Of a stretch of DNA of 64,000 nucleotides, positions 1 through 64,000 are shown piece after piece. The DNA is from Candidatus Nitrosomirales archaeon (GTDB lineage: Archaea; Thermoproteota; Nitrososphaeria; Nitrososphaerales; UBA213), in contig JBMCYV010000011.1 of NCBI GenBank assembly GCA_049199595.1, positions 7,851 through 71,850 of the forward strand, given 5' to 3'. Within the stretch, counting starts at the first letter, position 1, and each line of letters opens with the position of its first letter. The notes beneath the pieces are model-generated. The model searched no databases and was not told where the DNA came from. It saw only the letters and a program-made list of their open reading frames with translations. A program made the translations under genes and the position numbers.

Positions 1-380
1 ACTGTATCAGCTTCAAAATACCCTATCGGTTTTGAGTGAACATTCAGGTCAGGAATAACAAAATCGTATTTTTCACCATGTATTTCACTAATCAGGTGGA
101 TAGTCACTGTATCACCCTTCACCACATCTATCGTTGGACTATTATGACCAGCCGCCAATGACTTCTTGCCAACATTGCCTATGCCAACAAATGCTACGCC
201 CTGTGCGGTATTGCTTATCTTCATGGAGAAGTTTTTTGCACCGGCAACAGGGAGAATACTTGTTCTCGATGCAAAGCCAAAGTATGAAATGCTACCAACA
301 ATCGCAATAACCACGCCCAAAACGATTAGTTTGGTAGTAGGAAATTTCTTGTGTTTGACCCTTCTCATGAGATGCACCAT
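1..380 (-). CDS. cupredoxin-like protein with N-terminal membrane anchor (partial; 3' end outside the window)
   Basis: This ORF is missing from the track because it runs off the left edge. A reverse-strand ATG at 380 opens a stop-free frame down to position 1 (MVHLMRRVKHKKFPTTKLIVLGVVIAIVGSISYFGF...PTIDVVKGDTVTIHLISEIHGEKYDFVIPDLNVHSKPIGYFEADT). It has a TM helix followed by a beta-rich segment resembling plastocyanin/cupredoxin strands. The + strand ORF 166..423 is its antisense shadow. Confidence 0.55.
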   Translation of the reverse strand, partial: MVHLMRRVKHKKFPTTKLIVLGVVIAIVGSISYFGFASRTSILPVAGAKNFSMKISNTAQGVAFVGIGNVGKKSLAAGHNSPTIDVVKGDTVTIHLISEIHGEKYDFVIPDLNVHSKPIGYFEADT

Positions 381-442
381 GTTATTGTCAAACATAAATG
401 TATCTTCTACTAGCGAATTGTAAAACTGCATTTATTCGACCA

Positions 443-1015
443 TTATAGTTCTAGCTGGAAAGTATATGCGCCGCCAGCACCATATGCAGATGCTATAAGC
501 AACCTCGTAAGAAATTGTAGCATATCATCTGAGAATGTATGCGATGAACCTAGGAAGAATATAACAGGCAGCGAAGCAAGCGATATTGCGCCAACCATCA
601 GCTGCTCAGAAAAACTCGCACCACTGACCTTCCGTGTAACCAGATATGTTGATGTATTTCCCAGCCCTATTCCAAGGAGGATCAAATCCAAGTAATAATT
701 AGGAAATATGGATATAAGCACAAAAGGAACTGCCCAGCACGCACCAGCTACTATCTTCATTCTCAATGACCACTGGACGCTCTGCATGAACCTCCCCCTC
801 ATAGCTTTAAACATATGCGGATATCTGAAAACAAAAGCGGAAATCGTGCCTGCAAGTATTCCTATCCAGATTATAGGATAAAAGTAATACGCGAAATGAT
901 AGAGAAATGCTATCTCCGTTAATGATGATGCGGCAGCAACGCCAATTGCAATGCTGATGAAAAACATTCCAAAGGCACGCCTAACTGCACCGACACTATA
1001 ACCCATGCTACACAT
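443..1015 (-). CDS. polytopic membrane protein, function unknown
   Basis: 190-aa ORF with about 5-6 hydrophobic helices (FFISIAIGVAAASS, YPIIWIGILAGTISAFVF, IVAGACWAVPFVLISIF, LILLGIGLGN, VGAISLASLPVIFFLG). I recognise no family motif. Confidence 0.55.
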   Translation of the reverse strand: MCSMGYSVGAVRRAFGMFFISIAIGVAAASSLTEIAFLYHFAYYFYPIIWIGILAGTISAFVFRYPHMFKAMRGRFMQSVQWSLRMKIVAGACWAVPFVLISIFPNYYLDLILLGIGLGNTSTYLVTRKVSGASFSEQLMVGAISLASLPVIFFLGSSHTFSDDMLQFLTRLLIASAYGAGGAYTFQLEL

Positions 1016-1128
1016 TCCGAGGTACTGATATTAATTCTAACCTACTTTCCCTTTATAACCATCTGAATTGCATTCATGAGATGTAAGATTATTATTTCTG
1101 TTCAGGTTTATAGGAAAGAGGAGAAACC

Positions 1129-1977
1129 TTGGACACAAAGAATGCAGTAATTGGCGCTGTTATTGTTGTGTTGGCAATTTCAGCGATAATGAATTACATG
1201 CTATACAATCAGGTTCGACATTTGGATCAACAAGTATCAACTCTTCAGAGCGAGATGAATGTTCAAAATACGGAGTCTCAGACGCAGAACAAAACTCAGA
1301 ACCAAGAGAAACCTGCTTACGAGTTAAGCACAGACAATGAAAGCAAGAAGAGTATAACAGCTGTTGCCGTTAGGCAGATACCAACAAATGACTTCTTTCA
1401 GAGTTATACCTTTGAAGGAACGACTATGAAGATAACTGTGGAAATAAAGGCCGGAGATGGAAAGATCCTTGTCAATACAGCTACGGCGACTGGGGTAGAT
1501 TTCCAGTCCTCTGCAAGGACTGCTGTTGAAACTGCTCAAAATATCGCTAATATAGACCTGTCAGGTAGCGATGTAATATTTTCCATAGAATCGGAATCAG
1601 ACATACAAGCCGTGGACGGTCCGAGTGCTGGAGGAGCCATGACTGTATTGCTAATATCAGAACTAACGCATAGAGATATCAGAACCGATGTTCTTATGAC
1701 AGGTACTATAAATCCAGATGGAAGTGTTGGCAGAGTTGGCGGCATTATGGAAAAAGCAGATGCCGCCGGGAAGTATGGAGCAAAAATATTTTTGGTTCCC
1801 GATAAGCAGAGCACAGTTAAAGTAGAATCATGCGAGGAAAAGAAGGTTGGACCGGCACTTTATAGAACCTGCAAGTTCGAGCCAGCAAATTTGTCTGAGA
1901 TAACCCATGATAAGTATGGAATGGATGTGATCGAGATCAAGAACATTCAGGAAGCATTGTCATACTTCACAGAATAA
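1129..1977 (+). CDS. membrane-anchored Lon-like (S16) serine protease domain protein
   Basis: N-terminal TM helix (AVIGAVIVVLAISAIMNYML), then a Lon C-terminal proteolytic domain signature: DGPSAGGAMTVLLISELT...MTGTINPDGSVGRVGGIMEKADAAGKYGAKIFLVP (Ser in GPSAG, Lys in GGIxEK). The start codon is TTG. Confidence 0.8.
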   Translation: MDTKNAVIGAVIVVLAISAIMNYMLYNQVRHLDQQVSTLQSEMNVQNTESQTQNKTQNQEKPAYELSTDNESKKSITAVAVRQIPTNDFFQSYTFEGTTMKITVEIKAGDGKILVNTATATGVDFQSSARTAVETAQNIANIDLSGSDVIFSIESESDIQAVDGPSAGGAMTVLLISELTHRDIRTDVLMTGTINPDGSVGRVGGIMEKADAAGKYGAKIFLVPDKQSTVKVESCEEKKVGPALYRTCKFEPANLSEITHDKYGMDVIEIKNIQEALSYFTE

Positions 1978-2094
1978 TAGACGAGTTTGCTAGTTTCATA
2001 CTAATACTTCGAGTATTAACTAGCCTCGATAACCAGAACTATCGCGTACTATCAATAATCTCATTTTCCTCAAACATAAATAAAAAACTGAATT

Positions 2095-2466
2095 CTATCG
2101 ACTTTTGATCACTGATTCTTCCTTTTTCTTCCTGCTCATTACAAAGAACGCGGCAGCAACGCCACCAAATATCGTTCCTATTATTGCCACGAACGTACCC
2201 ATCTCACCAAAGGTTCTGCCTAGCATTGCTGTACCTGAACCATAGGCACCGGTCTGTTGTGCGCTGGTGATCCGCTCCTTTGCCAGTATCGTATTTTCAG
2301 TACACGCAAATACGGGGATGCCCAACTGCGTGCATTGTTTGATCTGCTCGGGAGTAGCTACTTGAGCTCCCCCTCCAGGCGAGCCACCATACTGTGCAAA
2401 GGCCGGGATGTAAACTGCAGCTCCTAGCACTGCAATCAAACTCAGAGCGTATACGATTTCTCTCAT
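2095..2466 (-). CDS. small exported protein with C-terminal TM anchor
   Basis: I trimmed the track ORF 2095..2529 to the ATG at 2466 (MREIVYALSLIAVLGAAVYIPAFAQ, a signal-peptide-like N-terminus). The upstream 21 codons of the track ORF are the translated promoter element (copy A). The C-terminus is FVAIIGTIFGGVAAAFFVMSRKKKEE, a TM helix with a basic tail. Confidence 0.6.
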   Translation of the reverse strand: MREIVYALSLIAVLGAAVYIPAFAQYGGSPGGGAQVATPEQIKQCTQLGIPVFACTENTILAKERITSAQQTGAYGSGTAMLGRTFGEMGTFVAIIGTIFGGVAAAFFVMSRKKKEESVIKSR

Positions 2467-2497
2467 TGCATTCATAATAACACATGTAAAACTAAAA

Positions 2498-2531
2498 GCC
2501 CTTACGCACCTAAAGAGCGCTTCAATCATGC
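2498..2531 (-). promoter_or_regulatory. conserved upstream element, copy A
   Basis: Read on the minus strand: GCATGATTGAAGCGCTCTTTAGGTGCGTAAGGGC. A T-rich TATA-like box follows, and ATG 2466 lies 35 nt after the GTAA. It matches copies B and C at 27/30 positions each. Confidence 0.65.
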
Positions 2532-2558
2532 ATATTATCTTAGTTGATGTAACTTTGG

Positions 2559-2747
2559 TTACGCATATTCAACTAATACCTTTTTCTGCCGAGATTCTTC
2601 CGTGCAAACTCTTTGACTCACAATGACCTTCTGAATAGTTATCTTAGCATTACACTGTGGGCAATTTTTTTTGTTCTTTGCAAAATATGTCGCAAGCCAA
2701 AAACATTCTGGACATAGTGCAAATGAAACCTGCTTTGCATCTTGCAT
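2559..2747 (-). CDS. small zinc-ribbon protein
   Basis: 62-aa ORF with two CxxC pairs (CPEC ... CPQC). Confidence 0.5.
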   Translation of the reverse strand: MQDAKQVSFALCPECFWLATYFAKNKKNCPQCNAKITIQKVIVSQRVCTEESRQKKVLVEYA

Positions 2748-3011
2748 TATAATCTAATAGCAATCAAACTTAAAATGTGTTGTGTACAAATAGAGAGTCC
2801 TTATGATGCACAATGTCTTTTAATTTGTTTTATTATATTATATCACACCGTTAAAACCCCAGCAGAATGACAGCCAGACTTAAGAAAGGAAAACCCAGCT
2901 AGGTGGGGAGGCAAAAAATGCCTCTCCACATTATGACATTACAACACAAAACACATTTTACAACATGAGTTATTTGTTCAAATAAAAAAATAATATGTTT
3001 GGTTCTTGCTT

Positions 3012-3287
3012 CTAGAACCTTACATATGGTGGTAGGATCAGAACTCGACCCTGACCCATTCGTGCAAGTCCAAATCCCTCATCGACAACATGTGAGTGCA
3101 GTTCTCGCAACGCGTATTCAGTCTGCTCAAAACTCTTCTTCAAAATCGGCAACATGCTTACGATAAGGATTCTGTCTCCTCTCATCTCGTCCTTGACTTT
3201 CTGCACATCTGCGAGCTTTTCGATCTTCGCGAACTTGAACTCTATGCCCTTGTCGTCTAGCTGTGAAATGTAGGTTTGCTTTTGCAT
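3012..3287 (-). CDS. small cytoplasmic protein, possibly SepF/DUF552-like
   Basis: 91-aa ORF. The pattern KIEKLADVQKVKDEMRGDRILIVSMLPIL...ALRELHSHVVDEGFGLARMGQGRVLILPPYV resembles the SepF core as I remember it (a beta-alpha unit, then a G-rich strand ending in P..V). The family call is tentative. Confidence 0.45.
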   Translation of the reverse strand: MQKQTYISQLDDKGIEFKFAKIEKLADVQKVKDEMRGDRILIVSMLPILKKSFEQTEYALRELHSHVVDEGFGLARMGQGRVLILPPYVRF

Positions 3288-3323
3288 GATAATACAATTA
3301 GCATAAATGATAAAAAGCGTTGT

Positions 3324-3355
3324 GCATGATTGATGCGCTCTTTAGATGAGTAAAC
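3324..3355 (+). promoter_or_regulatory. conserved upstream element, copy B
   Basis: GCATGATTGATGCGCTCTTTAGATGAGTAAAC. The flank AAAAGCGTTGTGCAT is also shared with copy C (AAAAGCATTGCGCAT). The ATG 34 nt after the GTAA is at 3388 and opens a 29-codon ORF. The 144-aa ORF starts 67 nt further on, at 3455. Confidence 0.6.
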
Positions 3356-3454
3356 TTTACTACTGAATTAACATATTATGAACATTGATGATAGATTATA
3401 AGATTAGTCTCTTTGGTAATTTGATAATAACAATTACGAATAACTGTGATAATT

Positions 3455-3889
3455 ATGAAAAGCAACTTGTGCAATGAGTCACCTAATACGAAACAAACAA
3501 TAAAAATATCTACAGCAGATATAGGCGCGCTCCTAAGCGAGTACTCAGAACTTGTACTTTCCTTGAAGACAAGATTCCCGCATACCGATCTAAGATTCCT
3601 TCTGGGACTGATGTCTCACGAATTTCTGTACCCAGAACATGCTCCAACATCGCAGATAGAAATATTCTACAGAGATGATGTGGACCTGAACGCAAAAGGA
3701 GCGTTGTTATCTAAAAGAATTGATAGCGTGCCGGCCGTTTATGATTCTGAGAAACGAGTAGTTATAGAATCTAGACTAGAACTTGACGATATAGGGGAAC
3801 TTGCACAGGATCGTGACATAGAGAGCCTTGCTGGAGAGATAGTTTGCTGTCTTGACACTTTGCTAAACCGTAGAAAATATCTTGTCTGA
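3455..3889 (+). CDS. hypothetical protein
   Basis: Track ORF 3446..3889, trimmed to the first ATG (MKSNLCNESPNT...). No recognisable motif and no signal peptide. Confidence 0.5.
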   Translation: MKSNLCNESPNTKQTIKISTADIGALLSEYSELVLSLKTRFPHTDLRFLLGLMSHEFLYPEHAPTSQIEIFYRDDVDLNAKGALLSKRIDSVPAVYDSEKRVVIESRLELDDIGELAQDRDIESLAGEIVCCLDTLLNRRKYLV

Positions 3890-3998
3890 TTTGAGTTACA
3901 TATAGCAGAAAACCTTTCAGCAAAAATAAGATTGATTCTGTTACTACTTCATATGAAAAGAATGCTAATATAAAAAAAATTGTTAACCTAGCGAAATT

Positions 3999-4661
3999 CT
4001 AGGTTAATTTGCTCATGCTAATACCGCCATCGAATATCCAGTTGTGTCCAGCAACCTTAAGGTCCGAGTGGAAGTTACTCATGTTGCTGACGCTCTGCGT
4101 ACTTGGTGTACTGGGGATACCGCCTGACAGAGCGCCGTCAGCATTCAGCACAAAGTCATTTCCATTTAATGTTAGACCGAATCTCTTGTAGTACACTGCG
4201 GCACCGTTGTTTACTGCGTATGTTTTATCACCTATCTTTACATTGCCCGATTCTACCTGGAACACTACTGCACTAGGATTGTCTCTTATGGATGCTTCAG
4301 CTCTGTGCAAGGATCCCTTTTCCGCTAACACATTCAAGTTGGCAACCTTTATCGTTACTTGGCCACTTATTGGAGCCCATCCATGTGCACTAGGTCCGCT
4401 GGCACCAGATCTAAGGTTAATGCTTGGAGTTACTATATTGGTATGATACCGCGTAAATCCACTAGATGGTGATTCCAACTGTGCTTGACCTGATATTGTT
4501 AACACGTACTCACTTACCTGCTTCGGAGTATTTGGAACGAACTTGTTTTTCATTTCTGGCTTACCATGTGCTGTTACTGCAAATGCAGGTGCCGTTACGA
4601 CAGCAATCATACCAATTAGCATAACAGACATGCTTAATCCAAGGATCACATTTCTTTTCAT
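3999..4661 (-). CDS. exported protein, function unknown
   Basis: I trimmed the track ORF to the ATG at 4661 (MKRNVILGLSMSVMLIGMIAVVTAPAFA, signal/anchor). The track's GTG start lies inside a GGAGGTG Shine-Dalgarno-like box (4677-4671) that sits 9 nt upstream of this ATG. Confidence 0.7.
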   Translation of the reverse strand: MKRNVILGLSMSVMLIGMIAVVTAPAFAVTAHGKPEMKNKFVPNTPKQVSEYVLTISGQAQLESPSSGFTRYHTNIVTPSINLRSGASGPSAHGWAPISGQVTIKVANLNVLAEKGSLHRAEASIRDNPSAVVFQVESGNVKIGDKTYAVNNGAAVYYKRFGLTLNGNDFVLNADGALSGGIPSTPSTQSVSNMSNFHSDLKVAGHNWIFDGGISMSKLT

Positions 4662-4716
4662 TTGTTTATTCACCTCCCTATCATTCGTTTAGCAAAAATA
4701 AAATGAAAAGCATTGC

Positions 4717-4749
4717 GCATTATTGAGACGCTCTTTAGGTGCGTAAGCC
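4717..4749 (+). promoter_or_regulatory. conserved upstream element, copy C
   Basis: GCATTATTGAGACGCTCTTTAGGTGCGTAAGCC, followed by TTTATTAC (TATA-like). ATG 4781 lies 34 nt after the GTAA. Confidence 0.65.
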
Positions 4750-4780
4750 TTTATTACAATTTTAATGAATATATCTTGAG

Positions 4781-5674
4781 ATGAAAACTAAAATTGTCCT
4801 GGCAGTACTAATGTCGATCTTGTTGCCATTGCAAGCAGTCGCCTTCAACGCAGCCTTTGCCGCAAAAACGATGCAGATGCCTGATCAATACTATCCAACT
4901 CTCTTGACGCAATCGACACAATATCCAAATGTAGGATTAAAGTGGATGCCTGATAAGCCATATGCTGGTCAGGAAATAACATTCACAATATCGTTCAAGA
5001 AACCTAGTAACGGTTCACTGCAACCAAACATAGATTACAAATTCGCCATAGCAAAGGATGGTTCCAGTGTATTTACCGTTATGAGGCATTCAAACATGGG
5101 TTCAGATACCATAAAGCAGAAACTTGATAGCGATGGTAAACACATCGTTACAGTAACTATTACAGGCATAGACTTGAAGAAGGTCGATCCAAAAACATCA
5201 GATTTCTCCTTGGTTGTGGTAAAGGCACAGACGCGGAAGCAAACTCCACAAATGCAACAGCAGAAAGAGACTGGGTCAAACATAATGTCACAGATGAGAG
5301 AAGTAAAGAAACCACTGAGAGCAGGTTTAGTTGATGAAAAGGGTAAACACCTAGGCGCTGTGAATATTTTTCAGAAAGATTCACATGCTTTAATCACAGT
5401 ATGGCTACGACCAGTAGGACCTGACGAGCATATTTCAGCTTGGCTAGTTGCTGGCCCAAATGAACAGATAACAAAGAAGTGGAGCCAAGTCGATAGCATG
5501 TCTATGATTAAGATAGGACATGATGAAACCACAAGACATGTAAACGTGTTTAATAAAATACTGAGCTTCGTCCCTGCAAGTGGCGATAAGATAGTTATCA
5601 CCATGGATGACTGCAGCACTGGGCATTGTAAACAGACAACGAATCATATAGCGACTGCAACGTTGAAGATGTAA
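4781..5674 (+). CDS. exported protein, function unknown
   Basis: 297-aa ORF with a signal peptide (MKTKIVLAVLMSILLPLQAVAFNAAFA). No recognisable catalytic motif. Confidence 0.7.
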   Translation: MKTKIVLAVLMSILLPLQAVAFNAAFAAKTMQMPDQYYPTLLTQSTQYPNVGLKWMPDKPYAGQEITFTISFKKPSNGSLQPNIDYKFAIAKDGSSVFTVMRHSNMGSDTIKQKLDSDGKHIVTVTITGIDLKKVDPKTSDFSLVVVKAQTRKQTPQMQQQKETGSNIMSQMREVKKPLRAGLVDEKGKHLGAVNIFQKDSHALITVWLRPVGPDEHISAWLVAGPNEQITKKWSQVDSMSMIKIGHDETTRHVNVFNKILSFVPASGDKIVITMDDCSTGHCKQTTNHIATATLKM

Positions 5675-5752
5675 CAGAAACTCTTTTCTTTTTTTATAAT
5701 TCCAGGATTGCATCGATATGTTATAGTTGCTTCATCTTTCATAGACCCATGG

Positions 5753-5781
5753 ACGATTAGAGCGCTCTTCAAGTTCGGAAC
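5753..5781 (+). promoter_or_regulatory. conserved upstream element, copy D (diverged)
   Basis: ACGATTAGAGCGCTCTTCAAGTTCGGAAC aligns to ATTGAAGCGCTCTTTAGGTGCGTAAG of copy A at about 20/27 positions. CATTAATAATT (TATA-like) follows, and ATG 5813 lies 32 nt after the GGAA. Confidence 0.5.
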
Positions 5782-5812
5782 ATTAATAATTCTCCGAAGA
5801 AGTCATAAAATT

Positions 5813-6547
5813 ATGGTGCTGCAGTATCCTTTTTTTCCTGAGCAAGCATCTAACATACCTCTAAACGACGACTTGTTCTTTGTAACTGTCTTTTCTGCTA
5901 TATTGGCATTCCTAGTTGCATTTCGTGTCTTCAAATTCTATAAGCTAGCTGGCATGAGCGCCCTCCTCGGTATGCCTGTTGGGTTCGCGTTCTTGGCAGC
6001 ATCATACATGCTGGTCAACACAGATCTATGGGTTCACGATGGTACAGAATTAGATGGTGTAATAGACTGGGTGTCATTGGTCATCCTGAGTTATAGTTTC
6101 TCGCTTATGGCAATCTCATATCATTACAGATCAGCTGATTTCCACGATGGTGCTAGACTGGTCAGAGTAATGTCATATGCGATAATTCCACTCATGGGTT
6201 TATTGATGACAGTTGTTCTTTCAACATCTGAACAAAGGGAACTGGTTCCCTTTCAAATAGCAGACGAATATTTTGCCATATTCAATATGGCTGCGATTGG
6301 GTACATATTATTAAAATCTGTTAGAGGTATTCTCACTGATGGAACCACAAGGCCGATGTATATTCCAGTTGCGTTCGCGCTTTTGTGGATAGGACAATTC
6401 CTAGCATTTGCATCTGCGGTGAGTGGGGAACTAACAGAGATCATCATGCCAGAGGCAGCAAGTCTAGCAGGGTTACTTATCTTTACATACACATTGTACA
6501 GTCGCGTGTTAAGGGGTGGTAAGGTTGCCAAGAGAGCGACGCCATAG
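5813..6547 (+). CDS. polytopic membrane protein, function unknown
   Basis: I trimmed the track ORF 5708..6547 to ATG 5813 (MVLQYPFFPEQ...), because the first 35 codons cover element D and the TATA box. About 7 hydrophobic helices. Confidence 0.65.
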   Translation: MVLQYPFFPEQASNIPLNDDLFFVTVFSAILAFLVAFRVFKFYKLAGMSALLGMPVGFAFLAASYMLVNTDLWVHDGTELDGVIDWVSLVILSYSFSLMAISYHYRSADFHDGARLVRVMSYAIIPLMGLLMTVVLSTSEQRELVPFQIADEYFAIFNMAAIGYILLKSVRGILTDGTTRPMYIPVAFALLWIGQFLAFASAVSGELTEIIMPEAASLAGLLIFTYTLYSRVLRGGKVAKRATP

Positions 6548-6803
6548 GCTTCAGATTTACCGTGAGATATTATCAGCTGTAGAGCTAGAGATGATGAACG
6601 ATGGTAATGTTAGACCAACGAGGGTGCAGCACCTTGCGAACATGTCATATGATAAACTGAAGAAATATCTTCTTGAACTCGATAAGTATGGTCTTTTAAG
6701 CATGAAAGATTCAATTATACAGATGACTGACAGAGGTCGCGAATTTTTAAAAAGTTACGATAATCTGGTCAACTTCATGCACACGATGGGTCTTGACTAC
6801 TAG
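6516..6803 (+). CDS. small winged-helix DNA-binding protein
   Basis: 95 aa. RLQIYREILSAVE...RPTRVQHLANMSYDKLKKYLLELDKYGLLSMKD..IQMTDRGREFL fits helix-turn-helix plus wing. Same layout as ORFs 17623..17898 and 59851..60207. GTG/TTG start overlaps the upstream gene end. Confidence 0.7.
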   Translation: MVRLPRERRHRLQIYREILSAVELEMMNDGNVRPTRVQHLANMSYDKLKKYLLELDKYGLLSMKDSIIQMTDRGREFLKSYDNLVNFMHTMGLDY

Positions 6804-6843
6804 CACAAGAAAGTTATTATAATTCAGATCCGTCAAATTTGTA

Positions 6844-8004
6844 TTGCTGAGCCAAGAGGTACTTGATCATGTATTATTAGGTAGAGAGATCAGAAGAGAG
6901 GAAGCGTACGCATTAATGCACTGTAATGCCGATCAACTGTGTGAACTCGCATACCGAATTAGGAAAGACGCAAAAGGTAGCCTAGTAACATACTCTAGAA
7001 AGGTCTTCATACCGCTGACAAACCTGTGCAGAGACACATGTTCGTACTGCACGTACAAAAGAGAACCAACTGACCCGAGAGGAATAATGATGAAACCCGA
7101 ACAGGTTTTGCAGGTTGCAGAAGGAGGAAAGAAGGCAAAGTGCACTGAAGCATTGTTCATGACAGGCGAAAGACCTGAACAGAAGTATGATGAAGCTAGA
7201 CAATGGTTGAAATCTCTTGGTTATTCAGGCACGCTTGAATACATTATACAGATGAGCGAACTTGTACTAAAGAAGACAGGACTTTTTCCTCACACAAATC
7301 CTGGCAATATGACGACAGAAGAGATGTTAGCATTAAAGCAATCAAATCCCAGCCTTGGAATGATGCTTGAGAATGTAAGTGAGAGGCTATGCGGAAAGGA
7401 CATGCCCCATGAGCTGGCTCCAAGCAAGAATCCAAAGGTCAGACTCAAGACGATTGAAAACGCGGGGAAGCTAAAGATACCATTTACAACAGGTCTTCTT
7501 GTCGGTATGGGGGAAACACCATACGAACTTGTCGATTCATTGTTTGCTATCAAGGAACTACACGCAAAGTATGGTCATATTCAGGAAGTGATCATACAAA
7601 ACTTCAGTCCCAAGCCAGATACTCCAATGGCTTGTGCTCCAACACCGACGTTGAACTACATGCTGAAGGCTGTTGCAGTTGCTAGGGTAATAATGCCCAG
7701 CATGAACATACAGGTTCCTCCAAACCTTAACCCTAGTCATTATGGTAAGTATCTGGATGCTGGTATAAACGATTGGGGAGGAATATCTCCTGTTACGATT
7801 GATCATGTAAATCCAGAATTCGCGTGGCCAAGAATTGATGATGTTAAATCTGCAACTGAAAGAAAGGGATTTGTCTTTAGAGCTAGGTTGCCAGTTTATC
7901 CAAAATATATCAACAAAGAATTTCTTTCCGATAATGTTATGGACCATGTTGAAGCTATCGCGGATGCGCAAGGACTTGTAAAGGAGGAATATTTGCGTGA
8001 CTGA
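6844..8004 (+). CDS. cofG: FO synthase subunit 1 (7,8-didemethyl-8-hydroxy-5-deazariboflavin synthase, CofG)
   Basis: Radical-SAM box CRDTCSYCTY, length 386 aa, and an 8-nt overlap with its paralogous CofH partner. CofG/CofH family similarity runs along the whole protein. Confidence 0.9.
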   Translation: MLSQEVLDHVLLGREIRREEAYALMHCNADQLCELAYRIRKDAKGSLVTYSRKVFIPLTNLCRDTCSYCTYKREPTDPRGIMMKPEQVLQVAEGGKKAKCTEALFMTGERPEQKYDEARQWLKSLGYSGTLEYIIQMSELVLKKTGLFPHTNPGNMTTEEMLALKQSNPSLGMMLENVSERLCGKDMPHELAPSKNPKVRLKTIENAGKLKIPFTTGLLVGMGETPYELVDSLFAIKELHAKYGHIQEVIIQNFSPKPDTPMACAPTPTLNYMLKAVAVARVIMPSMNIQVPPNLNPSHYGKYLDAGINDWGGISPVTIDHVNPEFAWPRIDDVKSATERKGFVFRARLPVYPKYINKEFLSDNVMDHVEAIADAQGLVKEEYLRD

Positions 8005-9238
8005 TATGAAAAATATGGACCCTGTAGTAGCAGATATTTTGAACAGAGCCTTGGATGACAAGGAATTATCTGTCGATGATGCTGTAGCACTGTTCGAGTG
8101 CAACGAAACAGAACTTAATATGCTCATCCAAGTTGCCGACGAACTGAGGAAGCGAAAAGTAGGCGATATGGTAACATATGTTGTCAATCGAAATGTTAAC
8201 TTTACAAATGTCTGCATAAAGCGCTGCGGCTTTTGTGCCTTCAGCCGGGACTTTAGAGAAGAGGAAGGTTACTTCCTGCCAACTGAAGAGATTGTGAGAA
8301 GGGCAAAAGAAGCATGGAATCTTGGAGCAACGGAAGTATGCATACAGGCAGGTCTCCCGCCAAAGATGGACGGTTATCTCTACGTCGATATCTGCAAGGC
8401 CATAAAGAAGGAACTTCCAGACATTCACATACACGGCTTCTCTCCCGAAGAGGTGCTTTATGGTGCTGTTAGATCAGATACCAGTGTTGAAGATTACCTG
8501 AAGATGCTGAAGGAAGCTGGTGTAGGCAGTTTGCCAGGAACAGCTGCGGAGATACTGGATCAGGAGATCAGGGATATGATTTCGCCTGGAAGAATAACTG
8601 TTGATGAATGGATCAGAGTGATCAAGACTGCGCATAGGTTGGGCATACCAACGACCTCTACGATAATGTACGGGCATCTTGAACAATCTATACATAAGGC
8701 AAAACACCTTGCACTAATAAGAGAGATTCAGAAGGAAACGCATGGCTTCACAGAATTCGTGCCGCTAAGTTTTATCTATACAGAGGCGCCGATGTTCAAA
8801 CGCAAGACTGTTGACGGGGTAAGGACAGGTGCTACTAAAGAGGAAGTGATCAAGATGCATGCCGTATCAAGATTAATGCTGAATAACTACATAAACAACA
8901 TACAGGTATCATGGGTTAAGGAAGGTGCAGAATTTTCACAATTCTTGCTGGACGTTGGCGTAAATGACTTCGGTGGCACATTGATAAACGAAAGCATATC
9001 AACTGCTGCTGGGGCCCAGCACGGACAGTTGCTTAAACCAAAGGAGATGAGGAATCTTATACGAAGGTCCGGAAGAATTCCTGCTCAAAGATCTACTACA
9101 TACAAAATACTAAAGATGTTTGATGGTGATGAATATGAAGAACCGTTGGATAGAATTGATGATATTTCTAGGTTTGGTTCCTATCATCAGTTGATCAAAC
9201 TTGATGAATATCGTTTCAAGAACACTCTGCAAAACTAG
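7997..9238 (+). CDS. cofH: FO synthase subunit 2 (CofH)
   Basis: Radical-SAM box CIKRCGFCAF, plus PGTAAEIL, IMYGHLE and FVPLSF motifs of the CofH/MqnC/MqnE clade. Lies directly after cofG. Confidence 0.9.
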   Translation: MTDMKNMDPVVADILNRALDDKELSVDDAVALFECNETELNMLIQVADELRKRKVGDMVTYVVNRNVNFTNVCIKRCGFCAFSRDFREEEGYFLPTEEIVRRAKEAWNLGATEVCIQAGLPPKMDGYLYVDICKAIKKELPDIHIHGFSPEEVLYGAVRSDTSVEDYLKMLKEAGVGSLPGTAAEILDQEIRDMISPGRITVDEWIRVIKTAHRLGIPTTSTIMYGHLEQSIHKAKHLALIREIQKETHGFTEFVPLSFIYTEAPMFKRKTVDGVRTGATKEEVIKMHAVSRLMLNNYINNIQVSWVKEGAEFSQFLLDVGVNDFGGTLINESISTAAGAQHGQLLKPKEMRNLIRRSGRIPAQRSTTYKILKMFDGDEYEEPLDRIDDISRFGSYHQLIKLDEYRFKNTLQN

Positions 9239-9240
9239 GG

Positions 9241-10623
9241 TTGAGCTGTATGGAAGATGTATGCAAAAGAGCAGTCAATATTGCACTCAAACTTGGAGCA
9301 GATGAAGCTGAATCATTTCTGGTCGATAGGGAAATAATCACTATACGAATGGCTGATGCACAGATAGCGGAATCCAAAGGCATACGAGAACATGGTATGG
9401 CATTAAGGATTGTACACGGCAAGAGCATTGGCGCGGCAGGCACGTCACTAATAGATGATGAGCATCTAGCGAGCAGTGCAAATGATGCAATTTCTGCTGC
9501 AAAACTCATGGAATCAAAATCTGAATGGAAGGGGCTTCCAAAACCTTCCAAGATCACGCTGGTAGATGGCTGCTACGATGAGAGACTGAACAAATTGAGC
9601 GTTGAACAGTATACAGACATTGCTCTCAGGATGCTTAATTCTGCACTGCAGTTCAAAAAGGTTACGAGCGTTTCTGGCAGCTTGCATGTTATAAAGGAAA
9701 CTGTTTACCTTTCAAACAGTAATGACATAAACCTGGAGGATAAGGGAACTTACATTATTGGGAACATAAATGCCGATGCAAAGGCTGTCAATGATGGCAC
9801 GGTAAGTGGTGTTGGCTTTGGAGCTGCAAGGATGCTTGGGTCATTCAATCCAGAATCTATAGGCAGTGAAGCTGGTGATATGGCAACGAGATCTATAGAT
9901 GCCAAAAAATGCGAGGAGGGTACGTACAGCGTTATCTTCGAACCATATGCACTTGGAGAACTGCTTTCGTTTGTATTTGCATATAACTTCAACGGGAAAT
10001 CGTACCAAGACAAGCGTAGCTGTTTGCATGGCAAACTTGGAAAACAGGTTGCTGTTGAACAATTTACATTACAGGACGATCCAAGGGAAAGGGACTGCTT
10101 GGGTAGCAAACCGTTCGACGATGAAGGAGTGCCAACGCAGACTACAAATCTCATAGAGAATGGAACTTTCAAGAACATAATCTACGACACGTTTTATGCG
10201 TCAAAGGACAATGTTGAATCAACTGGAAATGCGAACAGATCAGGTTACCCTGTAGGAAGATCAGCAGATCCAATTCCGTTTCCATCCATGCACAACATCG
10301 TTGTCAAGAGCGGAGATTACAATAAGGAAGAGATGATAAAGGATACGAAGAATGGCTTGCTTGTAGGAAGGTTATGGTATACCTATGCTGTAAATCCCGA
10401 GAAGGGAGATTTCTCTTGCACTGCGAGAAGTGGTATATTCACAGTAAAGGATGGAGAGATAGTAGGAGCGTCAAATATGATAAGGATAATTGACAACTTG
10501 CAGAGGTTATTGATGAGCATATCGGCAGTTGGTAGAGATCAGAAGCATATACTGCAGTGGCATGCTACACCATCAGTGACACCTTCGATAAGAGTAGATG
10601 GAATAAAGGCTATTCCTGTTTGA
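9241..10623 (+). CDS. TldD/PmbA-family metalloprotease-like protein
   Basis: 460 aa. Has the typical family C-terminus (GLLVGRLWYTYAVNPEKGDFSCTARSGIFTVKDGEIVG...LQWHATPSVTPSIRVDGIKA). Starts 3 nt after the cofH stop. Confidence 0.8.
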   Translation: MSCMEDVCKRAVNIALKLGADEAESFLVDREIITIRMADAQIAESKGIREHGMALRIVHGKSIGAAGTSLIDDEHLASSANDAISAAKLMESKSEWKGLPKPSKITLVDGCYDERLNKLSVEQYTDIALRMLNSALQFKKVTSVSGSLHVIKETVYLSNSNDINLEDKGTYIIGNINADAKAVNDGTVSGVGFGAARMLGSFNPESIGSEAGDMATRSIDAKKCEEGTYSVIFEPYALGELLSFVFAYNFNGKSYQDKRSCLHGKLGKQVAVEQFTLQDDPRERDCLGSKPFDDEGVPTQTTNLIENGTFKNIIYDTFYASKDNVESTGNANRSGYPVGRSADPIPFPSMHNIVVKSGDYNKEEMIKDTKNGLLVGRLWYTYAVNPEKGDFSCTARSGIFTVKDGEIVGASNMIRIIDNLQRLLMSISAVGRDQKHILQWHATPSVTPSIRVDGIKAIPV

Positions 10624-10636
10624 TTAGAGATTAATG

Positions 10637-11788
10637 TTACAAGATATCTACAGTTGTGCTTCGAACAGGCGAAATTGCATTTGGACTATCTATGCTTTCC
10701 CAGACAAATACTTCGATAGAAAACATGCCCTGAGCATCAGGAATCCATGATTGTGCAGCCTTGAATGAATCTTCTGGAGGAAGCTCTCCTGTTACCCATG
10801 AAAGTGATACCGTTACACCTTCATCATCCTTTATCTGAACTATATATGCAAATGGTTGCTTCTTGTTTTGATTGTTAGTTATTTCAGACTGAATCAGTAC
10901 TTGCTCACTTGCAGAAACAGATTCTACGCTTTCTCCTCTGTTGTCAACAATCTCTGGTTCCGATGCAACGGCTCTTTCGATTGGTGGAATCAAGTATCCA
11001 ATGCTTGCTGAAGCAAACAACTCTTCAACTTCAACAGTTTCGAAATTATTGCTACTTAGAGCAGCTGGTGCAGGCAAACTGTTATCTGTGTACTTCACAG
11101 TTATGGTGTCACCTTCGGAAACTCTAAGCCTAGTACCAGTGCTCTCCTCATCCAATGTGAATGTAAGAAATTCCGCGAACAATCCAGTCCTGTCACCTGT
11201 CTCTCGTAGTGTTACCAATAATCCGCCTCTGTCTGCAGTTGACCAGACTCTTACGTCCAGCGTGTCTATTGTGTCTGGACGCATGTTCTTATCAACGTCT
11301 ATAACGATTATCTTTGCCATGTCTGTCACTTTGTATGCCGGTTCTGCAAGCATCACAGAACTCGAGTAAAAGTCAACATCCACACGTGCTGAGAATTTTC
11401 GATCAGATGTACTAAACTCGACTATGAGATCATCGTCCCTTTGAACCACCATATCTCCAGGCCAGAGATTAGGATCTGGCGTCAACCCAACGCTAGTTGC
11501 AAAGATGCCTCGATTTTCTGCAATTTCAGTAAGCACAATTTTATGAGCTGGTTTCTGCATCCTTGCCATTGAACTGGTAAACACATTTGCTGTTAGCGTA
11601 TCTTTCTTGTCGGGATCAGAATTTGCTTTCTGGTAGTTTATCGCAGCAATAACCTCATCAAAGGGCAAGTATACCCGCTTATCGAACGCGATTTCAGGTT
11701 CACTCGCCACAGAAAAGGACGTTGTGAATCCAGTAGCAAGAATAGTGACTAGAACTGCAGCTGCAAATAACCTATAAGGTGTTTGCAT
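10637..11788 (-). CDS. exported multidomain protein, paralog 1 (two ETG-type modules plus the shared C-terminal module)
   Basis: I trimmed the track ORF to ATG 11788 (MQTPYRLFAAAVLVTILATGFTT, signal). Strongly similar to the next gene over DTIDTLDVRVWSTADRGGLLVTLRETGDRTGLF...GTRLRVSEGDTITVKYTDNSLPAPAALS and over the last ~110 aa. Confidence 0.75.
   Translation of the reverse strand: MQTPYRLFAAAVLVTILATGFTTSFSVASEPEIAFDKRVYLPFDEVIAAINYQKANSDPDKKDTLTANVFTSSMARMQKPAHKIVLTEIAENRGIFATSVGLTPDPNLWPGDMVVQRDDDLIVEFSTSDRKFSARVDVDFYSSSVMLAEPAYKVTDMAKIIVIDVDKNMRPDTIDTLDVRVWSTADRGGLLVTLRETGDRTGLFAEFLTFTLDEESTGTRLRVSEGDTITVKYTDNSLPAPAALSSNNFETVEVEELFASASIGYLIPPIERAVASEPEIVDNRGESVESVSASEQVLIQSEITNNQNKKQPFAYIVQIKDDEGVTVSLSWVTGELPPEDSFKAAQSWIPDAQGMFSIEVFVWESIDSPNAISPVRSTTVDIL
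10640..10966 (-). other. shared ~110-aa module, copy 1 (C-terminus of paralog 1)
   Basis: ASEPEIVDNRGESV..EQVLIQSEITNNQNKKQPFAYIVQIKDDEGVTVSLSWVTGELPPEDSFKAAQSWIPDAQGMFSIEVFVWESIDSPNAISPVRSTTVDIL. Confidence 0.7.
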
Positions 11789-11864
11789 GTTATAATTATG
11801 ACGCCATATATTATTGAACTTTCTCACTTTTGTATCAATTGACAAACCATATCCGCAACTGAAT

Positions 11865-12998
11865 TCACGAGAGAACGGTAATAGTCTTCATTCTAACCGG
11901 AGATAATGGTGCAAGATTGGTTAAACTATCCCAGACAAATATCTCTACGGTATACTCGTCTGGTCCTGAAGGCATCCAAGATTGAGCTACTTTTAGAGAC
12001 TCCTTTGCTGGTAGTTGTGCACTAATCCAGGACAATGATTCAGTTATTCCTTCGGAATTCTTCACTTGCAGAATATACACAAAAGGTTGCTTCCTGCTCT
12101 GAGTATTGGTTACTTCTGACTGCACAAGTATCTGCTCGCCGATAAATACCTGTGAAACACTCTTCCCAAAAGAATCAACTATTATTGGTTCCGAAGCTGG
12201 TGCCCTATCCATCGAAGGAACTTCCTGACCGAATATGCTCTCGGCAAATATCTCTCGCACCTCCACAGTATCAATACCACCAGCAGAGAGTGCTGCAGGA
12301 GGTGGAAGCGTGTTGTCAGTGTATTTTAGTATTATTCGATCACCATCTGCTACTCTCAACCTAGTGCCAGAGCTTTCCTCATCAAGCGTGAATGTCATGA
12401 TCTCCTCGAACACTCCTGTAGCTGCTCCCGTCTCCCTCAAGGTTACAAAGAGTCCTCCCCTGTCGCTGTCAGACCAGATTCTGGCATTTAGAGTATCTAT
12501 CGTGTCGGGATTCCTGTTCATGTCGCGATCTGCAATAGTTATCGTAGCCTGATCGCCAAATTTGTACGACGCCTTGTCGAAGAATGCGGTTCCTACATGG
12601 TAGTTTACGAATATGCTCTGCGTAACTACCGTATCTTCATCGATTCTGAAGGAAACGCTCAAACCATCTTCCCTTCTGGTCTGCACATCTCCAGGAAACT
12701 TTGAAAGATCTGGGCTCAAACGAATATCATCTTCAAAAACCCCAGTGCTCAATCCAGTTTCTGGCAAGGAAAGCTGCTTCTGTGAAAATGAGCTCGAGAT
12801 CATGACCCTGATGGTATCTATACGATCGCGATCCTGATTGGAATCCGGAGAAAAGATCTTGATAACTACTTTGTCGAAGGGAGTGTAGACAGTTCCTGAC
12901 TGATCTACTTGAGCGTATGCAATATGTTGCGTACTCTGGTATGGATAAATCATGATTATCAGAAATAATGAAATAAGAGACAGTTTTTCGGATTCCAT
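11865..12998 (-). CDS. exported multidomain protein, paralog 2
   Basis: Signal peptide MESEKLSLISLFLIIMIYPYQSTQHIAYAQ. Same domain order as paralog 1 (DTIDTLNARIWSDSDRGGLFVTLRETGAATGVF...GTRLRVADGDRIILKYTDNTLPPPAALS, then the shared module). Confidence 0.75.
   Translation of the reverse strand: MESEKLSLISLFLIIMIYPYQSTQHIAYAQVDQSGTVYTPFDKVVIKIFSPDSNQDRDRIDTIRVMISSSFSQKQLSLPETGLSTGVFEDDIRLSPDLSKFPGDVQTRREDGLSVSFRIDEDTVVTQSIFVNYHVGTAFFDKASYKFGDQATITIADRDMNRNPDTIDTLNARIWSDSDRGGLFVTLRETGAATGVFEEIMTFTLDEESSGTRLRVADGDRIILKYTDNTLPPPAALSAGGIDTVEVREIFAESIFGQEVPSMDRAPASEPIIVDSFGKSVSQVFIGEQILVQSEVTNTQSRKQPFVYILQVKNSEGITESLSWISAQLPAKESLKVAQSWMPSGPDEYTVEIFVWDSLTNLAPLSPVRMKTITVLS
11868..12197 (-). other. 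shared ~110-aa module, copy 2 (C-terminus of paralog 2)
   Basis: ASEPIIVDSFGKSV..EQILVQSEVTNTQSRKQPFVYILQVKNSEGITESLSWISAQLPAKESLKVAQSWMPSGPDEYTVEIFVWDSLTNLAPLSPVRMKTITVLS. Confidence 0.7.
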
Positions 12999-13102
12999 CT
13001 AGAAACTAGTGTGTATCTTAGAGTTATAAACTATTAATTCGTATCAGAAAGACAAATACAAGACTTTGTTACCGTAATCAGCTTGTTCTGTCATTCGTTT
13101 TG

Positions 13103-13219
13103 CTAGCCATAGCTCAGTCAGGGACAGCACCGGAGGTAATGGTGAAACTTTTAACTTGACTGAAGAGATCCGGGGTCTCGGGATCGATGCCTGATGGGCC
13201 GGCTTAAACGAGAATTAGC
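13103..13219 (+). tRNA. intron-containing tRNA, best reading tRNA-Lys(UUU) with two mini-introns around the anticodon loop and a possible third intron in the 3' acceptor strand
   Basis: Canonical 5' half: T8 A9, GCTC, AGTCAGGGA, CAGC, A26. Anticodon stem is CCGGA (13130-13134) / TCCGG (13169-13173), separated by 34 nt. T arm is TCGGG-ATCGATG-CCTGA (13178-13194), with the same unusual ATCGA T-loop as the tRNA at 36203. The only canonical 7-nt loop whose flanks fold as BHB motifs is CTTTTAA (13148-13154). Acceptor CTAGCCA pairs with TGG (13195-13197) plus TTAG (13215-13218). Genomic length of 117 nt = 73 + 13 + 14 + 17. See the finding for details and caveats. Confidence 0.55.
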
Positions 13220-13706
13220 GTAAGCCTTTGCAAGAACCAGACTTTCCTACTGGTAATCTGACACCGCCCTGTAATCTGGATGGCGTCACAACTTTCTCGA
13301 TGCAGTCAGGTACATTCCATGCTGTTAAGGTTGCACCCAATCCACATGAACAGGTCGAATTGGACGGCTATAAATTCGAATGGTTACCACGGAATAAAGA
13401 AGAAGCTTACTTTTTGTGCGAGGTAATCGACATTCGCGTACCTGCACTGCACCTAACGATCAGGAATACGCCTTTAGACCATGTAATTCTGCGGTTGACC
13501 TGCATCGGAATTCTATCACATTTTATATGGAGAAAAATTTGGCTATGCTTATAATTCCAAAGAAGAGTAAGGATACTTTGGTGAAGATATATGGTAACAT
13601 ACCTCGCTAAACCTGAAGTAAAGTAACATAATACAATACAATATCGACTAATGTATTGTCAGATGCTGCTTATGGGCTCTTAAGAAATGTGGTTGATGAC
13701 GGTTCA

Positions 13707-15719
13707 TCAATGTTCTACACTAAGCACGATTCCCTTCAATCCAGAGATTTGTACAGCAATTGGTTCAGTGGGATTATCTGAATAAGAAGCATTTGCAATG
13801 GTTTGTAACGCTAAAAGGTGTTCTCCTAATGGTGCATTGTCTCTCAGGTTAATTTTAATTTTGAATTTTGACATGTGGTATCCAGCATATCCAGTAAAAA
13901 CATCATGTTGAGGCACTATGTCCAAGGTTAACCAGCCCGGTAATTGGGAAATTCTATTTTCCAGCAGATTGTAATACTTAATGGCGATAGTGACATTTAC
14001 GGTTACATAATTAATTCCTCCATCAGCTCTTATCTTTCCCATAACTGCAGTCTTTATCTCCCCCTGCAGTGTTGCTGAAGAACCTGGAAAAATCTGTATA
14101 TGGTGAGGATGAACAGAACCATCTGCAAATGGACCGACAACTGTCTGGATTCCAGTGCTTCTGTTTACTCCAACATCCCTGTAAGTGCTTGCGCCGTCAA
14201 GTGCAACTGCTTTCAACCTCAACTGATAACCTGGATATTCAGAATACTCTGAAGAGATCAACGACAAAACGTACACGTTGAGCCTCTTTACCTGCCCAGC
14301 TTTCATAACAAGATGGTCTGGAAACGCTTTACCAAATAGATCGCCGGCTGTTAGCACTGATAGGTTCACTTCCCTATCTCTGCCTGAAAATACGTACACT
14401 GGAAATTCTGTCCGCGCCCTATCTATCGAGTTTCCGCTGATATCAATGCCTAATGGAGAGACAATTAAGAAGTCTTTTTGTTCTTCAACCCGAAAGACTC
14501 CCTTGCCTTGAACATCAAGTATCAGGTGAAATGTGGAGCCTGGCCTGTTCTCTGTTTCCGGTGTTACAGCAACTATATACTTTCCTAAGCTCGCATCTTT
14601 AGCGACATCAAACCGCAATGAGAAATTTAGATCCTTGAACTTTGGAACCGTTTCACTCTGTGTTACGTTCATGGTTGGAGTGACTGACAACCATTCAGGA
14701 AGGACGATCAACGTATTACTAGTCAAGTCTAACAACTGTATCTTCTTTATTTCTGGTACTGGTGCGAACCCTGGTGCTGAGCCAAAAGATCCTTTCACAG
14801 AACCTGAAGAGCCTCTCTCGACTTCAAGTAGTCTAGGACTGTAACGCAGATACGGATCATCTACCGACCAACCACCTAAAAGATTTACACGTACCACCTT
14901 GCTGCCCAAGACACTCCCATGATCATCCAGTGCCTTTATGATGATTATATCGTTGATTGGAACAGCGATGTTCTCTAGAAACAAGTTGGTAACAGCTCTA
15001 TGCCCAGGCTTTGCATGTAATGCGCTAGGAACTAATTTGGCAAAAAGGCTATCTTGTGCGCTGGTTATTGTCAAATGAACATCTTCTTCACTCCTGAACT
15101 TCAGAAATACTGGCATGTTCAACCCATACCGTCCATCACTCGGAGAAATGTTGCCTACCAAACCTTTCACTCCTATACTTACTGTGTTAATATTCTGGTC
15201 TGGCTCTCGGAGCACAAGTGTTGTATTTACAGAGACATGTAGTGTCCTGACCGAGTCTAGTGCCTTTGGGTTATCAAGGTTGTCCCAAACGAAAAACTCG
15301 ATTGTGTAGTCCTGAGCCTTCTCTGGGATCCAAAGCAACTTTAGTGTGGAAGATTCGCTAGGCTTGATAGTTTTTCCTGTCCAAGACAATCGATCAGCAT
15401 AACCATTCCGATCCTTTATCTGCGTTATCAGCAGAAAAAGTCTTTCCACAGTGTCTCTATTGTGAACATTGAATTGAATTAGAACTTCTTCGCTAGAATA
15501 CACTTCTTTCAGAGGATTACCTAACATGTCGTATAGAATAGGTTCATCTTGCGTTATATTTGTAGCACTGCTAAAATCATTCTCAGCGTGGACTTTTGCA
15601 GAAGAATTAATTCCAGTTACGTGAATGTGATAGGCGGAAACTATTTGAAAAATGGGACAACTTAACAAAAGAATACTCATTACCATACCAAGTAACAATA
15701 TTCTCCTTTTAACCGACAA
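13707..15719 (-). CDS. large exported protein with the shared module near its N-terminus
   Basis: 670 aa. Signal/anchor RRILLLGMVMSILLLSCPIFQIVSA. Residues ~58-164 are the shared module. The remainder is beta-rich with no catalytic motif I recognise. Confidence 0.75.
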   Translation of the reverse strand: MSVKRRILLLGMVMSILLLSCPIFQIVSAYHIHVTGINSSAKVHAENDFSSATNITQDEPILYDMLGNPLKEVYSSEEVLIQFNVHNRDTVERLFLLITQIKDRNGYADRLSWTGKTIKPSESSTLKLLWIPEKAQDYTIEFFVWDNLDNPKALDSVRTLHVSVNTTLVLREPDQNINTVSIGVKGLVGNISPSDGRYGLNMPVFLKFRSEEDVHLTITSAQDSLFAKLVPSALHAKPGHRAVTNLFLENIAVPINDIIIIKALDDHGSVLGSKVVRVNLLGGWSVDDPYLRYSPRLLEVERGSSGSVKGSFGSAPGFAPVPEIKKIQLLDLTSNTLIVLPEWLSVTPTMNVTQSETVPKFKDLNFSLRFDVAKDASLGKYIVAVTPETENRPGSTFHLILDVQGKGVFRVEEQKDFLIVSPLGIDISGNSIDRARTEFPVYVFSGRDREVNLSVLTAGDLFGKAFPDHLVMKAGQVKRLNVYVLSLISSEYSEYPGYQLRLKAVALDGASTYRDVGVNRSTGIQTVVGPFADGSVHPHHIQIFPGSSATLQGEIKTAVMGKIRADGGINYVTVNVTIAIKYYNLLENRISQLPGWLTLDIVPQHDVFTGYAGYHMSKFKIKINLRDNAPLGEHLLALQTIANASYSDNPTEPIAVQISGLKGIVLSVEH
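15228..15548 (-). other. shared ~110-aa module, copy 3 (N-terminal region of the 670-aa protein)
   Basis: DEPILYDMLGNPLKEVYSSEEVLIQFNVHNRDTVERLFLLITQIKDRNGYADRLSWTGKTIKPSESSTLKLLWIPEKAQDYTIEFFVWDNLDNPKALDSVRTLHVSV. Confidence 0.65.
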
Positions 15720-15936
15720 TTCTAACCACCATTGGATTCGAACACATGAGGAATGAGTAGTTGATCCAAGTATATTGATATTACCATTTGCATATTACAG
15801 TTCTGTTTCAGAACTTTCAGAAATAAAAAAAATTTACTCAAATAAGATTTTTGGCGTAAGATTACGGAGCCTGCTAACCTGCTAGAGTTCCTGATACACC
15901 GAGAAATAAAAACGGGGGATTGTGATAGCTTTATTA

Positions 15937-16875
15937 CTACCACAATGATGTTTCCTGAGGTTTGCATGGATTGGGGCTGCAAGTTCTAGCATCCCATTGT
16001 ACTGTTCCGGCAGACTGAGAACCATCTGTTAATAGCGCTTGTGGATATACGTTGTTGAAAGTGATGCCGCCCACATAGACACTTATCTTAATACCCTGAT
16101 AATTAGTCCACCATGTTATGTCGCTAGCCCCTTGGTATAACCTTGCATTGTAGCCACTAAGCAATTTAGTTTGCGGAGGGGAGAAGTCATAGCTATCAAC
16201 AAAGAACATGCTATTCTGCTTGAGTTGGAAATTACCGGTCTGGTCAGGTGCTTCGGCGGCGAATTGGAAGAACTTCTCGTCCAGGCCGTTGCCACTGTAG
16301 CAAGAGCTACCTTTACACTCACCGAAAAGGAAGTAGGTAGTGCTCTCATAAAATTTCTTCAAGTAAGAGTTTGTTGCTGTAACCGAGGTACTGTCATTCT
16401 TATAGCAGGTATGACCAAAGAGCACCCTACTTTTATCAGAATTAAAGTATGCGTTTCCTGTGATGTGATTCAAGTCGACTTTCTTACATATTTCTATATT
16501 AAGAAATTGTTGTATTTGACCCCAGCTAGTAAAAGCACTGTTTGGACCCCATACCTGATCTGGATTATACATCGACCCATCGGTATCCCACTGATTTACT
16601 ACTTGATATACAAAACCATTGACACCTCCGGTTCCTGAAGTGCCGGTCGAACCTGCAAGTGAAAGCACAGAAAGCAGGTCTTGGCCAGGATTACCATTCT
16701 TGCTGAAAAAGTAATTATTAAACTGTCCTTTATCAATGTGGTATATTGTGGTGCCGAAATATCCATACCCTCCGATATATGGTTGATCCGCATATGCTAC
16801 ACTGATTAATCCTGAAATTGGTAAGAGTATGGCAAAGCTAGTCACAACAATTGTTTTAGTTAGTTTTGTTGTCAT
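15937..16875 (-). CDS. exported Cys-containing protein, function unknown
   Basis: 312 aa. Signal peptide MTTKLTKTIVVTSFAILLPISGLISVAYA. Gly/aromatic-rich, with several Cys pairs. Its start codon shares A16875 with the upstream stop codon (ATGA), indicating translational coupling. Confidence 0.65.
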   Translation of the reverse strand: MTTKLTKTIVVTSFAILLPISGLISVAYADQPYIGGYGYFGTTIYHIDKGQFNNYFFSKNGNPGQDLLSVLSLAGSTGTSGTGGVNGFVYQVVNQWDTDGSMYNPDQVWGPNSAFTSWGQIQQFLNIEICKKVDLNHITGNAYFNSDKSRVLFGHTCYKNDSTSVTATNSYLKKFYESTTYFLFGECKGSSCYSGNGLDEKFFQFAAEAPDQTGNFQLKQNSMFFVDSYDFSPPQTKLLSGYNARLYQGASDITWWTNYQGIKISVYVGGITFNNVYPQALLTDGSQSAGTVQWDARTCSPNPCKPQETSLW

Positions 16876-17501
16876 TATGGTAGCACCTCCACAGTAATTC
16901 CGCTTGATTTACCAACTACACTCGGATATTGAAGATCAGCATCGAATGCTGGGGTTATCTGTATTGTTTTGTAAAGCATTTCATCAGGGATGTTATTTGG
17001 TATAGATATTTTCATACTTATTGAAGCCTTAGAATTAGCTGCTACTGTAAGCGTGGTTGGTGAGATAGTTATGAAGTCATTAACAGAAATTTCTCCGTGT
17101 ATAGGTACGCCTTGAGCTACTAGGTCATCGAACTGCTCGTCTGTTAGACCTGCATGTGCTGAAGGAGCAAAGTTCCTCACTGCATTGTGAAAATTACTCA
17201 GTGTTACCGATTCATCTTTCACATGACTCGAATTCTCAATAGTTATATCAACAGTTATGGTTGCGCCACGCTTAATAGAGATTGTCGAGGGCGTTATACT
17301 AGACTTTATATAATGTGCTGCTGAACCCTCTTCGAATAACTGCTTGGGAGTCTTTGCTCCTGCACTGACTTGAGGCTGTTGATTAACAGATTGAGCTTGC
17401 GTATCATTCAGATTACTCGTGAGTAATGCTATTGCAATTATTCCTATGACGGTTGCCGGCAGCATTGCAGCGAATACTTTTTTATTCATTATTTTCGTCA
17501 T
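16875..17501 (-). CDS. exported protein, function unknown
   Basis: 208 aa. Signal/anchor KKVFAAMLPATVIGIIAIALLTSNL. Beta-rich (Ig-like feel). Coupled to the downstream 312-aa gene. Confidence 0.65.
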   Translation of the reverse strand: MTKIMNKKVFAAMLPATVIGIIAIALLTSNLNDTQAQSVNQQPQVSAGAKTPKQLFEEGSAAHYIKSSITPSTISIKRGATITVDITIENSSHVKDESVTLSNFHNAVRNFAPSAHAGLTDEQFDDLVAQGVPIHGEISVNDFITISPTTLTVAANSKASISMKISIPNNIPDEMLYKTIQITPAFDADLQYPSVVGKSSGITVEVLP

Positions 17502-17622
17502 TAACTAAATAATAGCTGGAGAACTAGATAAGCCTCGCTCAGCATCTAGTACGGACTGTATAGTAAGTATTAATGTTCTATTACTTTGGTCAGCACTGCA
17601 GAAGGTAAAAAGAAATTATTAT

Positions 17623-17898
17623 TTATTCTGCATACAATAGTTTGATGAGTTCTCTTCCATTTTCTGTAAGGCGTACAAGCTTTTTCTTTCCATCAGCAAA
17701 GGTTTCTACAAATCCAAATTTTTCCAAAAATCTTACATATCTGTGACACGCAAAATGATTCGTTCCAGTCTTCATCTGGAGGTTTGTTATGCCTATCGGG
17801 CTAGAGTCAGATAAACTATTCAAGAACCGAATCAGAACTTCTAAATCTATCCTTTTTAATGATATTTTATTCTGAGCCGCCGCTCGCGGCATGATCAT
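17623..17898 (-). CDS. small winged-helix DNA-binding protein
   Basis: 91 aa. IDLEVLIRFLNSLSDSSPIGITNLQMKTGTNHFACHRYVRFLEKFGFVETFADGKKKLVRLTENGRELIKLL has the same wHTH layout as 6516..6803. It is the only non-exported product in the 13.7-24.5 kb array. Confidence 0.65.
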   Translation of the reverse strand: MIMPRAAAQNKISLKRIDLEVLIRFLNSLSDSSPIGITNLQMKTGTNHFACHRYVRFLEKFGFVETFADGKKKLVRLTENGRELIKLLYAE

Positions 17899-18029
17899 GT
17901 GTCATAAATATATAGTTATTACTATTTAAGGCTTCTTTGGCGATTTATGTCCAAGTAAGGTTAACTATTGTTCAGCAGTTGGTGTTCCATCTGATCTCTT
18001 GGACGCAAAAATCCAATCTTTAGAACTTA

Positions 18030-20474
18030 TCAAATTCTACCGGGTCTTTCGGGATCAGTAAAGCCATCAATTACTGCATGGTTGTTAAAGAGTTGTTCAA
18101 CGAGTTCTGTGTCCAGCCGCATAAAACCTTGATTTTGGGTAAGCACGTAATGTAGATCTTTGAGATAGTATACATTTCTGGTCGTTGCACCAACTCCAGA
18201 GTCTTCATGATATGAGGGAAAATCGTACTTATCAGACATTATTTTCCACATGTCCTTGATGTCCAAAGCAATTTCATCGTCGTCATCTTTCCCGCTATCA
18301 TAAATATCCCAAAACACTCCCGCTACTGCCATTTCCTCTGAAAGAAACTTTGGAGAGTTTACCATGTAGTTGGTTTCAAGGTTATACTGCAGGAACTTTC
18401 CAGCTCGTTCGTTCTTGTAGTGTTGCGAGATGGCAGCAGACATGAAATCTGCGAATCCCTCGACCATCGAATCTTCGGTTGTTGGATTGCTAAAACCACC
18501 ATGATTCATGCTATGATATTGACCTATACTAGCGTAGAGATCCTGCATATGGTGTGTATATTCATGTGCTACAGTGTCCCATGTGTACGGATTCCTAGGC
18601 GAACTAGCTCCTTTACCAATCCATATCTTTGGTGCACTTCCATGCGTTTCGTATCCATACTTGCCCTTTGATGTTGTCGAACTGAAGATCTCAATGTCTA
18701 TCTTATCTGGTTGTAGGCCTATGACATCAGTATAAAATCTCACAACTTCGTTCTGCATGGAAAATATTCTTGCCGCTGCAGCTTCAGATTTGCTAGAAAA
18801 TATTACAGGCTCCAATTCTATATCGTGCAAGCCGCCATCAAACTTGATATTAGCAATTTTCTTCGATATCATTTTTGAATTCGAACCATCTATCAGTCGG
18901 AAGTACTTTCCATCGAGTTCAACTGTGAGCGAAAATACGTTCTTAATGTTTTCGATTATAGAATGTAGATCCTGAAATTCATACTTTCCAAAAGCATCGG
19001 TATAGGAGTCGAACTCTCCATAGGGACTCAATATCTTGACCTTCACTCCCTCTAGAGGAACGCGCTTGCTGTCTGGATCTTCGTACCAAACAGAACCTAC
19101 GATCTTATATTCGGATAACGGTCTAGGCTCCTCGAAACGAAGTGTTTTTGACACCCTAAGAACGGGAGAGTTTTCTGTCTCAGCAATTACAACATAGTTA
19201 CCTTCAGGAAATAGGTACGATGGTCTGGTCCAGTGCATCAACTCTTTTTCAAACGCTTCACCGGGATAAACGAGTGTGCTCTTGGCAACAACTGCGTTTC
19301 CTGCTGGATCGATCAACTTTATGTTAACCTTCTCCTTTGGCGGTCCTATCCCTGAGACTATGAGAAGATCATTAGATGCGAAACTGTCCTTGTTAAGCTC
19401 CAGCGTTAGAGTCCTTGGTTTGAATCTGATTTCATGCTGGCCACTCATCGATGGAAGAAAACCGTTGCCACCAGCAAAGCTTGCATAAACTTTCAGGAAA
19501 TTATCAGTATCAAGCTGTAGAGCCTTCCAGTTGATGAAAAACTTCCCATCGTCCCTAGTTACCCATTGTGCAAGTGTCCCGTCTTCAGTATCATTGTAGT
19601 TTATCAGGATTACAGCTTCCTTGATCGCCAAACCAGTCTTCGTTTCTAACTTACCCGTAAATACCAGATCATCATTGTATGTTGCATTGTTCGGAGGTCG
19701 ATCTAGTGTCAGGACAGTCTCTAGGCCTTGTGGCAGCTCGATTATCTGCTTTATGAAGAAGATTAGCATTCTCTGTTCAGAAACCAAGTCTGTAGTTGAT
19801 CTAACATAGACAACGTAAGTCCCCGAATCGTTCGAACTACTCCATGTAACTAAAGTAGCATTGAACTTTCCACTTTCATCTATAACTATCTTTGTTGCAT
19901 AAACAACTGAATAGGCACTTGTCGTTACAAAAACAGACAAAACGTCCTTCGGCCTGCCAGATCCATAGATAACCAACGGTTCATCATTCTTGTACAATTC
20001 CTTGCTGGTATGAACTAGCAGATCAAGCCTTTCAACTTTGACGTTATGCGCTTCGCTGCTAGAACCCGAATAATCACCATGTCCAGCATAGCTTGCATAC
20101 ACGCTGAACGTATCCTTCTTTTCCGACTCCACAGCCCATTTTATGTTGAATCTTCCATTGTCATCAGTACTGCCAGCAGCTATTACATTTGAACCCGTCA
20201 AAACATTCTCGTTCTTTATCATTATAGGAGCCTTTGCAATGCCTTGATTGGTACCTGCCTTGACAAGTCTGCCGCTAAGGGTTATAGTGTCGCCTGAATA
20301 TGCCTTTTCAGGTACGTTCTCAAGTATTATTGTAGTCTGGACTTTCTCCGCATTCGCAGTAACAATGCTGGATGCTAGAAATATGCCAAGAGCTACAGCA
20401 AGGAATCCTTTTATTCCAATCTGTAATCTTTTCCTTTTTTGATAGATAACATTTACCGCAAGTTTCTTTATCAA
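18030..20474 (-). CDS. exported zinc metalloprotease (HExxH) with N-terminal repeated beta-sandwich domains
   Basis: 814 aa, TTG start, signal/anchor GFLAVALGIFLASSIVTANA. Internal repeats (..GDTITLSGRLVKAGTNQGIAKAPIMI..TDDNGRFNIKWAV..VYASYAGHGDYSGS / ..DDLVFTGKLETKTGLAIKEAVILI..TRDDGKFFINWKA..VYASFAGGNGFLPS). Catalytic motif WDTVAHEYTHHMQD. Confidence 0.8.
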   Translation of the reverse strand: MIKKLAVNVIYQKRKRLQIGIKGFLAVALGIFLASSIVTANAEKVQTTIILENVPEKAYSGDTITLSGRLVKAGTNQGIAKAPIMIKNENVLTGSNVIAAGSTDDNGRFNIKWAVESEKKDTFSVYASYAGHGDYSGSSSEAHNVKVERLDLLVHTSKELYKNDEPLVIYGSGRPKDVLSVFVTTSAYSVVYATKIVIDESGKFNATLVTWSSSNDSGTYVVYVRSTTDLVSEQRMLIFFIKQIIELPQGLETVLTLDRPPNNATYNDDLVFTGKLETKTGLAIKEAVILINYNDTEDGTLAQWVTRDDGKFFINWKALQLDTDNFLKVYASFAGGNGFLPSMSGQHEIRFKPRTLTLELNKDSFASNDLLIVSGIGPPKEKVNIKLIDPAGNAVVAKSTLVYPGEAFEKELMHWTRPSYLFPEGNYVVIAETENSPVLRVSKTLRFEEPRPLSEYKIVGSVWYEDPDSKRVPLEGVKVKILSPYGEFDSYTDAFGKYEFQDLHSIIENIKNVFSLTVELDGKYFRLIDGSNSKMISKKIANIKFDGGLHDIELEPVIFSSKSEAAAARIFSMQNEVVRFYTDVIGLQPDKIDIEIFSSTTSKGKYGYETHGSAPKIWIGKGASSPRNPYTWDTVAHEYTHHMQDLYASIGQYHSMNHGGFSNPTTEDSMVEGFADFMSAAISQHYKNERAGKFLQYNLETNYMVNSPKFLSEEMAVAGVFWDIYDSGKDDDDEIALDIKDMWKIMSDKYDFPSYHEDSGVGATTRNVYYLKDLHYVLTQNQGFMRLDTELVEQLFNNHAVIDGFTDPERPGRI

Positions 20475-20520
20475 TAGTCACCACTACCCATTTGCTCACT
20501 ATCATGCTTCCAACATATCA

Positions 20521-23500
20521 TCAGCAGAGTTTTACCGTCAGTGTTGACTGTTCCAGATCCCAACATACGCTATGCAATGATTTTGTAAAGGCTTTTGACC
20601 TGATAACGAATTCCATAGATTCACCGGCACTCAGCGGATCATCCTCCGTGCTGAACTGAATCGTCTTTGTCTCTGTATCTACACTACTCGTCCAGCTAAC
20701 AGGAAGCTTGTAGTCGACCTTATCGATATTATCAAGCGACAGATCTATCAAGTTTAGGCGCAGGTTGCTGATATCACGGTTCTTGATCATGACCTTCATA
20801 GCTTCGCCCTTCTGCACTGTAGTAACCTGTATCGGTTTATCATTTGGCACTACATCTACTTTGTAATTGAATACCTTCTTCATGGGTATGAAGTTGTCAG
20901 CACTTCCTATGCCTATCATACTTACTTGCACTGTATGCAATCCTGCTTGCTTGAAGGTGTACTGGTATACAGCATTACCATTTTCTGTGTTGAGCAACGG
21001 CAGCTCTGCCACTTCCTTGTTGTCCTTAATTACTCTAAAGTCATAGTTCAGGTTGCTCAGCATATTTTCATCGGCAGCAGTAAAAGCTAGTTCAAATGAA
21101 ACTGGCTCGTCCTGCATCACCTTACTTGGAGACCATTTCAGATCAGCTCTGATTCGCAACGACTCTGACTCTTGCACACTCAAACCCACTGGATCAGTTG
21201 TAGTCTGCTCAGTAAGCATGCCAGTCGATGTTACTCTAAGTTTTGCCTCGCCAGAATCTAACGGAGTCCATTTCAGGTTTACTGTTGCAGGCTCCTGTTT
21301 CGATACTAATGTGAACTTTGAATCAGCGTCTGTCCATTCCTGACCGTCAAAGCTATATTGAAGCGCTACTTTGGTTCTGTCGTACTCAAACTCGTCATTT
21401 GCTTGCTGAACTCCAACGGATGCCGAAACTATAACGTTAGTTCCTGTAAGTACTGGTTTGGAAGATTCGTTCAACTCGTTGCATACCTCGTTTGTGCATG
21501 CCTTTACGTTATCAATCCTTATTGTAAGCTTGAGCTTAGCTTCTTCAATGTCGATCAGAGTAGCCTTTGCCCATGTCTCCGGTAGTACAGAAATAGCCCC
21601 TGCAGGCCATGCGTTTCTATACACATCAAATATCCTGACGGAGTTTGGATTTTTACTTTCTGATGGGTGATCGCCGAATGTTCCCTCGGCAATGAACATG
21701 CTGAACGCTTCGCTCTTTGTAAACAACGGAATTGCCACTTCAGCAACCCAGTGTGTAGCCTTCGTCTCTCCTGGTAGATCTGCAACATACACTCTACCTT
21801 GCGTATCGACAGCGATACCTTCAGTGCTTAAATTGTCAAACTGTCCAAGGCTGGAGCCTTTCGAACCCCACTCAGTTACGTAGTTACCATACTTGTCAAA
21901 TTTCTGCACTCTGCTGTTGTCATTGTCCAGAACGTACACATTGTCCTGAGCATCAATCGCTATACCACGGGCATTTTTGAACTGACTCGGACCATATCCA
22001 GCTGTTCCCCATTTTGCCAAAAAGTTGCCCTCGCTGTCAAACTTCTGTATTCTATTGTTACCAGTATCAACTATGTACACGTTGTTTTCCGAATCCAGAT
22101 CCATTGCGGTTGGCTTTGTGAACTGACCGTCACCTGTACCTGAAGACCCCCATTTTGAGATCAACATTCCGTTAGGGTCAAACTTCTTTGCTATCTCATT
22201 CTCCCTGTCAACGATGTACACGTTACCATATTGATCAACATCGATTCCGTCTGGAGTCCACGATAATATAGCGTTCTTGGCATATTCAACCATTTTTACA
22301 TAAATCTGATCTTTGAATATGTGCAGTATCTTCCATATATGGCCGCTTTCGACGATGTAGGCTCCCTTGCCATTTTCTTCAACAAGTTTGGCATCTATAA
22401 TGCCTATTGGACTGTGAGAATCAGTGTCGAAAACTATGTAGTGTTCTCCCTTTGGAATGTCTTGTACAGCGGGCGCTTCCTTAACATCGCTACCCCATCT
22501 CAGCAGGAAATTACCGTTGGCATCAAACTTCTGAACCCTCTTGTTGAACGGATCTGTAATATACAAGCCATCAGACGCATCTACTGCAATACCAAACGGA
22601 GCGCCGAACTCTCCAGAACCCGCACCTTCAGACCCCCATTCCGCGAGGAAGGTGCCCTCTCTGTCGAACTTTTGAACCTTCTTGTTGTAGATATCTGTGA
22701 CATACACATTTCCCTGCGAATCAAGCGTTATGCCTTCGGCGCTCATGAAGTTGCTAGTGCCAGAGCCTTTGGAACCAAACTCGTAAACGAATTTACCATC
22801 TGAGCTGAATTTCTGTACTCTGTAGTTGCCAGTATCTATAACATACAGGTTGTCTAAGGAATCTATAGCAAGCCCATGAGGGCTTATCAACTGTCCCGGT
22901 CCTGATCCTCTAACTCCAAACTTAGAGATGAAGTTGCCGTTTGGGTCGAACTTCTGTATTCTGTTGTTAACGCTGTCGGCAACATACACATTATCATTTG
23001 AATCTATTGCAATGCCGTATGGTGCCTTGAACATACCATCCTCGATCCCAAATGTACCCCATACCTTGAGCTGATTGCCGCCAGAATCAAACTTTACGAC
23101 TCGGTTATTGCCCTGCTCGACCGCGTAGATGTTTCCCTGCGAGTCAGCCGCAATTCCTCTCGGATAGACCATTGCGCCGAACGACTTTATGTAATCGCCA
23201 TCATTGTCGAACATATTCACAGTACCAGTTCTTCTGTCAGCAACGTACACGTCTCCAGAGGGACCAACTATGATAGATTCTGGGCTCTCGAACAAGTCAT
23301 GGCGCTTGTTCTCTTCTTGATTCTGAAATCCAGCGTCTGCCATGCCAACAGAGAGCAAGCCCATAGAGCCGAAGGAGCCCAAGAACTTGCCATACCTGTC
23401 AAACTTCTGCACCCTTGCATTACCTGTGTCTGCAACGAAGATGCTTCCGTCAGAACCCAGTGCAATTCCTGTAGGATCTATAAACTCTTTGAATTCTGTA

Positions 23501-24528
23501 CCAAGAGAACCGAAACTGCCAAGCAACCTTCCGTCCGCACTGAACTTGCTTATCGTTCCACTGTCGCTGTCAAGCACGTAAATGTTACCTTCTGCATCAA
23601 TCTCGAGTCCAGCTATACCAAGCATACCTTTGTATGATGTTGACGCCTTGTCTCTAAGCGAGTCCAAAACATTCACAACTTTTCCTTCTTGATCGAATAT
23701 CTGCACTCTGATATCTCCACCCTCTTCCGCACTGGCCCTGAACTGATGTTTCTCCATTCTGTCCCCAGCGAGTTCCGTTCCCAATCTAAAGGAAGTGTAA
23801 GTTCCATCCCTGAATACCCTGAAGATGTACACCTCATCACCAGATTTGAATTGGTCTCCAACGTTGTTCTTGTCAATTCCGATTTCTACAAAGTCCTTCG
23901 CGTCGAACTTCTTGTCCGGAACATCAAAGATGCCGTAGAGAATGCCATTGCTGTAGTAAGCATTGAAAGCAATATTACCTTCGATATCGGTTGGATTATT
24001 CTGGAACGGTTTCCAATGTTTTGAATCGTACTTATGTGCCCACTCGCCAGAATTCGAATCTATGGCACCATCAACATTAACTTGCAGGAACGGTGATGCT
24101 AGTATAGAGATGCGGTCGGCAACCCTGAAAGGAGTTAATTCCTGATCATAAACCATATACTGGCTTGCATATCTTGCGCCCACAACCCAGATTCCAGGTG
24201 ATGCGTCCTTGCTCAGCTTAAACTCATAGGAGAATAGTCCGATATTATCATCGTTGGGTTCTGGCAAAACCTCTTCAGCAAGAAACAACTTGCCAGTTGG
24301 ATCAAGCACCTCGATCTTCGTAGGAACTTTATCTCTAAACGGAGTTACGGTCCCAGAAACGCTGACTGTTTCCCCCTGCATGTACACATTGTCGTCAAGA
24401 TCGATTGTCATGGAGTTACGGTTATTGTATACTGCAAAACTTTGCGTTGTATATATTGACGCTAAAAGCACAGTCAATACTATTGCCGCAGACAGAACTT
24501 TCATTATTGGATAGTTTATAGCTCTCAA
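20521..24528 (-). CDS. exported NHL-repeat protein (two six-bladed propellers) with extra N- and C-terminal domains
   Basis: 1335 aa. Signal/anchor VLSAAIVLTVLLASIYTTQSFA. Twelve repeats of the NHL type (GIAxDsxgNvYVxDxxNxRvQKFDxxGxFxxxWGsxGxGxGqF). Confidence 0.9.
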   Translation of the reverse strand: MRAINYPIMKVLSAAIVLTVLLASIYTTQSFAVYNNRNSMTIDLDDNVYMQGETVSVSGTVTPFRDKVPTKIEVLDPTGKLFLAEEVLPEPNDDNIGLFSYEFKLSKDASPGIWVVGARYASQYMVYDQELTPFRVADRISILASPFLQVNVDGAIDSNSGEWAHKYDSKHWKPFQNNPTDIEGNIAFNAYYSNGILYGIFDVPDKKFDAKDFVEIGIDKNNVGDQFKSGDEVYIFRVFRDGTYTSFRLGTELAGDRMEKHQFRASAEEGGDIRVQIFDQEGKVVNVLDSLRDKASTSYKGMLGIAGLEIDAEGNIYVLDSDSGTISKFSADGRLLGSFGSLGTEFKEFIDPTGIALGSDGSIFVADTGNARVQKFDRYGKFLGSFGSMGLLSVGMADAGFQNQEENKRHDLFESPESIIVGPSGDVYVADRRTGTVNMFDNDGDYIKSFGAMVYPRGIAADSQGNIYAVEQGNNRVVKFDSGGNQLKVWGTFGIEDGMFKAPYGIAIDSNDNVYVADSVNNRIQKFDPNGNFISKFGVRGSGPGQLISPHGLAIDSLDNLYVIDTGNYRVQKFSSDGKFVYEFGSKGSGTSNFMSAEGITLDSQGNVYVTDIYNKKVQKFDREGTFLAEWGSEGAGSGEFGAPFGIAVDASDGLYITDPFNKRVQKFDANGNFLLRWGSDVKEAPAVQDIPKGEHYIVFDTDSHSPIGIIDAKLVEENGKGAYIVESGHIWKILHIFKDQIYVKMVEYAKNAILSWTPDGIDVDQYGNVYIVDRENEIAKKFDPNGMLISKWGSSGTGDGQFTKPTAMDLDSENNVYIVDTGNNRIQKFDSEGNFLAKWGTAGYGPSQFKNARGIAIDAQDNVYVLDNDNSRVQKFDKYGNYVTEWGSKGSSLGQFDNLSTEGIAVDTQGRVYVADLPGETKATHWVAEVAIPLFTKSEAFSMFIAEGTFGDHPSESKNPNSVRIFDVYRNAWPAGAISVLPETWAKATLIDIEEAKLKLTIRIDNVKACTNEVCNELNESSKPVLTGTNVIVSASVGVQQANDEFEYDRTKVALQYSFDGQEWTDADSKFTLVSKQEPATVNLKWTPLDSGEAKLRVTSTGMLTEQTTTDPVGLSVQESESLRIRADLKWSPSKVMQDEPVSFELAFTAADENMLSNLNYDFRVIKDNKEVAELPLLNTENGNAVYQYTFKQAGLHTVQVSMIGIGSADNFIPMKKVFNYKVDVVPNDKPIQVTTVQKGEAMKVMIKNRDISNLRLNLIDLSLDNIDKVDYKLPVSWTSSVDTETKTIQFSTEDDPLSAGESMEFVIRSKAFTKSLHSVCWDLEQSTLTVKLC
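21775..23631 (-). repeat. coding tandem repeats: 12 NHL units of ~45-48 aa (8 + 4, split by a ~77-aa insertion)
   Basis: Protein residues ~300-918. Units begin near residues 304, 350, 415, 455, 500, 547, 594, 641, then 758, 803, 850, 898. The periodicity is at the protein level (diverged DNA), so this is not a CRISPR or satellite. Confidence 0.8.
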
Positions 24529-24712
24529 ACTATTTATGGTTTTTATTTTCGCTAAATTCTATTTAATTAAATGTATTTATGAAAGATTAATGACAACTAG
24601 TCAACTTTATGATACATAGGTTACGTTAAGTGACGTTATACTGTCAATGAATTTCTAGTTTTGCTTGACTCCTAACATGTATTCGAACATCTGATTACAA
24701 AAAATGATGGGT

Positions 24713-24946
24713 TTAACCTTCAACGATTATCATTGTAAGCGTTGATTTTATACCGCTTATCCTTCTAAGTTTCGTTGCAATTGCTTCTCTAAGTTTTTCC
24801 ATCGATTCCGCTTCCACCTTGACTATGACATCATATACTCCGTAAACTGCGTAAACCTCTGTCACATTCGACGTCTTCTTCAGCTCATTAACAAGGGTAG
24901 TTTCATGGCCCAGCTCGGCATTCATAAGTACTAGAGCTTTTGGCAT
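24713..24946 (-). CDS. stand-alone Lrp/AsnC-type ligand-binding (RAM) domain protein
   Basis: I trimmed the track ORF to ATG 24946: MPKALVLMNAELGHETTLVNELKKTSNVTEVYAVYGVYDVIVKVEAESMEKLREAIATKLRRISGIKSTLTMIIVEG. This is the classic beta-alpha-beta-beta-alpha-beta RAM pattern without an HTH. Confidence 0.75.
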   Translation of the reverse strand: MPKALVLMNAELGHETTLVNELKKTSNVTEVYAVYGVYDVIVKVEAESMEKLREAIATKLRRISGIKSTLTMIIVEG

Positions 24947-24979
24947 AATAGAAACTTTACAAACATACATAAAAATTGT

Positions 24980-26065
24980 TTGCCTACAAGACTTCAAAAG
25001 CCAGAATCGTTTATAGAGCAGAGTAATTTACTCAACACATTGAAGATAACTTATAAGGATGCAGGCGTGGATCTGGCAAAGGTAAAGACCGCGCATAAAA
25101 CCATTGAAAACCTGATTTCTCATACACATAGCTTCAAGGCGGGTACATTATCCGGGTATGGGCACTACGCTGGCCTGATTGAAATTGGTAACAATAAGGT
25201 AATAGCAATGCATACAGATGGTGTGGGAACGAAAGTTATCATTGCCCAGATGGCAGGACGTTTCGACACTGTTGGCATAGATTGTATAGCAATGAATGTT
25301 AACGATATTATCTGCGTAGGTGCGGAACCTATCGCATTCGTTGATTATATTGCCTTAAAGAAGGCGAATGAAAGACTGGTTCAAGAGATCGTAAAGGGAC
25401 TAGTTGAAGGTGCTAGGCAGGCAGACGTTGCAATTATTGGTGGAGAGACTGCCGTTATGCCAGGTGTTATAACTGGGCACGAGCAAGCATTCGACCTTGC
25501 TGGCACAGTAATTGGCATGACAGACAAAGACAAGCTTGTTTTGGGAGATAAGATCAGTGAAGGAGATGTCATCATTGGCGTAGAAAGTAATGGGCTGCAC
25601 TCCAACGGCTATAGTCTGGTAAGGAAGGTCTTGCTTGGAAGGTACAAGATAAAGCAAAAGATAAGTGAACTGCATACAACACTTGCTAGTGAGCTGCTAA
25701 GACCTACGAGGATCTACGTCAAACCAGTCCTGGAGGTTTTAAGGAGTATTGAAGTGCATGGTTTGGCTCACATAACTGGAGGTGCTTTTACAAAACTTAC
25801 ACGCTTGACCAACAAGGTTGGTTTTGAACTTGATAACATGCCAGAACCGCAAGAGATCTTTAAACTCATAAAGAAACATGCAAAGGTCAATGATAGGGAG
25901 ATGTATAGCACTTTCAACATGGGTATCGGTTTTTGCATTATAGTTCCAAGAGGCCATGAAGATGCTATCACGCACGTGTTTAGAAGGCATGACATGAGAA
26001 GTAGCGTAATAGGCAGGATATCTGACAAAAAAGGCGTTTACATTGGTAAACTCAGGATTGCCTAG
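24980..26065 (+). CDS. purM: phosphoribosylformylglycinamidine cyclo-ligase (AIR synthetase, PurM)
   Basis: YKDAGVDL, GHYAGLIEIG, MHTDGVGTKV, GIDCIAMNVNDIICVGAEP and GGETAVMPG motifs. The track start is TTG 24980. An in-frame TTG at 25040 (LKITYKDAGVD) is an equally plausible start. Confidence 0.9.
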   Translation: MPTRLQKPESFIEQSNLLNTLKITYKDAGVDLAKVKTAHKTIENLISHTHSFKAGTLSGYGHYAGLIEIGNNKVIAMHTDGVGTKVIIAQMAGRFDTVGIDCIAMNVNDIICVGAEPIAFVDYIALKKANERLVQEIVKGLVEGARQADVAIIGGETAVMPGVITGHEQAFDLAGTVIGMTDKDKLVLGDKISEGDVIIGVESNGLHSNGYSLVRKVLLGRYKIKQKISELHTTLASELLRPTRIYVKPVLEVLRSIEVHGLAHITGGAFTKLTRLTNKVGFELDNMPEPQEIFKLIKKHAKVNDREMYSTFNMGIGFCIIVPRGHEDAITHVFRRHDMRSSVIGRISDKKGVYIGKLRIA

Positions 26066-26211
26066 CATCTCATGTTAGTTTCTCATGTTCAAGTGAATTG
26101 AGATTTAATACATAATGAGATGTTACATCCGTTGAGATACAAAAATTGACTCATAGCTAAACTCGTGTACGCTTTAATGGTGATATTCGTTTCTCGCTAG
26201 CACTCATCGAA

Positions 26212-26436
26212 ATGCAATTCCCCTTTAAAGCAAAGAACGAAGAAACTGCGACAGACTCGAAGAGCTTCACGACAGGCCAGACCTGGGGAGCGTTAAGGAA
26301 GGCTTGGAAAGGATACAAGATCGCGAAGGTTCAGGGCGATCGAACCAAAATGACCGAGTACGCTACCAAGATACGAAAACTCGAAGGCGAGTTGGGCGTA
26401 CCACAAGCATCGTTCCCAGATCTGTCAATAAACTAG
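26212..26436 (+). CDS. small hypothetical protein
   Basis: 74-aa ORF with an ATG start and ordinary composition (..GQTWGALRKAWKGYKIAKVQGDRTKMTEYATKIRKLEGELGVP..). No family recognised. Confidence 0.4.
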   Translation: MQFPFKAKNEETATDSKSFTTGQTWGALRKAWKGYKIAKVQGDRTKMTEYATKIRKLEGELGVPQASFPDLSIN

Positions 26437-26913
26437 CTCTTCCCCTTTCTTTTTATTTTTCCTAGACTTTTGACCAGCATGATAATTAGGTATTTCACTG
26501 CTCCGTTGAATCCCTAACACAACCTAGAAGAACATCGTGTAGAAAGAGATGCGAGAGTTATTAGTAAGGTCTAGAACGGATTTTCCTTAATGCGCCAAAA
26601 AACGCACGCGTGTAAAAGTCTAGAGGGGGGGGGTCAATATAAAGGAACGATGAATCCGTATATTAATATCAGATCTGCAATCTTTCAGTTGCGTATATGC
26701 AAATCTTCATGCAAAGCACTTGCGGCACAAGAGGTTTCCTATCTAATGCCCTTCGCCGCATGAGATTCAGAATACGTATCTGGACCGGATATGGTTTCTT
26801 TGTTGTCTCTTTATAAAGAGACCATTACAAAGCTAGAGAAAAACAATAATTTCTGAACGAGTTTTCTTTACTGAACCATAACCAATTATACTGAATGTTT
26901 ATGAGATTTTATA

Positions 26914-27792
26914 ATGGGCGAGTTACTGATAGGCTGCTCTGGTTGGGATTATCCTGAACCTCCGCCAAAGGGTTGGCTCGGCGTATTCTATCCTAGCAGG
27001 AAGACCAAGAAACTTCATTATTATTCACAGTTCTTTAGAACAGCAGAGATGGACTCAACTTTCTATAATGAGTTTTATTCCAAGATGACAAAAGGTACTT
27101 TTGTTGGGCTGGCGAGAGCAACGCCAGAAAAGTTTCAGTTCTCCATAAAGGTTCCAAAAACCATCACACATGACAAGAAGTTAAGCGTAAAGCGAGGAGC
27201 GATCACTGACTTTGAGGAATTTCTTGATAAGATATCGCCGTTAAAAACAGCGAACAAACTTGGAGTCATTCTTATCCAGCTTCCTCCAAGTTTTACCGTA
27301 ACTGACTTTCGGAATGTTGAAGGCTTCCTAGACAGATTGCCAACAGGTTATGATTATGCTGTCGAGTTTAGACACGAATCGTGGAGAACTGAAGGTCCAT
27401 GGGAAATGCTTAAGCATTATAGGGTTGCTGTTGTGATGACAGACTCGCCCGATCCGAACCTGCAGTTCTTGTCAGATATCATAGTTACTGCAGATCATGC
27501 ATTTGTAAGATGGCACGGCAGGAACGACAGATTCTGGTATGATTATCTCTATAATAAGGAAGAGCTGAAGCCATGGGCAGACAAGATAAAGAAGATCAAG
27601 GGACAGACAAAAATGCTCCGGGGATACTTCAACAATCATTTGGGCGGAAAGGCTGTCCTAAACGCACTCCAGTTTAAGCAGATGAACGGAAGTTTGTCGA
27701 ATAACGAGAAAAAGGCGATGGAGCAAGTACAAAAGTATCTGTCAGGAGAGAAGATTGGCATAGAGCAGTGGATGCTGGAAGATCAAGCTTAG
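26914..27792 (+). CDS. DUF72-family protein
   Basis: LIGCSGWDYP...WLGVFYP..KKLHYYSQFFRTAEMDSTFY...FSIKVPKTITH...ILIQLPPSF...VEFRHESW is the DUF72 (UPF0759) signature series. Confidence 0.85.
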   Translation: MGELLIGCSGWDYPEPPPKGWLGVFYPSRKTKKLHYYSQFFRTAEMDSTFYNEFYSKMTKGTFVGLARATPEKFQFSIKVPKTITHDKKLSVKRGAITDFEEFLDKISPLKTANKLGVILIQLPPSFTVTDFRNVEGFLDRLPTGYDYAVEFRHESWRTEGPWEMLKHYRVAVVMTDSPDPNLQFLSDIIVTADHAFVRWHGRNDRFWYDYLYNKEELKPWADKIKKIKGQTKMLRGYFNNHLGGKAVLNALQFKQMNGSLSNNEKKAMEQVQKYLSGEKIGIEQWMLEDQA

Positions 27793-27822
27793 ATTAAAAA
27801 AATAGTATCAGTATCTGCATGA

Positions 27823-28296
27823 CTACGGTGCAGATACGCCATGTACCGTTATTACTATGGATGAAGTTCTCGGCATTCTAATTGGGTCAGAAGTAGTATT
27901 CACCAAAACCAAGCCAGAGATGTTCTGTGCTGACTCATTCGGAATGCTAGCTGTATACGCGCACATGCTCCCCGGCGTACCTTGTATAAGATCTAGGTTG
28001 ATTGGTGAAAGATCTACTCCAACGCCGCCTATCAACATCCAATTTTTCGGTTCAGAGCTATCATCACATGGCAGTTTCGCTACGATGCTTCCAGAAGTTA
28101 TGATTTTTGGCGCAGAGGTGTATAGTATGAGGTAATCATTTGCTGGTATCATCTTCAAGTCAAGAGCTATTGTCGTAGAGTCGAGTACATCATCTATTAC
28201 GATCTGCTCAGTTTGTTGACTTTCGATTCTGTTTATTGATGAACCTAAGATTGTTGCGGTTGCTACCACTGTCATTATGGCTATCCATTTGTTCAT
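27823..28296 (-). CDS. exported protein, function unknown
   Basis: 157 aa with signal/anchor MNKWIAIMTVVATATILGSS. Confidence 0.6.
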   Translation of the reverse strand: MNKWIAIMTVVATATILGSSINRIESQQTEQIVIDDVLDSTTIALDLKMIPANDYLILYTSAPKIITSGSIVAKLPCDDSSEPKNWMLIGGVGVDLSPINLDLIQGTPGSMCAYTASIPNESAQNISGLVLVNTTSDPIRMPRTSSIVITVHGVSAP

Positions 28297-28386
28297 GCCC
28301 TAAAACTGCTTGTCGTCAGTTTAAACATTCTGTCAAGAATTGTAGCGATCTAACGCTTTTAATAAGGAAGCTCGCTAAATATTCAA

Positions 28387-29979
28387 ATGCAAAGGAGCGA
28401 AGAGAACTATGCTGTTGCTTGCAGGGAGATAGCATCCATAGTTAGCGATATGCGTGAGCCTGACATCAAATCAATTAAACGTGTTACTAAGCGAGTTTCT
28501 GCAAAGTATGGATTGCCAACTCTTCCAAAAAATGTTAACATTCTTGCTAATGTGCCAATACGTTCTCATGATAGATTAAGAAAGTTGTTAATGGTAAAGC
28601 CAACCAAGACGGCTTCCGGTGTAGCTGTCGTTGCTGTTATGCCCAAACCATATGCCTGTCCACATGGCAAATGTGTCTATTGTCCAGGTGGTGTAGAGAT
28701 TGGAACACCTAACAGCTACACGGGCAAAGAACCTTCTACTATCAATGCCATAGAGTACGATTACGATCCATACAAGCAGATACGATCAAAGATACAACGT
28801 CTTGTAGAAAATGGACATGACATAAGCAAGGTTGAGGTTGTTGCAATAGGTGGTACTTTTTTGTTCATGCCAAAAGAATATCAAGAGGAATTCGTAAAAT
28901 CATGCTACGATGCTCTGAACGGCTTTAGCGCGGAGAGCTTGGAACATGCAAAATCATTCAACGAAACGGCCAGCATAAGAAACGTTGGATTCACGATAGA
29001 AACAAAACCGGATTACTGCAAACAGGATCACGTTGACCTCATGCTGAAGTACGGAGCTACTAGAGTAGAGATCGGTGTCCAAGCACTAAGGGATGATGTT
29101 TACAAGATAACTAACAGAGGACATACACTTGACGATGTTATCGAAGCATTCCAGATTGCAAAGGACGCAGGATATAAGATAGTCGCGCATATGATGCCAG
29201 GACTGCCAAATTCCAGTCCTGAACAGGATACTGAGGATTTCAGGCAGCTATTTTATGATGAAAGGTTCAAACCGGACATGTTAAAGATCTATCCCACGCT
29301 TGTAGTTGAAAATACAGGACTATTCAAGATGTTTATGGATGGTAAATACAGTGCGTACAATAATGAAGATCTTATCGATGTTATTGTGCAGGTAAAGAAG
29401 ATGATTCCCAGATGGGTAAGGATAATGCGGGTTCAGAGAGAGATTGCTTCAGAATACATAGTTGCTGGACCAAAATCCGGGAACTTAAGGCAAATAGTAT
29501 TGAACAGACTGAAAGCAGAAGGATCTAAGTGCAACTGCATAAGATGTAGAGAAGTGGGTCTTATGCGTGTTGGACATGATCTGGACCCCAGTAATGTAAA
29601 GTTGCTCAAGGAACGATACAAAGCATCTGATGGTGAGGAAATGTTTCTTTCATATGAAGACACTCACAATGATGTGTTGTTTGGATTCTTAAGATTACGA
29701 TCACCGAGCGATAAAGCGCATAGACCGGAAGTAAAGGATTGCTGCATAGTCAGGGAACTGCATGTTTATGGGCAAGCATTGCAGTTGGGCAGAAGAGATG
29801 AAACTAGCTGGCAACACAGGGGTTATGGCACTATGCTTATGCAGGAATCTGAACGCATTGCTTTGGAAGAATTTGATGCTAAGAAAATGCTTGTGATAAG
29901 TGCGATCGGCACCCGAGAATACTACAGAAAACTTGGATATGCTCTCGAAGGTCCATATATGGCCAAGCGACTGAGGTGA
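28387..29979 (+). CDS. elp3: archaeal Elp3 homolog (radical-SAM plus GNAT; tRNA wobble-uridine modification)
   Basis: 530 aa. The Elp3-type cluster CPHGKCVYCPGG, a radical-SAM barrel, and a C-terminal GNAT segment (RELHVYGQALQLG..WQHRGYGTMLMQESERIA). Confidence 0.9.
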   Translation: MQRSEENYAVACREIASIVSDMREPDIKSIKRVTKRVSAKYGLPTLPKNVNILANVPIRSHDRLRKLLMVKPTKTASGVAVVAVMPKPYACPHGKCVYCPGGVEIGTPNSYTGKEPSTINAIEYDYDPYKQIRSKIQRLVENGHDISKVEVVAIGGTFLFMPKEYQEEFVKSCYDALNGFSAESLEHAKSFNETASIRNVGFTIETKPDYCKQDHVDLMLKYGATRVEIGVQALRDDVYKITNRGHTLDDVIEAFQIAKDAGYKIVAHMMPGLPNSSPEQDTEDFRQLFYDERFKPDMLKIYPTLVVENTGLFKMFMDGKYSAYNNEDLIDVIVQVKKMIPRWVRIMRVQREIASEYIVAGPKSGNLRQIVLNRLKAEGSKCNCIRCREVGLMRVGHDLDPSNVKLLKERYKASDGEEMFLSYEDTHNDVLFGFLRLRSPSDKAHRPEVKDCCIVRELHVYGQALQLGRRDETSWQHRGYGTMLMQESERIALEEFDAKKMLVISAIGTREYYRKLGYALEGPYMAKRLR

Positions 29980-29986
29980 TTCAAAG

Positions 29987-31573
29987 ATGCAGATAATCGG
30001 TAGAGGTACTTGGCTCGACAAGGTAGCTGCCAAGTTAATTGAAAGAGAGAAGAAACTGGCCAGAGATCTTACTTTAATCAAGGTTGAAAGTGGGCTGGGA
30101 GCATCTGGCATACCGCATATTGGAAGCTTGGGCGATGCTGTAAGGGCGTATGGAATAAAACTCGCATTAGAAAACATGGGCTACAAGTCTGAACTGATTG
30201 CGTACACTGATGATATGGATGGCCTGCGAAAAGTTCCAGAGGGTTTGCCTGAATGGCTCAAAGAACATATAGCGAAACCTGTTTCTGCTATTCCAGATCC
30301 ATTCTCATGCCATGCTTCCTATGGTGCGCATATGGGCAGCATGCTTCTTGATGCTCTAGACAAGCTTGGTGTGAAGTATAAGTTTCAGAGCGGAGCGGAA
30401 GCATACAAGAAAGGTTTGTTGGTTAACCAGAGCGATATAATATTGAGCAACGCAGAAACGATCGGAAACAAGATCGCTGAGCTGGTTGGGCAGGAGAAGT
30501 TCAAGACAACACTGCCGTACTTTCCTATTTGTAGTAACTGCAAAAGGATCTATGTTGCAGAAGCATACAAATACGTAAGAGAGGAAAAGAAGGTTCTTTA
30601 TAGATGCAAAGGAACTAAGATGGGTAAAGGATTTGTCGATGGTTGTGCTCATGAAGGGGAAGCAGATATTCGTACTAATGCTGGCAAGCTTGGATGGAAG
30701 GTTGAATTCGCTGCGAGATGGCAGGCCTTTGACATAAGATTTGAAGCATATGGCAAGGATATAGCCGATTCTGTTAAGGTGAATGATTGGGTTGCTGATG
30801 AGATCCTGAAATATCCGCATCCATTACACGTAAAGTATGAAATGTTCCTTGATAAAAGTGGAAGGAAGATATCAAAGTCATTAGGGAATGTTCTAACCCC
30901 TCAGGCATGGCTCAGGTATGGCAATCCTCAGTCAATAATGTTATTGCTGTTCAAGCGCATTATTGGAACAAGAAATGTTGGCCTAGATGATGTTCCTAAA
31001 CTTGTTGATGAATATGATTACATGGAGGATGTTTACTTTGACAAGGTAAAGATAGATAATGAACTCAAAAAAGCAAAGTATAGAGGAATTTATGACTACA
31101 TCAATCACCTCAAGCCCCCAGCAAGTCCGTCACAACACGTACCATACGGACTGCTCGTTCAACTTGCATCTGTAGTTAGAGACGAAGATAGAAGGGTGGA
31201 TTATGTGATCAATAAACTAAAGAGCTATGGCACTATCAAGGACAAAACAGAAGATCTAGTTAGTCGGATTATACTTGCTGGCAACTGGGCCGACGATTTC
31301 GGCAAGTTTGAAAAAGTAGAAGTTGATGTCAGCGAGGAGGAAAGGAGAGCTTTGTCTGAGTTGATAGAAACGATCAAGAAGGAAAGTGATGCCAAAACGC
31401 TACAAACAAGCATATTTGAAATAGCCAGAAGAAATGGGTTGGAACCTAAGCAATTCTTTACACTCCTGTACAAGATATTGGTGGGCGCTGAGAGGGGGCC
31501 TCGTTTGGGTCCCTATATCATTGATGTTGGTGGGGAAAATGTTGCCAAAATACTGGTGCAGTATTGTAAATAA
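29987..31573 (+). CDS. lysK: lysyl-tRNA synthetase, class I
   Basis: 528 aa. HIGH-type motif (PHIGSLGDAVR) and KMSKS-type motif (KISKSLGN). Archaeal class I LysRS architecture. Confidence 0.9.
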   Translation: MQIIGRGTWLDKVAAKLIEREKKLARDLTLIKVESGLGASGIPHIGSLGDAVRAYGIKLALENMGYKSELIAYTDDMDGLRKVPEGLPEWLKEHIAKPVSAIPDPFSCHASYGAHMGSMLLDALDKLGVKYKFQSGAEAYKKGLLVNQSDIILSNAETIGNKIAELVGQEKFKTTLPYFPICSNCKRIYVAEAYKYVREEKKVLYRCKGTKMGKGFVDGCAHEGEADIRTNAGKLGWKVEFAARWQAFDIRFEAYGKDIADSVKVNDWVADEILKYPHPLHVKYEMFLDKSGRKISKSLGNVLTPQAWLRYGNPQSIMLLLFKRIIGTRNVGLDDVPKLVDEYDYMEDVYFDKVKIDNELKKAKYRGIYDYINHLKPPASPSQHVPYGLLVQLASVVRDEDRRVDYVINKLKSYGTIKDKTEDLVSRIILAGNWADDFGKFEKVEVDVSEEERRALSELIETIKKESDAKTLQTSIFEIARRNGLEPKQFFTLLYKILVGAERGPRLGPYIIDVGGENVAKILVQYCK

Positions 31574-31656
31574 GTTCTCTAAGTTACAACTTTTTGCTCT
31601 ATGTTATTGCTACACATATTTAAAATACTATCAGATCTTATCTGGGTTGGTCTTAA

Positions 31657-32877
31657 ATGAAGAGGTTTACTATAATAGTGATGCTTGGCATATTGTTCCT
31701 CCCGCTGATAACTAGCGTGAAAGTTGCAGATGCTGTTGTTGGAGGGCCATATACAGATAAGATATCTGCAGAATTAGGATCTTCAAGCAAGTCTAGTGGA
31801 AAGGGCTTCAGTCCGGATGAGATTATAGTATCAGTTGGCACAACTGTGACATGGACAAACAAGGATACAGTCGGTCATACAGTCACCAGTGGTAGTCCGA
31901 ACGATCCCGACGCAGGCAAACTTTTCGACTCGGGTTCTAGATGGGCACCTGGTGAAGAGTTTGAACATACATTTGATACTGTTGGTGAATTTCCGTATTT
32001 TTGTATGATACATCCATGGACCACAGGTAAGGTCGTAGTCGCCGAAGTAGTGATCCAAGAAGATGGAATGGAAGATGAGACTCCGGAAGACGATATATCT
32101 GAGGAGGAACCATCGGAGGATAATGGTTCACTAGTCAGAAGCTTCCTGGTTGAGGACATTGATGGAGACGATATGTATATCAGGGTAAGTCCAAGCACTC
32201 CAGAGGCTCAGGATGCTCTAATAGAGATGGCTAAGACTGGGGAAAGAAGATGGGTTGGCGGAGAACTGGTAGAAAGTTCCGACAAAAAGTTCGGTTTCAT
32301 ATTTGAACCTCATAGTATCGTAGTTGCAGAAATAACTGCTGAAGGACTTCAAGCAGCAAAATATAAGACTCTTCAGGAGGATTTTGATTACTGGAAAGGT
32401 CTGGGAACTGTATATATTTCTGGCAAAGTCATAAATATACGCGAAAAAGTTACTGTGACGCATCAAGAAACGAGTTTTAATTTGACAACTTCGCTATCTA
32501 ATGGAAGTGTTAAGAGTATCGAAGTTAATCCTGGCTCTACAAGTTTAACGTTAACGCTAGACACAAGTACAACCACAGCTGGAAACCTTACAATAGCCTT
32601 GCCTAGGGAATTGATCGACGCGAAAAACAAGAATGAAGATGCGAAATTTATAGTAAATGCTGGTAATGATAAAATCAGTTACAAGGAACGCGGATCAACC
32701 GCCGAAGAAAGGACACTGAAGATGTCCATACCTGCCGGTACCACAAAAGTCGAAATAATTGGCACACAAGTGGTACCAGAATTTCCTCTCGGACTTGCCG
32801 TTGTCTTAGCTGGCTTGGTTTCAGTAATAGTTGTAATAACCAGACTAAATGTAACAAACAAAATACTTAATGTATAG
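31657..32877 (+). CDS. exported blue-copper (cupredoxin) protein with an acidic linker, an unknown middle domain and a PEFG-CTERM-like anchor
   Basis: Signal peptide MKRFTIIVMLGILFLPLITSVKVADA. Plastocyanin-type site: VGHTVTS ... FPYFCMIHPWTTGKVVV (His, Cys-x2-His; the axial Met is not evident). Acidic run EDGMEDETPEDDISEEEPSED. C-terminus VPEFPLGLAVVLAGLVSVIVVITRL. Confidence 0.8.
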   Translation: MKRFTIIVMLGILFLPLITSVKVADAVVGGPYTDKISAELGSSSKSSGKGFSPDEIIVSVGTTVTWTNKDTVGHTVTSGSPNDPDAGKLFDSGSRWAPGEEFEHTFDTVGEFPYFCMIHPWTTGKVVVAEVVIQEDGMEDETPEDDISEEEPSEDNGSLVRSFLVEDIDGDDMYIRVSPSTPEAQDALIEMAKTGERRWVGGELVESSDKKFGFIFEPHSIVVAEITAEGLQAAKYKTLQEDFDYWKGLGTVYISGKVINIREKVTVTHQETSFNLTTSLSNGSVKSIEVNPGSTSLTLTLDTSTTTAGNLTIALPRELIDAKNKNEDAKFIVNAGNDKISYKERGSTAEERTLKMSIPAGTTKVEIIGTQVVPEFPLGLAVVLAGLVSVIVVITRLNVTNKILNV

Positions 32878-32941
32878 GTCAATCGTTAATGAATGATTGA
32901 ACATAACAAACTAAAAGGTAGATATATACCACTAGTCTCGA

Positions 32942-34768
32942 ATGTGTACGACAATCCATATGACATATACCAACCTGAAAGTTGGGCCATGGCTATTAAC
33001 AGAACTAGCAAAGAACGCATCTGGAGACGCATTCCAGCGTTTTCTAGCATCTATCGAAGAATTCGTAAAGCAGCTTGAAGCAAAACGCAAGGAGCTCCGC
33101 GTTGACATTTCATCTGTAGATTTTGAAAACCTTATCCATCTTACGGAAGAGATATTTGAAAAAGTAAGCATGGCAAGCAGCTATGCTCATTTGCAATATT
33201 ATGCTGACACGTCATCAAATGAAGCAGCCGCTCAAGTAACTAAAATGGAAAAGCTTGGTTCTGACATTCGTAACAGGTTGCTGTTCTTTGATCTTTGGTT
33301 TGAGAAGGAGGTTGATGATACAAATGCCACGCGTCTGATAAATTCTGTCTCACCTGTGTACAAGGAATATTTAAGACATAGACGGCTGTTCGCAAAACAC
33401 GCGTTAACAGAACCAGAAGAAAAGATTATCAACACAATGAACGTTACTGGTACAAGGGCACTAGTCAAGATCTATGACAAAATGACCAACACTTTTGAAT
33501 TTGCTATGACTGTAAAGAAAGGCAAGAAAACAATAACAAAAATTTTTGACAATAAACAAAAGATGCTTTCCTATATTCGCAGCCCTAAAGCTGAGGAGAG
33601 AGAAGGTGCCTACAAGGCATTATGGGAGGTCTATAGGAAGAACAGTGGAATATTAGGTGAAGTCTATTGTAACATTGTCATAAAATGGCGTGATGAAGGT
33701 ATCTCCATGCGTGGTTATAAATCTCCTATTTCAGTTCGCAACCTTGAAAACGATTTAGACGACGAGACTGTGGAAGTGTTGCTCAAGGTTTGCAGAAGAA
33801 ACTCAACGCTCTTTCAAGACTACTTCAGAGAAAAGGCAAAAATGATTGGTATTAAGAAATTACGAAGGTATGATCTATATGCTCCACTTCCTTCGCGAGC
33901 TGCCATTCGAAGGAAGTTCGCATATGGAAGAGCCGTCGATACAGTGCTTAAAACATTCGAGGATTTTGACCCACAGCTTAGAAAATTTGCTGAACGTGTC
34001 TTTGATGAACAACATGTAGATTCTGCAATCAGGCATGGCAAATATAGTGGTGCGTTCTGCCATACCGTCTCCCCAAAAATTACCCCCTATGTATTATTGA
34101 ATTTCGATGGAAAGGCTAGGGATGTATCTACGCTCGCACATGAATTTGGTCATGCTATACATAGTATGGCTGCTGCTGACAAACCAATAATAGTGTCCCA
34201 AGCTCCTCTTCCATTGGCTGAGACTGCTTCAGTCTTTGCAGAAATGTTGCTTAATGACAAACTAGCTGAAAACATGTCGAGTAAAGAACGCCGATTATTA
34301 CTCGCAGAACAGATCGATGATATGTATGCTACAATCATGCGGCAGACATACTTTACGCTCTTCGAAATCGAAGCACATAGCGCAATTGCGGAAGAAAATG
34401 CTACTGTTGACAGGGTTTCGGAAATATATCTGAATAATCTTAAAGAGCAGTTTAGCAATTCGCTAACAATTACTCCAGACTTTCAGTGGGAGTGGCTTTA
34501 CATCTCACACTTTTACCATACGCCATTCTATTGCTACGCGTATTCATTTGGGAATCTGCTTGTCCTCTCGCTCTACCAGCAATACAAGCTGGAAGGCAGA
34601 TCGTCGTTTGTTCCCAAGTACTTCAAGATACTATCTGCAGGAGGTTCAAGAAAACCAGAAGAATTGCTCAAGGAATCTGGAATCGATATTTCTGAAGAAG
34701 CATTTTGGCAGAGAGGTTTTGACCTTGTGGCTAAGAAGGTGCAAGAATTGAAGAAACTGTCAGCGTAG
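32942..34768 (+). CDS. pepF: oligoendopeptidase F-like M3B metallopeptidase
   Basis: 608 aa. Zinc motif TLAHEFGHAIHS with a downstream E (PLAETASVFAE). M3-family length and layout. Confidence 0.85.
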   Translation: MCTTIHMTYTNLKVGPWLLTELAKNASGDAFQRFLASIEEFVKQLEAKRKELRVDISSVDFENLIHLTEEIFEKVSMASSYAHLQYYADTSSNEAAAQVTKMEKLGSDIRNRLLFFDLWFEKEVDDTNATRLINSVSPVYKEYLRHRRLFAKHALTEPEEKIINTMNVTGTRALVKIYDKMTNTFEFAMTVKKGKKTITKIFDNKQKMLSYIRSPKAEEREGAYKALWEVYRKNSGILGEVYCNIVIKWRDEGISMRGYKSPISVRNLENDLDDETVEVLLKVCRRNSTLFQDYFREKAKMIGIKKLRRYDLYAPLPSRAAIRRKFAYGRAVDTVLKTFEDFDPQLRKFAERVFDEQHVDSAIRHGKYSGAFCHTVSPKITPYVLLNFDGKARDVSTLAHEFGHAIHSMAAADKPIIVSQAPLPLAETASVFAEMLLNDKLAENMSSKERRLLLAEQIDDMYATIMRQTYFTLFEIEAHSAIAEENATVDRVSEIYLNNLKEQFSNSLTITPDFQWEWLYISHFYHTPFYCYAYSFGNLLVLSLYQQYKLEGRSSFVPKYFKILSAGGSRKPEELLKESGIDISEEAFWQRGFDLVAKKVQELKKLSA

Positions 34769-34802
34769 TCAAATTTTTATCTCGTTGATTTTAACCCTTG
34801 TC

Positions 34803-35150
34803 ATGGAACTACTAGATTATTTGAAAGCATCTTTTAAGGTGCAGAGTGTGAGTGACGAAGCAAAAAGAAAGTTTGTGGAATGGTACATCAAGTCTGGGAA
34901 CGCGTATGCCTCCTTGGAGAGGGTCGTGTACGAAGCTGCCATAAATGACAGAAGGGTTAGACGGTTGTTTGATGAGCTCGTGAATGCTAAAGTAATGGAA
35001 GAAAACGTTGACGAGAACACGAGGACGCCAGTACCTGATATGTTTCAACACCCAGACCTAGGGATTATAAAGACGCCCGGCTATCGGCTAGAAAACAAAT
35101 ATTTTGAGATCCTGCGAAATCAAGAAATGTTAGAACAAGTTTTGCAATAG
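34803..35150 (+). CDS. hypothetical protein
   Basis: Track ORF 34785..35150, trimmed to the first ATG (MELLDYLKASF...). No motif recognised. Confidence 0.45.
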   Translation: MELLDYLKASFKVQSVSDEAKRKFVEWYIKSGNAYASLERVVYEAAINDRRVRRLFDELVNAKVMEENVDENTRTPVPDMFQHPDLGIIKTPGYRLENKYFEILRNQEMLEQVLQ

Positions 35151-35480
35151 TGAAATTGTTCAGGAAGAGATAGCAGGGTAGGTGAATCTGGAGCATGATT
35201 CAATTAGGTGTATGCAGATGACTACTACCTCTTCCCAAAATTTATTCATAAATGCACGAAATAAAGGGTTCTGTCATTTGAGTTACAGGTTTCAGATACT
35301 CTAGTACTAGAATGTAATGGGTGTGTGATTATAGATATTTTTGATCAGGATGTAGAAATTGACTATTGATTTGCCCGCTATTGTACTTTATTAACTAAGC
35401 ATTTGTCAAGAAAATAGCCACAGTTAATGGAGTCTGTTTCGTTGATAACGTACAACTTCTTTTTAGTGCTATCTGCGAAT

Positions 35481-35696
35481 ATGAATCGTGAAGAACTTAT
35501 GACAGAGCATTCAATCTTACCGTTCGGAGAGGAACCACTGCGTAGTGTATCAGATTTTTTCCAGAAAATGTTTAGTGATCCTCTTGAGCTCCTAAAGGAT
35601 CCTATTGTGTTTATCGTACTGGGAACTGTCACTTTTGTGGTGATTTGGTTCTTTGCAGAGTATTCATCGTGGGGAAGAATACCTGAGAAGGTATGA
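35481..35696 (+). CDS. possible small tail-anchored membrane protein
   Basis: Track ORF 35427..35696, trimmed to ATG 35481 (MNREELMTEHS...). Single C-terminal TM helix IVFIVLGTVTFVVIWFFA. Weak call. Confidence 0.35.
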   Translation: MNREELMTEHSILPFGEEPLRSVSDFFQKMFSDPLELLKDPIVFIVLGTVTFVVIWFFAEYSSWGRIPEKV

Positions 35697-35996
35697 GTAC
35701 TAGATAGAAATATCTGGAGGTCACATTAATACCTGAATAGAAGTCAGGATACACAGACTTTTTATAATTCTCTGCACCCGCTAATTTGTTGACACATGGC
35801 GAATCCGTATGTCCGATTTGCAGGAAGAAATTCGCTGAACATTCAACGTTACAGGAGAAGATATGCAAGAACATCCAGATAATGGAGTTTGCTAACAATT
35901 GTCCCGGGTTCGATGTGGAAAATCATTCCTGAGTTAAATTGTGAAAGCAGTTCTAACAACCTTAATCGATATTAACCAGAGCGTCCTAGGATCATT

Positions 35997-36122
35997 ATGA
36001 CTCAGGTTGTGTGCAAATGTGGTCACGGCATGGACAGACATATTCAGAAGCCAAGAAAGGAGTCGACAGCTATAGATGTAGTGTGTAGCGATTGCAACGC
36101 GACTTGCAGAACAATTGATTGA
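35997..36122 (+). CDS. candidate 41-aa zinc-ribbon protein (below the ORF-track size cut-off)
   Basis: The ATG at 35997 opens MTQVVCKCGHGMDRHIQKPRKESTAIDVVCSDCNATCRTID, stop at 36120-36122. Contains a CxC...CxxC arrangement. Lies in an otherwise empty ~0.5-kb gap. Confidence 0.35.
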   Translation: MTQVVCKCGHGMDRHIQKPRKESTAIDVVCSDCNATCRTID

Positions 36123-36202
36123 TTTCGTATGAGTTGATGGATGCGGTTAACAGACCTTCTAAACTTTAAAGTTAATATCTTGCAAGATCTAAACTTGACT
36201 CG

Positions 36203-36325
36203 GGGCCCGTGGCCTAGTCAGTTATGCGTTTTTCGTGATGTTAGGTTGCGAAAAACATGACCTAGTGAGGATATGGCGGGAGCTTGCGGAGCTCCAGGCC
36301 GAGGGATCGAAGCCCTCCGGGCCCG
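36203..36325 (+). tRNA. tRNA-Arg(GCG) with a 48-nt intron in the D-loop
   Basis: Acceptor GGGCCCG/CGGGCCC, discriminator G. Anticodon arm GGAGC-TTGCGGA-GCTCC (anticodon GCG at 36286-36288). T arm GAGGG-ATCGAAG-CCCTC. The intron at 36220..36267 is defined by a BHB: 4-bp helix CTAG (36214-17)/CTAG (36262-65), 3-nt bulges TC|A and TG|A, and an inner helix GTTATG/CATGAC. The mature length is 75 nt. Confidence 0.85.
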
Positions 36326-36352
36326 CCTAAAATCAAAAATCTAAAATATACG

Positions 36353-36658
36353 TTAGATGGCAGCTTCTCCTCTCTTTTTGGTTGACAAGTCTACTGCTGT
36401 AGTCACATCTACAACAAAGATCTTTCCGCCAGTATTAAGATCTCCGCCAACTTTGTCTACTATCCTGCTTATCAATTCCTCTACCTGATCATCTCTAACG
36501 ACAACCTCAATCTTGTACTTTGGGATGAACTCTGTTGCCTTTGCCTTGCTCCTTCCCTCTATCCTGTGATAACTCATACCGCCAACATCAGCCTCTCTAA
36601 GTATTCTATTAATATCATGCACCTGCCTGTCTGGGATTATTATTTCGATCAGTTTCAC
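36353..36658 (-). CDS. P-II (GlnB-like) family protein with a shortened T-loop
   Basis: 101 aa. MKLIEIIIP...VGGMSYHRIEGRSKAKATEFIPKYKIEVVVRDDQVEELISRIVDKV..TGGKIFVVDV follows the P-II fold pattern. It lacks about 11 residues in the T-loop region relative to canonical 112-aa GlnB/GlnK (from memory). Confidence 0.75.
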   Translation of the reverse strand: MKLIEIIIPDRQVHDINRILREADVGGMSYHRIEGRSKAKATEFIPKYKIEVVVRDDQVEELISRIVDKVGGDLNTGGKIFVVDVTTAVDLSTKKRGEAAI

Positions 36659-36718
36659 GGCAGACTGTAAAAAGAAGGGTACTATAAGTTTTCTATAATT
36701 CGCAGTTATGGAACTAGA

Positions 36719-37555
36719 TTATCCTGCAGAGAGATCCCAGTAATTGGCATCCTTCACAACTTCAGTAGGAAGTCCCATGGATTTCCACTCCTTCAGCGAT
36801 TTCGCGTACAGCTTGACATTTCTATATCCAGCAAGATGTAGAGCATAGTATGCTAATCCCGAAAGTGTGCCAACACTGCCGCAGTATGTGATGACTTCCT
36901 GACCATCATTGATCCCACGATTCTGCACGATCCTCCTTAATTCCTCTGCAGATCTCAGAATACTATTCTCACCTGAGAATGTCTTCCACGGCATGTTGAT
37001 TGCCTTTGGTATGTGATGGTCTAGGTAGTTCAATCGCTCTCTAGAATCAAGCACCACCTTGCCGTCCTGTTCAATGCACGCGTTGACATAATCGGCTGTT
37101 GCAAGAATGTCGTTGTTTACCTTTAACGAATGTTTTACCTTTGGATAAACCGCCGACTCGCTCTCCACATCAAGACCCATTGATTTCCAGGTGCTGTAAG
37201 TGACTGCCAGCAGGGAAACGTTCGGGTGGCCGATATACTCTAGTGTCCAAGCAACCCTTGCCGCAAGGGCGCCGAAAGTATCGTCGTAAACAACCACATG
37301 TATGTTATCATCGATGCCAGTATTGCCATAAACTTCTGCTACCTTCTCCAGACTGTCCGCATTCAGAACATTTGCAAGCGGTATTGACACAGCTCCTAGA
37401 ATATGATCTTGGCTGTACTCTTCGGCCTTTCTTACGTCAACAACCTTTACCTGCTTCTTTGCGATCTCCTGCAAAAGTGCATTAGGTTCGACAACTATAG
37501 GATACCTTCTTGATCTGGACTCCTGCCCACTTGCTGACGTGTTCAAGCTGCACAT
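36719..37555 (-). CDS. two-domain rhodanese (thiosulfate/3-mercaptopyruvate sulfurtransferase-like)
   Basis: 278 aa. Tandem rhodanese domains, with the active-site loop YCGSVGTLSG in the C-terminal domain. Overlaps the sulfite reductase stop by 13 nt. Confidence 0.8.
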   Translation of the reverse strand: MCSLNTSASGQESRSRRYPIVVEPNALLQEIAKKQVKVVDVRKAEEYSQDHILGAVSIPLANVLNADSLEKVAEVYGNTGIDDNIHVVVYDDTFGALAARVAWTLEYIGHPNVSLLAVTYSTWKSMGLDVESESAVYPKVKHSLKVNNDILATADYVNACIEQDGKVVLDSRERLNYLDHHIPKAINMPWKTFSGENSILRSAEELRRIVQNRGINDGQEVITYCGSVGTLSGLAYYALHLAGYRNVKLYAKSLKEWKSMGLPTEVVKDANYWDLSAG

Positions 37556-39348
37556 TCGCCTCTTGCTGTTCTTGCTACGAACTTTCCTTCGTTACCGTAG
37601 TCCATATATGAATCAGGACTCTGTTCTGGCGTCGGAAGCTGAGCAGCTTTGTCAACAATGATCTTCAAGGAATCCAAGTTCTTCGCAACACCGGTTCCTT
37701 TACCATTCATGACTCGCAACAGCCAGTCATTCATATTTTCACCTTCATTCTTTTCCTCCTTGTAAAGTTCGATCATCTTCAGCACAACATCTATAACCTT
37801 CTTTGCTGGCACCCTTGTGAAAACCTTTCCAAGGGCAGCATCATCCTCGTCAACACGACCTCCTATAAGCATGTTGTATGTTGGAGCAAGTGTATTATTC
37901 ACTCTGGATGCACCGCCATAGAAACCCATAGTAGCTATTTGGTGCTGTCCGCAAGCATTTGGACAGCCGCTTATCTTTATTGTTGCGTCTCTTATTCCAT
38001 CGTCCATGTCAAGCCCTAGTTCAAGAAACTTGGCCTGTATCTCCTTTGCGAGTCTGTGTGAATTCGTTATAGCAAGATTACACGAAGTCGTTCCCGTGCA
38101 TCCTACTGCCGATGCTATGGTCAACCCTCCGGGATTTGCAAGCCCGATCGATACAAGCTTTTGATATAGATCTGGCAAATCAGACTTTAGGACATACCTT
38201 AACGCTATGCTCTGACCTGGTGATGTTCGCACGCATCCTTCTCCAGAGAAATCCCCGCATATTTCTGCCAACGCCGTGAGCTGTCTGGAAGTAATATCGC
38301 CAGCCTGCAAGGTTATGAATGCCATTACATACCCACGCTGTTTTTGCGGCACCGTGTTGGTATGCAACCATCTCTGGAAACCCTGAGGGTTAGCGTTTGA
38401 TTCGTACGAAACAATCGATGCCGCTTCGCTTGGTGTTTCTTCCTCCACTATCTCCAATTTCACAGAGGTTGACTTGGTAGAGTTTACAATTGACCGTTCC
38501 TTCAGAACGAGTTTTTGGAATTTCGCCCAACCCATTTCATGTACCAGATACCTCATTCTGTTTCTGGCCATGTTTTCTCTGTTGCCCATTCTATCATAAA
38601 GCCTCACGGTTGCCATACATGAAGGCAAGACATTTTCCATTGGAGTAAAGTCTTCAAGAAGCTCAGCGATGAACGAGGCTGGACCGAGTCCTCCTCCTAG
38701 ATATATCTTGAAACCTTTTACCTGCTGACCGTTGATTTCTTTCACTGCTGGAACAAGACCAATGTCAGCTATTCTTACAAGGCTATGCTTTTCGCAGCAT
38801 GCAAAGTTGAACTTGAACTTTCTTGGCAAATTCTGGTTCATCGGGTTCCTCAGGAAGAATCTTGCGACTGCCTTTGCATACGGTGTTGCGTCAAACACTT
38901 CTTCAGGACAAACACCTGCAAACGGACTGCATACAACATTTCTTATGGTATTACCACATGCTTCCCTTGTTGTGAGACCAACCTCAACAAGCCCCCTCAT
39001 AACTTCGGAGACGTCCTCTAGCTGAACCCAGTGTAGCTGAATGTTCTCCCTAGTTGATACGTGTGCACTACCGATCGAAAAACCATCACTTAGGAAAGCC
39101 AGCTTCTCAAGCTGCTCTGGAGTAAGTATACCTGCTGGTACTTTTACACGAACCATGCTGTAATCTGCCCGCATTCTAGAACCATAAGCTCCGTTTTGAA
39201 GTCTGAACCTGCGGAACTCTTCTTCGCCGATCTTCTTCTGTCTGAAGAGCTTTACAATTTCCGCAAAGGTATCTACTTCTTCTGGCTTACCCCACTTCTC
39301 ACTCTTTCTCTTGATCTGCATCCGCTTGCCAAGTTCTCTTTTACCCAT
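37543..39348 (-). CDS. sir: ferredoxin-dependent sulfite/nitrite reductase hemoprotein (siroheme-[4Fe-4S])
   Basis: 601 aa. Duplicated NIR_SIR halves. Cluster/siroheme cysteines in VGCTGTTSCNLA and KISGCPNACGQH. Confidence 0.9.
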   Translation of the reverse strand: MGKRELGKRMQIKRKSEKWGKPEEVDTFAEIVKLFRQKKIGEEEFRRFRLQNGAYGSRMRADYSMVRVKVPAGILTPEQLEKLAFLSDGFSIGSAHVSTRENIQLHWVQLEDVSEVMRGLVEVGLTTREACGNTIRNVVCSPFAGVCPEEVFDATPYAKAVARFFLRNPMNQNLPRKFKFNFACCEKHSLVRIADIGLVPAVKEINGQQVKGFKIYLGGGLGPASFIAELLEDFTPMENVLPSCMATVRLYDRMGNRENMARNRMRYLVHEMGWAKFQKLVLKERSIVNSTKSTSVKLEIVEEETPSEAASIVSYESNANPQGFQRWLHTNTVPQKQRGYVMAFITLQAGDITSRQLTALAEICGDFSGEGCVRTSPGQSIALRYVLKSDLPDLYQKLVSIGLANPGGLTIASAVGCTGTTSCNLAITNSHRLAKEIQAKFLELGLDMDDGIRDATIKISGCPNACGQHQIATMGFYGGASRVNNTLAPTYNMLIGGRVDEDDAALGKVFTRVPAKKVIDVVLKMIELYKEEKNEGENMNDWLLRVMNGKGTGVAKNLDSLKIIVDKAAQLPTPEQSPDSYMDYGNEGKFVARTARGECAA

Positions 39349-39566
39349 ATGGTTCCCAGTAATGTGTTATGGAATATAAATCTTAAAAAGTATTAAGTAA
39401 GGTGTATTAGGGAAAGTAGACACCATACAAGCATAGTTTCTATCTGTCAGATCATGATTTTAGATCTGGCAAAATTTGCACAAAAGTAATAGGAAGTCGA
39501 ACGAAAACTGCCGCTAATTATTATTCAAGAAAGATATGCACTCAGTGCTAAGTGTTTTAGGAGCCG

Positions 39567-40076
39567 TTAGTATCCTTTTGCAAAACCTTCTAGGCTGTCT
39601 ATTGTATCATTGACAATCCTTCGAACCAATTGAACTCTGTTTCGTATCTCTACTATCCCCACAGAATCACTTTCTTCATGTAATCCTCTTTCTTCAATTT
39701 CCTTTGCAGCTCTCTTGTGCCATTTGTTCAGATCTGCCTCAAGCTCGTTAGCAACCTTGGGCGATATCCTGCCTATCATCTGTATCTCTACGCGTAATAA
39801 TTCTATACATGCCTGGAGAGAATGTTTGGCAGCAAGTTTTAGTGATTTTTCTTCAGCAGCAGAAGAATTTTCGTTCAACGCTTCATAAGCCTTCCATGCC
39901 ATCTCAAGCTTCTGGTCATGCACTGCCAGAATAGCCAGATCATCCCTTATCTTCTTGAACCAGTCGCTGCTTAACTCCATATGTTCACTATTCCTTATCC
40001 ACACTATTTTAGCCTTGTCGATCCTAAAATGTATATCATTATGCAGAAATTGACTTTTGAGATCGTACTGAAACAC
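39567..40076 (-). CDS. hypothetical protein (helical)
   Basis: 169-aa ORF with ordinary composition. No motif recognised. Confidence 0.5.
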   Translation of the reverse strand: MFQYDLKSQFLHNDIHFRIDKAKIVWIRNSEHMELSSDWFKKIRDDLAILAVHDQKLEMAWKAYEALNENSSAAEEKSLKLAAKHSLQACIELLRVEIQMIGRISPKVANELEADLNKWHKRAAKEIEERGLHEESDSVGIVEIRNRVQLVRRIVNDTIDSLEGFAKGY

Positions 40077-40124
40077 TGAAAGACCAGAAATAAGTTTAAG
40101 TAACTAAATAATGATTCAGGATCA

Positions 40125-40382
40125 ATGATATTCATAACTCTGCTTAGATTCAAGAGGAAGGCAAGAGATGTTGTGGAAGTAGGCAAAAAGATCATGCAGA
40201 ATCTGCCGCCAGGTGTAAAGATAATAGGCACATACTGGACGTTGGGTAGGTTTGACGCCGTCTGGGTTTACGAAGCTAGTAATGAAAAAGACGCGATAAA
40301 GATGTTTATCGATGCTGGTGATGTAGCATCAACAGAAACCCTGACTGCAATATCGAGGGAAGAAGCAATGAAGCTTCTTTAA
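40125..40382 (+). CDS. GYD-domain protein
   Basis: 85 aa. IFITLLRFKRK...GVKIIGTYWTLGRFDAVWVYEASNEKDAIKMFIDAGDVASTETLTAISREEA is the GYD-family pattern (GxYD replaced here by GRFD). Confidence 0.7.
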   Translation: MIFITLLRFKRKARDVVEVGKKIMQNLPPGVKIIGTYWTLGRFDAVWVYEASNEKDAIKMFIDAGDVASTETLTAISREEAMKLL

Positions 40383-40419
40383 CGATCAGCATTTAGCATG
40401 GAATCACGAAGTATTGTTG

Positions 40420-40539
40420 ATGAACTGTCCCTGCTGCGGAGATGTGATGGAGCCAGTTGAGGAGCTAGAGATGTCCATAAAGTACAGATGCAAGGGATGT
40501 GGATTAAGCGATACTAGATTGAAGAAGAAGGAGACCTAA
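40420..40539 (+). CDS. candidate 39-aa zinc-ribbon protein (below the ORF-track size cut-off)
   Basis: The ATG at 40420 opens MNCPCCGDVMEPVEELEMSIKYRCKGCGLSDTRLKKKET, stop at 40537-40539. Contains CPCC ... CKGC. Confidence 0.35.
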   Translation: MNCPCCGDVMEPVEELEMSIKYRCKGCGLSDTRLKKKET

Positions 40540-40574
40540 TCTTTATCTAACCAACTCTGAAAACAATACATGCT

Positions 40575-42023
40575 ATGACATTTGAAAGTCTTCAGGAGTA
40601 TGTTAAAGCCTTAGAAGGTTCAAACCAGCTCAAAAGAGTGAAGAGTAAGGTAAGCGTTGACCTTGAACTGGCAGAAATACTTAGACGCCAGATGTATAGC
40701 AACGGTCTTGCAGTATTGTTTGAAAATGTTGATGGTTTCAGGATGCCGGTATTGGGTAACGCCTTTGGCAGCATGGACAGAATGAAGCTAGCACTTGATA
40801 CTGACAATTTTGAAGAAATTGGTGAGAGGATGGTTGGCATTACCAAGATGCAGCTGCCGGCTGGTATGTTTGACAAATTAAAGATGCTTCCAAAACTCTC
40901 GGAAATTGCTGACAATGCTCCCAAAACTGTCAGCAAGGGTTCTGTCTCTGAAGTTTATGAAGACGCTGGTAAGGCGTCGTTTAACAGCTTACCTGCATTG
41001 AAGTGCTGGCCGAAAGATGCTGGGAGGTTCATAACATTTGGTCTGGTATTAACTAAACATCCAGAGACAGGAACGAGAAATCTGGGTGTGTACAGAATGC
41101 AGATACTTGATGACAAGCACGCAATAATGCACTGGCAAATACACAAAAGAGGAGCACAGCACTACCAGATCATAAAAGAGCAGAAGAAGAAGATCGATGT
41201 AGCCGTTATAATCGGAGCTGATCCTGCTACCGTGTTTTCTGCAGTTGCACCGGTGCCAGAGGGACTTGACAAGTACCTCTTCGCTGGCATAGTAAGAAAG
41301 AAAGGTTTGAAACTAGTGAACTGTAACAGTGTAGATCTGGATGTTCCTGCAAATGCAGAGATCGTGCTTGAAGGTCATGTCGATCCAAATGACGTAAGGA
41401 TGGAAGGGCCGTTTGGTGATCATACTGGATACTATACCCCGCAAGAACCTTATCCAGTATTCACGCTAAACGGAATAATGAGAAACGAAAATCCTATCTA
41501 TCTTACTACTGTTGTTGGCAAGCCCATACTGGAAGATGCGTACATAGGTACTGTAATTGAAAGATCTTTCTTGCCGCTGATCAGGATGTTCCAGCCCGAA
41601 GTGGTTGACTTTGCAATGCCACCAGCTGGATGGTTTCAGGGATTGGCAATTGCATCCATAAAGAAGCGGTATCCTGGGCAGGCCAAGAAGGTTATGATGG
41701 GCCTCTGGGGCTTGGGCCAGTTAGCGTTAACAAAGATGCTTATAGTTGTGGATCATGACGTTAACGTTCACAACATCGATGATGTTATCTGGGCAGTAAC
41801 TGCAAGAACAGATCCGAAGAGAGATATTGTAATAATTGATAACGTACCTACTGATACCCTCGACCCCGCTTCTCCATTGCTAAATTTAGGTTCAAAACTG
41901 GGCATCGATGCAACCACTAAATGGAAGGAAGAAGGTTACGAGAGAGAAGTGCAGGAACTTGCCAGCGTTGATGATCAAACAAAGAACATTGTGGATAAGA
42001 GATGGAATGAGTATGGTCTGTAA
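40575..42023 (+). CDS. UbiD-family (prenyl-FMN dependent) decarboxylase, menaquinone-pathway type
   Basis: 482 aa. UbiD family similarity throughout (NLGVYRMQILDD..MHWQIHKRGAQH, GPFGDHTGYY, DPKRDI). Its position next to the mqn genes suggests the futalosine-pathway decarboxylase. Confidence 0.85.
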   Translation: MTFESLQEYVKALEGSNQLKRVKSKVSVDLELAEILRRQMYSNGLAVLFENVDGFRMPVLGNAFGSMDRMKLALDTDNFEEIGERMVGITKMQLPAGMFDKLKMLPKLSEIADNAPKTVSKGSVSEVYEDAGKASFNSLPALKCWPKDAGRFITFGLVLTKHPETGTRNLGVYRMQILDDKHAIMHWQIHKRGAQHYQIIKEQKKKIDVAVIIGADPATVFSAVAPVPEGLDKYLFAGIVRKKGLKLVNCNSVDLDVPANAEIVLEGHVDPNDVRMEGPFGDHTGYYTPQEPYPVFTLNGIMRNENPIYLTTVVGKPILEDAYIGTVIERSFLPLIRMFQPEVVDFAMPPAGWFQGLAIASIKKRYPGQAKKVMMGLWGLGQLALTKMLIVVDHDVNVHNIDDVIWAVTARTDPKRDIVIIDNVPTDTLDPASPLLNLGSKLGIDATTKWKEEGYEREVQELASVDDQTKNIVDKRWNEYGL

Positions 42024-42061
42024 AAGAATTGCTAAAATAGTTCATCTGTAATGCTTAAGGG

Positions 42062-43087
42062 ATGCACGGCCATTTATTTGACAAAAAGTTTTTTGCATTA
42101 GGAGTAAATCTTGCATGGCTCGATGGGCAGTATGATCATGACCTTGGCAAGAACGAAGTCGTGGGCTGCGATTTTAGATCTCTTGATGATCAACAACGCA
42201 AAGACAATCTTGATGCATATTTTAAGGACATAAGCCTCATGAATGCCCGTGTAGTAAGATTTTGGCTCTTTGAAAGGTTCGAAGGTCTAAAATTCGATCA
42301 GGAAGGGAATGTAACAGGAATAGATAACGGTATGATGAATAATATCGCAGATGTTTTTCATGCAGCAAGGAAGTATGATCTGTATCTCTACCTTTGCCTG
42401 ATGGATACTTGGGGGGTGACTGCTCAACCCCAACAACATCTACCGCGATTGAATGACATGATGATGAAAGAGCAGATACGGAAGAGCTTCATAGATAATG
42501 CGTTAAAGCCATTTATCGCTGACACCAGGACGGATGACAAAAGGATCTTTGCCATTGATGTTATGAACGAACCTGAAGGCATGTATGCGAGTCTATGGAG
42601 GGCAGACATAGAATGGCAAGACATAATGAATTTCATAAAAGAATGTACGACCGCTATACATGAAAACAGCAGGTTCAAGGTATCTTGCGGTTTCCAGCAC
42701 TACCAAACGCTGATGGATAACAAGGATGTGCTTAACGATCTTGACTTTTATGACTACCACGAATACAATGATGACGGCACGCTTATACCATGCCAGACCC
42801 TAGGTTTGAAAAAACCTTGCATAATTGGTGAATGTGGACAGAAGAACGAAAAATACGACGATAAGATACAAAGTAAAGCTGTTGAAGGATTTCTCAAGAA
42901 CGCATGGAAGAATCAGTATGCTGGTTGCCTTGTATGGAACTATAACTACAAGGGATATGATGTTAATGATACAAGCAATCGCTTCTCGTTGATCAAGAGC
43001 AAGGGAGAATGGAGAAACGCCTGCAATGCATTAGTAAGATTTGGTAAGAAGTATAGAAGGCACATGATTACTAGTGATTTCGTATGA
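42062..43087 (+). CDS. TIM-barrel glycoside hydrolase, GH5-like, no signal peptide
   Basis: 341 aa. GVNLAWL, VRFWLFE, AIDVMNEPEG (acid/base Glu in an NEP context) and CIIGECG (candidate nucleophile Glu) are spaced as in clan GH-A/GH5 enzymes. The 3' end overlaps the convergent mqnC-like gene by 17 nt. Confidence 0.65.
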   Translation: MHGHLFDKKFFALGVNLAWLDGQYDHDLGKNEVVGCDFRSLDDQQRKDNLDAYFKDISLMNARVVRFWLFERFEGLKFDQEGNVTGIDNGMMNNIADVFHAARKYDLYLYLCLMDTWGVTAQPQQHLPRLNDMMMKEQIRKSFIDNALKPFIADTRTDDKRIFAIDVMNEPEGMYASLWRADIEWQDIMNFIKECTTAIHENSRFKVSCGFQHYQTLMDNKDVLNDLDFYDYHEYNDDGTLIPCQTLGLKKPCIIGECGQKNEKYDDKIQSKAVEGFLKNAWKNQYAGCLVWNYNYKGYDVNDTSNRFSLIKSKGEWRNACNALVRFGKKYRRHMITSDFV

Positions 43088-44189
43088 CGTTGTAAAAGTT
43101 GTCGCGTTCAGCTACCTGCATTCCTATCTGTTTTACCGCATCGATTATCTTCTCTGCAGTCAGTGTGGTGGATCTCGCTCCAGTAGCAGTGACGACTTCC
43201 TCGCCATGAAGGGTGCCTCCAAAATCATCCGCACCATAATTCAATGCCAGCTGTGCCATTCCAACTCCGTTAGTCAGCCAAGATGACTGCAGGTGATCTA
43301 TCAGGCCGTGAAGCATTATTCTTGATATTGCAATCATCTTCAACAACTGCAAACCTCCTGCCGAGTGTTTGACAATACCTTCTTCTTGCATCTGGGTATT
43401 GTTCGGTTCAAAGCTCCATGGAATGAAGGCCATGAATCCTTTAGTCTTCTCCTGCAGTTCAATTATCTTCATCAACGATCTTGCACGCTCCTCCAAGCTT
43501 TCCACATGGCCGTACATCATCGTTGCAGAAGCAGGTATTCCTAAACTATGAGCTTCCTCCATGATCTTTAACCATTCATTACTCCTTATCTTCAAGGGGC
43601 TTATCTGCTCCTTGACAGCATCATCAAGAATCTCCGCACCTGCACCTGGCAGGGAATCAAGGCCAGACTGCTTTAACCTGCCCAAAACTTCCTTTGTGCT
43701 GGAACGCTCTACTCTCGCAATGGTATCTATTTCAGATGCCGACAAACCGTGGATGCCAATGTCAGGACACTTCTGCTTTATCATCTTGAACATGGATTCG
43801 TAATACTCAATCTTCAGTGATGGATTATGCCCTCCCTGCATCAGGACCTGCGTTATGTTAAACATCTCCTTTGCTAGAGCAACTCGTTTTACTCCTTCTT
43901 CCAAACCCACAGTATAACTTTCCTTATGTCCTGGAGGTCTGTAAAAAGCACAGAACTTGCAGTATGTAATGCATACATTTGTGTAGTTGAATATTATGTT
44001 ATTAACAAAAGTAATTCTGTCGCCAAAAAGCCTTCTCTTCAGCGTATCGGCAACAAGACCCATCAACTGAATATCATCAGACTTCATTAGCCTAAGGCAA
44101 TCGTCAAAATCTGGTCTTGCTCCATCAAGAACCTTGTCAAGAACATCACCAATATCAGAACGTTTGACCGTTTCTGTCAAAAGACTCAA
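43071..44189 (-). CDS. mqnC: radical-SAM menaquinone (futalosine pathway) enzyme, MqnC/MqnE family; tentatively MqnC (dehypoxanthine futalosine cyclase)
   Basis: 372 aa. CITYCKFCAF, PGAGAEIL, MMYGHVE and FIPWSFEPNNT. The family call is firm. The choice of MqnC over MqnE rests on my recollection that MqnC carries the W-containing IPW.F motif and MqnE carries GGGAEIF/IPL. Confidence 0.8.
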   Translation of the reverse strand: MSLLTETVKRSDIGDVLDKVLDGARPDFDDCLRLMKSDDIQLMGLVADTLKRRLFGDRITFVNNIIFNYTNVCITYCKFCAFYRPPGHKESYTVGLEEGVKRVALAKEMFNITQVLMQGGHNPSLKIEYYESMFKMIKQKCPDIGIHGLSASEIDTIARVERSSTKEVLGRLKQSGLDSLPGAGAEILDDAVKEQISPLKIRSNEWLKIMEEAHSLGIPASATMMYGHVESLEERARSLMKIIELQEKTKGFMAFIPWSFEPNNTQMQEEGIVKHSAGGLQLLKMIAISRIMLHGLIDHLQSSWLTNGVGMAQLALNYGADDFGGTLHGEEVVTATGARSTTLTAEKIIDAVKQIGMQVAERDNFYNVIRNH

Positions 44190-44302
44190 ACTGAATAAAC
44201 GAGCCTGCCATGCTATTTATTCTTTCGTGATTTTGATTGTAAGGTCATTGTTCTAGGCTCATCAAACGTAATTTTATATAAAGATGGTTAGAAGGTTACG
44301 TT

Positions 44303-45403
44303 ATGCTGAACAACATTGTCAACAGCTCTAGAGCGTTGGAAAGGGCACTTGCCGGAGAAGAATTGACATTTAATGATGGTCTTGAGCTTATGAAAGATGA
44401 CAATTTGTTCATGTTGGGAAGTGTTGCTGACAAAGTCAGAAAAGAGATCAAAGGTGATATCGTAACGTTTACTGCATCATACTATCTCAATTATACAAAT
44501 GTCTGTGCTGCGAGCTGTCCGCTGTGTGCGTTTTATAGGAAGGATGAGGAACCAGATGCCTACACTTTAACAATTGATGATATTTTGAACCGTGTAAATA
44601 CTGCGGTTAAGATGGGAGCTACTGAATTACACATAGTTGGAGGTTTTCATCCGGACTTGGAACTGGAGTACTATGAAGGCATGATGAGATCAATAAAGCA
44701 AAAGTTCCCAAAGGTAACGATAAAAGCCCTAACACCTGCCGAGATCTTCTTCATTGCAAGAGTGACTCATAACACAGTGAAGGAAGTTTTGTTGCGGCTT
44801 AAAGACGCTGGTTTGGATGCAACTGCTGGCGGTGGTGCAGAAATATTCCATCCAGAAGCAAGAAAACAGATCGTGGTTGGTAAGTGTTCAGGCGATGAAT
44901 GGCTGCAAGTTGCTGAACAAGCACACAATCTAGGGATAAAGGGCAATTGCACAATGCTTTATGGACATGTTGAAAAGCCGGAGCATGTTATTGATCACAT
45001 AATCAAGTTGAGAGAGCTGCAGAAAAAGACAAACGGGTTCTTGACTTTCATACCTTTGAAGTTCAGCCCAGAGAATACAGAGTTACAGGAGAAGGGTTTG
45101 GCTAAGCAATCAAGTCCTTCAACCTATGACTTGAAGATAATTGCTGTCTCTAGGTTGATGATGGCAAACGTGCTCAAGAACATATCTGTTTACTGGATAG
45201 CTATGGGCAAGAAGATGGCGCAGGTTGCTCTTGCATATGGAGGCAGTGATCTCGTTGGAACAGCATTTGCAGAGGAAATCTTCAAAGCCGCTGGATTATC
45301 ATACAGCACATCAATTGAAGAACTGGCAAACATGATCAGGGAAATAAAACGCATCCCCGCACAAAGAGATACGTTTCACAACATCATCAGATACTTTAGC
45401 TAG
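44303..45403 (+). CDS. mqnE: radical-SAM menaquinone (futalosine pathway) enzyme, MqnC/MqnE family; tentatively MqnE (aminodeoxyfutalosine synthase)
   Basis: 366 aa. CAASCPLCAF, GGGAEIFHPE, MLYGHVE and FIPLKFSPENT. Same caveat on the subfamily call as the neighbouring gene. Confidence 0.8.
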   Translation: MLNNIVNSSRALERALAGEELTFNDGLELMKDDNLFMLGSVADKVRKEIKGDIVTFTASYYLNYTNVCAASCPLCAFYRKDEEPDAYTLTIDDILNRVNTAVKMGATELHIVGGFHPDLELEYYEGMMRSIKQKFPKVTIKALTPAEIFFIARVTHNTVKEVLLRLKDAGLDATAGGGAEIFHPEARKQIVVGKCSGDEWLQVAEQAHNLGIKGNCTMLYGHVEKPEHVIDHIIKLRELQKKTNGFLTFIPLKFSPENTELQEKGLAKQSSPSTYDLKIIAVSRLMMANVLKNISVYWIAMGKKMAQVALAYGGSDLVGTAFAEEIFKAAGLSYSTSIEELANMIREIKRIPAQRDTFHNIIRYFS

Positions 45404-45644
45404 AATCATCTTGTTTAGTTGATGTAGTATCTTCATCTGGTCGTCGTTTCTTTCTGCGAAGACCGAAACTTACAAGTGCCAAGAGAACGCCAATGGCTCC
45501 TATTATTCCTCCTATCTGTGCAATACCCCTACTGGGATTGAGTTCGCCCAAGGAGCCAGTAAGAAGTATGGAACCATAAACAATAGAGATGACAGAACCT
45601 GTTATAATCATTGCAACTCCTCCAGCAAGAAATCGCCAATCCAT
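45396..45644 (-). CDS. small two-TM membrane protein
   Basis: 82 aa. Two hydrophobic helices, then a basic/acidic tail RRKKRRPDEDTT. Confidence 0.5.
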   Translation of the reverse strand: MDWRFLAGGVAMIITGSVISIVYGSILLTGSLGELNPSRGIAQIGGIIGAIGVLLALVSFGLRRKKRRPDEDTTSTKQDDSS

Positions 45645-45688
45645 GATTTTTTGTATTGTGCACCAGCTAATAACTTTTTTACCAAAGC

Positions 45689-46510
45689 CTATGCAATGGC
45701 AACTTCGATATTTTTTATGATTTGGTTTTGTTTTGCAATAGCGTAAAGCTTGTGCAACGAACTTACTCCCTGCTCCCCCATATCAATAGTTAGATCGTTA
45801 ACATACATCCTCACGAACTTCTCGATAAGGTAACGGGACGCACCTCTTGCGTACTGCATCGCATAATCTATGGAATCATCGATATTTTCGAAGCCGAACT
45901 GTATTGAACGTTTCAGGAGTTCATCGAACCTGCCTATCATTTCATTGCCAAGTCTCTTGCTTGCTATGTTGATCCCAAGCGGAAGCGGCAGTCCCTTGCT
46001 CACGCCATCCCACCATAGTCCTAGATCAAGCGTGTTTACGAACTTTGCCTGATCATAGGTTATCTGTGCCTCGTGAATCACCAGGCCAGCATCTACGGAG
46101 TCTTTCTCAACTGCCGCATTGATATCGCTGAACTTCATCTCTACCGCATTAAAGTCTCCTATGGCCATTTGCAGCAGAAGGTATGCGGTTGTCATCTTTC
46201 CAGGCACTGCAATCCTGCTCTTCTTCAGCTCGTCTACACTGAACTTTCTCTTTGCAATAACTATTGGTCCGTATGCCTTGCCAAAGCTCGACCCGCTCCG
46301 CAATATCACATAATCTCGTGTGTATGCATATGCATGGGCAGATACCGCAGTAACGTCCAACTCATTGTTTAGGGCTCTCTTGTTGAGAGACTCGATATCT
46401 TCAATGACATGCTTCACCTTTACATCGTCCATTGTAACTTTGTTAGATGCTATACCGTAAAACATGAAGGCGTCATCAGCATCTGGCGTATGACCTACAG
46501 TTATCTCCAC
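45689..46510 (-). CDS. mqnD: MqnA/MqnD-family (VitK2 biosynthesis, periplasmic-binding-protein fold) protein; best guess MqnD-like 1,4-dihydroxy-6-naphthoate synthase
   Basis: 273 aa. ITVGHTPDADDAFMFYGI ... IEDIESLNKRALNNELDVTAVSAHAYA ... GKAYGPIVIA parallels the SPxPxDxF...DIExLN...dvxxxS pattern of MqnD as I recall it. The subfamily is uncertain. Confidence 0.75.
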   Translation of the reverse strand: MEITVGHTPDADDAFMFYGIASNKVTMDDVKVKHVIEDIESLNKRALNNELDVTAVSAHAYAYTRDYVILRSGSSFGKAYGPIVIAKRKFSVDELKKSRIAVPGKMTTAYLLLQMAIGDFNAVEMKFSDINAAVEKDSVDAGLVIHEAQITYDQAKFVNTLDLGLWWDGVSKGLPLPLGINIASKRLGNEMIGRFDELLKRSIQFGFENIDDSIDYAMQYARGASRYLIEKFVRMYVNDLTIDMGEQGVSSLHKLYAIAKQNQIIKNIEVAIA

Positions 46511-46563
46511 ACATCCTGCTCGATTACGCAGATATTAAAAGGTAGCATAATCTAGCATTTAAT

Positions 46564-47490
46564 ATGAACACCATAGAGGCTTACGAGCAGGAAATAAGAT
46601 TCCAGATCTCTGAATTGCCGAGATTCCTTCATGAATCAAAGATTAAGAAATTGAGTACTGGAGAACAGGAAAAATGTGTTTTTACTGGTACGGGGGATTC
46701 CTTCGCAGCTGCGATGGTCACTGAGTTTGCGTCGAACAACAAAGTTCGATGTATAGATCCCTCGAACATATGCTTGAATCCATCTATAGCTAAGGCCAAA
46801 CTTCTTTACGCATTATCTATATCTGGTAATACTAAAGCAAACGTTGAAGCCGTCAAAAGTGCCAAGAAACACGCTGCAAGAACAATAGCGATAACGGCAA
46901 ATAGAGAAAGCAAGCTTGCCAAAGTCTGCAAGGAAGTAATAGAACTCAAATTCAAGAACGCGGGTATGCTGACAGCCGGGAGCATAAGTTTTACAACAAG
47001 CATGCTAGCCTGTTTATCGCTGGTAAGCAATGTAACGATAACCGATGTTGAAAGATTGTTCAACAATGCAAAAAGTGATGCAGGAGAAATAAAGTTGAAT
47101 GGTCATGTGTACGTTCTTGGCAACTGGATAACGTATCCTTTAGCAATCTACGGATGTGCAAAGATGTATGAAGTTTTAGGCATGAAAGCTCAGCACGTGA
47201 TGCTTGAACAGTTCTGTCACATGCAACTCTTCTCCATAAAGGAGGGTGATACCATTCTTATCCTGTCAAATGAAGGTAAAGCGAAAGAACTTTCTGCTAA
47301 ACTAGTCAACGACGGTTACAACTCTCACGTGTTCGAACCTAAAGGTAAAACGTTGGAAGATAACCTGCTCTACTACTCTTTCCTTCTGCAGCTAATCGTG
47401 CTTAACAATGCAAAGAAATTGCAGCTCAAGGAATGCTACTTCATAACTAACAACAAACTTAGAGACATCAGCAGTTCGCTAATTTACTGA
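46564..47490 (+). CDS. SIS-domain (sugar-phosphate isomerase/binding) protein
   Basis: 308 aa. FTGTGDSFAAAM ... YALSISGNTKANVEAVKSAKKHAARTIAITAN is the SIS nucleotide/sugar-phosphate binding pattern. There is a second degenerate SIS half. Confidence 0.75.
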   Translation: MNTIEAYEQEIRFQISELPRFLHESKIKKLSTGEQEKCVFTGTGDSFAAAMVTEFASNNKVRCIDPSNICLNPSIAKAKLLYALSISGNTKANVEAVKSAKKHAARTIAITANRESKLAKVCKEVIELKFKNAGMLTAGSISFTTSMLACLSLVSNVTITDVERLFNNAKSDAGEIKLNGHVYVLGNWITYPLAIYGCAKMYEVLGMKAQHVMLEQFCHMQLFSIKEGDTILILSNEGKAKELSAKLVNDGYNSHVFEPKGKTLEDNLLYYSFLLQLIVLNNAKKLQLKECYFITNNKLRDISSSLIY

Positions 47491-48330
47491 ACCAGATCTC
47501 TTTCTCTTGACTCTGATGTATGCTATAAAACCGATGATAGCACCACCCACAATAATTGCAATTATGGGTGGTATGAGAGGATCTGGAGGCTGTAGCTTCG
47601 AAACGTCGATACCACTTCCAACAGGTGACTCGGTTATCTTCCATCTTATTGTTAGATCCTGTGTGGGCACAGTGTTGAACTCCCATGTTGCTGCTTTTAG
47701 CGTGGTCTTACTTGGCGGTATAGAGTAGCTAGTTATCAGACCATTTGCATGTGTTGAAGATACAACCAGTTTTTCAATGGGTTTGGACCATCTTGATACT
47801 TCCTCCAACATGATAGTAAAATCAGTTTCACTGCCAGCAATGCCTCTGCTGGTTGCATTTACCTCTAACACACTTGTACCCTCAGGTATTGTAAGATCTA
47901 ATGTGTATAGATTCACGCCTGTTCCTGTTTGTCTGAGATTAGCGTACTCAACATTCGTATAATTAACCGCAAGCTCGTTAAAAGTAAATGATAATGAGCT
48001 ATCATCAAGCGGTGTCATGAGTGGAATGTTAATAGGTAGATCAGCTTGGTCTGAATCGTTCTGAATCACATACTCTGCGTTAAAGTTCATTTCTATGGCG
48101 TGATGCGGTTCAAACCCTGCAGTTTCTCTCTCCCATTTCGATATCGTGTCTATCTGCAAATATGCTTCCTTCAAAAAGATATTTCCCTCCTCGATCGTGG
48201 GATATATTACTCCAGCTGTATCGCCAAACTGAACAAATGTCGTCGCATAAACTTGCATTAAGATCAATGGTAATAACAAAACAAGCTGCAAATTGATCCA
48301 TACATTTCCAATAAACTGTAATGACATCAA
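47479..48330 (-). CDS. exported protein with C-terminal TM anchor
   Basis: 283 aa. N-terminal signal (LQLVLLLPLILMQVYA). C-terminus PPDPLIPPIIAIIVGGAIIGFIAYIRVKRKR. Confidence 0.6.
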   Translation of the reverse strand: MMSLQFIGNVWINLQLVLLLPLILMQVYATTFVQFGDTAGVIYPTIEEGNIFLKEAYLQIDTISKWERETAGFEPHHAIEMNFNAEYVIQNDSDQADLPINIPLMTPLDDSSLSFTFNELAVNYTNVEYANLRQTGTGVNLYTLDLTIPEGTSVLEVNATSRGIAGSETDFTIMLEEVSRWSKPIEKLVVSSTHANGLITSYSIPPSKTTLKAATWEFNTVPTQDLTIRWKITESPVGSGIDVSKLQPPDPLIPPIIAIIVGGAIIGFIAYIRVKRKRSGSVN

Positions 48331-48427
48331 AACTTTCTAACAGAAGGATTAAATAAAGATGCCCGATAGAGTTGTGCCTGAAAGGGAATGCCGAGATTCA
48401 AATCCACGGCAGAAGTAATGAAGATCA

Positions 48428-50629
48428 TTGGCAATAAGGACCAAATTCGAATGGTGTGAAGGTAAAACTTTTCGCCCGAATAATTTTGGTGTTATTGCAC
48501 ATGTAGATCATGGAAAGACTACCATGAGTGATAGTCTTCTCGCTGCAACTGGAATGCTTAGCCCATCAGCTGCAGGCGAGGCTTTAGCGTTGGATTACAT
48601 GGACCTTGAGCAGCAGAGGCAGATGACGATCAAGGCTGCTAACGTTACTCTATACTATGAAGAAGGCGGTAAGCCTTATGTCATTAATATGATCGATACT
48701 CCAGGACACATAGATTTTACGGGTAAGGTTACGAGAAGTTTGAGAGCGATAGATGGTGCTTGTGTGGTTTGCGACTCTGTTGAAGGCGTAATGACGCAGA
48801 CAGAAACTGTAACGCGACAGGCACTGGAGGAAAGGGTCAGACCAGTTCTTTATATCAATAAGATAGATCGTCTGGTTAAAGAGTTAAGGTTAAAGCCAGA
48901 ACAGATGCAGGAATGGCTTGCTGATATAATTGGTCACTTTAATCAATTAATCGATATTTACGCAGAGCCTGAAGTGAAAGACAAGTGGAAAGTCAGCATC
49001 CAGAATGACACTGTTGCCTTTGGTTCTGCAAAGGATAAGTGGGGCTTTAACGCTGGTATCGCTGCGAAGAAGGGCATAAAGTTCAGCGATATTTATGATG
49101 CATACAGTGCAGAAGATCCAAAGACAGTTTCGGAAAGGATTAAAACACTTTCGGAAAAAATCCCCTTGCACGAAGCTGTTCTGAGCATGGTAGTCAAGCA
49201 TCATCCTCCTCCACATGTTGCGCAGGCCTATAGAATTCCCAAGATCTGGAAGGGTGATCTGAATTCAGATCTAGGCAAGGCGTTGCTAGCATGTGATGAA
49301 AATGGTCCTATTGTAATGATGATCACTACGATAGTTATGGATCCTCAGGCAGGACCAGTTGCTGTTGGCAGGCTGTTTTCTGGCACAATAAGCGACGGCG
49401 ATGAAGTCTACCTGATAGATTCCAAGCGAACTGGAAGGATACAGTCCGTTAACATGTTTATGGGACCTTTTAGAGAGCTCGTTGGTAGTATGAGCTCTGG
49501 AAACATTCCAGCACTGTTAGGTCTAGAATATGCTAGGTCTGGCGAGACAATTTCAACTGTGAAGGATGTCGTAGCTTTCGAATCAATCAAGTATGTCTCC
49601 GAACCCGTTGTTACGGTTGCCGTAGAGCCAAAACATCCAAGGGATCTGCCAAAAATGGTCGAGGTCTTGAGGAAGATGAGTATAGAAGATCCTAACCTTG
49701 TTGTAACGATCAAGGAGGAAACTGGAGAGACGCTCATGGCTGGTATGGGTGTATTGCACTTGGAGATTGCCACAACGCTGTTACAGCAAGCAGGCCTGGA
49801 GATAATCACATCAAAACCATTGATCAACTACAGAGAGACTGTTAGAGCATCAGCAGGGCCAATCATGTCAAAGTCTCCCAACAGGCATAACAAGATATTC
49901 ATGAAAATTGAACCACTTGCAGAAGATGTGATTGAGTTGATACGAACTGGTAAGATAAACGAAAACATGGACAAGAAAGACATAGGAAAGGTTCTCAGGG
50001 AAAAGGGCTGGGAACCTGATGAGGCAAGAAGTGTTGTATCAATAGAAAGTGGAAGCCTGCTTGTAGATTCTACGAAAGGTGTTCAGTACTTGCAGGAGTC
50101 TATGGATTCCATTGAATCTGGTTTCCAAGACGTTATGCGAAGCGGCCCTATGGCACAAGAACGTTGCAGGGGATTGAAGATTGTTCTGCATCACTTTGTT
50201 CCACACGAAGACCCTGCACATAGAACACTGGCACAGTTAATGCCTGCAACGCGAAGATGCGTTATGGGTGCTATACTTACTGCAAATCCTGTTCTGCTAG
50301 AACCAGTATTAGGCATAGAGGTGAGGTGTCCCGCAGATATGATAGGGACCGTTGCTGGTGTATTGTCAGGAAAGCGTGGCAAGTTGCTCAACGTAGATCA
50401 AAAGGGAGTGATTGCAATAGTACAAGGCGAAGTTCCTGCATCGGAGACATTTGATCTGTCAGAAGTCATGCGGGGAGGTACTGCAGGCAAGGCAATGTGG
50501 AACACACACTTCAAGTTGTGGCAAGCAGTTCCATCTTCATTGCTGATGCCAATAATTACCGAAGTAAGAAAGAGGAAGGGTCTGAATCCAGAGCCTCCAA
50601 ACCCCGATGAGTTCATCGATAAAGAATAA
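48428..50629 (+). CDS. fusA: translation elongation factor 2 (aEF-2)
   Basis: 733 aa. G1 AHVDHGKTT, G3 DTPGHIDF, G4 NKIDR. EF-2 domains II-V are present, with the typical C-terminus RKRKGL..EPP..DEFIDK. TTG start. See the finding on the HRT diphthamide loop. Confidence 0.9.
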   Translation: MAIRTKFEWCEGKTFRPNNFGVIAHVDHGKTTMSDSLLAATGMLSPSAAGEALALDYMDLEQQRQMTIKAANVTLYYEEGGKPYVINMIDTPGHIDFTGKVTRSLRAIDGACVVCDSVEGVMTQTETVTRQALEERVRPVLYINKIDRLVKELRLKPEQMQEWLADIIGHFNQLIDIYAEPEVKDKWKVSIQNDTVAFGSAKDKWGFNAGIAAKKGIKFSDIYDAYSAEDPKTVSERIKTLSEKIPLHEAVLSMVVKHHPPPHVAQAYRIPKIWKGDLNSDLGKALLACDENGPIVMMITTIVMDPQAGPVAVGRLFSGTISDGDEVYLIDSKRTGRIQSVNMFMGPFRELVGSMSSGNIPALLGLEYARSGETISTVKDVVAFESIKYVSEPVVTVAVEPKHPRDLPKMVEVLRKMSIEDPNLVVTIKEETGETLMAGMGVLHLEIATTLLQQAGLEIITSKPLINYRETVRASAGPIMSKSPNRHNKIFMKIEPLAEDVIELIRTGKINENMDKKDIGKVLREKGWEPDEARSVVSIESGSLLVDSTKGVQYLQESMDSIESGFQDVMRSGPMAQERCRGLKIVLHHFVPHEDPAHRTLAQLMPATRRCVMGAILTANPVLLEPVLGIEVRCPADMIGTVAGVLSGKRGKLLNVDQKGVIAIVQGEVPASETFDLSEVMRGGTAGKAMWNTHFKLWQAVPSSLLMPIITEVRKRKGLNPEPPNPDEFIDKE

Positions 50630-50725
50630 AAATGGTTATGCTCCTCAATTTGATTGAATCTGATATCTAGATCTTCTAATATTCTACTGTTAATCTTTAA
50701 GTAATTCTAGATTACTATCTGAAAT

Positions 50726-51271
50726 ATGGTGCTGAATGAGGTTGGGACTTTCTTCCTAGATCTCTTCTTGAATCATCCTGAGGCAGTTGTTGCTGCTATT
50801 GGTATTCCAGTAGCAGCAGTTGTGAGTTTAATAGCAAATTATTATCACAAAAAACAACTTCATGTTACTACGTTATTCAAGATTTTCGAGCTCTTAAACA
50901 GTCCTGAAACCAGAGATGCAAGAGATGCTATGTATAAAGAATATTGCCATCTTGTCAAACAAAAAATCCCAATTATTTTCAACAGCTCTGAACATATCAA
51001 GCGACAAGCTTACATTGTAAAATCAGCATATGACCATGCCGGTGTATTATATTTAAACGGTTTTTTGAATGAAGAACTGTTTTTCAAAATCTATGGTGAA
51101 AGAGTAGTACGCGACTGGGAAGCATTAGAAGAGGATATAAGAAAAGACTGGCCACACAATCCAAAAATTTGTGAGCATTTTAAGACTATGAGAGATGAGT
51201 TTAAAAAGCGTTTTGAAAAGAGTTATACGGAAGAAAAAATGCGACATCTACATCCATATTGCAAGGAATGA
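50726..51271 (+). CDS. hypothetical protein with N-terminal TM helix
   Basis: 181 aa. AVVAAIGIPVAAVVSLIANYY, then a helical cytoplasmic part. No family recognised. Confidence 0.55.
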   Translation: MVLNEVGTFFLDLFLNHPEAVVAAIGIPVAAVVSLIANYYHKKQLHVTTLFKIFELLNSPETRDARDAMYKEYCHLVKQKIPIIFNSSEHIKRQAYIVKSAYDHAGVLYLNGFLNEELFFKIYGERVVRDWEALEEDIRKDWPHNPKICEHFKTMRDEFKKRFEKSYTEEKMRHLHPYCKE

Positions 51272-51373
51272 TGAACGATTATGTTATAATATCTACTTAT
51301 CAACTTGTAGAAATACGAGATTAACTTGATTTAATATGAAAGACTTAATTCCCACTGTGGAGGTACTACAAGT

Positions 51374-51811
51374 GTGAGTTTTGATTCTGGCGACGGGGAC
51401 GGCCAAGATTACATAAAAGCCAAGATCAGCTACGTAGGATTTGTAGATCCTTACGGTGTCGAAGGTGTAGTAATACTGAAAGCTGATGATGGAAAAGAGT
51501 TTCCCATGCGAGCATTTTCAGGCGAGGTTGCCAGACATATAGCGAGGTTCCAGCAGGGAGACAAGGGAAGCATTCCTACGATATATAACTTGGTAGAAGA
51601 GATTGCTGAAATGAAGGAACTGCTTTTGTCTGAAGTAAGAGTTTATCAGAGCGGTTCTGTTTTAAGAGCGAATCTTTACTTTACGACCAGAGACAATAAC
51701 ATGGTTCTAAGGAATTACAGAGCATCTGATTCTATTGCGCTTGCAGCATATTATGACATTCCTATAAAGATAAGAAAGAACCTCTTCGAGGAAGCTGTTC
51801 AGGAAAAGTAA
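51374..51811 (+). CDS. bifunctional nuclease (BFN/DUF151) family protein
   Basis: 145 aa. VVILKADDGKEFPMRAFSGEVARHIARF.....PTIYNLVEEIAE......EVRVYQSGSVLRANLYF....RNYRASDSIALAAYYDIPIKI matches the DUF151 pattern. Confidence 0.75.
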   Translation: MSFDSGDGDGQDYIKAKISYVGFVDPYGVEGVVILKADDGKEFPMRAFSGEVARHIARFQQGDKGSIPTIYNLVEEIAEMKELLLSEVRVYQSGSVLRANLYFTTRDNNMVLRNYRASDSIALAAYYDIPIKIRKNLFEEAVQEK

Positions 51812-51871
51812 TCATATATTCGTTCATTCTCTACACATTAATTAATAATTAGTTATGCATTAGTTACTGTA

Positions 51872-52282
51872 ATGAGTGATAGTGAAGAAGTAGAAAATAT
51901 CAACAGCAAGTTCTATCAAGCCTTTGAAAGTTTGTCGATAGACAAGATGGAGGAGATCTGGAGTCATAGTGATAATACTGTTTGTGTGCACCCGGGCTGG
52001 GACCTTTTTACAGGATGGTTGGCAATACGGGAGAGCTGGGTAAGGATATTTCAGAACACGCAAGAAATAAAGTTCGTAATTACGAATACAAAGACAAAGA
52101 TCGTTAAGGACATTGCAATAGTTGTTTGCCTTGAAAATATAGAGAATGTAGTTGATGGCGAAGCCATAAAATTTGGTGTGATTGCGACAAACATTTTTGA
52201 ACGCAGCAACGAAAAATGGTTAATGGTACATCATCAAGGTTCAACTGTAGCAAACTATCTTCCGCCTAACATTTCCTCTTAA
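51872..52282 (+). CDS. NTF2-like (SnoaL/DUF4440-type) protein
   Basis: 136 aa. INSKFYQAFESLSIDKMEEIWSHSDNTVCVHPGW..FTGWLAIRESW ... KWLMVHHQGS is the DUF4440/SnoaL-like pattern. Confidence 0.7.
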   Translation: MSDSEEVENINSKFYQAFESLSIDKMEEIWSHSDNTVCVHPGWDLFTGWLAIRESWVRIFQNTQEIKFVITNTKTKIVKDIAIVVCLENIENVVDGEAIKFGVIATNIFERSNEKWLMVHHQGSTVANYLPPNISS

Positions 52283-52287
52283 TCAAA

Positions 52288-53379
52288 TCAGGTAGTTATA
52301 TCGTTCAGTCTTCCTTCCATATACGCATTCTTTATCTCCATAGCAATCCTTCTTCCAACACCAAACGTTTTACCATGATAATACTTCGTGTAAGGACTTG
52401 TAGTCGCCATTATAGGATTTCCAGGCACTCTTAGTGAGACATCATAAACAACAATATCCAGATCAACGGTTACAATGCTCTGTAGGGAATAAGGTCCGAT
52501 TATGCCTGGAGGATATTCTCGCTTCGTTGCTTTCGCAAATCTATCACCTATTTCAAAGACCTTCTCAAGCATGGATTCTCTGATGCTTGCAGGCGTATGG
52601 CCGATCTCAATGTTCTGCAACTGCACGTCAATTTCCATCTGCTGTTTTGCAGGCATGCTAACAAAATCGTGAAGGTTGGTCTGGAGCCTTCGCTCTATAC
52701 CAAGAAATTCTACTTCGTCCTTCAACGGCGAGTAAAAGAAGTTAAAGTTAAAGTAAGTTCCCATCACGAACTCTTCGATAACAGCACTAGCAAGATCCTG
52801 TTTCCTTATAATTCCATTCTTTATTCTCTGCTGCACTTTCTGCTTGTAGTCTTTGTACGATGATGCAACAAAGAACGCACGTTCCATCTTTCTTTTTGCT
52901 TCCTGCACCTTGACCATCACCGGACCATTGATCCGTTCCGGTTTCTTCAAGATCCTAGGATGCCTTACCCTTGCTTTTTCAAGAAGGTAGTACTGATTTT
53001 TTTTTACTGTTCGCTCTTCAGCTCTTAACATTGATCTATTGCCAAAGATAGGAACCTTCAGTTTCTTCTCTATGCCATCGTATCCAAGGTATGCAGTAAA
53101 AGCTCTATGTGGAACGAGTATGGTGTTTAGATGTCTTAACTTATCCTGTGTATCCTTTCGCAGCATGTCAGAAAATTTCTTAAGCAAGATCATATTGTCT
53201 GCCAGTCGCCTGAATCTCTTGTACGGTGTTTCTCTTCCTTTCTGACACACAACCACGGTCTGCATCTCTTCATCCTTTGCACCGTCCATTATCTCCAGCG
53301 CAGAATGGCTGCCTAGTGTGCCAACAGCAACATCCCTATAACTTTCAACAACACCAAATATTTCCTTACGCGATATCAT
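52288..53379 (-). CDS. purP: 5-formaminoimidazole-4-carboxamide ribonucleotide synthetase (archaeal PurP)
   Basis: 363 aa. VGTLGSHSALEIMDGAKDEEMQTVVVCQKGRETPYKRF N-terminus and ATP-grasp body, as in PurP. Confidence 0.85.
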   Translation of the reverse strand: MISRKEIFGVVESYRDVAVGTLGSHSALEIMDGAKDEEMQTVVVCQKGRETPYKRFRRLADNMILLKKFSDMLRKDTQDKLRHLNTILVPHRAFTAYLGYDGIEKKLKVPIFGNRSMLRAEERTVKKNQYYLLEKARVRHPRILKKPERINGPVMVKVQEAKRKMERAFFVASSYKDYKQKVQQRIKNGIIRKQDLASAVIEEFVMGTYFNFNFFYSPLKDEVEFLGIERRLQTNLHDFVSMPAKQQMEIDVQLQNIEIGHTPASIRESMLEKVFEIGDRFAKATKREYPPGIIGPYSLQSIVTVDLDIVVYDVSLRVPGNPIMATTSPYTKYYHGKTFGVGRRIAMEIKNAYMEGRLNDITT

Positions 53380-53418
53380 GCAAACATCACTCCATTGGTG
53401 CCTGTAAAAAGTATTTGG

Positions 53419-54267
53419 TCAGTACTCTGCCTTCCTGTCTATCATGCCCTTATGTCTTGCTCTATGCTCTGCGATCTTGAACAAGATAGTTGCCATTACT
53501 GCAAATCCAGCTGTACTGAGAATCATGTACACAAGATCAAGTGCAAAGTCTCCAGAACCTGACAGTGAAGATCTGATCAAGTTAAGGAAGTATGTTGACG
53601 GCAACGCGTAGCCTACCTCCTGTGCTACTGGTGGTAGCACACTTACTGGAAATACGACTCCGGAAAGAAGGAACAGAACACCAGTTGTGTATTCACTCAA
53701 TGAATACTGGAGCTTGAATGATACCAGATTTATAGCACATAACAACAGTCCTAGGAACCCGAAAGCGATTATTCCTAACAAGATGGTTCCAACCAGCAGA
53801 GGATAGTTTACCTGCAGAGCATCTATACCAAGATCGAGACCGAAGAATGTGCTGAATATGGCAGTACCAATAACAAATGCTGCAGTCACCGATACTGTAG
53901 CATTAGTCGCAGATGCAATTACCCTGCCGAAGATGTAAGGTTTCAAAGATTCAGGCGTTATGTAGATGTGTTTCAAAACTTCATACTTTGCTCTGTCCTC
54001 ATGCATAAGGTAGCCTAGGGAGATTGCCAGTGTTGCTGGGTATATGAAGAATATCGCACCGGTAAAAGTGTAGAAGAAGAGCTGCTGGTTCATCGTACCT
54101 GCAGCGTCGCTCCCGATAAGGAAGATCAGACCTATCATTATCACACTTGCCATCGGTTTCGCAATCATATACGCTAGGAACACAAACGGATCGGTCCAGT
54201 TTGACTCGACCTTCCAGCCAATCCAAGCTCCCTGTGCCATAACCTTTACAGTATTTGCTATTGCCAT
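53419..54267 (-). CDS. ABC-2 type transporter permease
   Basis: 282 aa with six hydrophobic helices. Overlaps the upstream permease gene by 10 nt. Confidence 0.8.
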   Translation of the reverse strand: MAIANTVKVMAQGAWIGWKVESNWTDPFVFLAYMIAKPMASVIMIGLIFLIGSDAAGTMNQQLFFYTFTGAIFFIYPATLAISLGYLMHEDRAKYEVLKHIYITPESLKPYIFGRVIASATNATVSVTAAFVIGTAIFSTFFGLDLGIDALQVNYPLLVGTILLGIIAFGFLGLLLCAINLVSFKLQYSLSEYTTGVLFLLSGVVFPVSVLPPVAQEVGYALPSTYFLNLIRSSLSGSGDFALDLVYMILSTAGFAVMATILFKIAEHRARHKGMIDRKAEY

Positions 54268-55082
54268 CTCAGAGTTAGCCTCCCTTCTCTCTTGCTGATA
54301 GTCTCCATCTTGCGCAATGCAAGGTATGAAAACGGTACCAACAGTGAAGCAAGTACTGCCAGTCCTATCATGTGCGGAACGACACTAGAAAAGTCGCCAC
54401 CCAAAATTACCAGCTGCCTTATTCCGTCGATGCCTAAAGTAAGCGGGATAGCAGTAGCAACGAACTTTATCGCAGATGGAAAGAACTTACTGCTGAGAAC
54501 AGGGTAATACATGCCAGATAACACATAGATGGGTTCCTGCATCAGGTCTGCCATGTGCGTTGCTTCCCTACCGTAAAGCAGAAAGAGTGATGCGAATAAT
54601 ATCCCCATTCCGTAAAGTGCTACAACTGCAAGAACGAATATTATTATCAATGCTGAAAGATCGCCAATTACAAACTGTATGGGGAATAGAAAAGTTCCTA
54701 TCAAAATTATCGATATCGCTCTGATCGTTGTGTTGATTATGCCTCCCATTGCCATTCCAATAAGAACTGCCATTCTGGATATTGGAGCGATCATGTAGAG
54801 CTCAAGCATTCCAGTCTCCTTTTCCCAGTAGAACTGACTTGACATACCCCAGAGAACGTTGCTCCAAAACGACAACATCGCACCTCCAATTATCACAAAA
54901 CCAAGAAACTCGTTTGGAGCATCGAGCACCTCATACATGTAGATGTATGCGCTTATGGAAAGCATCGGTATGATAACTTCCGCGATGCTCCAGTGCGGTT
55001 CTCTAAGAAGTCCCTTCAGTCTGACATATGCTCTTGCATAAACTACTCTGCCATGATCTACAACTTCACTTGCTATACCCAT
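54258..55082 (-). CDS. ABC-2 type transporter permease
   Basis: 274 aa with six hydrophobic helices. Overlaps the ATPase gene by 17 nt. Confidence 0.8.
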   Translation of the reverse strand: MGIASEVVDHGRVVYARAYVRLKGLLREPHWSIAEVIIPMLSISAYIYMYEVLDAPNEFLGFVIIGGAMLSFWSNVLWGMSSQFYWEKETGMLELYMIAPISRMAVLIGMAMGGIINTTIRAISIILIGTFLFPIQFVIGDLSALIIIFVLAVVALYGMGILFASLFLLYGREATHMADLMQEPIYVLSGMYYPVLSSKFFPSAIKFVATAIPLTLGIDGIRQLVILGGDFSSVVPHMIGLAVLASLLVPFSYLALRKMETISKREGRLTLRWQ

Positions 55083-56040
55083 CTGTGCTTATGCCCCTGC
55101 CAACATACTTGAGATAAACATCTTCCAGCGAAGGTTCTGACGTATTTATGGACATGATCTTGCAGCCGTTGTCTGCCAGATGCGACACAAGAAGCGGGAT
55201 CCTTGATTCATCGTCAAGAACAACCTTGATCTTCGTTATACTATTGCTGTTGCTGTCTATCGATGAAGCGATTATGCCACTCACATTTTCGAAGCTAAGC
55301 GAAGAACTGTTCTTTACCTCGATCCTTACAACAGTACTTTTCTCCATCGATGATTTCAGCGTTTGTGGTGTTTCGCATGCAACTATACTACCGTTGTAGA
55401 TTATTGCAATCTTGTCACAGATCTCTTCAGCCTCTGCCATATAGTGAGTTGTGAGCAAGACTGCCCTTGACTTGTCGCTTCTTACCCAGTCCTTGACATA
55501 ATTGCGTATGTGCTTGGCGTTGATAATATCCAATCCTAGTGTTGGTTCATCAAGAAAGAGAACCTTTGGATCGTTTATGAATCCCCTTGCCAAGTTCAGC
55601 CTTTGTTTGAAACCAGTTGATAACTTGTGCATTCGAGTTTCAACGTATTCCTCAAGCTCCATATCTTTGATGAGTTGCTGGACACGCTCCTTCGCCAATT
55701 TATTTGACAAACCATATAGTTGCGAAAAGAACCAGAGATTTTCTCTTACAGTTAAGATTCCATAGCCAGGGGTTTCGCCTCCACTGACAAGGTTGATGAT
55801 CTTTCGAATCTGCTTTGCCTGTTTGGTTACATCAAAACCATAGACGCTTGCCTTTCCTTCCGATGGCAACAGGAGTGTTGCTAAGATCTTCACAAAAGTT
55901 GTCTTACCTGCACCATTTGCTCCTAGAAGACCTAGTATCTCACCGTAGTTTATGTTTAGATCAACGTTCTTTAGTGCAACGATCGGCTTGCCCTTGGCCT
56001 TGAATGTTCTAGATAATGAATTTGTCTCTACTGCGTACAT
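55066..56040 (-). CDS. ABC transporter ATP-binding protein (ABC-2/DrrA-like exporter)
   Basis: Walker A GANGAGKTT, signature LSTGFKQRL, Walker B VLFLDEPTLGLD, H-loop TTHYM. Has a C-terminal extension domain. Confidence 0.9.
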   Translation of the reverse strand: MYAVETNSLSRTFKAKGKPIVALKNVDLNINYGEILGLLGANGAGKTTFVKILATLLLPSEGKASVYGFDVTKQAKQIRKIINLVSGGETPGYGILTVRENLWFFSQLYGLSNKLAKERVQQLIKDMELEEYVETRMHKLSTGFKQRLNLARGFINDPKVLFLDEPTLGLDIINAKHIRNYVKDWVRSDKSRAVLLTTHYMAEAEEICDKIAIIYNGSIVACETPQTLKSSMEKSTVVRIEVKNSSSLSFENVSGIIASSIDSNSNSITKIKVVLDDESRIPLLVSHLADNGCKIMSINTSEPSLEDVYLKYVGRGISTDGYSK

Positions 56041-56085
56041 AATTGATCACAATTACAACTGAAGTTTATGCGTTTTCCTATATAT

Positions 56086-56532
56086 CTACTTGGCTATCTG
56101 CAAAGACTTTGATGGAAACAATTGTTGCTGTTCATCTTCGGCAAGACCATCAAACTCCAACCAGATCTCGCCACCTGCACCAAACCTTTTAGCCAACTGC
56201 GTTGCAAGATCTGCAATGAATTTATTGTCAAGAGCTATTTTTGCACCAGATAGAAAAGTTCTTGGACTTTTCTTGATTATGTTACCGCCTAACATGTTCT
56301 TCAGAAAATCGTCAAGTGCTGTAACGATCTCCTCGTTGCATTCTACGGCATACATCGCTATGCCGTTTATCGGTTCTTTATCATATGGAACTCCCATCTT
56401 GAACCAAAATACGCTGAAGTATGATTCTTCTGAAAAACCACACCTAATCTCCCAATGAACTAACTTTTCGACCGGATAAGTTGTATCACTGACTTCCTTC
56501 GGAGTAAGATGCCAATAAAGCATTCTAGCCAT
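56086..56532 (-). CDS. hypothetical cytoplasmic protein
   Basis: 148-aa ORF lying between the metzincin gene and the ABC operon. No motif recognised. Confidence 0.5.
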   Translation of the reverse strand: MARMLYWHLTPKEVSDTTYPVEKLVHWEIRCGFSEESYFSVFWFKMGVPYDKEPINGIAMYAVECNEEIVTALDDFLKNMLGGNIIKKSPRTFLSGAKIALDNKFIADLATQLAKRFGAGGEIWLEFDGLAEDEQQQLFPSKSLQIAK

Positions 56533-56591
56533 ACAGCATAATGCTTTTTCCAGCTCTTAATATACGTAGTCTCAAATTTCGATCTTTTCAT

Positions 56592-58862
56592 CTATTCAGT
56601 AACTGTGATAGTTGTACTTTTCACCGGTGCGAGTGGAGCAGGATTAGTGATATTCTGCCAAGCAAACACTTCGATCTGCAATTCTCCAACGATATCAGGG
56701 CTCCAGAATACAGACGGTTCTACAACCTCGTCAGGCTTGACGTTAATATCGTCTAACCATGTCAGATACAACGTAATGTCGTTACTGTCTTTGATCTGGA
56801 TAAGGTACGTGAATGTTACATCATCGTCCAAATTCGATGTCATTTCTGTCTTGATTCCTACCTTTTCTCCTACTTTCACACTTATCAGCTGGTTATCTGA
56901 CTCATCGACAAAGAACGGTTCTGATGCAGCCATGCTACGCTCACCATAGAAAAACGGCGATGTGTCGATCAAGCTAGAAGCCTCCTTCAATAATATCTCA
57001 GAATCTGTCAGTGCTTTTAATGCAAAATCGAAGGCATCATCCATTGGATCCATTATGTTTGCCGTACTTTCGAAAGATGTATGATTGAAATAGTTCATGT
57101 TAATGAAATGCTCGATTGATGTTTGTACATTTAGGTCTATACCAGATAATGTTGATTTTACATTGTCAGGCAGATTGCTGTTTCTGTAGCCCTTGCTTTC
57201 CAGCAAGATCGTTGAATTATAGACGTTATGCTGCATCTGATTGAGCATGCTGAGTATTATTGCTCTATCCATAGCATCGTGATCAAACTGACCGAACTCT
57301 GAAATCACGATGCCACAGGGTTCGTTTGGTATTCCGCATCCCAAACCAGTAGGAGAAGCATAAGTCATAGGAGAATATGACCAATCAAAGAACCAGTTGT
57401 TGAATTCGCCCTTTAGCTCGTCGTGACCATCATGCGGATGCCTTAGCCCTAGAACGTGACCCATTTCATGAATCGCAAGTGTCGATAACCCGGTACCAAT
57501 ATCAGACAATACGTGTTTATCGACGGCAACAATGGCACAGCATGGAACTGTTTCATCATTAGGGTCTGGGGCAGCTGTGCCCACGACAGGAACTTTGTCA
57601 ACATATGCGTCTGTATCAAAAACAAAGATCACGATGGGAACAAAGACGGTTTTTGCAGCTTCTTCTTGTGCAAGCTGAAGCTGTTCTTCAGTCAGTGCTT
57701 TTGATACCCATTTGTTAAGTTCAGTTATGAGATTTTCACTTTTCACCACAACAACATCGCCTACTTGAACTTCCTTGAAAGATAATGACCTGAGAATCGC
57801 ATGTTGTAAATCTCTAGGAAGAGCATCAAAGCTCTGGCCAGTAATATCACTAGACCATTCAGCATACGGGATCAGCTCTGTCAAGGCTCGATTCATTGCA
57901 GATCTATCAATGAACTTGCCAGCAACATCATGAAATGCTCTGCCAGAAGTCATGTCGATCAAAAGTGCATCAATCCTGAAGTTCGACTTGTAAATTGGTG
58001 AGTAGAGATAGCTTGGGGTGAATAGTAGCATTATTGCATCGTTCACATAGTCTGCAATGAAGTTGTAATAATCTTCAGCTTTCTTTACTTCATATAGGTT
58101 TTTGTGGAACTGTGCGATCACCTGAGTTTCTGATACAGGGACATATGGATAGAGCCATGGCCCCGCAGTTAGATCGATAAAATAGAATCTGTGGATACCA
58201 CCAAAACCCATCATACCTTCCTGAATGAAATCTATCTCCGTATCAGGGTCCGTTGTAATGCTACCATATGTATGGAAATAATTAATTTGTTCATTGGAAG
58301 GCTTCAGGAAGTATATTGTGTATCCTTCGTCTAGTTCAAGATTATCAAGGAGCCAGTCTTCTACTTGAAATACGTCGATCATCTTATACTTCTTCTTATC
58401 TATGGTTACAAATTCAGGACCCCAAAATTCTATGTCCTTGCTAGCAACCCACTGTTTGATCACTTCGGGAGTGGTGTTTTCCACTGCAATACCATTAATG
58501 AATTTGAACAGCTTATCTGCTGTCTGCTCTGATACACTAACAAAATCATATGCATAGTTATACTTCACACCTGCCGCTCTGTCTTCAAAGAATATTGTAG
58601 GGGTATAGTTTTTCAGCAATTTATTAGCAATACCTTCCTTATCTGCGTCAGACCATGTATCGCCTATCATAACCAAGTTGATCTGCATTTCTGTGTCTAT
58701 GATCACGTCCTTCGGCTCTCTTTCTGACGATAACGCAGCGTCTACGTTTGAGAAATTTGCGTTTGCTAGGGTAGAGAACAATAAAATGCCAAACAACAAA
58801 GAAACCAAGAATACTCTTTGCATTCTTAATGGGTTATCTAGGCACGAACTAATATTAACCAT
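56592..58862 (-). CDS. exported metzincin-type zinc protease carrying the shared C-terminal module
   Basis: 756 aa. Signal/anchor VFLVSLLFGILLFSTLANA. Extended zinc motif AIHEMGHVLGLRHPHDG (HExxHxxGxxH). The last 111 aa are copy 4 of the shared module. Confidence 0.8.
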   Translation of the reverse strand: MVNISSCLDNPLRMQRVFLVSLLFGILLFSTLANANFSNVDAALSSEREPKDVIIDTEMQINLVMIGDTWSDADKEGIANKLLKNYTPTIFFEDRAAGVKYNYAYDFVSVSEQTADKLFKFINGIAVENTTPEVIKQWVASKDIEFWGPEFVTIDKKKYKMIDVFQVEDWLLDNLELDEGYTIYFLKPSNEQINYFHTYGSITTDPDTEIDFIQEGMMGFGGIHRFYFIDLTAGPWLYPYVPVSETQVIAQFHKNLYEVKKAEDYYNFIADYVNDAIMLLFTPSYLYSPIYKSNFRIDALLIDMTSGRAFHDVAGKFIDRSAMNRALTELIPYAEWSSDITGQSFDALPRDLQHAILRSLSFKEVQVGDVVVVKSENLITELNKWVSKALTEEQLQLAQEEAAKTVFVPIVIFVFDTDAYVDKVPVVGTAAPDPNDETVPCCAIVAVDKHVLSDIGTGLSTLAIHEMGHVLGLRHPHDGHDELKGEFNNWFFDWSYSPMTYASPTGLGCGIPNEPCGIVISEFGQFDHDAMDRAIILSMLNQMQHNVYNSTILLESKGYRNSNLPDNVKSTLSGIDLNVQTSIEHFINMNYFNHTSFESTANIMDPMDDAFDFALKALTDSEILLKEASSLIDTSPFFYGERSMAASEPFFVDESDNQLISVKVGEKVGIKTEMTSNLDDDVTFTYLIQIKDSNDITLYLTWLDDINVKPDEVVEPSVFWSPDIVGELQIEVFAWQNITNPAPLAPVKSTTITVTE
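56595..56927 (-). other. shared ~110-aa module, copy 4 (C-terminus of the metzincin)
   Basis: ASEPFFVDESDNQLISVKVGEKVGIKTEMTSNLDDDVTFTYLIQIKDSNDITLYLTWLDDINVKPDEVVEPSVFWSPDIVGELQIEVFAWQNITNPAPLAPVKSTTITVTE. Confidence 0.65.
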
Positions 58863-58876
58863 CCTAGATCCTCAAC

Positions 58877-59143
58877 TTACTTTTGCGTATTATCGGATTT
58901 TGCCAGCATCTCAAGTTTCTTTCTGTACATACTATCTATGTTAGATTCAAGATCAAGTCCGTACTTTTGTGCGATGAAATGCAGGAGTGCTACTGATTCC
59001 GTGATCTCGACCTTGGCGTGTTCTGTATTGTTCCTTTCGAGAGCGAATGCTATCTCGCCTATCTCTCTGACCAGGTGTACGAATGCTTTAGTTACATCAC
59101 TGCCAAACTTCTTTTCGTAATATTCTATAGCTACTTTGCTCAT
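58877..59143 (-). CDS. MazG-like nucleotide pyrophosphohydrolase domain protein
   Basis: 88 aa. FVHLVREIGEIAFALERNN...ITESVALLHFIAQKYGLDLESNIDSMYRKK fits the small all-alpha MazG/NTP-PPase pattern (E..E pairs). Confidence 0.65.
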   Translation of the reverse strand: MSKVAIEYYEKKFGSDVTKAFVHLVREIGEIAFALERNNTEHAKVEITESVALLHFIAQKYGLDLESNIDSMYRKKLEMLAKSDNTQK

Positions 59144-59250
59144 ATACGCAGCAAATGATTATACAGTATAAAACCCTAGCGGGAGCGATAAACAAATATT
59201 AGCATGTTCTCGAAATTGCACCTGTGAAATATACAAAGTCAGGAGAACGC

Positions 59251-59715
59251 ATGTCTATACTGCAGCAAATGGAGAAGGAGTTTGATGACAAGAATGTTCC
59301 ATATTTTCGAAAGCTTCTAAAACATGATGATTACGTAATAAGGACAAGATCTGTATGCATTCTTGCTGATATTGCTGGCGAGGATGCTGTTGACGATATA
59401 AACGACGTTTTGCTTAATGATCCTGACGGATTGGTTAGACATGAGGCTGCATTTTCGTTGGGACAGATGGGATTTCGTAGTGCCGTGCCTGCTCTTGGTA
59501 AGGCAGTGAAGAATGATGAAAATCCGTTCGTTAGACATGAAGCTGCTGTAGCGTTAGGTGTTATAGGATCGCAGGACGCTAGGAATATACTGGATGAAGC
59601 CTTGAACGACAAAAGCGAGGAAGTTAGAGAATCTGCGGTTATCGCGTTAAGCAACCTTGATTTCGTATCGAAAAGTGATAATATGTCTAGGTTTGCAAAG
59701 ATGACCGGAGGCTAA
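59251..59715 (+). CDS. four-HEAT-repeat protein with two deoxyhypusine-hydroxylase-like HE motifs
   Basis: I trimmed the track ORF 59224..59715 to ATG 59251, which is preceded by AGGAG. Repeats: IRTRSVCILADIAG / LVRHEAAFSLGQMG / FVRHEAAVALGVIG / EVRESAVIALSNL. Confidence 0.8.
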   Translation: MSILQQMEKEFDDKNVPYFRKLLKHDDYVIRTRSVCILADIAGEDAVDDINDVLLNDPDGLVRHEAAFSLGQMGFRSAVPALGKAVKNDENPFVRHEAAVALGVIGSQDARNILDEALNDKSEEVRESAVIALSNLDFVSKSDNMSRFAKMTGG

Positions 59716-59850
59716 CGCGTATCTACCACGAGTGAAAGATTTTAATTTCAGGTTCAAAGAAGAGTTCTAGGGGGTCAGAACGTATGCGCTCCGCTCATCG
59801 CTCTCGCAATAAGGGCTCGCAATAACAGGCTTTCATTATCCCCCTTCTAA

Positions 59851-60207
59851 TTATCTTCTGTAATTACGCACATCACTTGCATGCAGAATTACAATCAATT
59901 GGCCGAGTATTTCCTTCAGAATTACACCCTCGTTGGTGATGGTCAGACCGCCGTTGACAACTTTCAAGAAACGCTTCTTCGATAGTTCGGTTATACGCTT
60001 CAATGCCTGATAATAATCGAATCCTAACATTCTTGATATCTGATACACCTTCAGCTTTGGACTCATCGCCACACATTGCAAGATGCAGTAGGTCTGAACA
60101 TACGAGGGTCTGCGTCCCATGTTGTATGCAATACCTAAAGGGTCTGGGTTTCTGGCCTTAATCTCTCTCACGTGTATATTATCTACCCGTGTTATATTAT
60201 CTACCAT
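59851..60207 (-). CDS. small winged-helix DNA-binding protein
   Basis: 118 aa. YVQTYCILQCVAMSPKLKVYQISRMLGFDYYQALKRITELSKKRFLKVVNGGLTITNEGVILKEIL has the same layout as the other two small wHTH proteins. A TATA-like TTAATTAATAA lies ~25 nt upstream of the ATG. Confidence 0.6.
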   Translation of the reverse strand: MVDNITRVDNIHVREIKARNPDPLGIAYNMGRRPSYVQTYCILQCVAMSPKLKVYQISRMLGFDYYQALKRITELSKKRFLKVVNGGLTITNEGVILKEILGQLIVILHASDVRNYRR

Positions 60208-60292
60208 TAATTAATAATTATTTACAGTTATTAATTAAGTTTTTGGCTATAATATGTACTAGGAAATAATAAGTATGAAGGCTATACTAAAT

Positions 60293-62398
60293 CTAGAGCC
60301 GTCTAATGCTTGTCCCTTCGGGAGTCATGGTGAACTTGTATACCGAATCGATCTCAGCATCATCGAATATTTCAGAATCATGTGTTATGATTATTATCTG
60401 TGACAATGGACCTAGCCCCGCTCTGAAGGCTTCACTGATTATTCTTACCAACGAACGCCGCCGCTCTTCATCAAGGTGTGTTGTTGGCTCATCAAGAATT
60501 ATGAAGTCCAGCTTACCGCGTCCCATAACGTATGCCATACCCAGCCTTAATGCTAATGCAATGGCAACTTTCTCTCCTCCACTTAGTGATTCCATATCTA
60601 TCGCTCCGCGCGGTCCGTAGCAGGTTACCAAAACATCTCTGGTCTTTTCCGCAAGTTCGATCCTTAATACATTGAGCCCGAACATTGCGATATATTCAGA
60701 CGCTTTTTGCGAGATCATTGTTAGTGCCCATGATCGCAGACTCATCGCAACAGAACCGTCCCTGTTATACACTCCCTTCCTTATCTTTTCCAATAGATTC
60801 ATGTATGCATGCGCATTCTCAAGTTCCTGCAACGTTCTTGTTAGTTCTTCAATCTCCCCTTTTGCCTGCTTGTTTGTTTCAGCAAACCTGCCTATCTCTC
60901 TTTCAAGCAGAGGTCTTTCGGTATTAACCAGTTCATCATACCTTGATTGCTGATGGTTATACTCTTTCTGATCAAAGGCAATAATCTCCTTCCTTAAACT
61001 AATAATCTTGTCTGCTAATCCACCTGAATAATCATCTACCGCTAACAGTTTTGGATCCGTAATGCTCTCGGTCTCTGTCTGCAGGTGTTGTAACTCATTT
61101 CTTATTCTCCCTGCTTCTTCCTCCTTTTTAGCTATATCGTCATGATTCTGTATACCGATAGCAGTTAAAAACTGCGTTGCGGCCCTCGCAGATGTTTCAA
61201 TGTCGACCAATCTGCTTTCTTCACCTTTGAGCTTTTTCAGATCGGTTTTCTGTTTCTTTGCATCTTCCTTGATCCTAGCAAGATCTTTTCGTATATGTTC
61301 TGCATCAAGAAGTTTAGTTCTCTTTGAATCATCTACAGCAGAACCACAAACTGGGCATTTTCCATCAATAGGTTGCAAATATTTATCGGCACACTCGAGC
61401 AGACCCTCCAGTCTTCCAACATCATTATCCTTCTTCTGTGCGTCGCTCTCAAGATTATCGATCTTTCCTCTAATCTCATCAATGTTAGTTCCTATCTCTG
61501 AGGCCTTTGCGGCATGCTGTATATTTCTGACAGCGTCTTTGATCAGCTGCTCTAGTTGTTGTAATTCCTTCTTTCTTTCGTTAGTCTTTTGCTTGATATA
61601 TCTTAACAAGAGGTCTTCATTTTGTTTGAGATCCTGTACCCTTCTACTTAGTGGTTCGAGGACATCTAGTTTCTGCTTGATCTTCCTCTCCTCTTCCCTG
61701 AGTGTCTTTAGCTGTAAATTCAGGCTTTCAAGTTGTTTCGACGATTCTTCTAAGGTGTCTTTCTCTTCGGCGATCTTCTGCTTCACATTTGCTAGATCCT
61801 GATCATCATAACCTGTTCTCTGTTTAAGCAAAGACCTGAATGAATCTATAACATCTCTCATATTCTCAAATGCCTTGTCGAGCCTGTCTATTCCTATTAG
61901 AGTGTTAATCAGCTCCTTGAACTCGCTTGGTCTACTTTTCAGTATTGCATCTAACTCTCCTTGCTGAACAACTGCAGCTACTCTAAGTTTATCATAATCG
62001 AGACCAACAATGTTGCTAACTTCCTCGCTCATTGCTTCTCCCATCTGCTTTCTCTCGCCCTGTGCAATGGTTACAAGACCCGTATCAGTGATCTGTTCAA
62101 GCTTTGCAGCACTTAGCGGTCCTCTTGCGTCAATGCTTCTTGTTACTTGATATTTTTTGGAATCTATTCTGAAATTCAGCTGAACCATTGAGCTTGTTGA
62201 ACCTCGTCTGATCAAATTCCTGTTATGCCCTCTAGTATGCTGTCCGTAAAGAGCAAATGTTATGCCATCTATAACGCTCGATTTGCCAGAACCATTTTTA
62301 CCGATAAATATAGTAACACCCTGATCGAACTTGAGTGTTGTGCTTTTGTGGGAGACGAAGTTATCCAACTGAAGTTTCTCTAACAACTCCATCACCAT
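60293..62398 (-). CDS. rad50: Rad50 ATPase (DNA double-strand break repair)
   Basis: 701 aa. Walker A GKNGSGKSS, long coiled coil with zinc hook CPVC, signature SLSGGEKVAIALALRLG, Walker B DFIILDEPTTHLD. Overlaps the mre11 3' end by 38 nt. Confidence 0.9.
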   Translation of the reverse strand: MVMELLEKLQLDNFVSHKSTTLKFDQGVTIFIGKNGSGKSSVIDGITFALYGQHTRGHNRNLIRRGSTSSMVQLNFRIDSKKYQVTRSIDARGPLSAAKLEQITDTGLVTIAQGERKQMGEAMSEEVSNIVGLDYDKLRVAAVVQQGELDAILKSRPSEFKELINTLIGIDRLDKAFENMRDVIDSFRSLLKQRTGYDDQDLANVKQKIAEEKDTLEESSKQLESLNLQLKTLREEERKIKQKLDVLEPLSRRVQDLKQNEDLLLRYIKQKTNERKKELQQLEQLIKDAVRNIQHAAKASEIGTNIDEIRGKIDNLESDAQKKDNDVGRLEGLLECADKYLQPIDGKCPVCGSAVDDSKRTKLLDAEHIRKDLARIKEDAKKQKTDLKKLKGEESRLVDIETSARAATQFLTAIGIQNHDDIAKKEEEAGRIRNELQHLQTETESITDPKLLAVDDYSGGLADKIISLRKEIIAFDQKEYNHQQSRYDELVNTERPLLEREIGRFAETNKQAKGEIEELTRTLQELENAHAYMNLLEKIRKGVYNRDGSVAMSLRSWALTMISQKASEYIAMFGLNVLRIELAEKTRDVLVTCYGPRGAIDMESLSGGEKVAIALALRLGMAYVMGRGKLDFIILDEPTTHLDEERRRSLVRIISEAFRAGLGPLSQIIIITHDSEIFDDAEIDSVYKFTMTPEGTSIRRL

Positions 62399-63536
62399 TA
62401 AGCAGTTTCAAAGATTTTTCATAGTTTTGCCATGTCATGCTGAATGCTTCGTCAGTATTTCCCGATTCCAAGAGCGGCAACAGTTCCTTGATCGCAAATC
62501 TTGCTAGCTCTTCATTACCCAGTTCTTTCTTGGCAAGTTCAAACAGTTCAATATCTATATCACCAGGCCTTCCTTCCAAGACCGTATAGGATAACGATTC
62601 GTCAATTATATCCCATCTATAATGCAGGACAATATTCGCTAACCTTGACAGCATATACGCAACGTTCTTGGAGTCAATATCTTTCCCACTCACCCTTACA
62701 TGAACAACTGGTTTCTTTGGCAAAGTGCTAACCTTCCTTGCAAGTTCGTCTAATTTTGCACTCAATTCATCGTATTTTGCTGATATTCCGATCTGGGGTC
62801 TGATATCCAGCTTATGCCAGTGCGTCTTTGGCTCCTTTGCAGACAGATCAACGATGTAAAACCCTTTTTCAGTCTCCTTTGTGCCCTCAGAAGAAGTAGT
62901 TTCAATAGAACCTGGGTACGCCAGAGGTCCTCCTAATCGGTCAAACCTTTGTTCGTACCTGTCGTGATAATGTCCCATTGCATAATACGTGAAATTTTGG
63001 GGCAAGTCATTTGAGCTAATCTCTCCAGCATACCTGTTAAACTCGAGCAGACCCTGATGCAGAACCAGTATTCTATGTCCGTTGAATGTCTTGGCTTGTT
63101 CATCTGCGTCCTTCAATTTATGAAGAAGATCTTCTGTCTCGCTAGCCCTGAACTTGTCGAATCCCATAAACAATGTATCATTAAATGTATGCAACTTGCC
63201 ATTGCCGATATAGGTTGCAAATCCAAGATTGTGAAACGCGAACAGCACTGGTACACCTCTCACCCTGCTTACATCATGCTCCCCCAGAACAAAGAATACC
63301 CTGATATCCCGTTCCTTCAGCCTCTTGAGTTGGTCTCCTAGCTTCACGATCGCGCCGCCTGCTGGTTTTGGCGTATGAAAAATATCACCTGCAAGTATTA
63401 CTGCCTTAACACCTTCTTTGATCGATATGTCAATTGCCTGCGCAAATGCATCGTACACATCTTCCTCCCTCTCCTCCAGATTGAACTGCGAGTGTCCCAG
63501 ATGTGTATCAGAGAGATGAGCGATTAACATATACAA
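62361..63536 (-). CDS. mre11: Mre11 nuclease (calcineurin-like phosphoesterase)
   Basis: 391 aa. HLSDTHLG, LAGDIFH, GEHD and GHYH phosphoesterase motifs. Starts 1 nt after the herA stop. Confidence 0.9.
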   Translation of the reverse strand: MYMLIAHLSDTHLGHSQFNLEEREEDVYDAFAQAIDISIKEGVKAVILAGDIFHTPKPAGGAIVKLGDQLKRLKERDIRVFFVLGEHDVSRVRGVPVLFAFHNLGFATYIGNGKLHTFNDTLFMGFDKFRASETEDLLHKLKDADEQAKTFNGHRILVLHQGLLEFNRYAGEISSNDLPQNFTYYAMGHYHDRYEQRFDRLGGPLAYPGSIETTSSEGTKETEKGFYIVDLSAKEPKTHWHKLDIRPQIGISAKYDELSAKLDELARKVSTLPKKPVVHVRVSGKDIDSKNVAYMLSRLANIVLHYRWDIIDESLSYTVLEGRPGDIDIELFELAKKELGNEELARFAIKELLPLLESGNTDEAFSMTWQNYEKSLKLLNGDGVVRETSVG

Positions 63537-64000
63537 TCAATCTTGCAGGTATCCTTTTTTAATCATTGCTTGCGTCGATTCTTTTGTGGCTTGCTTCATC
63601 TTGCTGATCTGGCGCCACTCCATTACCGCGTGCTGATCTGCACCTATCTTCTTCTCCATCACTTGATCAATATGCACAAACGCGGGAAGATTGACCCACT
63701 GTCCCACAAGGATAGCATCTCCAGGATTGAGTGAGGGGAGTTGTTCCACGATCTCCTTGCTAAATGCTTCGCTTGCTACAGATACCTGTGCTTGATCGTC
63801 CTGCTGCACCATCTTCATAACGGCAAGCGAGCCCATCTGGCTCAGCACGTTTGCATCTATACTTCTGGGTCTCTGCGAAATTATTGCAAGCCCAAGACCG
63901 AACTTCCTTCCCTCTCTAGCTACTTTTGCGGCAAGATACTTTGTATCAGTCTTTTCGTCCTTGGGAATGAACACGTGTGCTTCCTCGATAACAACAAGCA
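63537..64000 (-). CDS. herA: HerA-type hexameric helicase/translocase, C-terminal part (5' end outside the window)
   Basis: The frame is open to the right edge (..LVVIEEAHVFIPKDEKT..REGRKFGLGLAIISQRPRSIDANVLSQMGS..), giving a Walker B and the FtsK/HerA-type C-terminus. The track's start at 63974 is an internal GTG. Confidence 0.85.
   Translation of the reverse strand, partial: LVVIEEAHVFIPKDEKTDTKYLAAKVAREGRKFGLGLAIISQRPRSIDANVLSQMGSLAVMKMVQQDDQAQVSVASEAFSKEIVEQLPSLNPGDAILVGQWVNLPAFVHIDQVMEKKIGADQHAVMEWRQISKMKQATKESTQAMIKKGYLQD

Follow-up and report, generated by a model that had tools for sequence, protein, structure and literature searches.

A repeated promoter-proximal element as candidate operator of an Sso10a-like winged-helix protein in a Candidatus Nitrosomirales archaeon

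A ~30-bp element recurs in front of gene starts in a 64,000-nucleotide stretch of Candidatus Nitrosomirales DNA (the window), with five copies (A to E) confined to 3.3 kb. The repeated element is genuine and statistically supported. We consider it probable, from the sequence and its relatives, that the element is the operator of a local Sso10a-like autoregulator encoded at the end of the cluster, with activation as the favoured mode of action. The promoter module would consist of the ~30-bp operator, a BRE (G/C-R-N-AA) and a TATA box, with ~50 bp between the operator centre and the downstream start codon, which in these leaderless genes would also be the transcription start. The operator would originally have been dyad-symmetric, with the putative ancestral form ATGGAYGATTAGAGC-GCTCTAATNGTTCAT, and would be recognised by the small winged-helix protein (wHTH). 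The wHTH gene is probably translationally coupled to gene D and co-transcribed with it from copy D, and therefore the regulator would control its own operon. Within the clade, the operator would have been recruited to at least three more promoters (A, B and C) and to a degenerate fifth one (E), giving a local regulon of up to ~9 genes, mostly for small exported or membrane proteins.

No member of Ca. Nitrosomirales is in culture, and the regulation of genes in ammonia-oxidising archaea is almost unexplored. The locus offers a compact and testable regulator-operator pair, consisting of a single protein of 92-95 aa and five naturally occurring variants of the site.

Table 1. Element copies, promoter parts and genes of the cluster (positions counted from the first nucleotide of the window).
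Feature	Coordinates	Strand	Sequence	Remarks
Copy A	2504..2533	-	ATGCATGATTGAAGC-GCTCTTTAGGTGCGT	then AAGGG (BRE-like, 2503-2499), TATA CTTTTAGTTT (2498-2489), 22 nt, ATG 2466
Copy B	3322..3351	+	GTGCATGATTGATGC-GCTCTTTAGATGAGT	then AAA, TATA CTTTACTACT (3355-3364), 23 nt, ATG 3388
Copy C	4715..4744	+	GCGCATTATTGAGAC-GCTCTTTAGGTGCGT	then AAG, TATA (C)CTTTATTACA (4749-4758), 22 nt, ATG 4781
Copy D	5749..5778	+	ATGGACGATTAGAGC-GCTCTTCAAGTTCGG	then AAC (BRE part), TATA ATTAATAA (5782-5789), 23 nt, ATG 5813
Copy E	2782..2811	-	GTGCATCATAAGGAC-TCTCTATTTGTACAC	diverged, newly found; precedes Zn-ribbon gene
TATA divergent from copy E	2817-2824		CTTTTAAT	opposite side of copy E
Gene A	2095..2466	-		123 aa; signal peptide and C-terminal hydrophobic anchor; no family match
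Zn-ribbon gene	2559..2747	-		62 aa; CPEC...CPQC; downstream of copy E
91-aa gene	3012..3287	-		divergent from B; weak SepF-like match, E 0.018
Gene B	3455..3889	+		144 aa; no hydrophobic segment; no family match
220-aa gene	3999..4661	-		exported protein; divergent from C; leadered, GGAGGTGA before ATG
Gene C	4781..5674	+		297 aa; signal peptide
Gene D	5813..6547	+		244 aa; membrane protein, 7 predicted helices
wHTH gene	6516/6525..6803	+		start GTG 6516 or TTG 6525; 92-95 aa; candidate regulator
Second HTH_45-like ORF	17626..17901			weak paralogue, 11 kb away

Copies of the element and their promoters

In a matrix scan of the 64 kb, copies A, B, C and D are the four best matches (48.1, 36.3, 38.4 and 43.8 bits, respectively). 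When the matrix was built independently from six sites, all of other genomes and none of the window, the same four copies ranked highest among ~128,000 positions, in the order A, D, B and C (31.3, 28.6, 18.6 and 16.6 bits). A 30-nt degenerate pattern is matched without mismatch by three sites only, A (2502-2531, minus strand), B (3324-3353) and C (4717-4746), where shuffled sequence would give 0.00, and a shorter pattern that also catches D (5755-5774) gives four matches against 0.40 expected. An independent repeat search agrees, aligning A with C and with B over 31 nt at 90%, A with D over 32 nt at 75%, and B with C over 49 nt at 80%. The four copies of the preliminary description are therefore real, as is the 5′ flank AAAAGC(G/A)TTG(T/C)GCAT common to B and C; the pairwise identity among A, B and C, put there at ~27/30, ranges from 25 to 28/30 over the 30-nt core. 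Its statement that the 64 kb holds no further copy stands for strong copies, of which none was found in the window or in 5.2 kb upstream (69 kb scanned), but the count of four missed the diverged copy E and is corrected to five. Copy E reaches 13.0 bits where shuffled sequences do not exceed 7.9, and its counterpart in the related locus L006 reaches 23.9 bits; by the relatives-only matrix it is not significant alone (13.7, with null maxima averaging 12.4). Its outer arms are symmetric, it carries the B/C flank (AAAAGaCATTGTGCAT) and is kept in L006 and L018, and its centre lies 50 nt from the Zn-ribbon ATG (2747).

Proteins A, B, C and D show no mutual relatedness, which excludes gene duplication as the source of the repeat. 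It is hardly credible that the copies are mobile-element ends (MITE or inverted repeats), recombination sites or an RNA-level leader element. The inverted orientation of A relative to B, C and D would suit such an origin, but every copy faces a gene start at a fixed distance, and searches of species-representative genomes and metagenome contigs gave chance matches and one syntenic relative. A dispersed repeat or MITE, which would show numerous scattered copies, terminal inverted repeats at its borders and no set relation to gene starts, was rejected, since the five copies lie together while the other ~65 kb of the 69 kb and the viral contigs have none. Against an RNA element, Rfam gave no gathering-score match in the whole window and none at E ≤ 1 over 2400-6000, a possible 4-bp stem in A and C is lost in B on inspection, and transcription is predicted to start downstream of the element.

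In each copy a ~30-bp site runs directly into a BRE-like G(T/G)AA, after which come a TATA box and the start codon. That G(T/G)AA had been counted as the end of the element, but it is a generic BRE outside the specific site; its distances to the four ATGs, 35, 34, 34 and 32 nt (2466, 3388, 4781 and 5813), were reproduced. A symmetric core exists as had been proposed, although the true one is TTAGAGCGCTCTAA. In all of the 12 promoters examined, 48-53 nt separate the site centre from the start codon, and the TATA end is 21-25 nt from the ATG at A to E. A leaderless archaeal core promoter was defined by an 8-10 bp A/T-rich TATA centred ~26-27 nt before the start, a purine-rich BRE upstream of it and a start codon at the transcript 5′ end; promoters A to E all have this architecture, their transcription starts being predictions. 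In the window, more than 12 unrelated genes likewise have a TATA box 21-27 nt from an ATG, so leaderless starts appear to be the local norm, which bears out the earlier placement of the site upstream of leaderless BRE/TATA elements.

Several gene starts of the region are corrected. The start of gene A at 2466 is supported by L006, which keeps this ATG and loses ATG 2475, and the start of gene D at 5813 agrees with database gene calls; ORFs 2095..2529 and 5708..6547 are thus over-extended, as had been noted. ATG 3388, previously read as the gene start behind copy B, opens just a 29-codon ORF in a different frame, for which the closest relative shows no conservation; gene B starts at 3455 and has either a ~67-nt leader (3388-3454) or another transcription start.

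Copies B, C and E are placed between divergent TATA boxes, and therefore the 91-aa and 220-aa genes are probably controlled too. The former has its ATG 50 nt to the left of the centre of operator B, preceded by the minus-strand TATA TTTTTATC (3309-3316), and the latter sits behind the minus-strand TATA TTTTCATT. Since the operator at B, C and E lies exactly between the divergent BRE/TATA pairs, one complex could govern both directions.

The copies differ in symmetry. Arm symmetry, 3.75/15 by chance, is 8/15 in copy D and 5-7/15 in copies A to C, and the outer arms read RYGCAY in A to C versus ATGGAC/GTTCGG in D. Because A to C are weakly symmetric and their outer arms are unlike those of D, one protein may read the copies unequally.

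Conservation of the element beside the D-wHTH gene pair

The relatives compared are loci numbered between L006 and L024, and D promoters were aligned from five lineages with 50-70% protein identity. At this divergence copy D is the sole conserved non-coding block, the flanking non-coding DNA being unalignable, and the invariant columns of the alignment cluster in the operator-BRE-TATA stretch. Orthologous sites are present in L017, L018 (two copies), L020 and L021. In the relatives the D copy is a clear palindrome (ATTAGAGCGCTCTAAT), perfect over 16 bp in L021 (arm symmetry 12/15) and over 14 bp in L017. The D promoter of L022 carries a different palindrome, which counts against the proposed reading. 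Copies A and B are unchanged in sequence in L006, and copy C is retained in L006, L007 and L013; homologues of protein C number only 6 among 5.8 billion proteins searched.

One might suppose that there is no dedicated factor and that the copies are a relic of promoter-cassette duplication or recombination in a plastic gene island, left to neutral drift. An 81-nt direct repeat (89% identity) in L018 does duplicate the whole promoter module around a Zn-ribbon gene, and neighbouring genes vary between lineages. We consider such a relic very improbable, because the operator is conserved, and is more palindromic, at a distance where the flanking non-coding DNA has become unalignable, and because its spacing from the start codon varies by no more than 5 nt over 12 promoters. 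The promoter-operator cassette is re-used before unrelated secreted-protein genes in different lineages, and in one lineage the putative target set of exported and membrane proteins includes an HtrA-like protease.

The wHTH gene overlaps the end of gene D by 23-32 nt, and an overlap is kept in every lineage read (L017, L020, L021, L022 and L024). Every lineage with readable flanks (the window, L006, L013, L017, L020, L021, L022 and L024) has a copy of the element no more than ~1.2 kb from the D-wHTH pair; the L018 contig, in which a Zn-ribbon homologue adjoins the D gene, stops short of the wHTH gene. The motif was not found in L008 and L012, which have C homologues but no wHTH gene, nor in L023, where a 59%-identical wHTH has a different partner gene. 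This distribution supports the earlier proposal of wHTH as candidate regulator. The co-occurrence could nevertheless be plain synteny, since the operator precedes D and D adjoins wHTH.

It is unlikely, in our view, that the operator is genuine but bound by another factor, the adjacent wHTH gene being merely one of the regulated genes. The candidates for such a factor would be the 62-aa Zn-ribbon protein, the second HTH_45-like ORF or the product of another gene of the cluster or the genome. Beside operator copies, small Cys-rich or Zn-ribbon genes do recur (copy E in the window, L018 and L024), the weak HTH_45 paralogue is 11 kb away, and the difference between the outer arms of D and of A to C would also fit a second protein. 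However, no recognisable DNA-binding protein other than wHTH is found with the motif throughout the lineages read, and the Zn-ribbon gene is absent from L020-L022. Moreover, an A-C-type copy in L022 and L024 adjoins the wHTH gene itself, just 3′ of it, at another promoter.

The candidate regulator and its probable mode of action

wHTH matches Pfam HTH_45 (PF14947) with 48.1 bits (gathering cut-off 25.5) over model positions 1-75 of 77, and nine of nine homologues carry this domain; Pfam MarR gave no match. Against NCBIfam Sso10a_fam (NF053610) the protein falls below the cut-off (49 versus 60 bits, E 4.7e-13), and the phmmer comparison with 1r7j gives E 0.53. Its monomer model (pLDDT 83.7) has helices at residues 3-25, 31-38, 42-54 and 69-87 and strands at 58-61 and 64-67, with the arrangement that defines the Sso10a fold, a winged helix (a1-b1-a2-a3-b2-b3) followed by one long a4 helix. 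The best PDB matches of the model in Foldseek are Sso10a (1r7j) and Sso10a-2 (4hw0), with a TM of 0.71, followed at lower rank by MarR, MntR and DtxR. Judged by its model, wHTH is confidently a winged-helix protein with a long C-terminal helix like that of Sso10a dimers. The model of its partner, protein D, also has 7 helices, with a pLDDT of just 38.8; the family comprises 78 representative clusters and matches no Pfam family, including peptidase M56 and the penicillin-binding domains.

Positions -64 to -39, the greater part of the site, precede the BRE, and the promoter-proximal arm (GTTCRK / GTGCGT) overlaps the predicted 7-bp BRE window by ~4 bp. Activation through TFB/TBP recruitment is favoured, because the site lies just upstream of the BRE and the overlap is marginal. 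The site is probably of the activator type by its position, as archaeal sites upstream of the BRE activate in the cases of EarA, the ara-box and the upstream TrmBL1 sites (PMC5512572, PMC4706686).

It is quite possible, though not what we expect, that the same wHTH acts at the same operator as a repressor or autorepressor, the outer arms excluding TFB/TBP at the BREs until wHTH is released by a signal that membrane protein D may relay. Small local wHTH regulators that are co-transcribed with a membrane partner are often repressors, as in the BlaR1-BlaI type, and by this analogy the D-wHTH operon may be one of them. The ~4-bp overlap of the proximal arm with the BRE window is equally compatible with repression and activation, B, C and E have a divergent BRE abutting each arm, and archaeal repressors may sterically hinder TFB/TBP (PMC5512572). 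Yet most of the site occupies the position of archaeal activators (PMC5512572, PMC4706686), and the TATA box and the start site stay free.

With activation as the preferred reading, membrane protein D would be the likely signal input. Only tentatively do we suggest that Sso10a-type proteins of ammonia-oxidising archaea include sequence-specific local regulators, and that D and wHTH form an undescribed minimal transmembrane signalling module, which would sense an envelope cue and switch on fast-evolving exported and membrane proteins via a 30-bp operator lying between divergent promoters. Conceptually the proposal is ordinary, a standard local autoregulated regulon. If true, a protein with the Sso10a/HTH_45 fold would for the first time have a candidate for a specific target sequence, the members characterised so far being non-specific (PMC4941522).

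Comparison with known systems

MarR/PadR-type local autoregulators with palindromic operators follow the same logic of operator and autoregulation, and the wHTH fold matches MarR structures, but wHTH does not have the MarR-type arrangement of dimerisation helices. A gene for a membrane protein and, after it, one for a small wHTH protein with a helical dimerisation tail also make up the layout of bacterial BlaR1-BlaI and MecR1-MecI, which form an autoregulated operon with dyad operators in a divergent promoter region. The D-wHTH pair resembles them by analogy of layout, not by homology, as D has no M56 or penicillin-binding match and transcription here is archaeal. In Halobacterium, the GvpE UAS is a single site between divergent gvp core promoters, and copies B, C and E are alike in that one site is shared between two divergent core promoters. 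The EarA boxes of Methanococcus fla, the Sulfolobus ara-box and the upstream TrmBL1 sites are similar as cis-elements immediately upstream of BRE/TATA (PMC5512572, PMC4706686). The sequences and regulator families of these upstream activating sites, GvpE included, are unrelated to those of the window, where activity is deduced from position only.

The closest likeness in fold and size (about 92-95 aa) is to Sso10a/Sul10a of the Sulfolobales (HTH_45; 1r7j, 4hw0), which share the N-terminal winged helix and one long C-terminal helix, at just 22-24% identity to wHTH. Members of that family form an antiparallel coiled-coil dimer and bind DNA in a non-specific, architectural manner, and those characterised are chromatin proteins present in abundance, which appear to be sequence-independent and have no known target site (PMC4941522). 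In contrast, the wHTH of the window appears, from the sequence comparisons, to be linked with one particular conserved operator and with the gene of a membrane-protein partner.

Copies and layout of the promoter element

The repeated upstream element proposed in the preliminary description is real, as pattern counts, a repeat search and a matrix drawn from relatives agree. Copies A, B and C were matched without mismatch by a 30-nt degenerate pattern (0.00 matches expected), and a shorter pattern recovered D as well (4 matches vs 0.40 expected). A de novo repeat search without prior input paired A with B and with C (31 nt, 90%), A with D (32 nt, 75%) and B with C (49 nt, 80%). A scan of both strands of the window with a position matrix composed of six sites, all from other genomes, ranked A (31.3 bits), D (28.6 bits), B (18.6 bits) and C (16.6 bits) above every other position. 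A site at 21350, located inside the NHL-repeat gene, scored 10.9 bits with this matrix, within the null range, and was rejected.

Neither the window nor the 5.2 kb preceding it (window position p is p+5220 in the retrieved DNA L004) contained a further strong copy. The earlier count of four copies with none elsewhere in 64 kb thus holds for strong copies, and a diverged fifth, E, has to be added. In a matrix scan E reached 13.0 bits vs a shuffle maximum of 7.9 and was picked on both strands; its orthologue in a relative, L006, reached 23.9 bits. Since E is not significant by itself under the relatives-only matrix, its assignment as an operator copy is contextual: it has the 5′ flank of B and C, AAAAGaCATTGTGCAT, its outer arms are symmetric (GTGCAT...GTACAC), its centre and the ATG of the Zn-ribbon gene (62 aa) are 50 nt apart, and it is kept in L006 and in the distant relative L018.

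Aligned on the central GC-GC step, the copies have the operator centre AGAGCGCTCT and the same order of parts: a 15+15-nt site, 3–5 nt ending in AA, a TATA box, 21–25 nt and the start codon. Across the 12 promoters compared (A–E of the window, six from the relatives L017, L018, L020, L021, L022 and L024, and that of the divergent 91-aa gene), the distance from site centre to start codon is always 48–53 nt. On re-measurement, the distances of 35, 34, 34 and 32 nt from the element to the ATGs proved correct. More than 12 unrelated genes of the window likewise present a TATA box (CTTTAWNTAA-like), 21–27 nt and an ATG, often with a preceding (G)TAA. From this shared layout, leaderless transcripts are predicted to be the norm here, and the placement of the element directly upstream of BRE/TATA in leaderless promoters is borne out. 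For the same reason, the terminal G(T/G)AA included in the ~33-bp element as first described is an ordinary BRE, and what is specific is the ~30 bp that precede it, at about −64 to −35.

Coordinates of the operator copies, neighbouring genes and other features in the window
Feature	Position	Strand	Remark
Operator A	2504-2533	-
Operator B	3322-3351	+
Operator C	4715-4744	+
Operator D	5749-5778	+
Operator E	2782-2811	-	contextual support
Gene A	2095..2466	-
Gene B	3455..3889	+
Gene C	4781..5674	+
Gene D	5813..6547	+	membrane protein
Zn-ribbon gene	2559..2747	-	62 aa
91-aa gene	3012..3287	-	weak SepF-like match
220-aa gene	3999..4661	-
wHTH gene	6516/6525..6803	+	Sso10a-like, candidate regulator
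SlaA-like gene	11865..12998		weak match, from precomputed annotation
HTH_45-like ORF	17626-17901	-	23 bits, just below Pfam cut-off
NHL/beta-propeller repeat gene	20521..24504		1327 aa

Conservation of the element in relatives

L006 (GCA_040961615.1) is 86% identical in nucleotides over the region. In L006 and L013, a metagenomic relative, every copy covered by the retrieved DNA is kept and syntenic; their DNA has diverged too little for footprinting. Short contigs supplied more distant homologues of D and of the wHTH protein (50–71% protein identity), and the D promoters of L017, L018, L020 and L021 carry the same site. In a five-way alignment of D promoters the invariant columns cluster in operator, BRE and TATA box, the other upstream DNA being essentially unalignable. 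The symmetry of the site, hidden in the window copies, is obvious in the relatives: the L021 site (halves ATGGATGATTAGAGC and GCTCTAATAGTTCAT) is symmetric at 12 of 15 positions and contains a perfect palindrome of 16 bp; in L017 the palindrome reads TTAGAGCGCTCTAA. In L022 and L024 an A–C-type copy lies close to the wHTH gene, on its 3′ side; these copies stand before a gene for a secreted trypsin/HtrA-like protease in one lineage and before a small Cys-rich gene in the other, the ATGs lying at +48 and +50. The D-like promoter of L022 (~90-125) has a different palindrome, CTGACTGGGAAAATTCCCCGGTCAG, at the usual operator position, its A–C-type copy sitting 3′ of the wHTH gene instead.

An 81-nt direct repeat of 89% identity in L018 (384-464 and 885-965), each copy holding a full D-type operator and TATA box, flanks an insertion, a Zn-ribbon gene with the DNA upstream of it, that separates the C and D homologues. 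Duplication of the promoter cassette accompanied a gene rearrangement here. No ORF lies ahead of the upstream repeat copy.

Species-representative genomes, a collection without the source genome or any pattern-matching close relative, gave 3 chance matches to TTGANNCGCTCTTTAGNTNNGTAA, all in bacteria; metagenome contigs, without the source contig, gave L013 and 3 chance matches to a degenerate pattern, and viral contigs gave 0 matches. The possibility of a dispersed repeat such as a MITE end, raised in the preliminary description as grounds for rejection, fails on these scans, and a mobile-element end was rejected for the fixed geometry of the copies and their confinement to the cluster. A neutral duplication relic was likewise rejected, for fixed geometry and deep conservation. 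An RNA element could be read from the 4-bp stem that A and C are able to form, but B lacks this stem, and no Rfam match was obtained in the whole window or in a targeted search; with no RNA-family or structure signal, this reading was rejected.

Genes served by the element and their surroundings

The 5′ flank at B, C and E doubles as a TATA box on the opposite strand, so the operator is predicted to be sandwiched between divergent core promoters at these copies. The centre of B has ATG 3388 at 52 nt on its right and ATG 3287, which opens the 91-aa gene, at 50 nt on its left. Between C and the 220-aa gene comes a short leader with GGAGGTGA, and the far side of E is DNA without any ORF longer than 11 codons. 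The 91-aa protein matches Pfam SepF at E 0.018, below the cut-off.

Gene A starts at ATG 2466 (ATG 2475 is lost in L006) and gene D at ATG 5813. ATG 3388, previously taken as the start of a small protein gene, has to be given up as such: it coincides with the leaderless start predicted for promoter B but opens an ORF of only 29 codons (3388-3477), out of frame with gene B and overlapping its ATG at 3455. As a leader peptide this ORF was rejected, its stop not being conserved and many changes in L006 being non-synonymous; the region is probably an untranslated leader, and gene B probably carries ~67 nt of it. The L022 copy also precedes a similar ATGAT(C)ATAGA start. In L017 (~236-283) an in-frame TGA directly follows the leaderless ATG of the D homologue, the next ~14 codons being homologous to the N-terminus of window D; an assembly error, a pseudogene or a shifted start could account for this.

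Between the window and L006, the intergenic stretch 2812-3011 is almost unchanged and exceeds the coding DNA in identity. Beside E, a divergent TATA box (2817-2824) predicts a plus-strand transcript from ~2846 with no ORF above 11 codons, and an 11-bp hairpin (2903-2913/2919-2929) is kept in the distant L018. The segment 2846-2990 may specify a small RNA belonging to the same regulon; it showed a single conserved hairpin, no covariation, no Rfam match and a folding z-score of −1.37.

Ca. Nitrosomirales is an order of ammonia-oxidising archaea (PMC10811736). Immediately after the cluster come two radical-SAM genes and a TldD-family gene; because the second radical-SAM gene has a CofH_C domain, the pair is probably cofG/cofH. 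Neither tRNA genes nor Rfam families were detected across the window. A run of large genes at 10637-24504 encodes products with extracellular-type domains, Ig-like and Fn3-like proteins among them, so the operator cluster appears to border a region rich in cell-surface genes. The second small HTH_45-like ORF has its own TATA-ATG promoter without an element copy.

The candidate regulator and its likely mode of action

The wHTH ORF passes Pfam HTH_45 (48.1 vs 25.5 bits) and falls under the NCBIfam Sso10a cut-off (49 vs 60 bits). Its confident model (pLDDT 83.7) shows a winged helix and, after it, a single long helix, and is closest to Sso10a (1r7j) and Sso10a-2 (4hw0) with a TM of 0.71. In all lineages read, the wHTH gene and the 3′ end of D overlap, which implies that the wHTH gene would be co-transcribed from the D copy and hence autoregulated. 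The motif occurs near D-wHTH; it was not found at the more distant C homologues L008 and L012, which have no wHTH neighbour, or at L023, where a 59%-identical wHTH has a different partner gene. A resemblance upstream in L008 (CGTAAG..CCTTT) was judged to be BRE/TATA only. This distribution upholds the neighbouring wHTH protein as candidate regulator, and the element is most likely the operator of a local regulon under its control.

In archaea, activators usually sit immediately upstream of BRE; repressors occupy BRE/TATA itself or sites further downstream (PMC5512572, PMC4706686). A site at −64 to −35 favours, by this rule, activation, in which the candidate regulator would recruit TFB/TBP. 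Because ~4 bp of the BRE window also belong to the promoter-proximal arm, repression through BRE occlusion is a serious rival, which we regard as possible rather than probable. Under activation or repression, membrane protein D might feed a signal into the regulator, as suggested solely by the conserved translational coupling of the two genes. D has seven predicted helices (structure model unreliable, pLDDT 38.8), and a profile search placed its family in 78 representative clusters among 1.84 billion proteins. D matched no Pfam family, and the 10 of 78 clusters scanned gave only sub-threshold or marginal DUF7521, HisKA_7TM and DUF5985.

A literature search found no paper on the element motif or on an HTH_45 regulator in Nitrososphaerota. 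If the assignment is true, the element would be the first specific target sequence for the Sso10a/HTH_45 fold, and the pair would offer a tractable regulator-operator system for ammonia-oxidising archaea. The predicted arrangement, in which a cis-operator is paired with its local autoregulator, is of a familiar type, and the initial interpretation is supported with the corrections given here. Characterised Sso10a proteins form antiparallel coiled-coil dimers and have been described only as sequence-independent architectural proteins, specific sites being explicitly left open (PMC4941522); the wHTH protein resembles them in fold, but differs in being a candidate operator-specific regulator.

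Follow-up and report, generated by a model that had tools for sequence, protein, structure and literature searches.

The tRNA-like element at positions 13103-13219 of the window, the 64,000-nucleotide stretch of DNA analysed here from a Nitrososphaerales-type ammonia oxidiser (labelled Candidatus Nitrosomirales by NCBI), is very probably a non-functional paralogue (pseudogene) of the two-intron tRNA-Lys(UUU) gene of its lineage. Since an identical locus is present in an independent Logan assembly (SRR11829679; locus L009), the element is not an assembly artefact. The window DNA also matches JGI contig Ga0376077_0000656. Read directly, positions 13102-13219 run G-CTAGCCA-TA-GCTC-AGTCAGGGA-CAGC-A-CCGGA, then 34 nt, then TCCGG-GGTC-TCGGG-ATCGATG-CCTGA-TGG, followed by GCCGGCTTAAACGAGAA-TTAGC (Table 1). 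The first-pass annotation of this DNA had described a tRNA interrupted by two mini-introns and possibly a third intron, and its coordinates and base-level observations are accurate. The 5' half is tRNA-like (U8 A9, D arm GCTC/AGTCAGGGA/CAGC), the T arm is TCGGG-ATCGATG-CCTGA with an A54-type loop (ATCGATG), the anticodon-stem strands CCGGA (13130-34) and TCCGG (13169-73) lie 34 nt apart, and the accounting for all 117 nt is correct.

Standard searches do not recognize the element. ARAGORN calls no tRNA anywhere in the window, and the element likewise goes uncalled with the intron option. Rfam reports no tRNA in the window at the gathering threshold and none in 12900-13400 at E<=10 with permissive filters. 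Once all three proposed introns are deleted, ARAGORN calls tRNA-Lys(ttt) with an 8-bp acceptor stem. Deleting the two anticodon-arm segments alone yields no call, so the original case for a functional gene hangs on the third segment. Minimum-free-energy folding of the anticodon arm does not reproduce the bulge-helix-bulge (BHB) registers.

Table 1 Features of the tRNA-like element and the adjoining island (positions in the window)
Feature	Position	Strand	Description
5' acceptor-strand place, GCTAGCCA	13102-13109	+	Not homologous to native GGGCCCG (alignment A1)
Exon-1 homologue, tRNA positions 8-30	13110-13133	+	U8 A9, D arm, A26, first four anticodon-stem bases
Intron 1, 13 nt, position 30/31	13134-13146	+	Relaxed BHB, CACC GG|A GGTAAT GGTG AA|A
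Exon-2 homologue, ACTTTTA	13147-13153	+	Position 31 and anticodon-loop positions 32-37, anticodon UUU
Intron 2, 14 nt, canonical 37/38	13154-13167	+	CTTT TA|A CTTGACT GAAG AG|A (direct reading)
Exon-3 homologue	13168-13194	+	A38, anticodon-stem 3' strand, 4-nt variable loop, T arm
TGGGCCG+G	13195-13202	+	Homologue of native 3' acceptor strand CGGGCCC and discriminator G73 (alignment A1)
3'-trailer-derived tail	13203-13219	+	CTTA matches trailer of natives L025/L026; includes TTAGC
Variable island	13220-18029		Four minus-strand ORFs, no useful family hits; tRNA remnant at edge

Intact tRNA-Lys(UUU) genes that contain both introns are present in seven related loci (L025, L026, L031, L032, L033, L038, and L039), hereafter the native genes. 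Their introns measure 13 nt at position 30/31 and 12 to 14 nt at position 37/38. The second is 14 nt long in six of the loci and 12 nt in the more distant L038, which keeps both introns and has GGAG in place of GAAG. The 5' part common to the six loci is GGGCCCG-TA-GCTC-AGTCAGGTA-GAGC-A-TCGG-[A+12 nt]-ACTTTTA-[14 nt], and the 3' part is A-TCCGG-GGGTC-TCGGG-ATCGATG-CCCGA-CGGGCCC-G. Removal of the 13-nt and 14-nt segments leaves the same 74-nt tRNA-Lys(UUU) in all six, with every stem intact, a 7-bp GC-rich acceptor (GGGCCCG/CGGGCCC), and G73, in the midst of divergent flanks. The unspliced native genes score 44 bits against the Rfam tRNA model (gathering threshold 29) under the permissive filters that the element fails to pass at E<=10; this comparison of native genes and copies rests on permissive-filter runs only, as Rfam at the gathering threshold with default filters misses even the intact genes.

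The first-pass annotation had raised the question of a separate intact tRNA-Lys(UUU) gene, and one is present at L039 (3614-3714), in sequencing run SRR11829679, the same run as L009, whose locus is identical to that of the window. The dehydrogenase gene neighbouring the L039 tRNA is labelled Candidatus Nitrosomirales archaeon in NCBI, JGI, and Logan, and NCBI gives that name to the 659-aa orphan protein of the window as well. What ties L039 to the window genome is a shared sequencing run and a taxon label, not a single contig.

The native genes were located in metagenomes by sequence words and by synteny. A scan for the D-loop AGTCAGGGA combined with CTTTTA and GGGATCGA gave zero matches; the D-loop G20 that this pattern requires is specific to the window copy. 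A second scan, for the 20-nt T-arm word GGGGTCTCGGGATCGATGCC common to the window and L010 (a copy in a sister lineage), returned three real tRNA genes (L025, L026, and L031) and nine chance matches in GC-rich coding DNA. A conserved native neighbour, a flavin-dependent dehydrogenase, then led to L032, L033, L038, and L039. When run with the intron option, ARAGORN takes the intact gene, with its two introns, for a tRNA-Leu(aag) that has a single 25-nt intron (L031 6517-6617, L039 3614-3714, and other native loci). The surroundings of the native gene differ by lineage: L039 (2500-3720) has a HicB-like antitoxin, L038 (3530-4120) a large surface protein, and L026 (5900-7500) both a 109-aa membrane protein and an FAD/NAD oxidoreductase. 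Because these surroundings vary between lineages, the native locus itself may be an insertion hot spot.

Comparison with the native genes bears out the earlier reading of the anticodon arm, including both pairs of splice sites, the isotype (Lys), and the anticodon (UUU). As the same insertions occupy the same positions in intact homologous genes that splice to a perfect tRNA-Lys(UUU), the two introns stand above chance. Intron 1 has the helix CACC/GGTG (4/4 pairs) with bulges GGA and AAA, and intron 2 has the helix CTTT/GAAG with bulges TAA and AGA; these 4-bp helices had been proposed in the register that is correct for 3-nt bulges. An inner helix is missing from both, leaving a relaxed BHB motif. 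With the two introns removed, the window copy has the anticodon arm CCGGA-CTTTTAA-TCCGG with a perfect 5-bp stem. We checked the splice-site register on the strict BHB of the tRNA-His gene in Nitrosocaldus-like loci, and it also fits a 15-nt intron in L006 (GGCC GG|A ... GGCC AA|T), which has the architecture of intron 1. Substitutions in the central helices of homologues all keep pairing (CATC, CACC, or CACT with GGTG; CTTT with GAAG or GGAG).

Introns of this kind are known from related archaea. Of the 141 tRNA genes in three Nitrososphaerales genomes, 53 contain a single intron and 22 contain two, with no three-intron gene among them (PMC8450103 Table S7), and all 16 three-intron tRNA genes are in Thermoproteales (PMC8450103). 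On these counts, two introns are ordinary for Nitrososphaerales and three would be new for the phylum. Some Thaumarchaeota tRNA genes contain multiple non-canonical introns and need a BHB model of their own (PMC8450103, tRNAscan-SE 2.0), and introns can be such close neighbours that the second BHB forms only after one of them has been excised (PMC8450103). The thaumarchaeal splicing endonuclease is of the (alpha-beta)2 type, which accepts relaxed BHB motifs (PMC4090602). Like the two-intron tRNA genes of Nitrososphaerales (PMC8450103), the element combines a canonical 37/38 intron with a nearby non-canonical one in the anticodon arm, with relaxed BHBs and a spacing at which sequential removal is expected. 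Unlike them, it is a damaged copy, and the working genes are those at the seven native loci.

Colinearity between the window copy and the native genes begins at about position 5, extends through both introns, and reaches G73 and the trailer. The part that lacks homology is the 5' acceptor strand, for which the native genes have GGGCCCG, the window CTAGCCA, and L010 GCTACCC. Across the corresponding window positions the CC at positions 5-6 is the only match, and this stretch is the 5' breakpoint of the copy. The 7-bp acceptor that a functional gene forms between its 5' end and the strand following the T stem is broken: CTAGCCA against the contiguous TGGGCCG gives 4/7 pairs, with three consecutive mismatches. 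A TATA-like AAATTATA lies about 25 to 30 nt upstream of the native genes L025 and L031 (for L039 the read-out covers the TATA end only) and has no counterpart upstream of the copies.

Both copies have also decayed internally. They share G22->C, which creates a C-C mismatch at 13:22 (the native genes have GAGC), and a variable loop one G shorter. Changes specific to the window are G20, T63 (turning G51:C63 into a G:U wobble), T66, and G72. In L010, a 15-nt deletion has taken out most of intron 2 together with part of the 3' strand of the anticodon stem, and the stem that is left has 4 bp with two G:U pairs; under the permissive settings used for the native genes, Rfam finds no tRNA in this copy at E<=10. 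The two copies differ from one another by five substitutions and three indels (1, 1, and 15 nt) and from the native genes by about 10 changes in 94 nt. The purifying selection expected on the exons of a functional gene is evident in the native genes, 74/74 identical in six loci, and is relaxed in the copies. Identity between window and L010 is 93.7% in the tRNA-like part (substitutions only), compared with 86% for the spacer beside it and 80% for third codon positions in the neighbouring gene. The better conservation of the tRNA-like part, together with an intron 1 identical at 13/13 positions, could hint at residual constraint, though the difference is small.

Two minus-strand genes border the 708-nt gap that contains the copy. 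Flanking genes encode CofH, TldD/PmbA (83% identical to a protein of a Nitrososphaerales MAG), and two tandem SlaA-like surface proteins. The latter are paralogous, S-layer-like genes at 10637-11845 and 11865-12998 (-) with a weak match to PF28202 and a partial match to the NCBIfam anammox S-layer model. Syntenic contigs were traced through homologues of the adjacent SlaA-like protein. A tRNA-like element is present at this site in one sister lineage only (L010/L011; SlaA-like protein 92% identical). Five other related lineages, including those at 89%, 88%, and 82% identity, have a gap of 46 to 47 nt and no tRNA. The region is missing from the closest relative in the genome collection (L001), which has no tRNA at the corresponding site; its one DNA match in the SlaA-like region is to the 10637-11845 paralogue.

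Beyond the copy lies an island of about 5 kb (window ~13041-18029; L010 ~410-4990), bounded by the SlaA-like gene and a gene for a large Big_3_5/CarboxypepD_reg surface protein. Homology between window and L010 ends at 13219, and the ORFs beyond are fully different (659, 312, 208, and 91 aa in the window; 316, 376, 199, and 267 aa in L010). None of the five other lineages has the block spanning about 13041 to 18029. Among 5.8 billion sequences, the 659-aa protein has no homologue but itself. A 108-aa TTG-start ORF at 13228-13554 (+), in a 490-nt non-coding stretch downstream of the remnant, was left uncalled by the JGI gene caller, has no Pfam, NCBIfam, or PHROG hit, and is probably not a gene.

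The placement resembles the border of a tRNA-associated island, and it is conceivable, if unlikely, that the element is a relic att site (attP, attL, or attR) of a tyrosine-recombinase element that targeted tRNA-Lys, marking the edge of a decayed island. Only the 5' end of the tRNA is missing, as for a displaced or element-borne part of a tRNA target, and the position coincides with the junction at which island content differs between the window strain and L010. Transfer RNA genes, including those with introns, are the commonest integration targets in Thaumarchaeota (PMC6563490), and the 91-aa island ORF weakly matches a phage-type transcriptional regulator, the sole phage-type gene signal. 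Against this, no integrase turned up in searches of the island with Pfam, NCBIfam, and PHROGs, 12950-18600 contains no further direct repeat of the tRNA segment, the syntenic site in relatives has no tRNA gene, and the island ORFs are surface-protein-like and do not encode mobile-element functions. Next to the native tRNA lies a gene for an FAD/NAD oxidoreductase and not one for an integrase. The median length of thaumarchaeal att sites is 17 bp, with few longer than 25 bp (PMC6563490), compared with about 100 nt here, and both introns are kept, unlike in tRNA-associated island remnants. As an incomplete copy at a conserved/variable junction with an intact gene elsewhere, the element is like the tRNA pseudogenes and partial copies found at island borders.

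That the element is a functional three-intron tRNA-Lys(UUU), in which TTAGC completes the acceptor after loss of a 17-nt intron to give an 8-bp stem with G-1:C73, is very unlikely. In its favor, ARAGORN calls a tRNA once the three segments are gone, and homology between window and L010 ends exactly at the proposed 3' end. The third intron (13198-13214) is nevertheless rejected because the homologues run uninterrupted through 13195-13202: TGGGCCG-G-CTTA (13195-13206) in the window aligns without gaps to native CGGGCCC-G-CTTA. The start of the proposed intron falls within sequence homologous to the native 3' acceptor strand; the first-pass annotation had split this sequence into a "TGG exon" and the "start of intron 3". 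On this alignment, the supposed insertion is made up of the final four bases of the acceptor, followed by G73 and trailer, with nothing inserted, and the third intron is an illusion arising from loss of the original 5' end of the copy. A 5-mer that pairs with GCTAG occurs within 60 nt in 15% to 17% of random or real segments, so TTAGC (13215-19) as a third exon is not above chance; a 4-mer completing a normal 7-bp stem is present in 43% to 50% of segments. The annotation's own remark that no clean BHB could be drawn is correct, as the junction 13197/13214 pairs TGAT with CGAG (1/4 central-helix pairs), and no other register gives a usable acceptor. In L010 the proposed third splice sites give no stem, and no single extra deletion of 5 to 30 nt yields an ARAGORN tRNA. 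An intact native gene exists, and no three-intron gene is reported among 498 thaumarchaeal tRNA genes (PMC8450103). Several short introns, one in or next to the anticodon arm, would recall the three-intron genes of Thermoproteales (e.g., Pyrobaculum), yet those have a BHB at every intron, whereas the third proposed here has none and corresponds to exon and trailer by homology.

The tRNA-His-like acceptor (G-1:C73 with C1:G72) does not stand either. Its likeness to tRNA-His is a formal pairing that exists only in the three-intron model and requires the third intron, which is unsupported; the homologous genes encode tRNA-Lys and have G1:C72 and G73, and no ARAGORN drawing of a native tRNA-Lys here has an 8-bp acceptor with G-1:C73. 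As the annotation had recognized, no GUG anticodon can be assembled, and a tRNA-His identity is discarded. Other assignments were considered and rejected. For Phe, the loop CTGAAGA (13160-66) has no stem and leaves a 2-nt remainder, and for Tyr (GTA, suggested by C1:G72), as for GGT or GTG, U33 is lacking; homology in each case is to tRNA-Lys. An upstream 5' exon that would re-pair TGGGCCG (RGYGGY, then an intron ending at 13106) does not occur in the 100 nt upstream. A permuted or split gene starting from GGGCCGG after the T arm conflicts with the plain 3' acceptor strand of the native genes. The hairpin GGCTTA/TAAGCC (13201-06/13221-26), considered as a processing motif, is not conserved in L010.

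It is also highly improbable that the copy is still transcribed and spliced at its two introns to serve some purpose outside translation, such as acting as a tRNA-like RNA or supplying small RNA derived from the introns. Both BHB-like motifs and the perfect anticodon stem are kept in the window, and intron 1 is unchanged between window and L010. However, the TATA-like box of the native genes is missing upstream of the copy, L010 lacks intron 2 and part of the stem, and most relatives lack the element altogether. Expression of the copy as a second tRNA-Lys(UUU) with an AT-rich 8-bp acceptor, after removal of three segments including a 17-nt insert without a BHB, is exceedingly improbable; if true, Thaumarchaeota would have their first three-intron tRNA, and BHB-independent excision would be implied.

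The pseudogene reading accommodates these observations as follows. The working gene is split by two mini-introns, 13 nt at 30/31 and 12 to 14 nt at 37/38, whose relaxed BHB form (4-bp central helix, 3-nt bulges) is reportedly cut by the thaumarchaeal (alpha-beta)2 splicing endonuclease. In the common ancestor of the window strain and one sister strain, a near-full-length copy of this gene, from about position 5 to the discriminator and a few trailer bases and with both introns, would have come to lie between the SlaA-like gene and the variable island; the 5' acceptor strand of the source gene and its TATA box are missing from it. Because both introns are retained, DNA and not mature RNA was the template of the copy, which may have originated by segmental duplication or as the cargo or relic of a mobile element. 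Later damage includes the D-stem mismatch and the shorter variable loop and, in the sister strain, the 15-nt deletion. Presumably the copy is neither expressed nor aminoacylated. Points against a pseudogene include the following: in the window copy, the 5-bp anticodon stem is still perfect and neither splice motif has been lost, and the 8-bp pairing with TTAGC does exist, although it is statistically unremarkable.

Further tRNA genes with introns were seen in the window and in related loci. A tRNA-Arg(GCG) at window positions 36203-36327 (+) combines a perfect GGGCCCG/CGGGCCC acceptor with an A54 T-loop (ATCGAAG), and its D arm is interrupted by a 48-nt intron with duplicated CCTAGT(C/G)AG on its flanks; the gene is missed by default ARAGORN and by Rfam at the gathering threshold, and permissive Rfam gives a partial hit of 21.8 bits. 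L006 contains, at ~16300-16430 (-), a Nitrosothermus-like tRNA with the anticodon loop TTGGCAT, probably Ala-GGC, that ARAGORN leaves uncalled and that has a seeming 15-nt mini-intron between positions 7 and 8 (GGCC GG|A GCTGATAC GGCC AA|T). Nitrosocaldus-type tRNA-His(GTG) genes in L004 (~8040-8170, +) and L005 (~7650-7780, +) have a canonical 27-nt intron with a strict hBHBh' motif and a 7-bp inner helix and are missed by default ARAGORN.

That ARAGORN and default-filter Rfam miss intron-rich tRNA genes of ammonia-oxidising archaea is a pitfall for annotation. A decayed copy, in turn, can pass for an exotic three-intron gene, as a short complement is nearly always nearby. The two-intron kind of gene is already catalogued for Nitrososphaerales, and the third intron and His-like acceptor are artefacts of forcing a 5'-disrupted pseudogene to fold. 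The tRNA-Lys(UUU) of this Nitrosomirales-like lineage is now documented to have two conserved mini-introns that bracket its anticodon loop. The decayed copy marks the border of a fast-changing surface-protein island and may help in studying the turnover of such islands.
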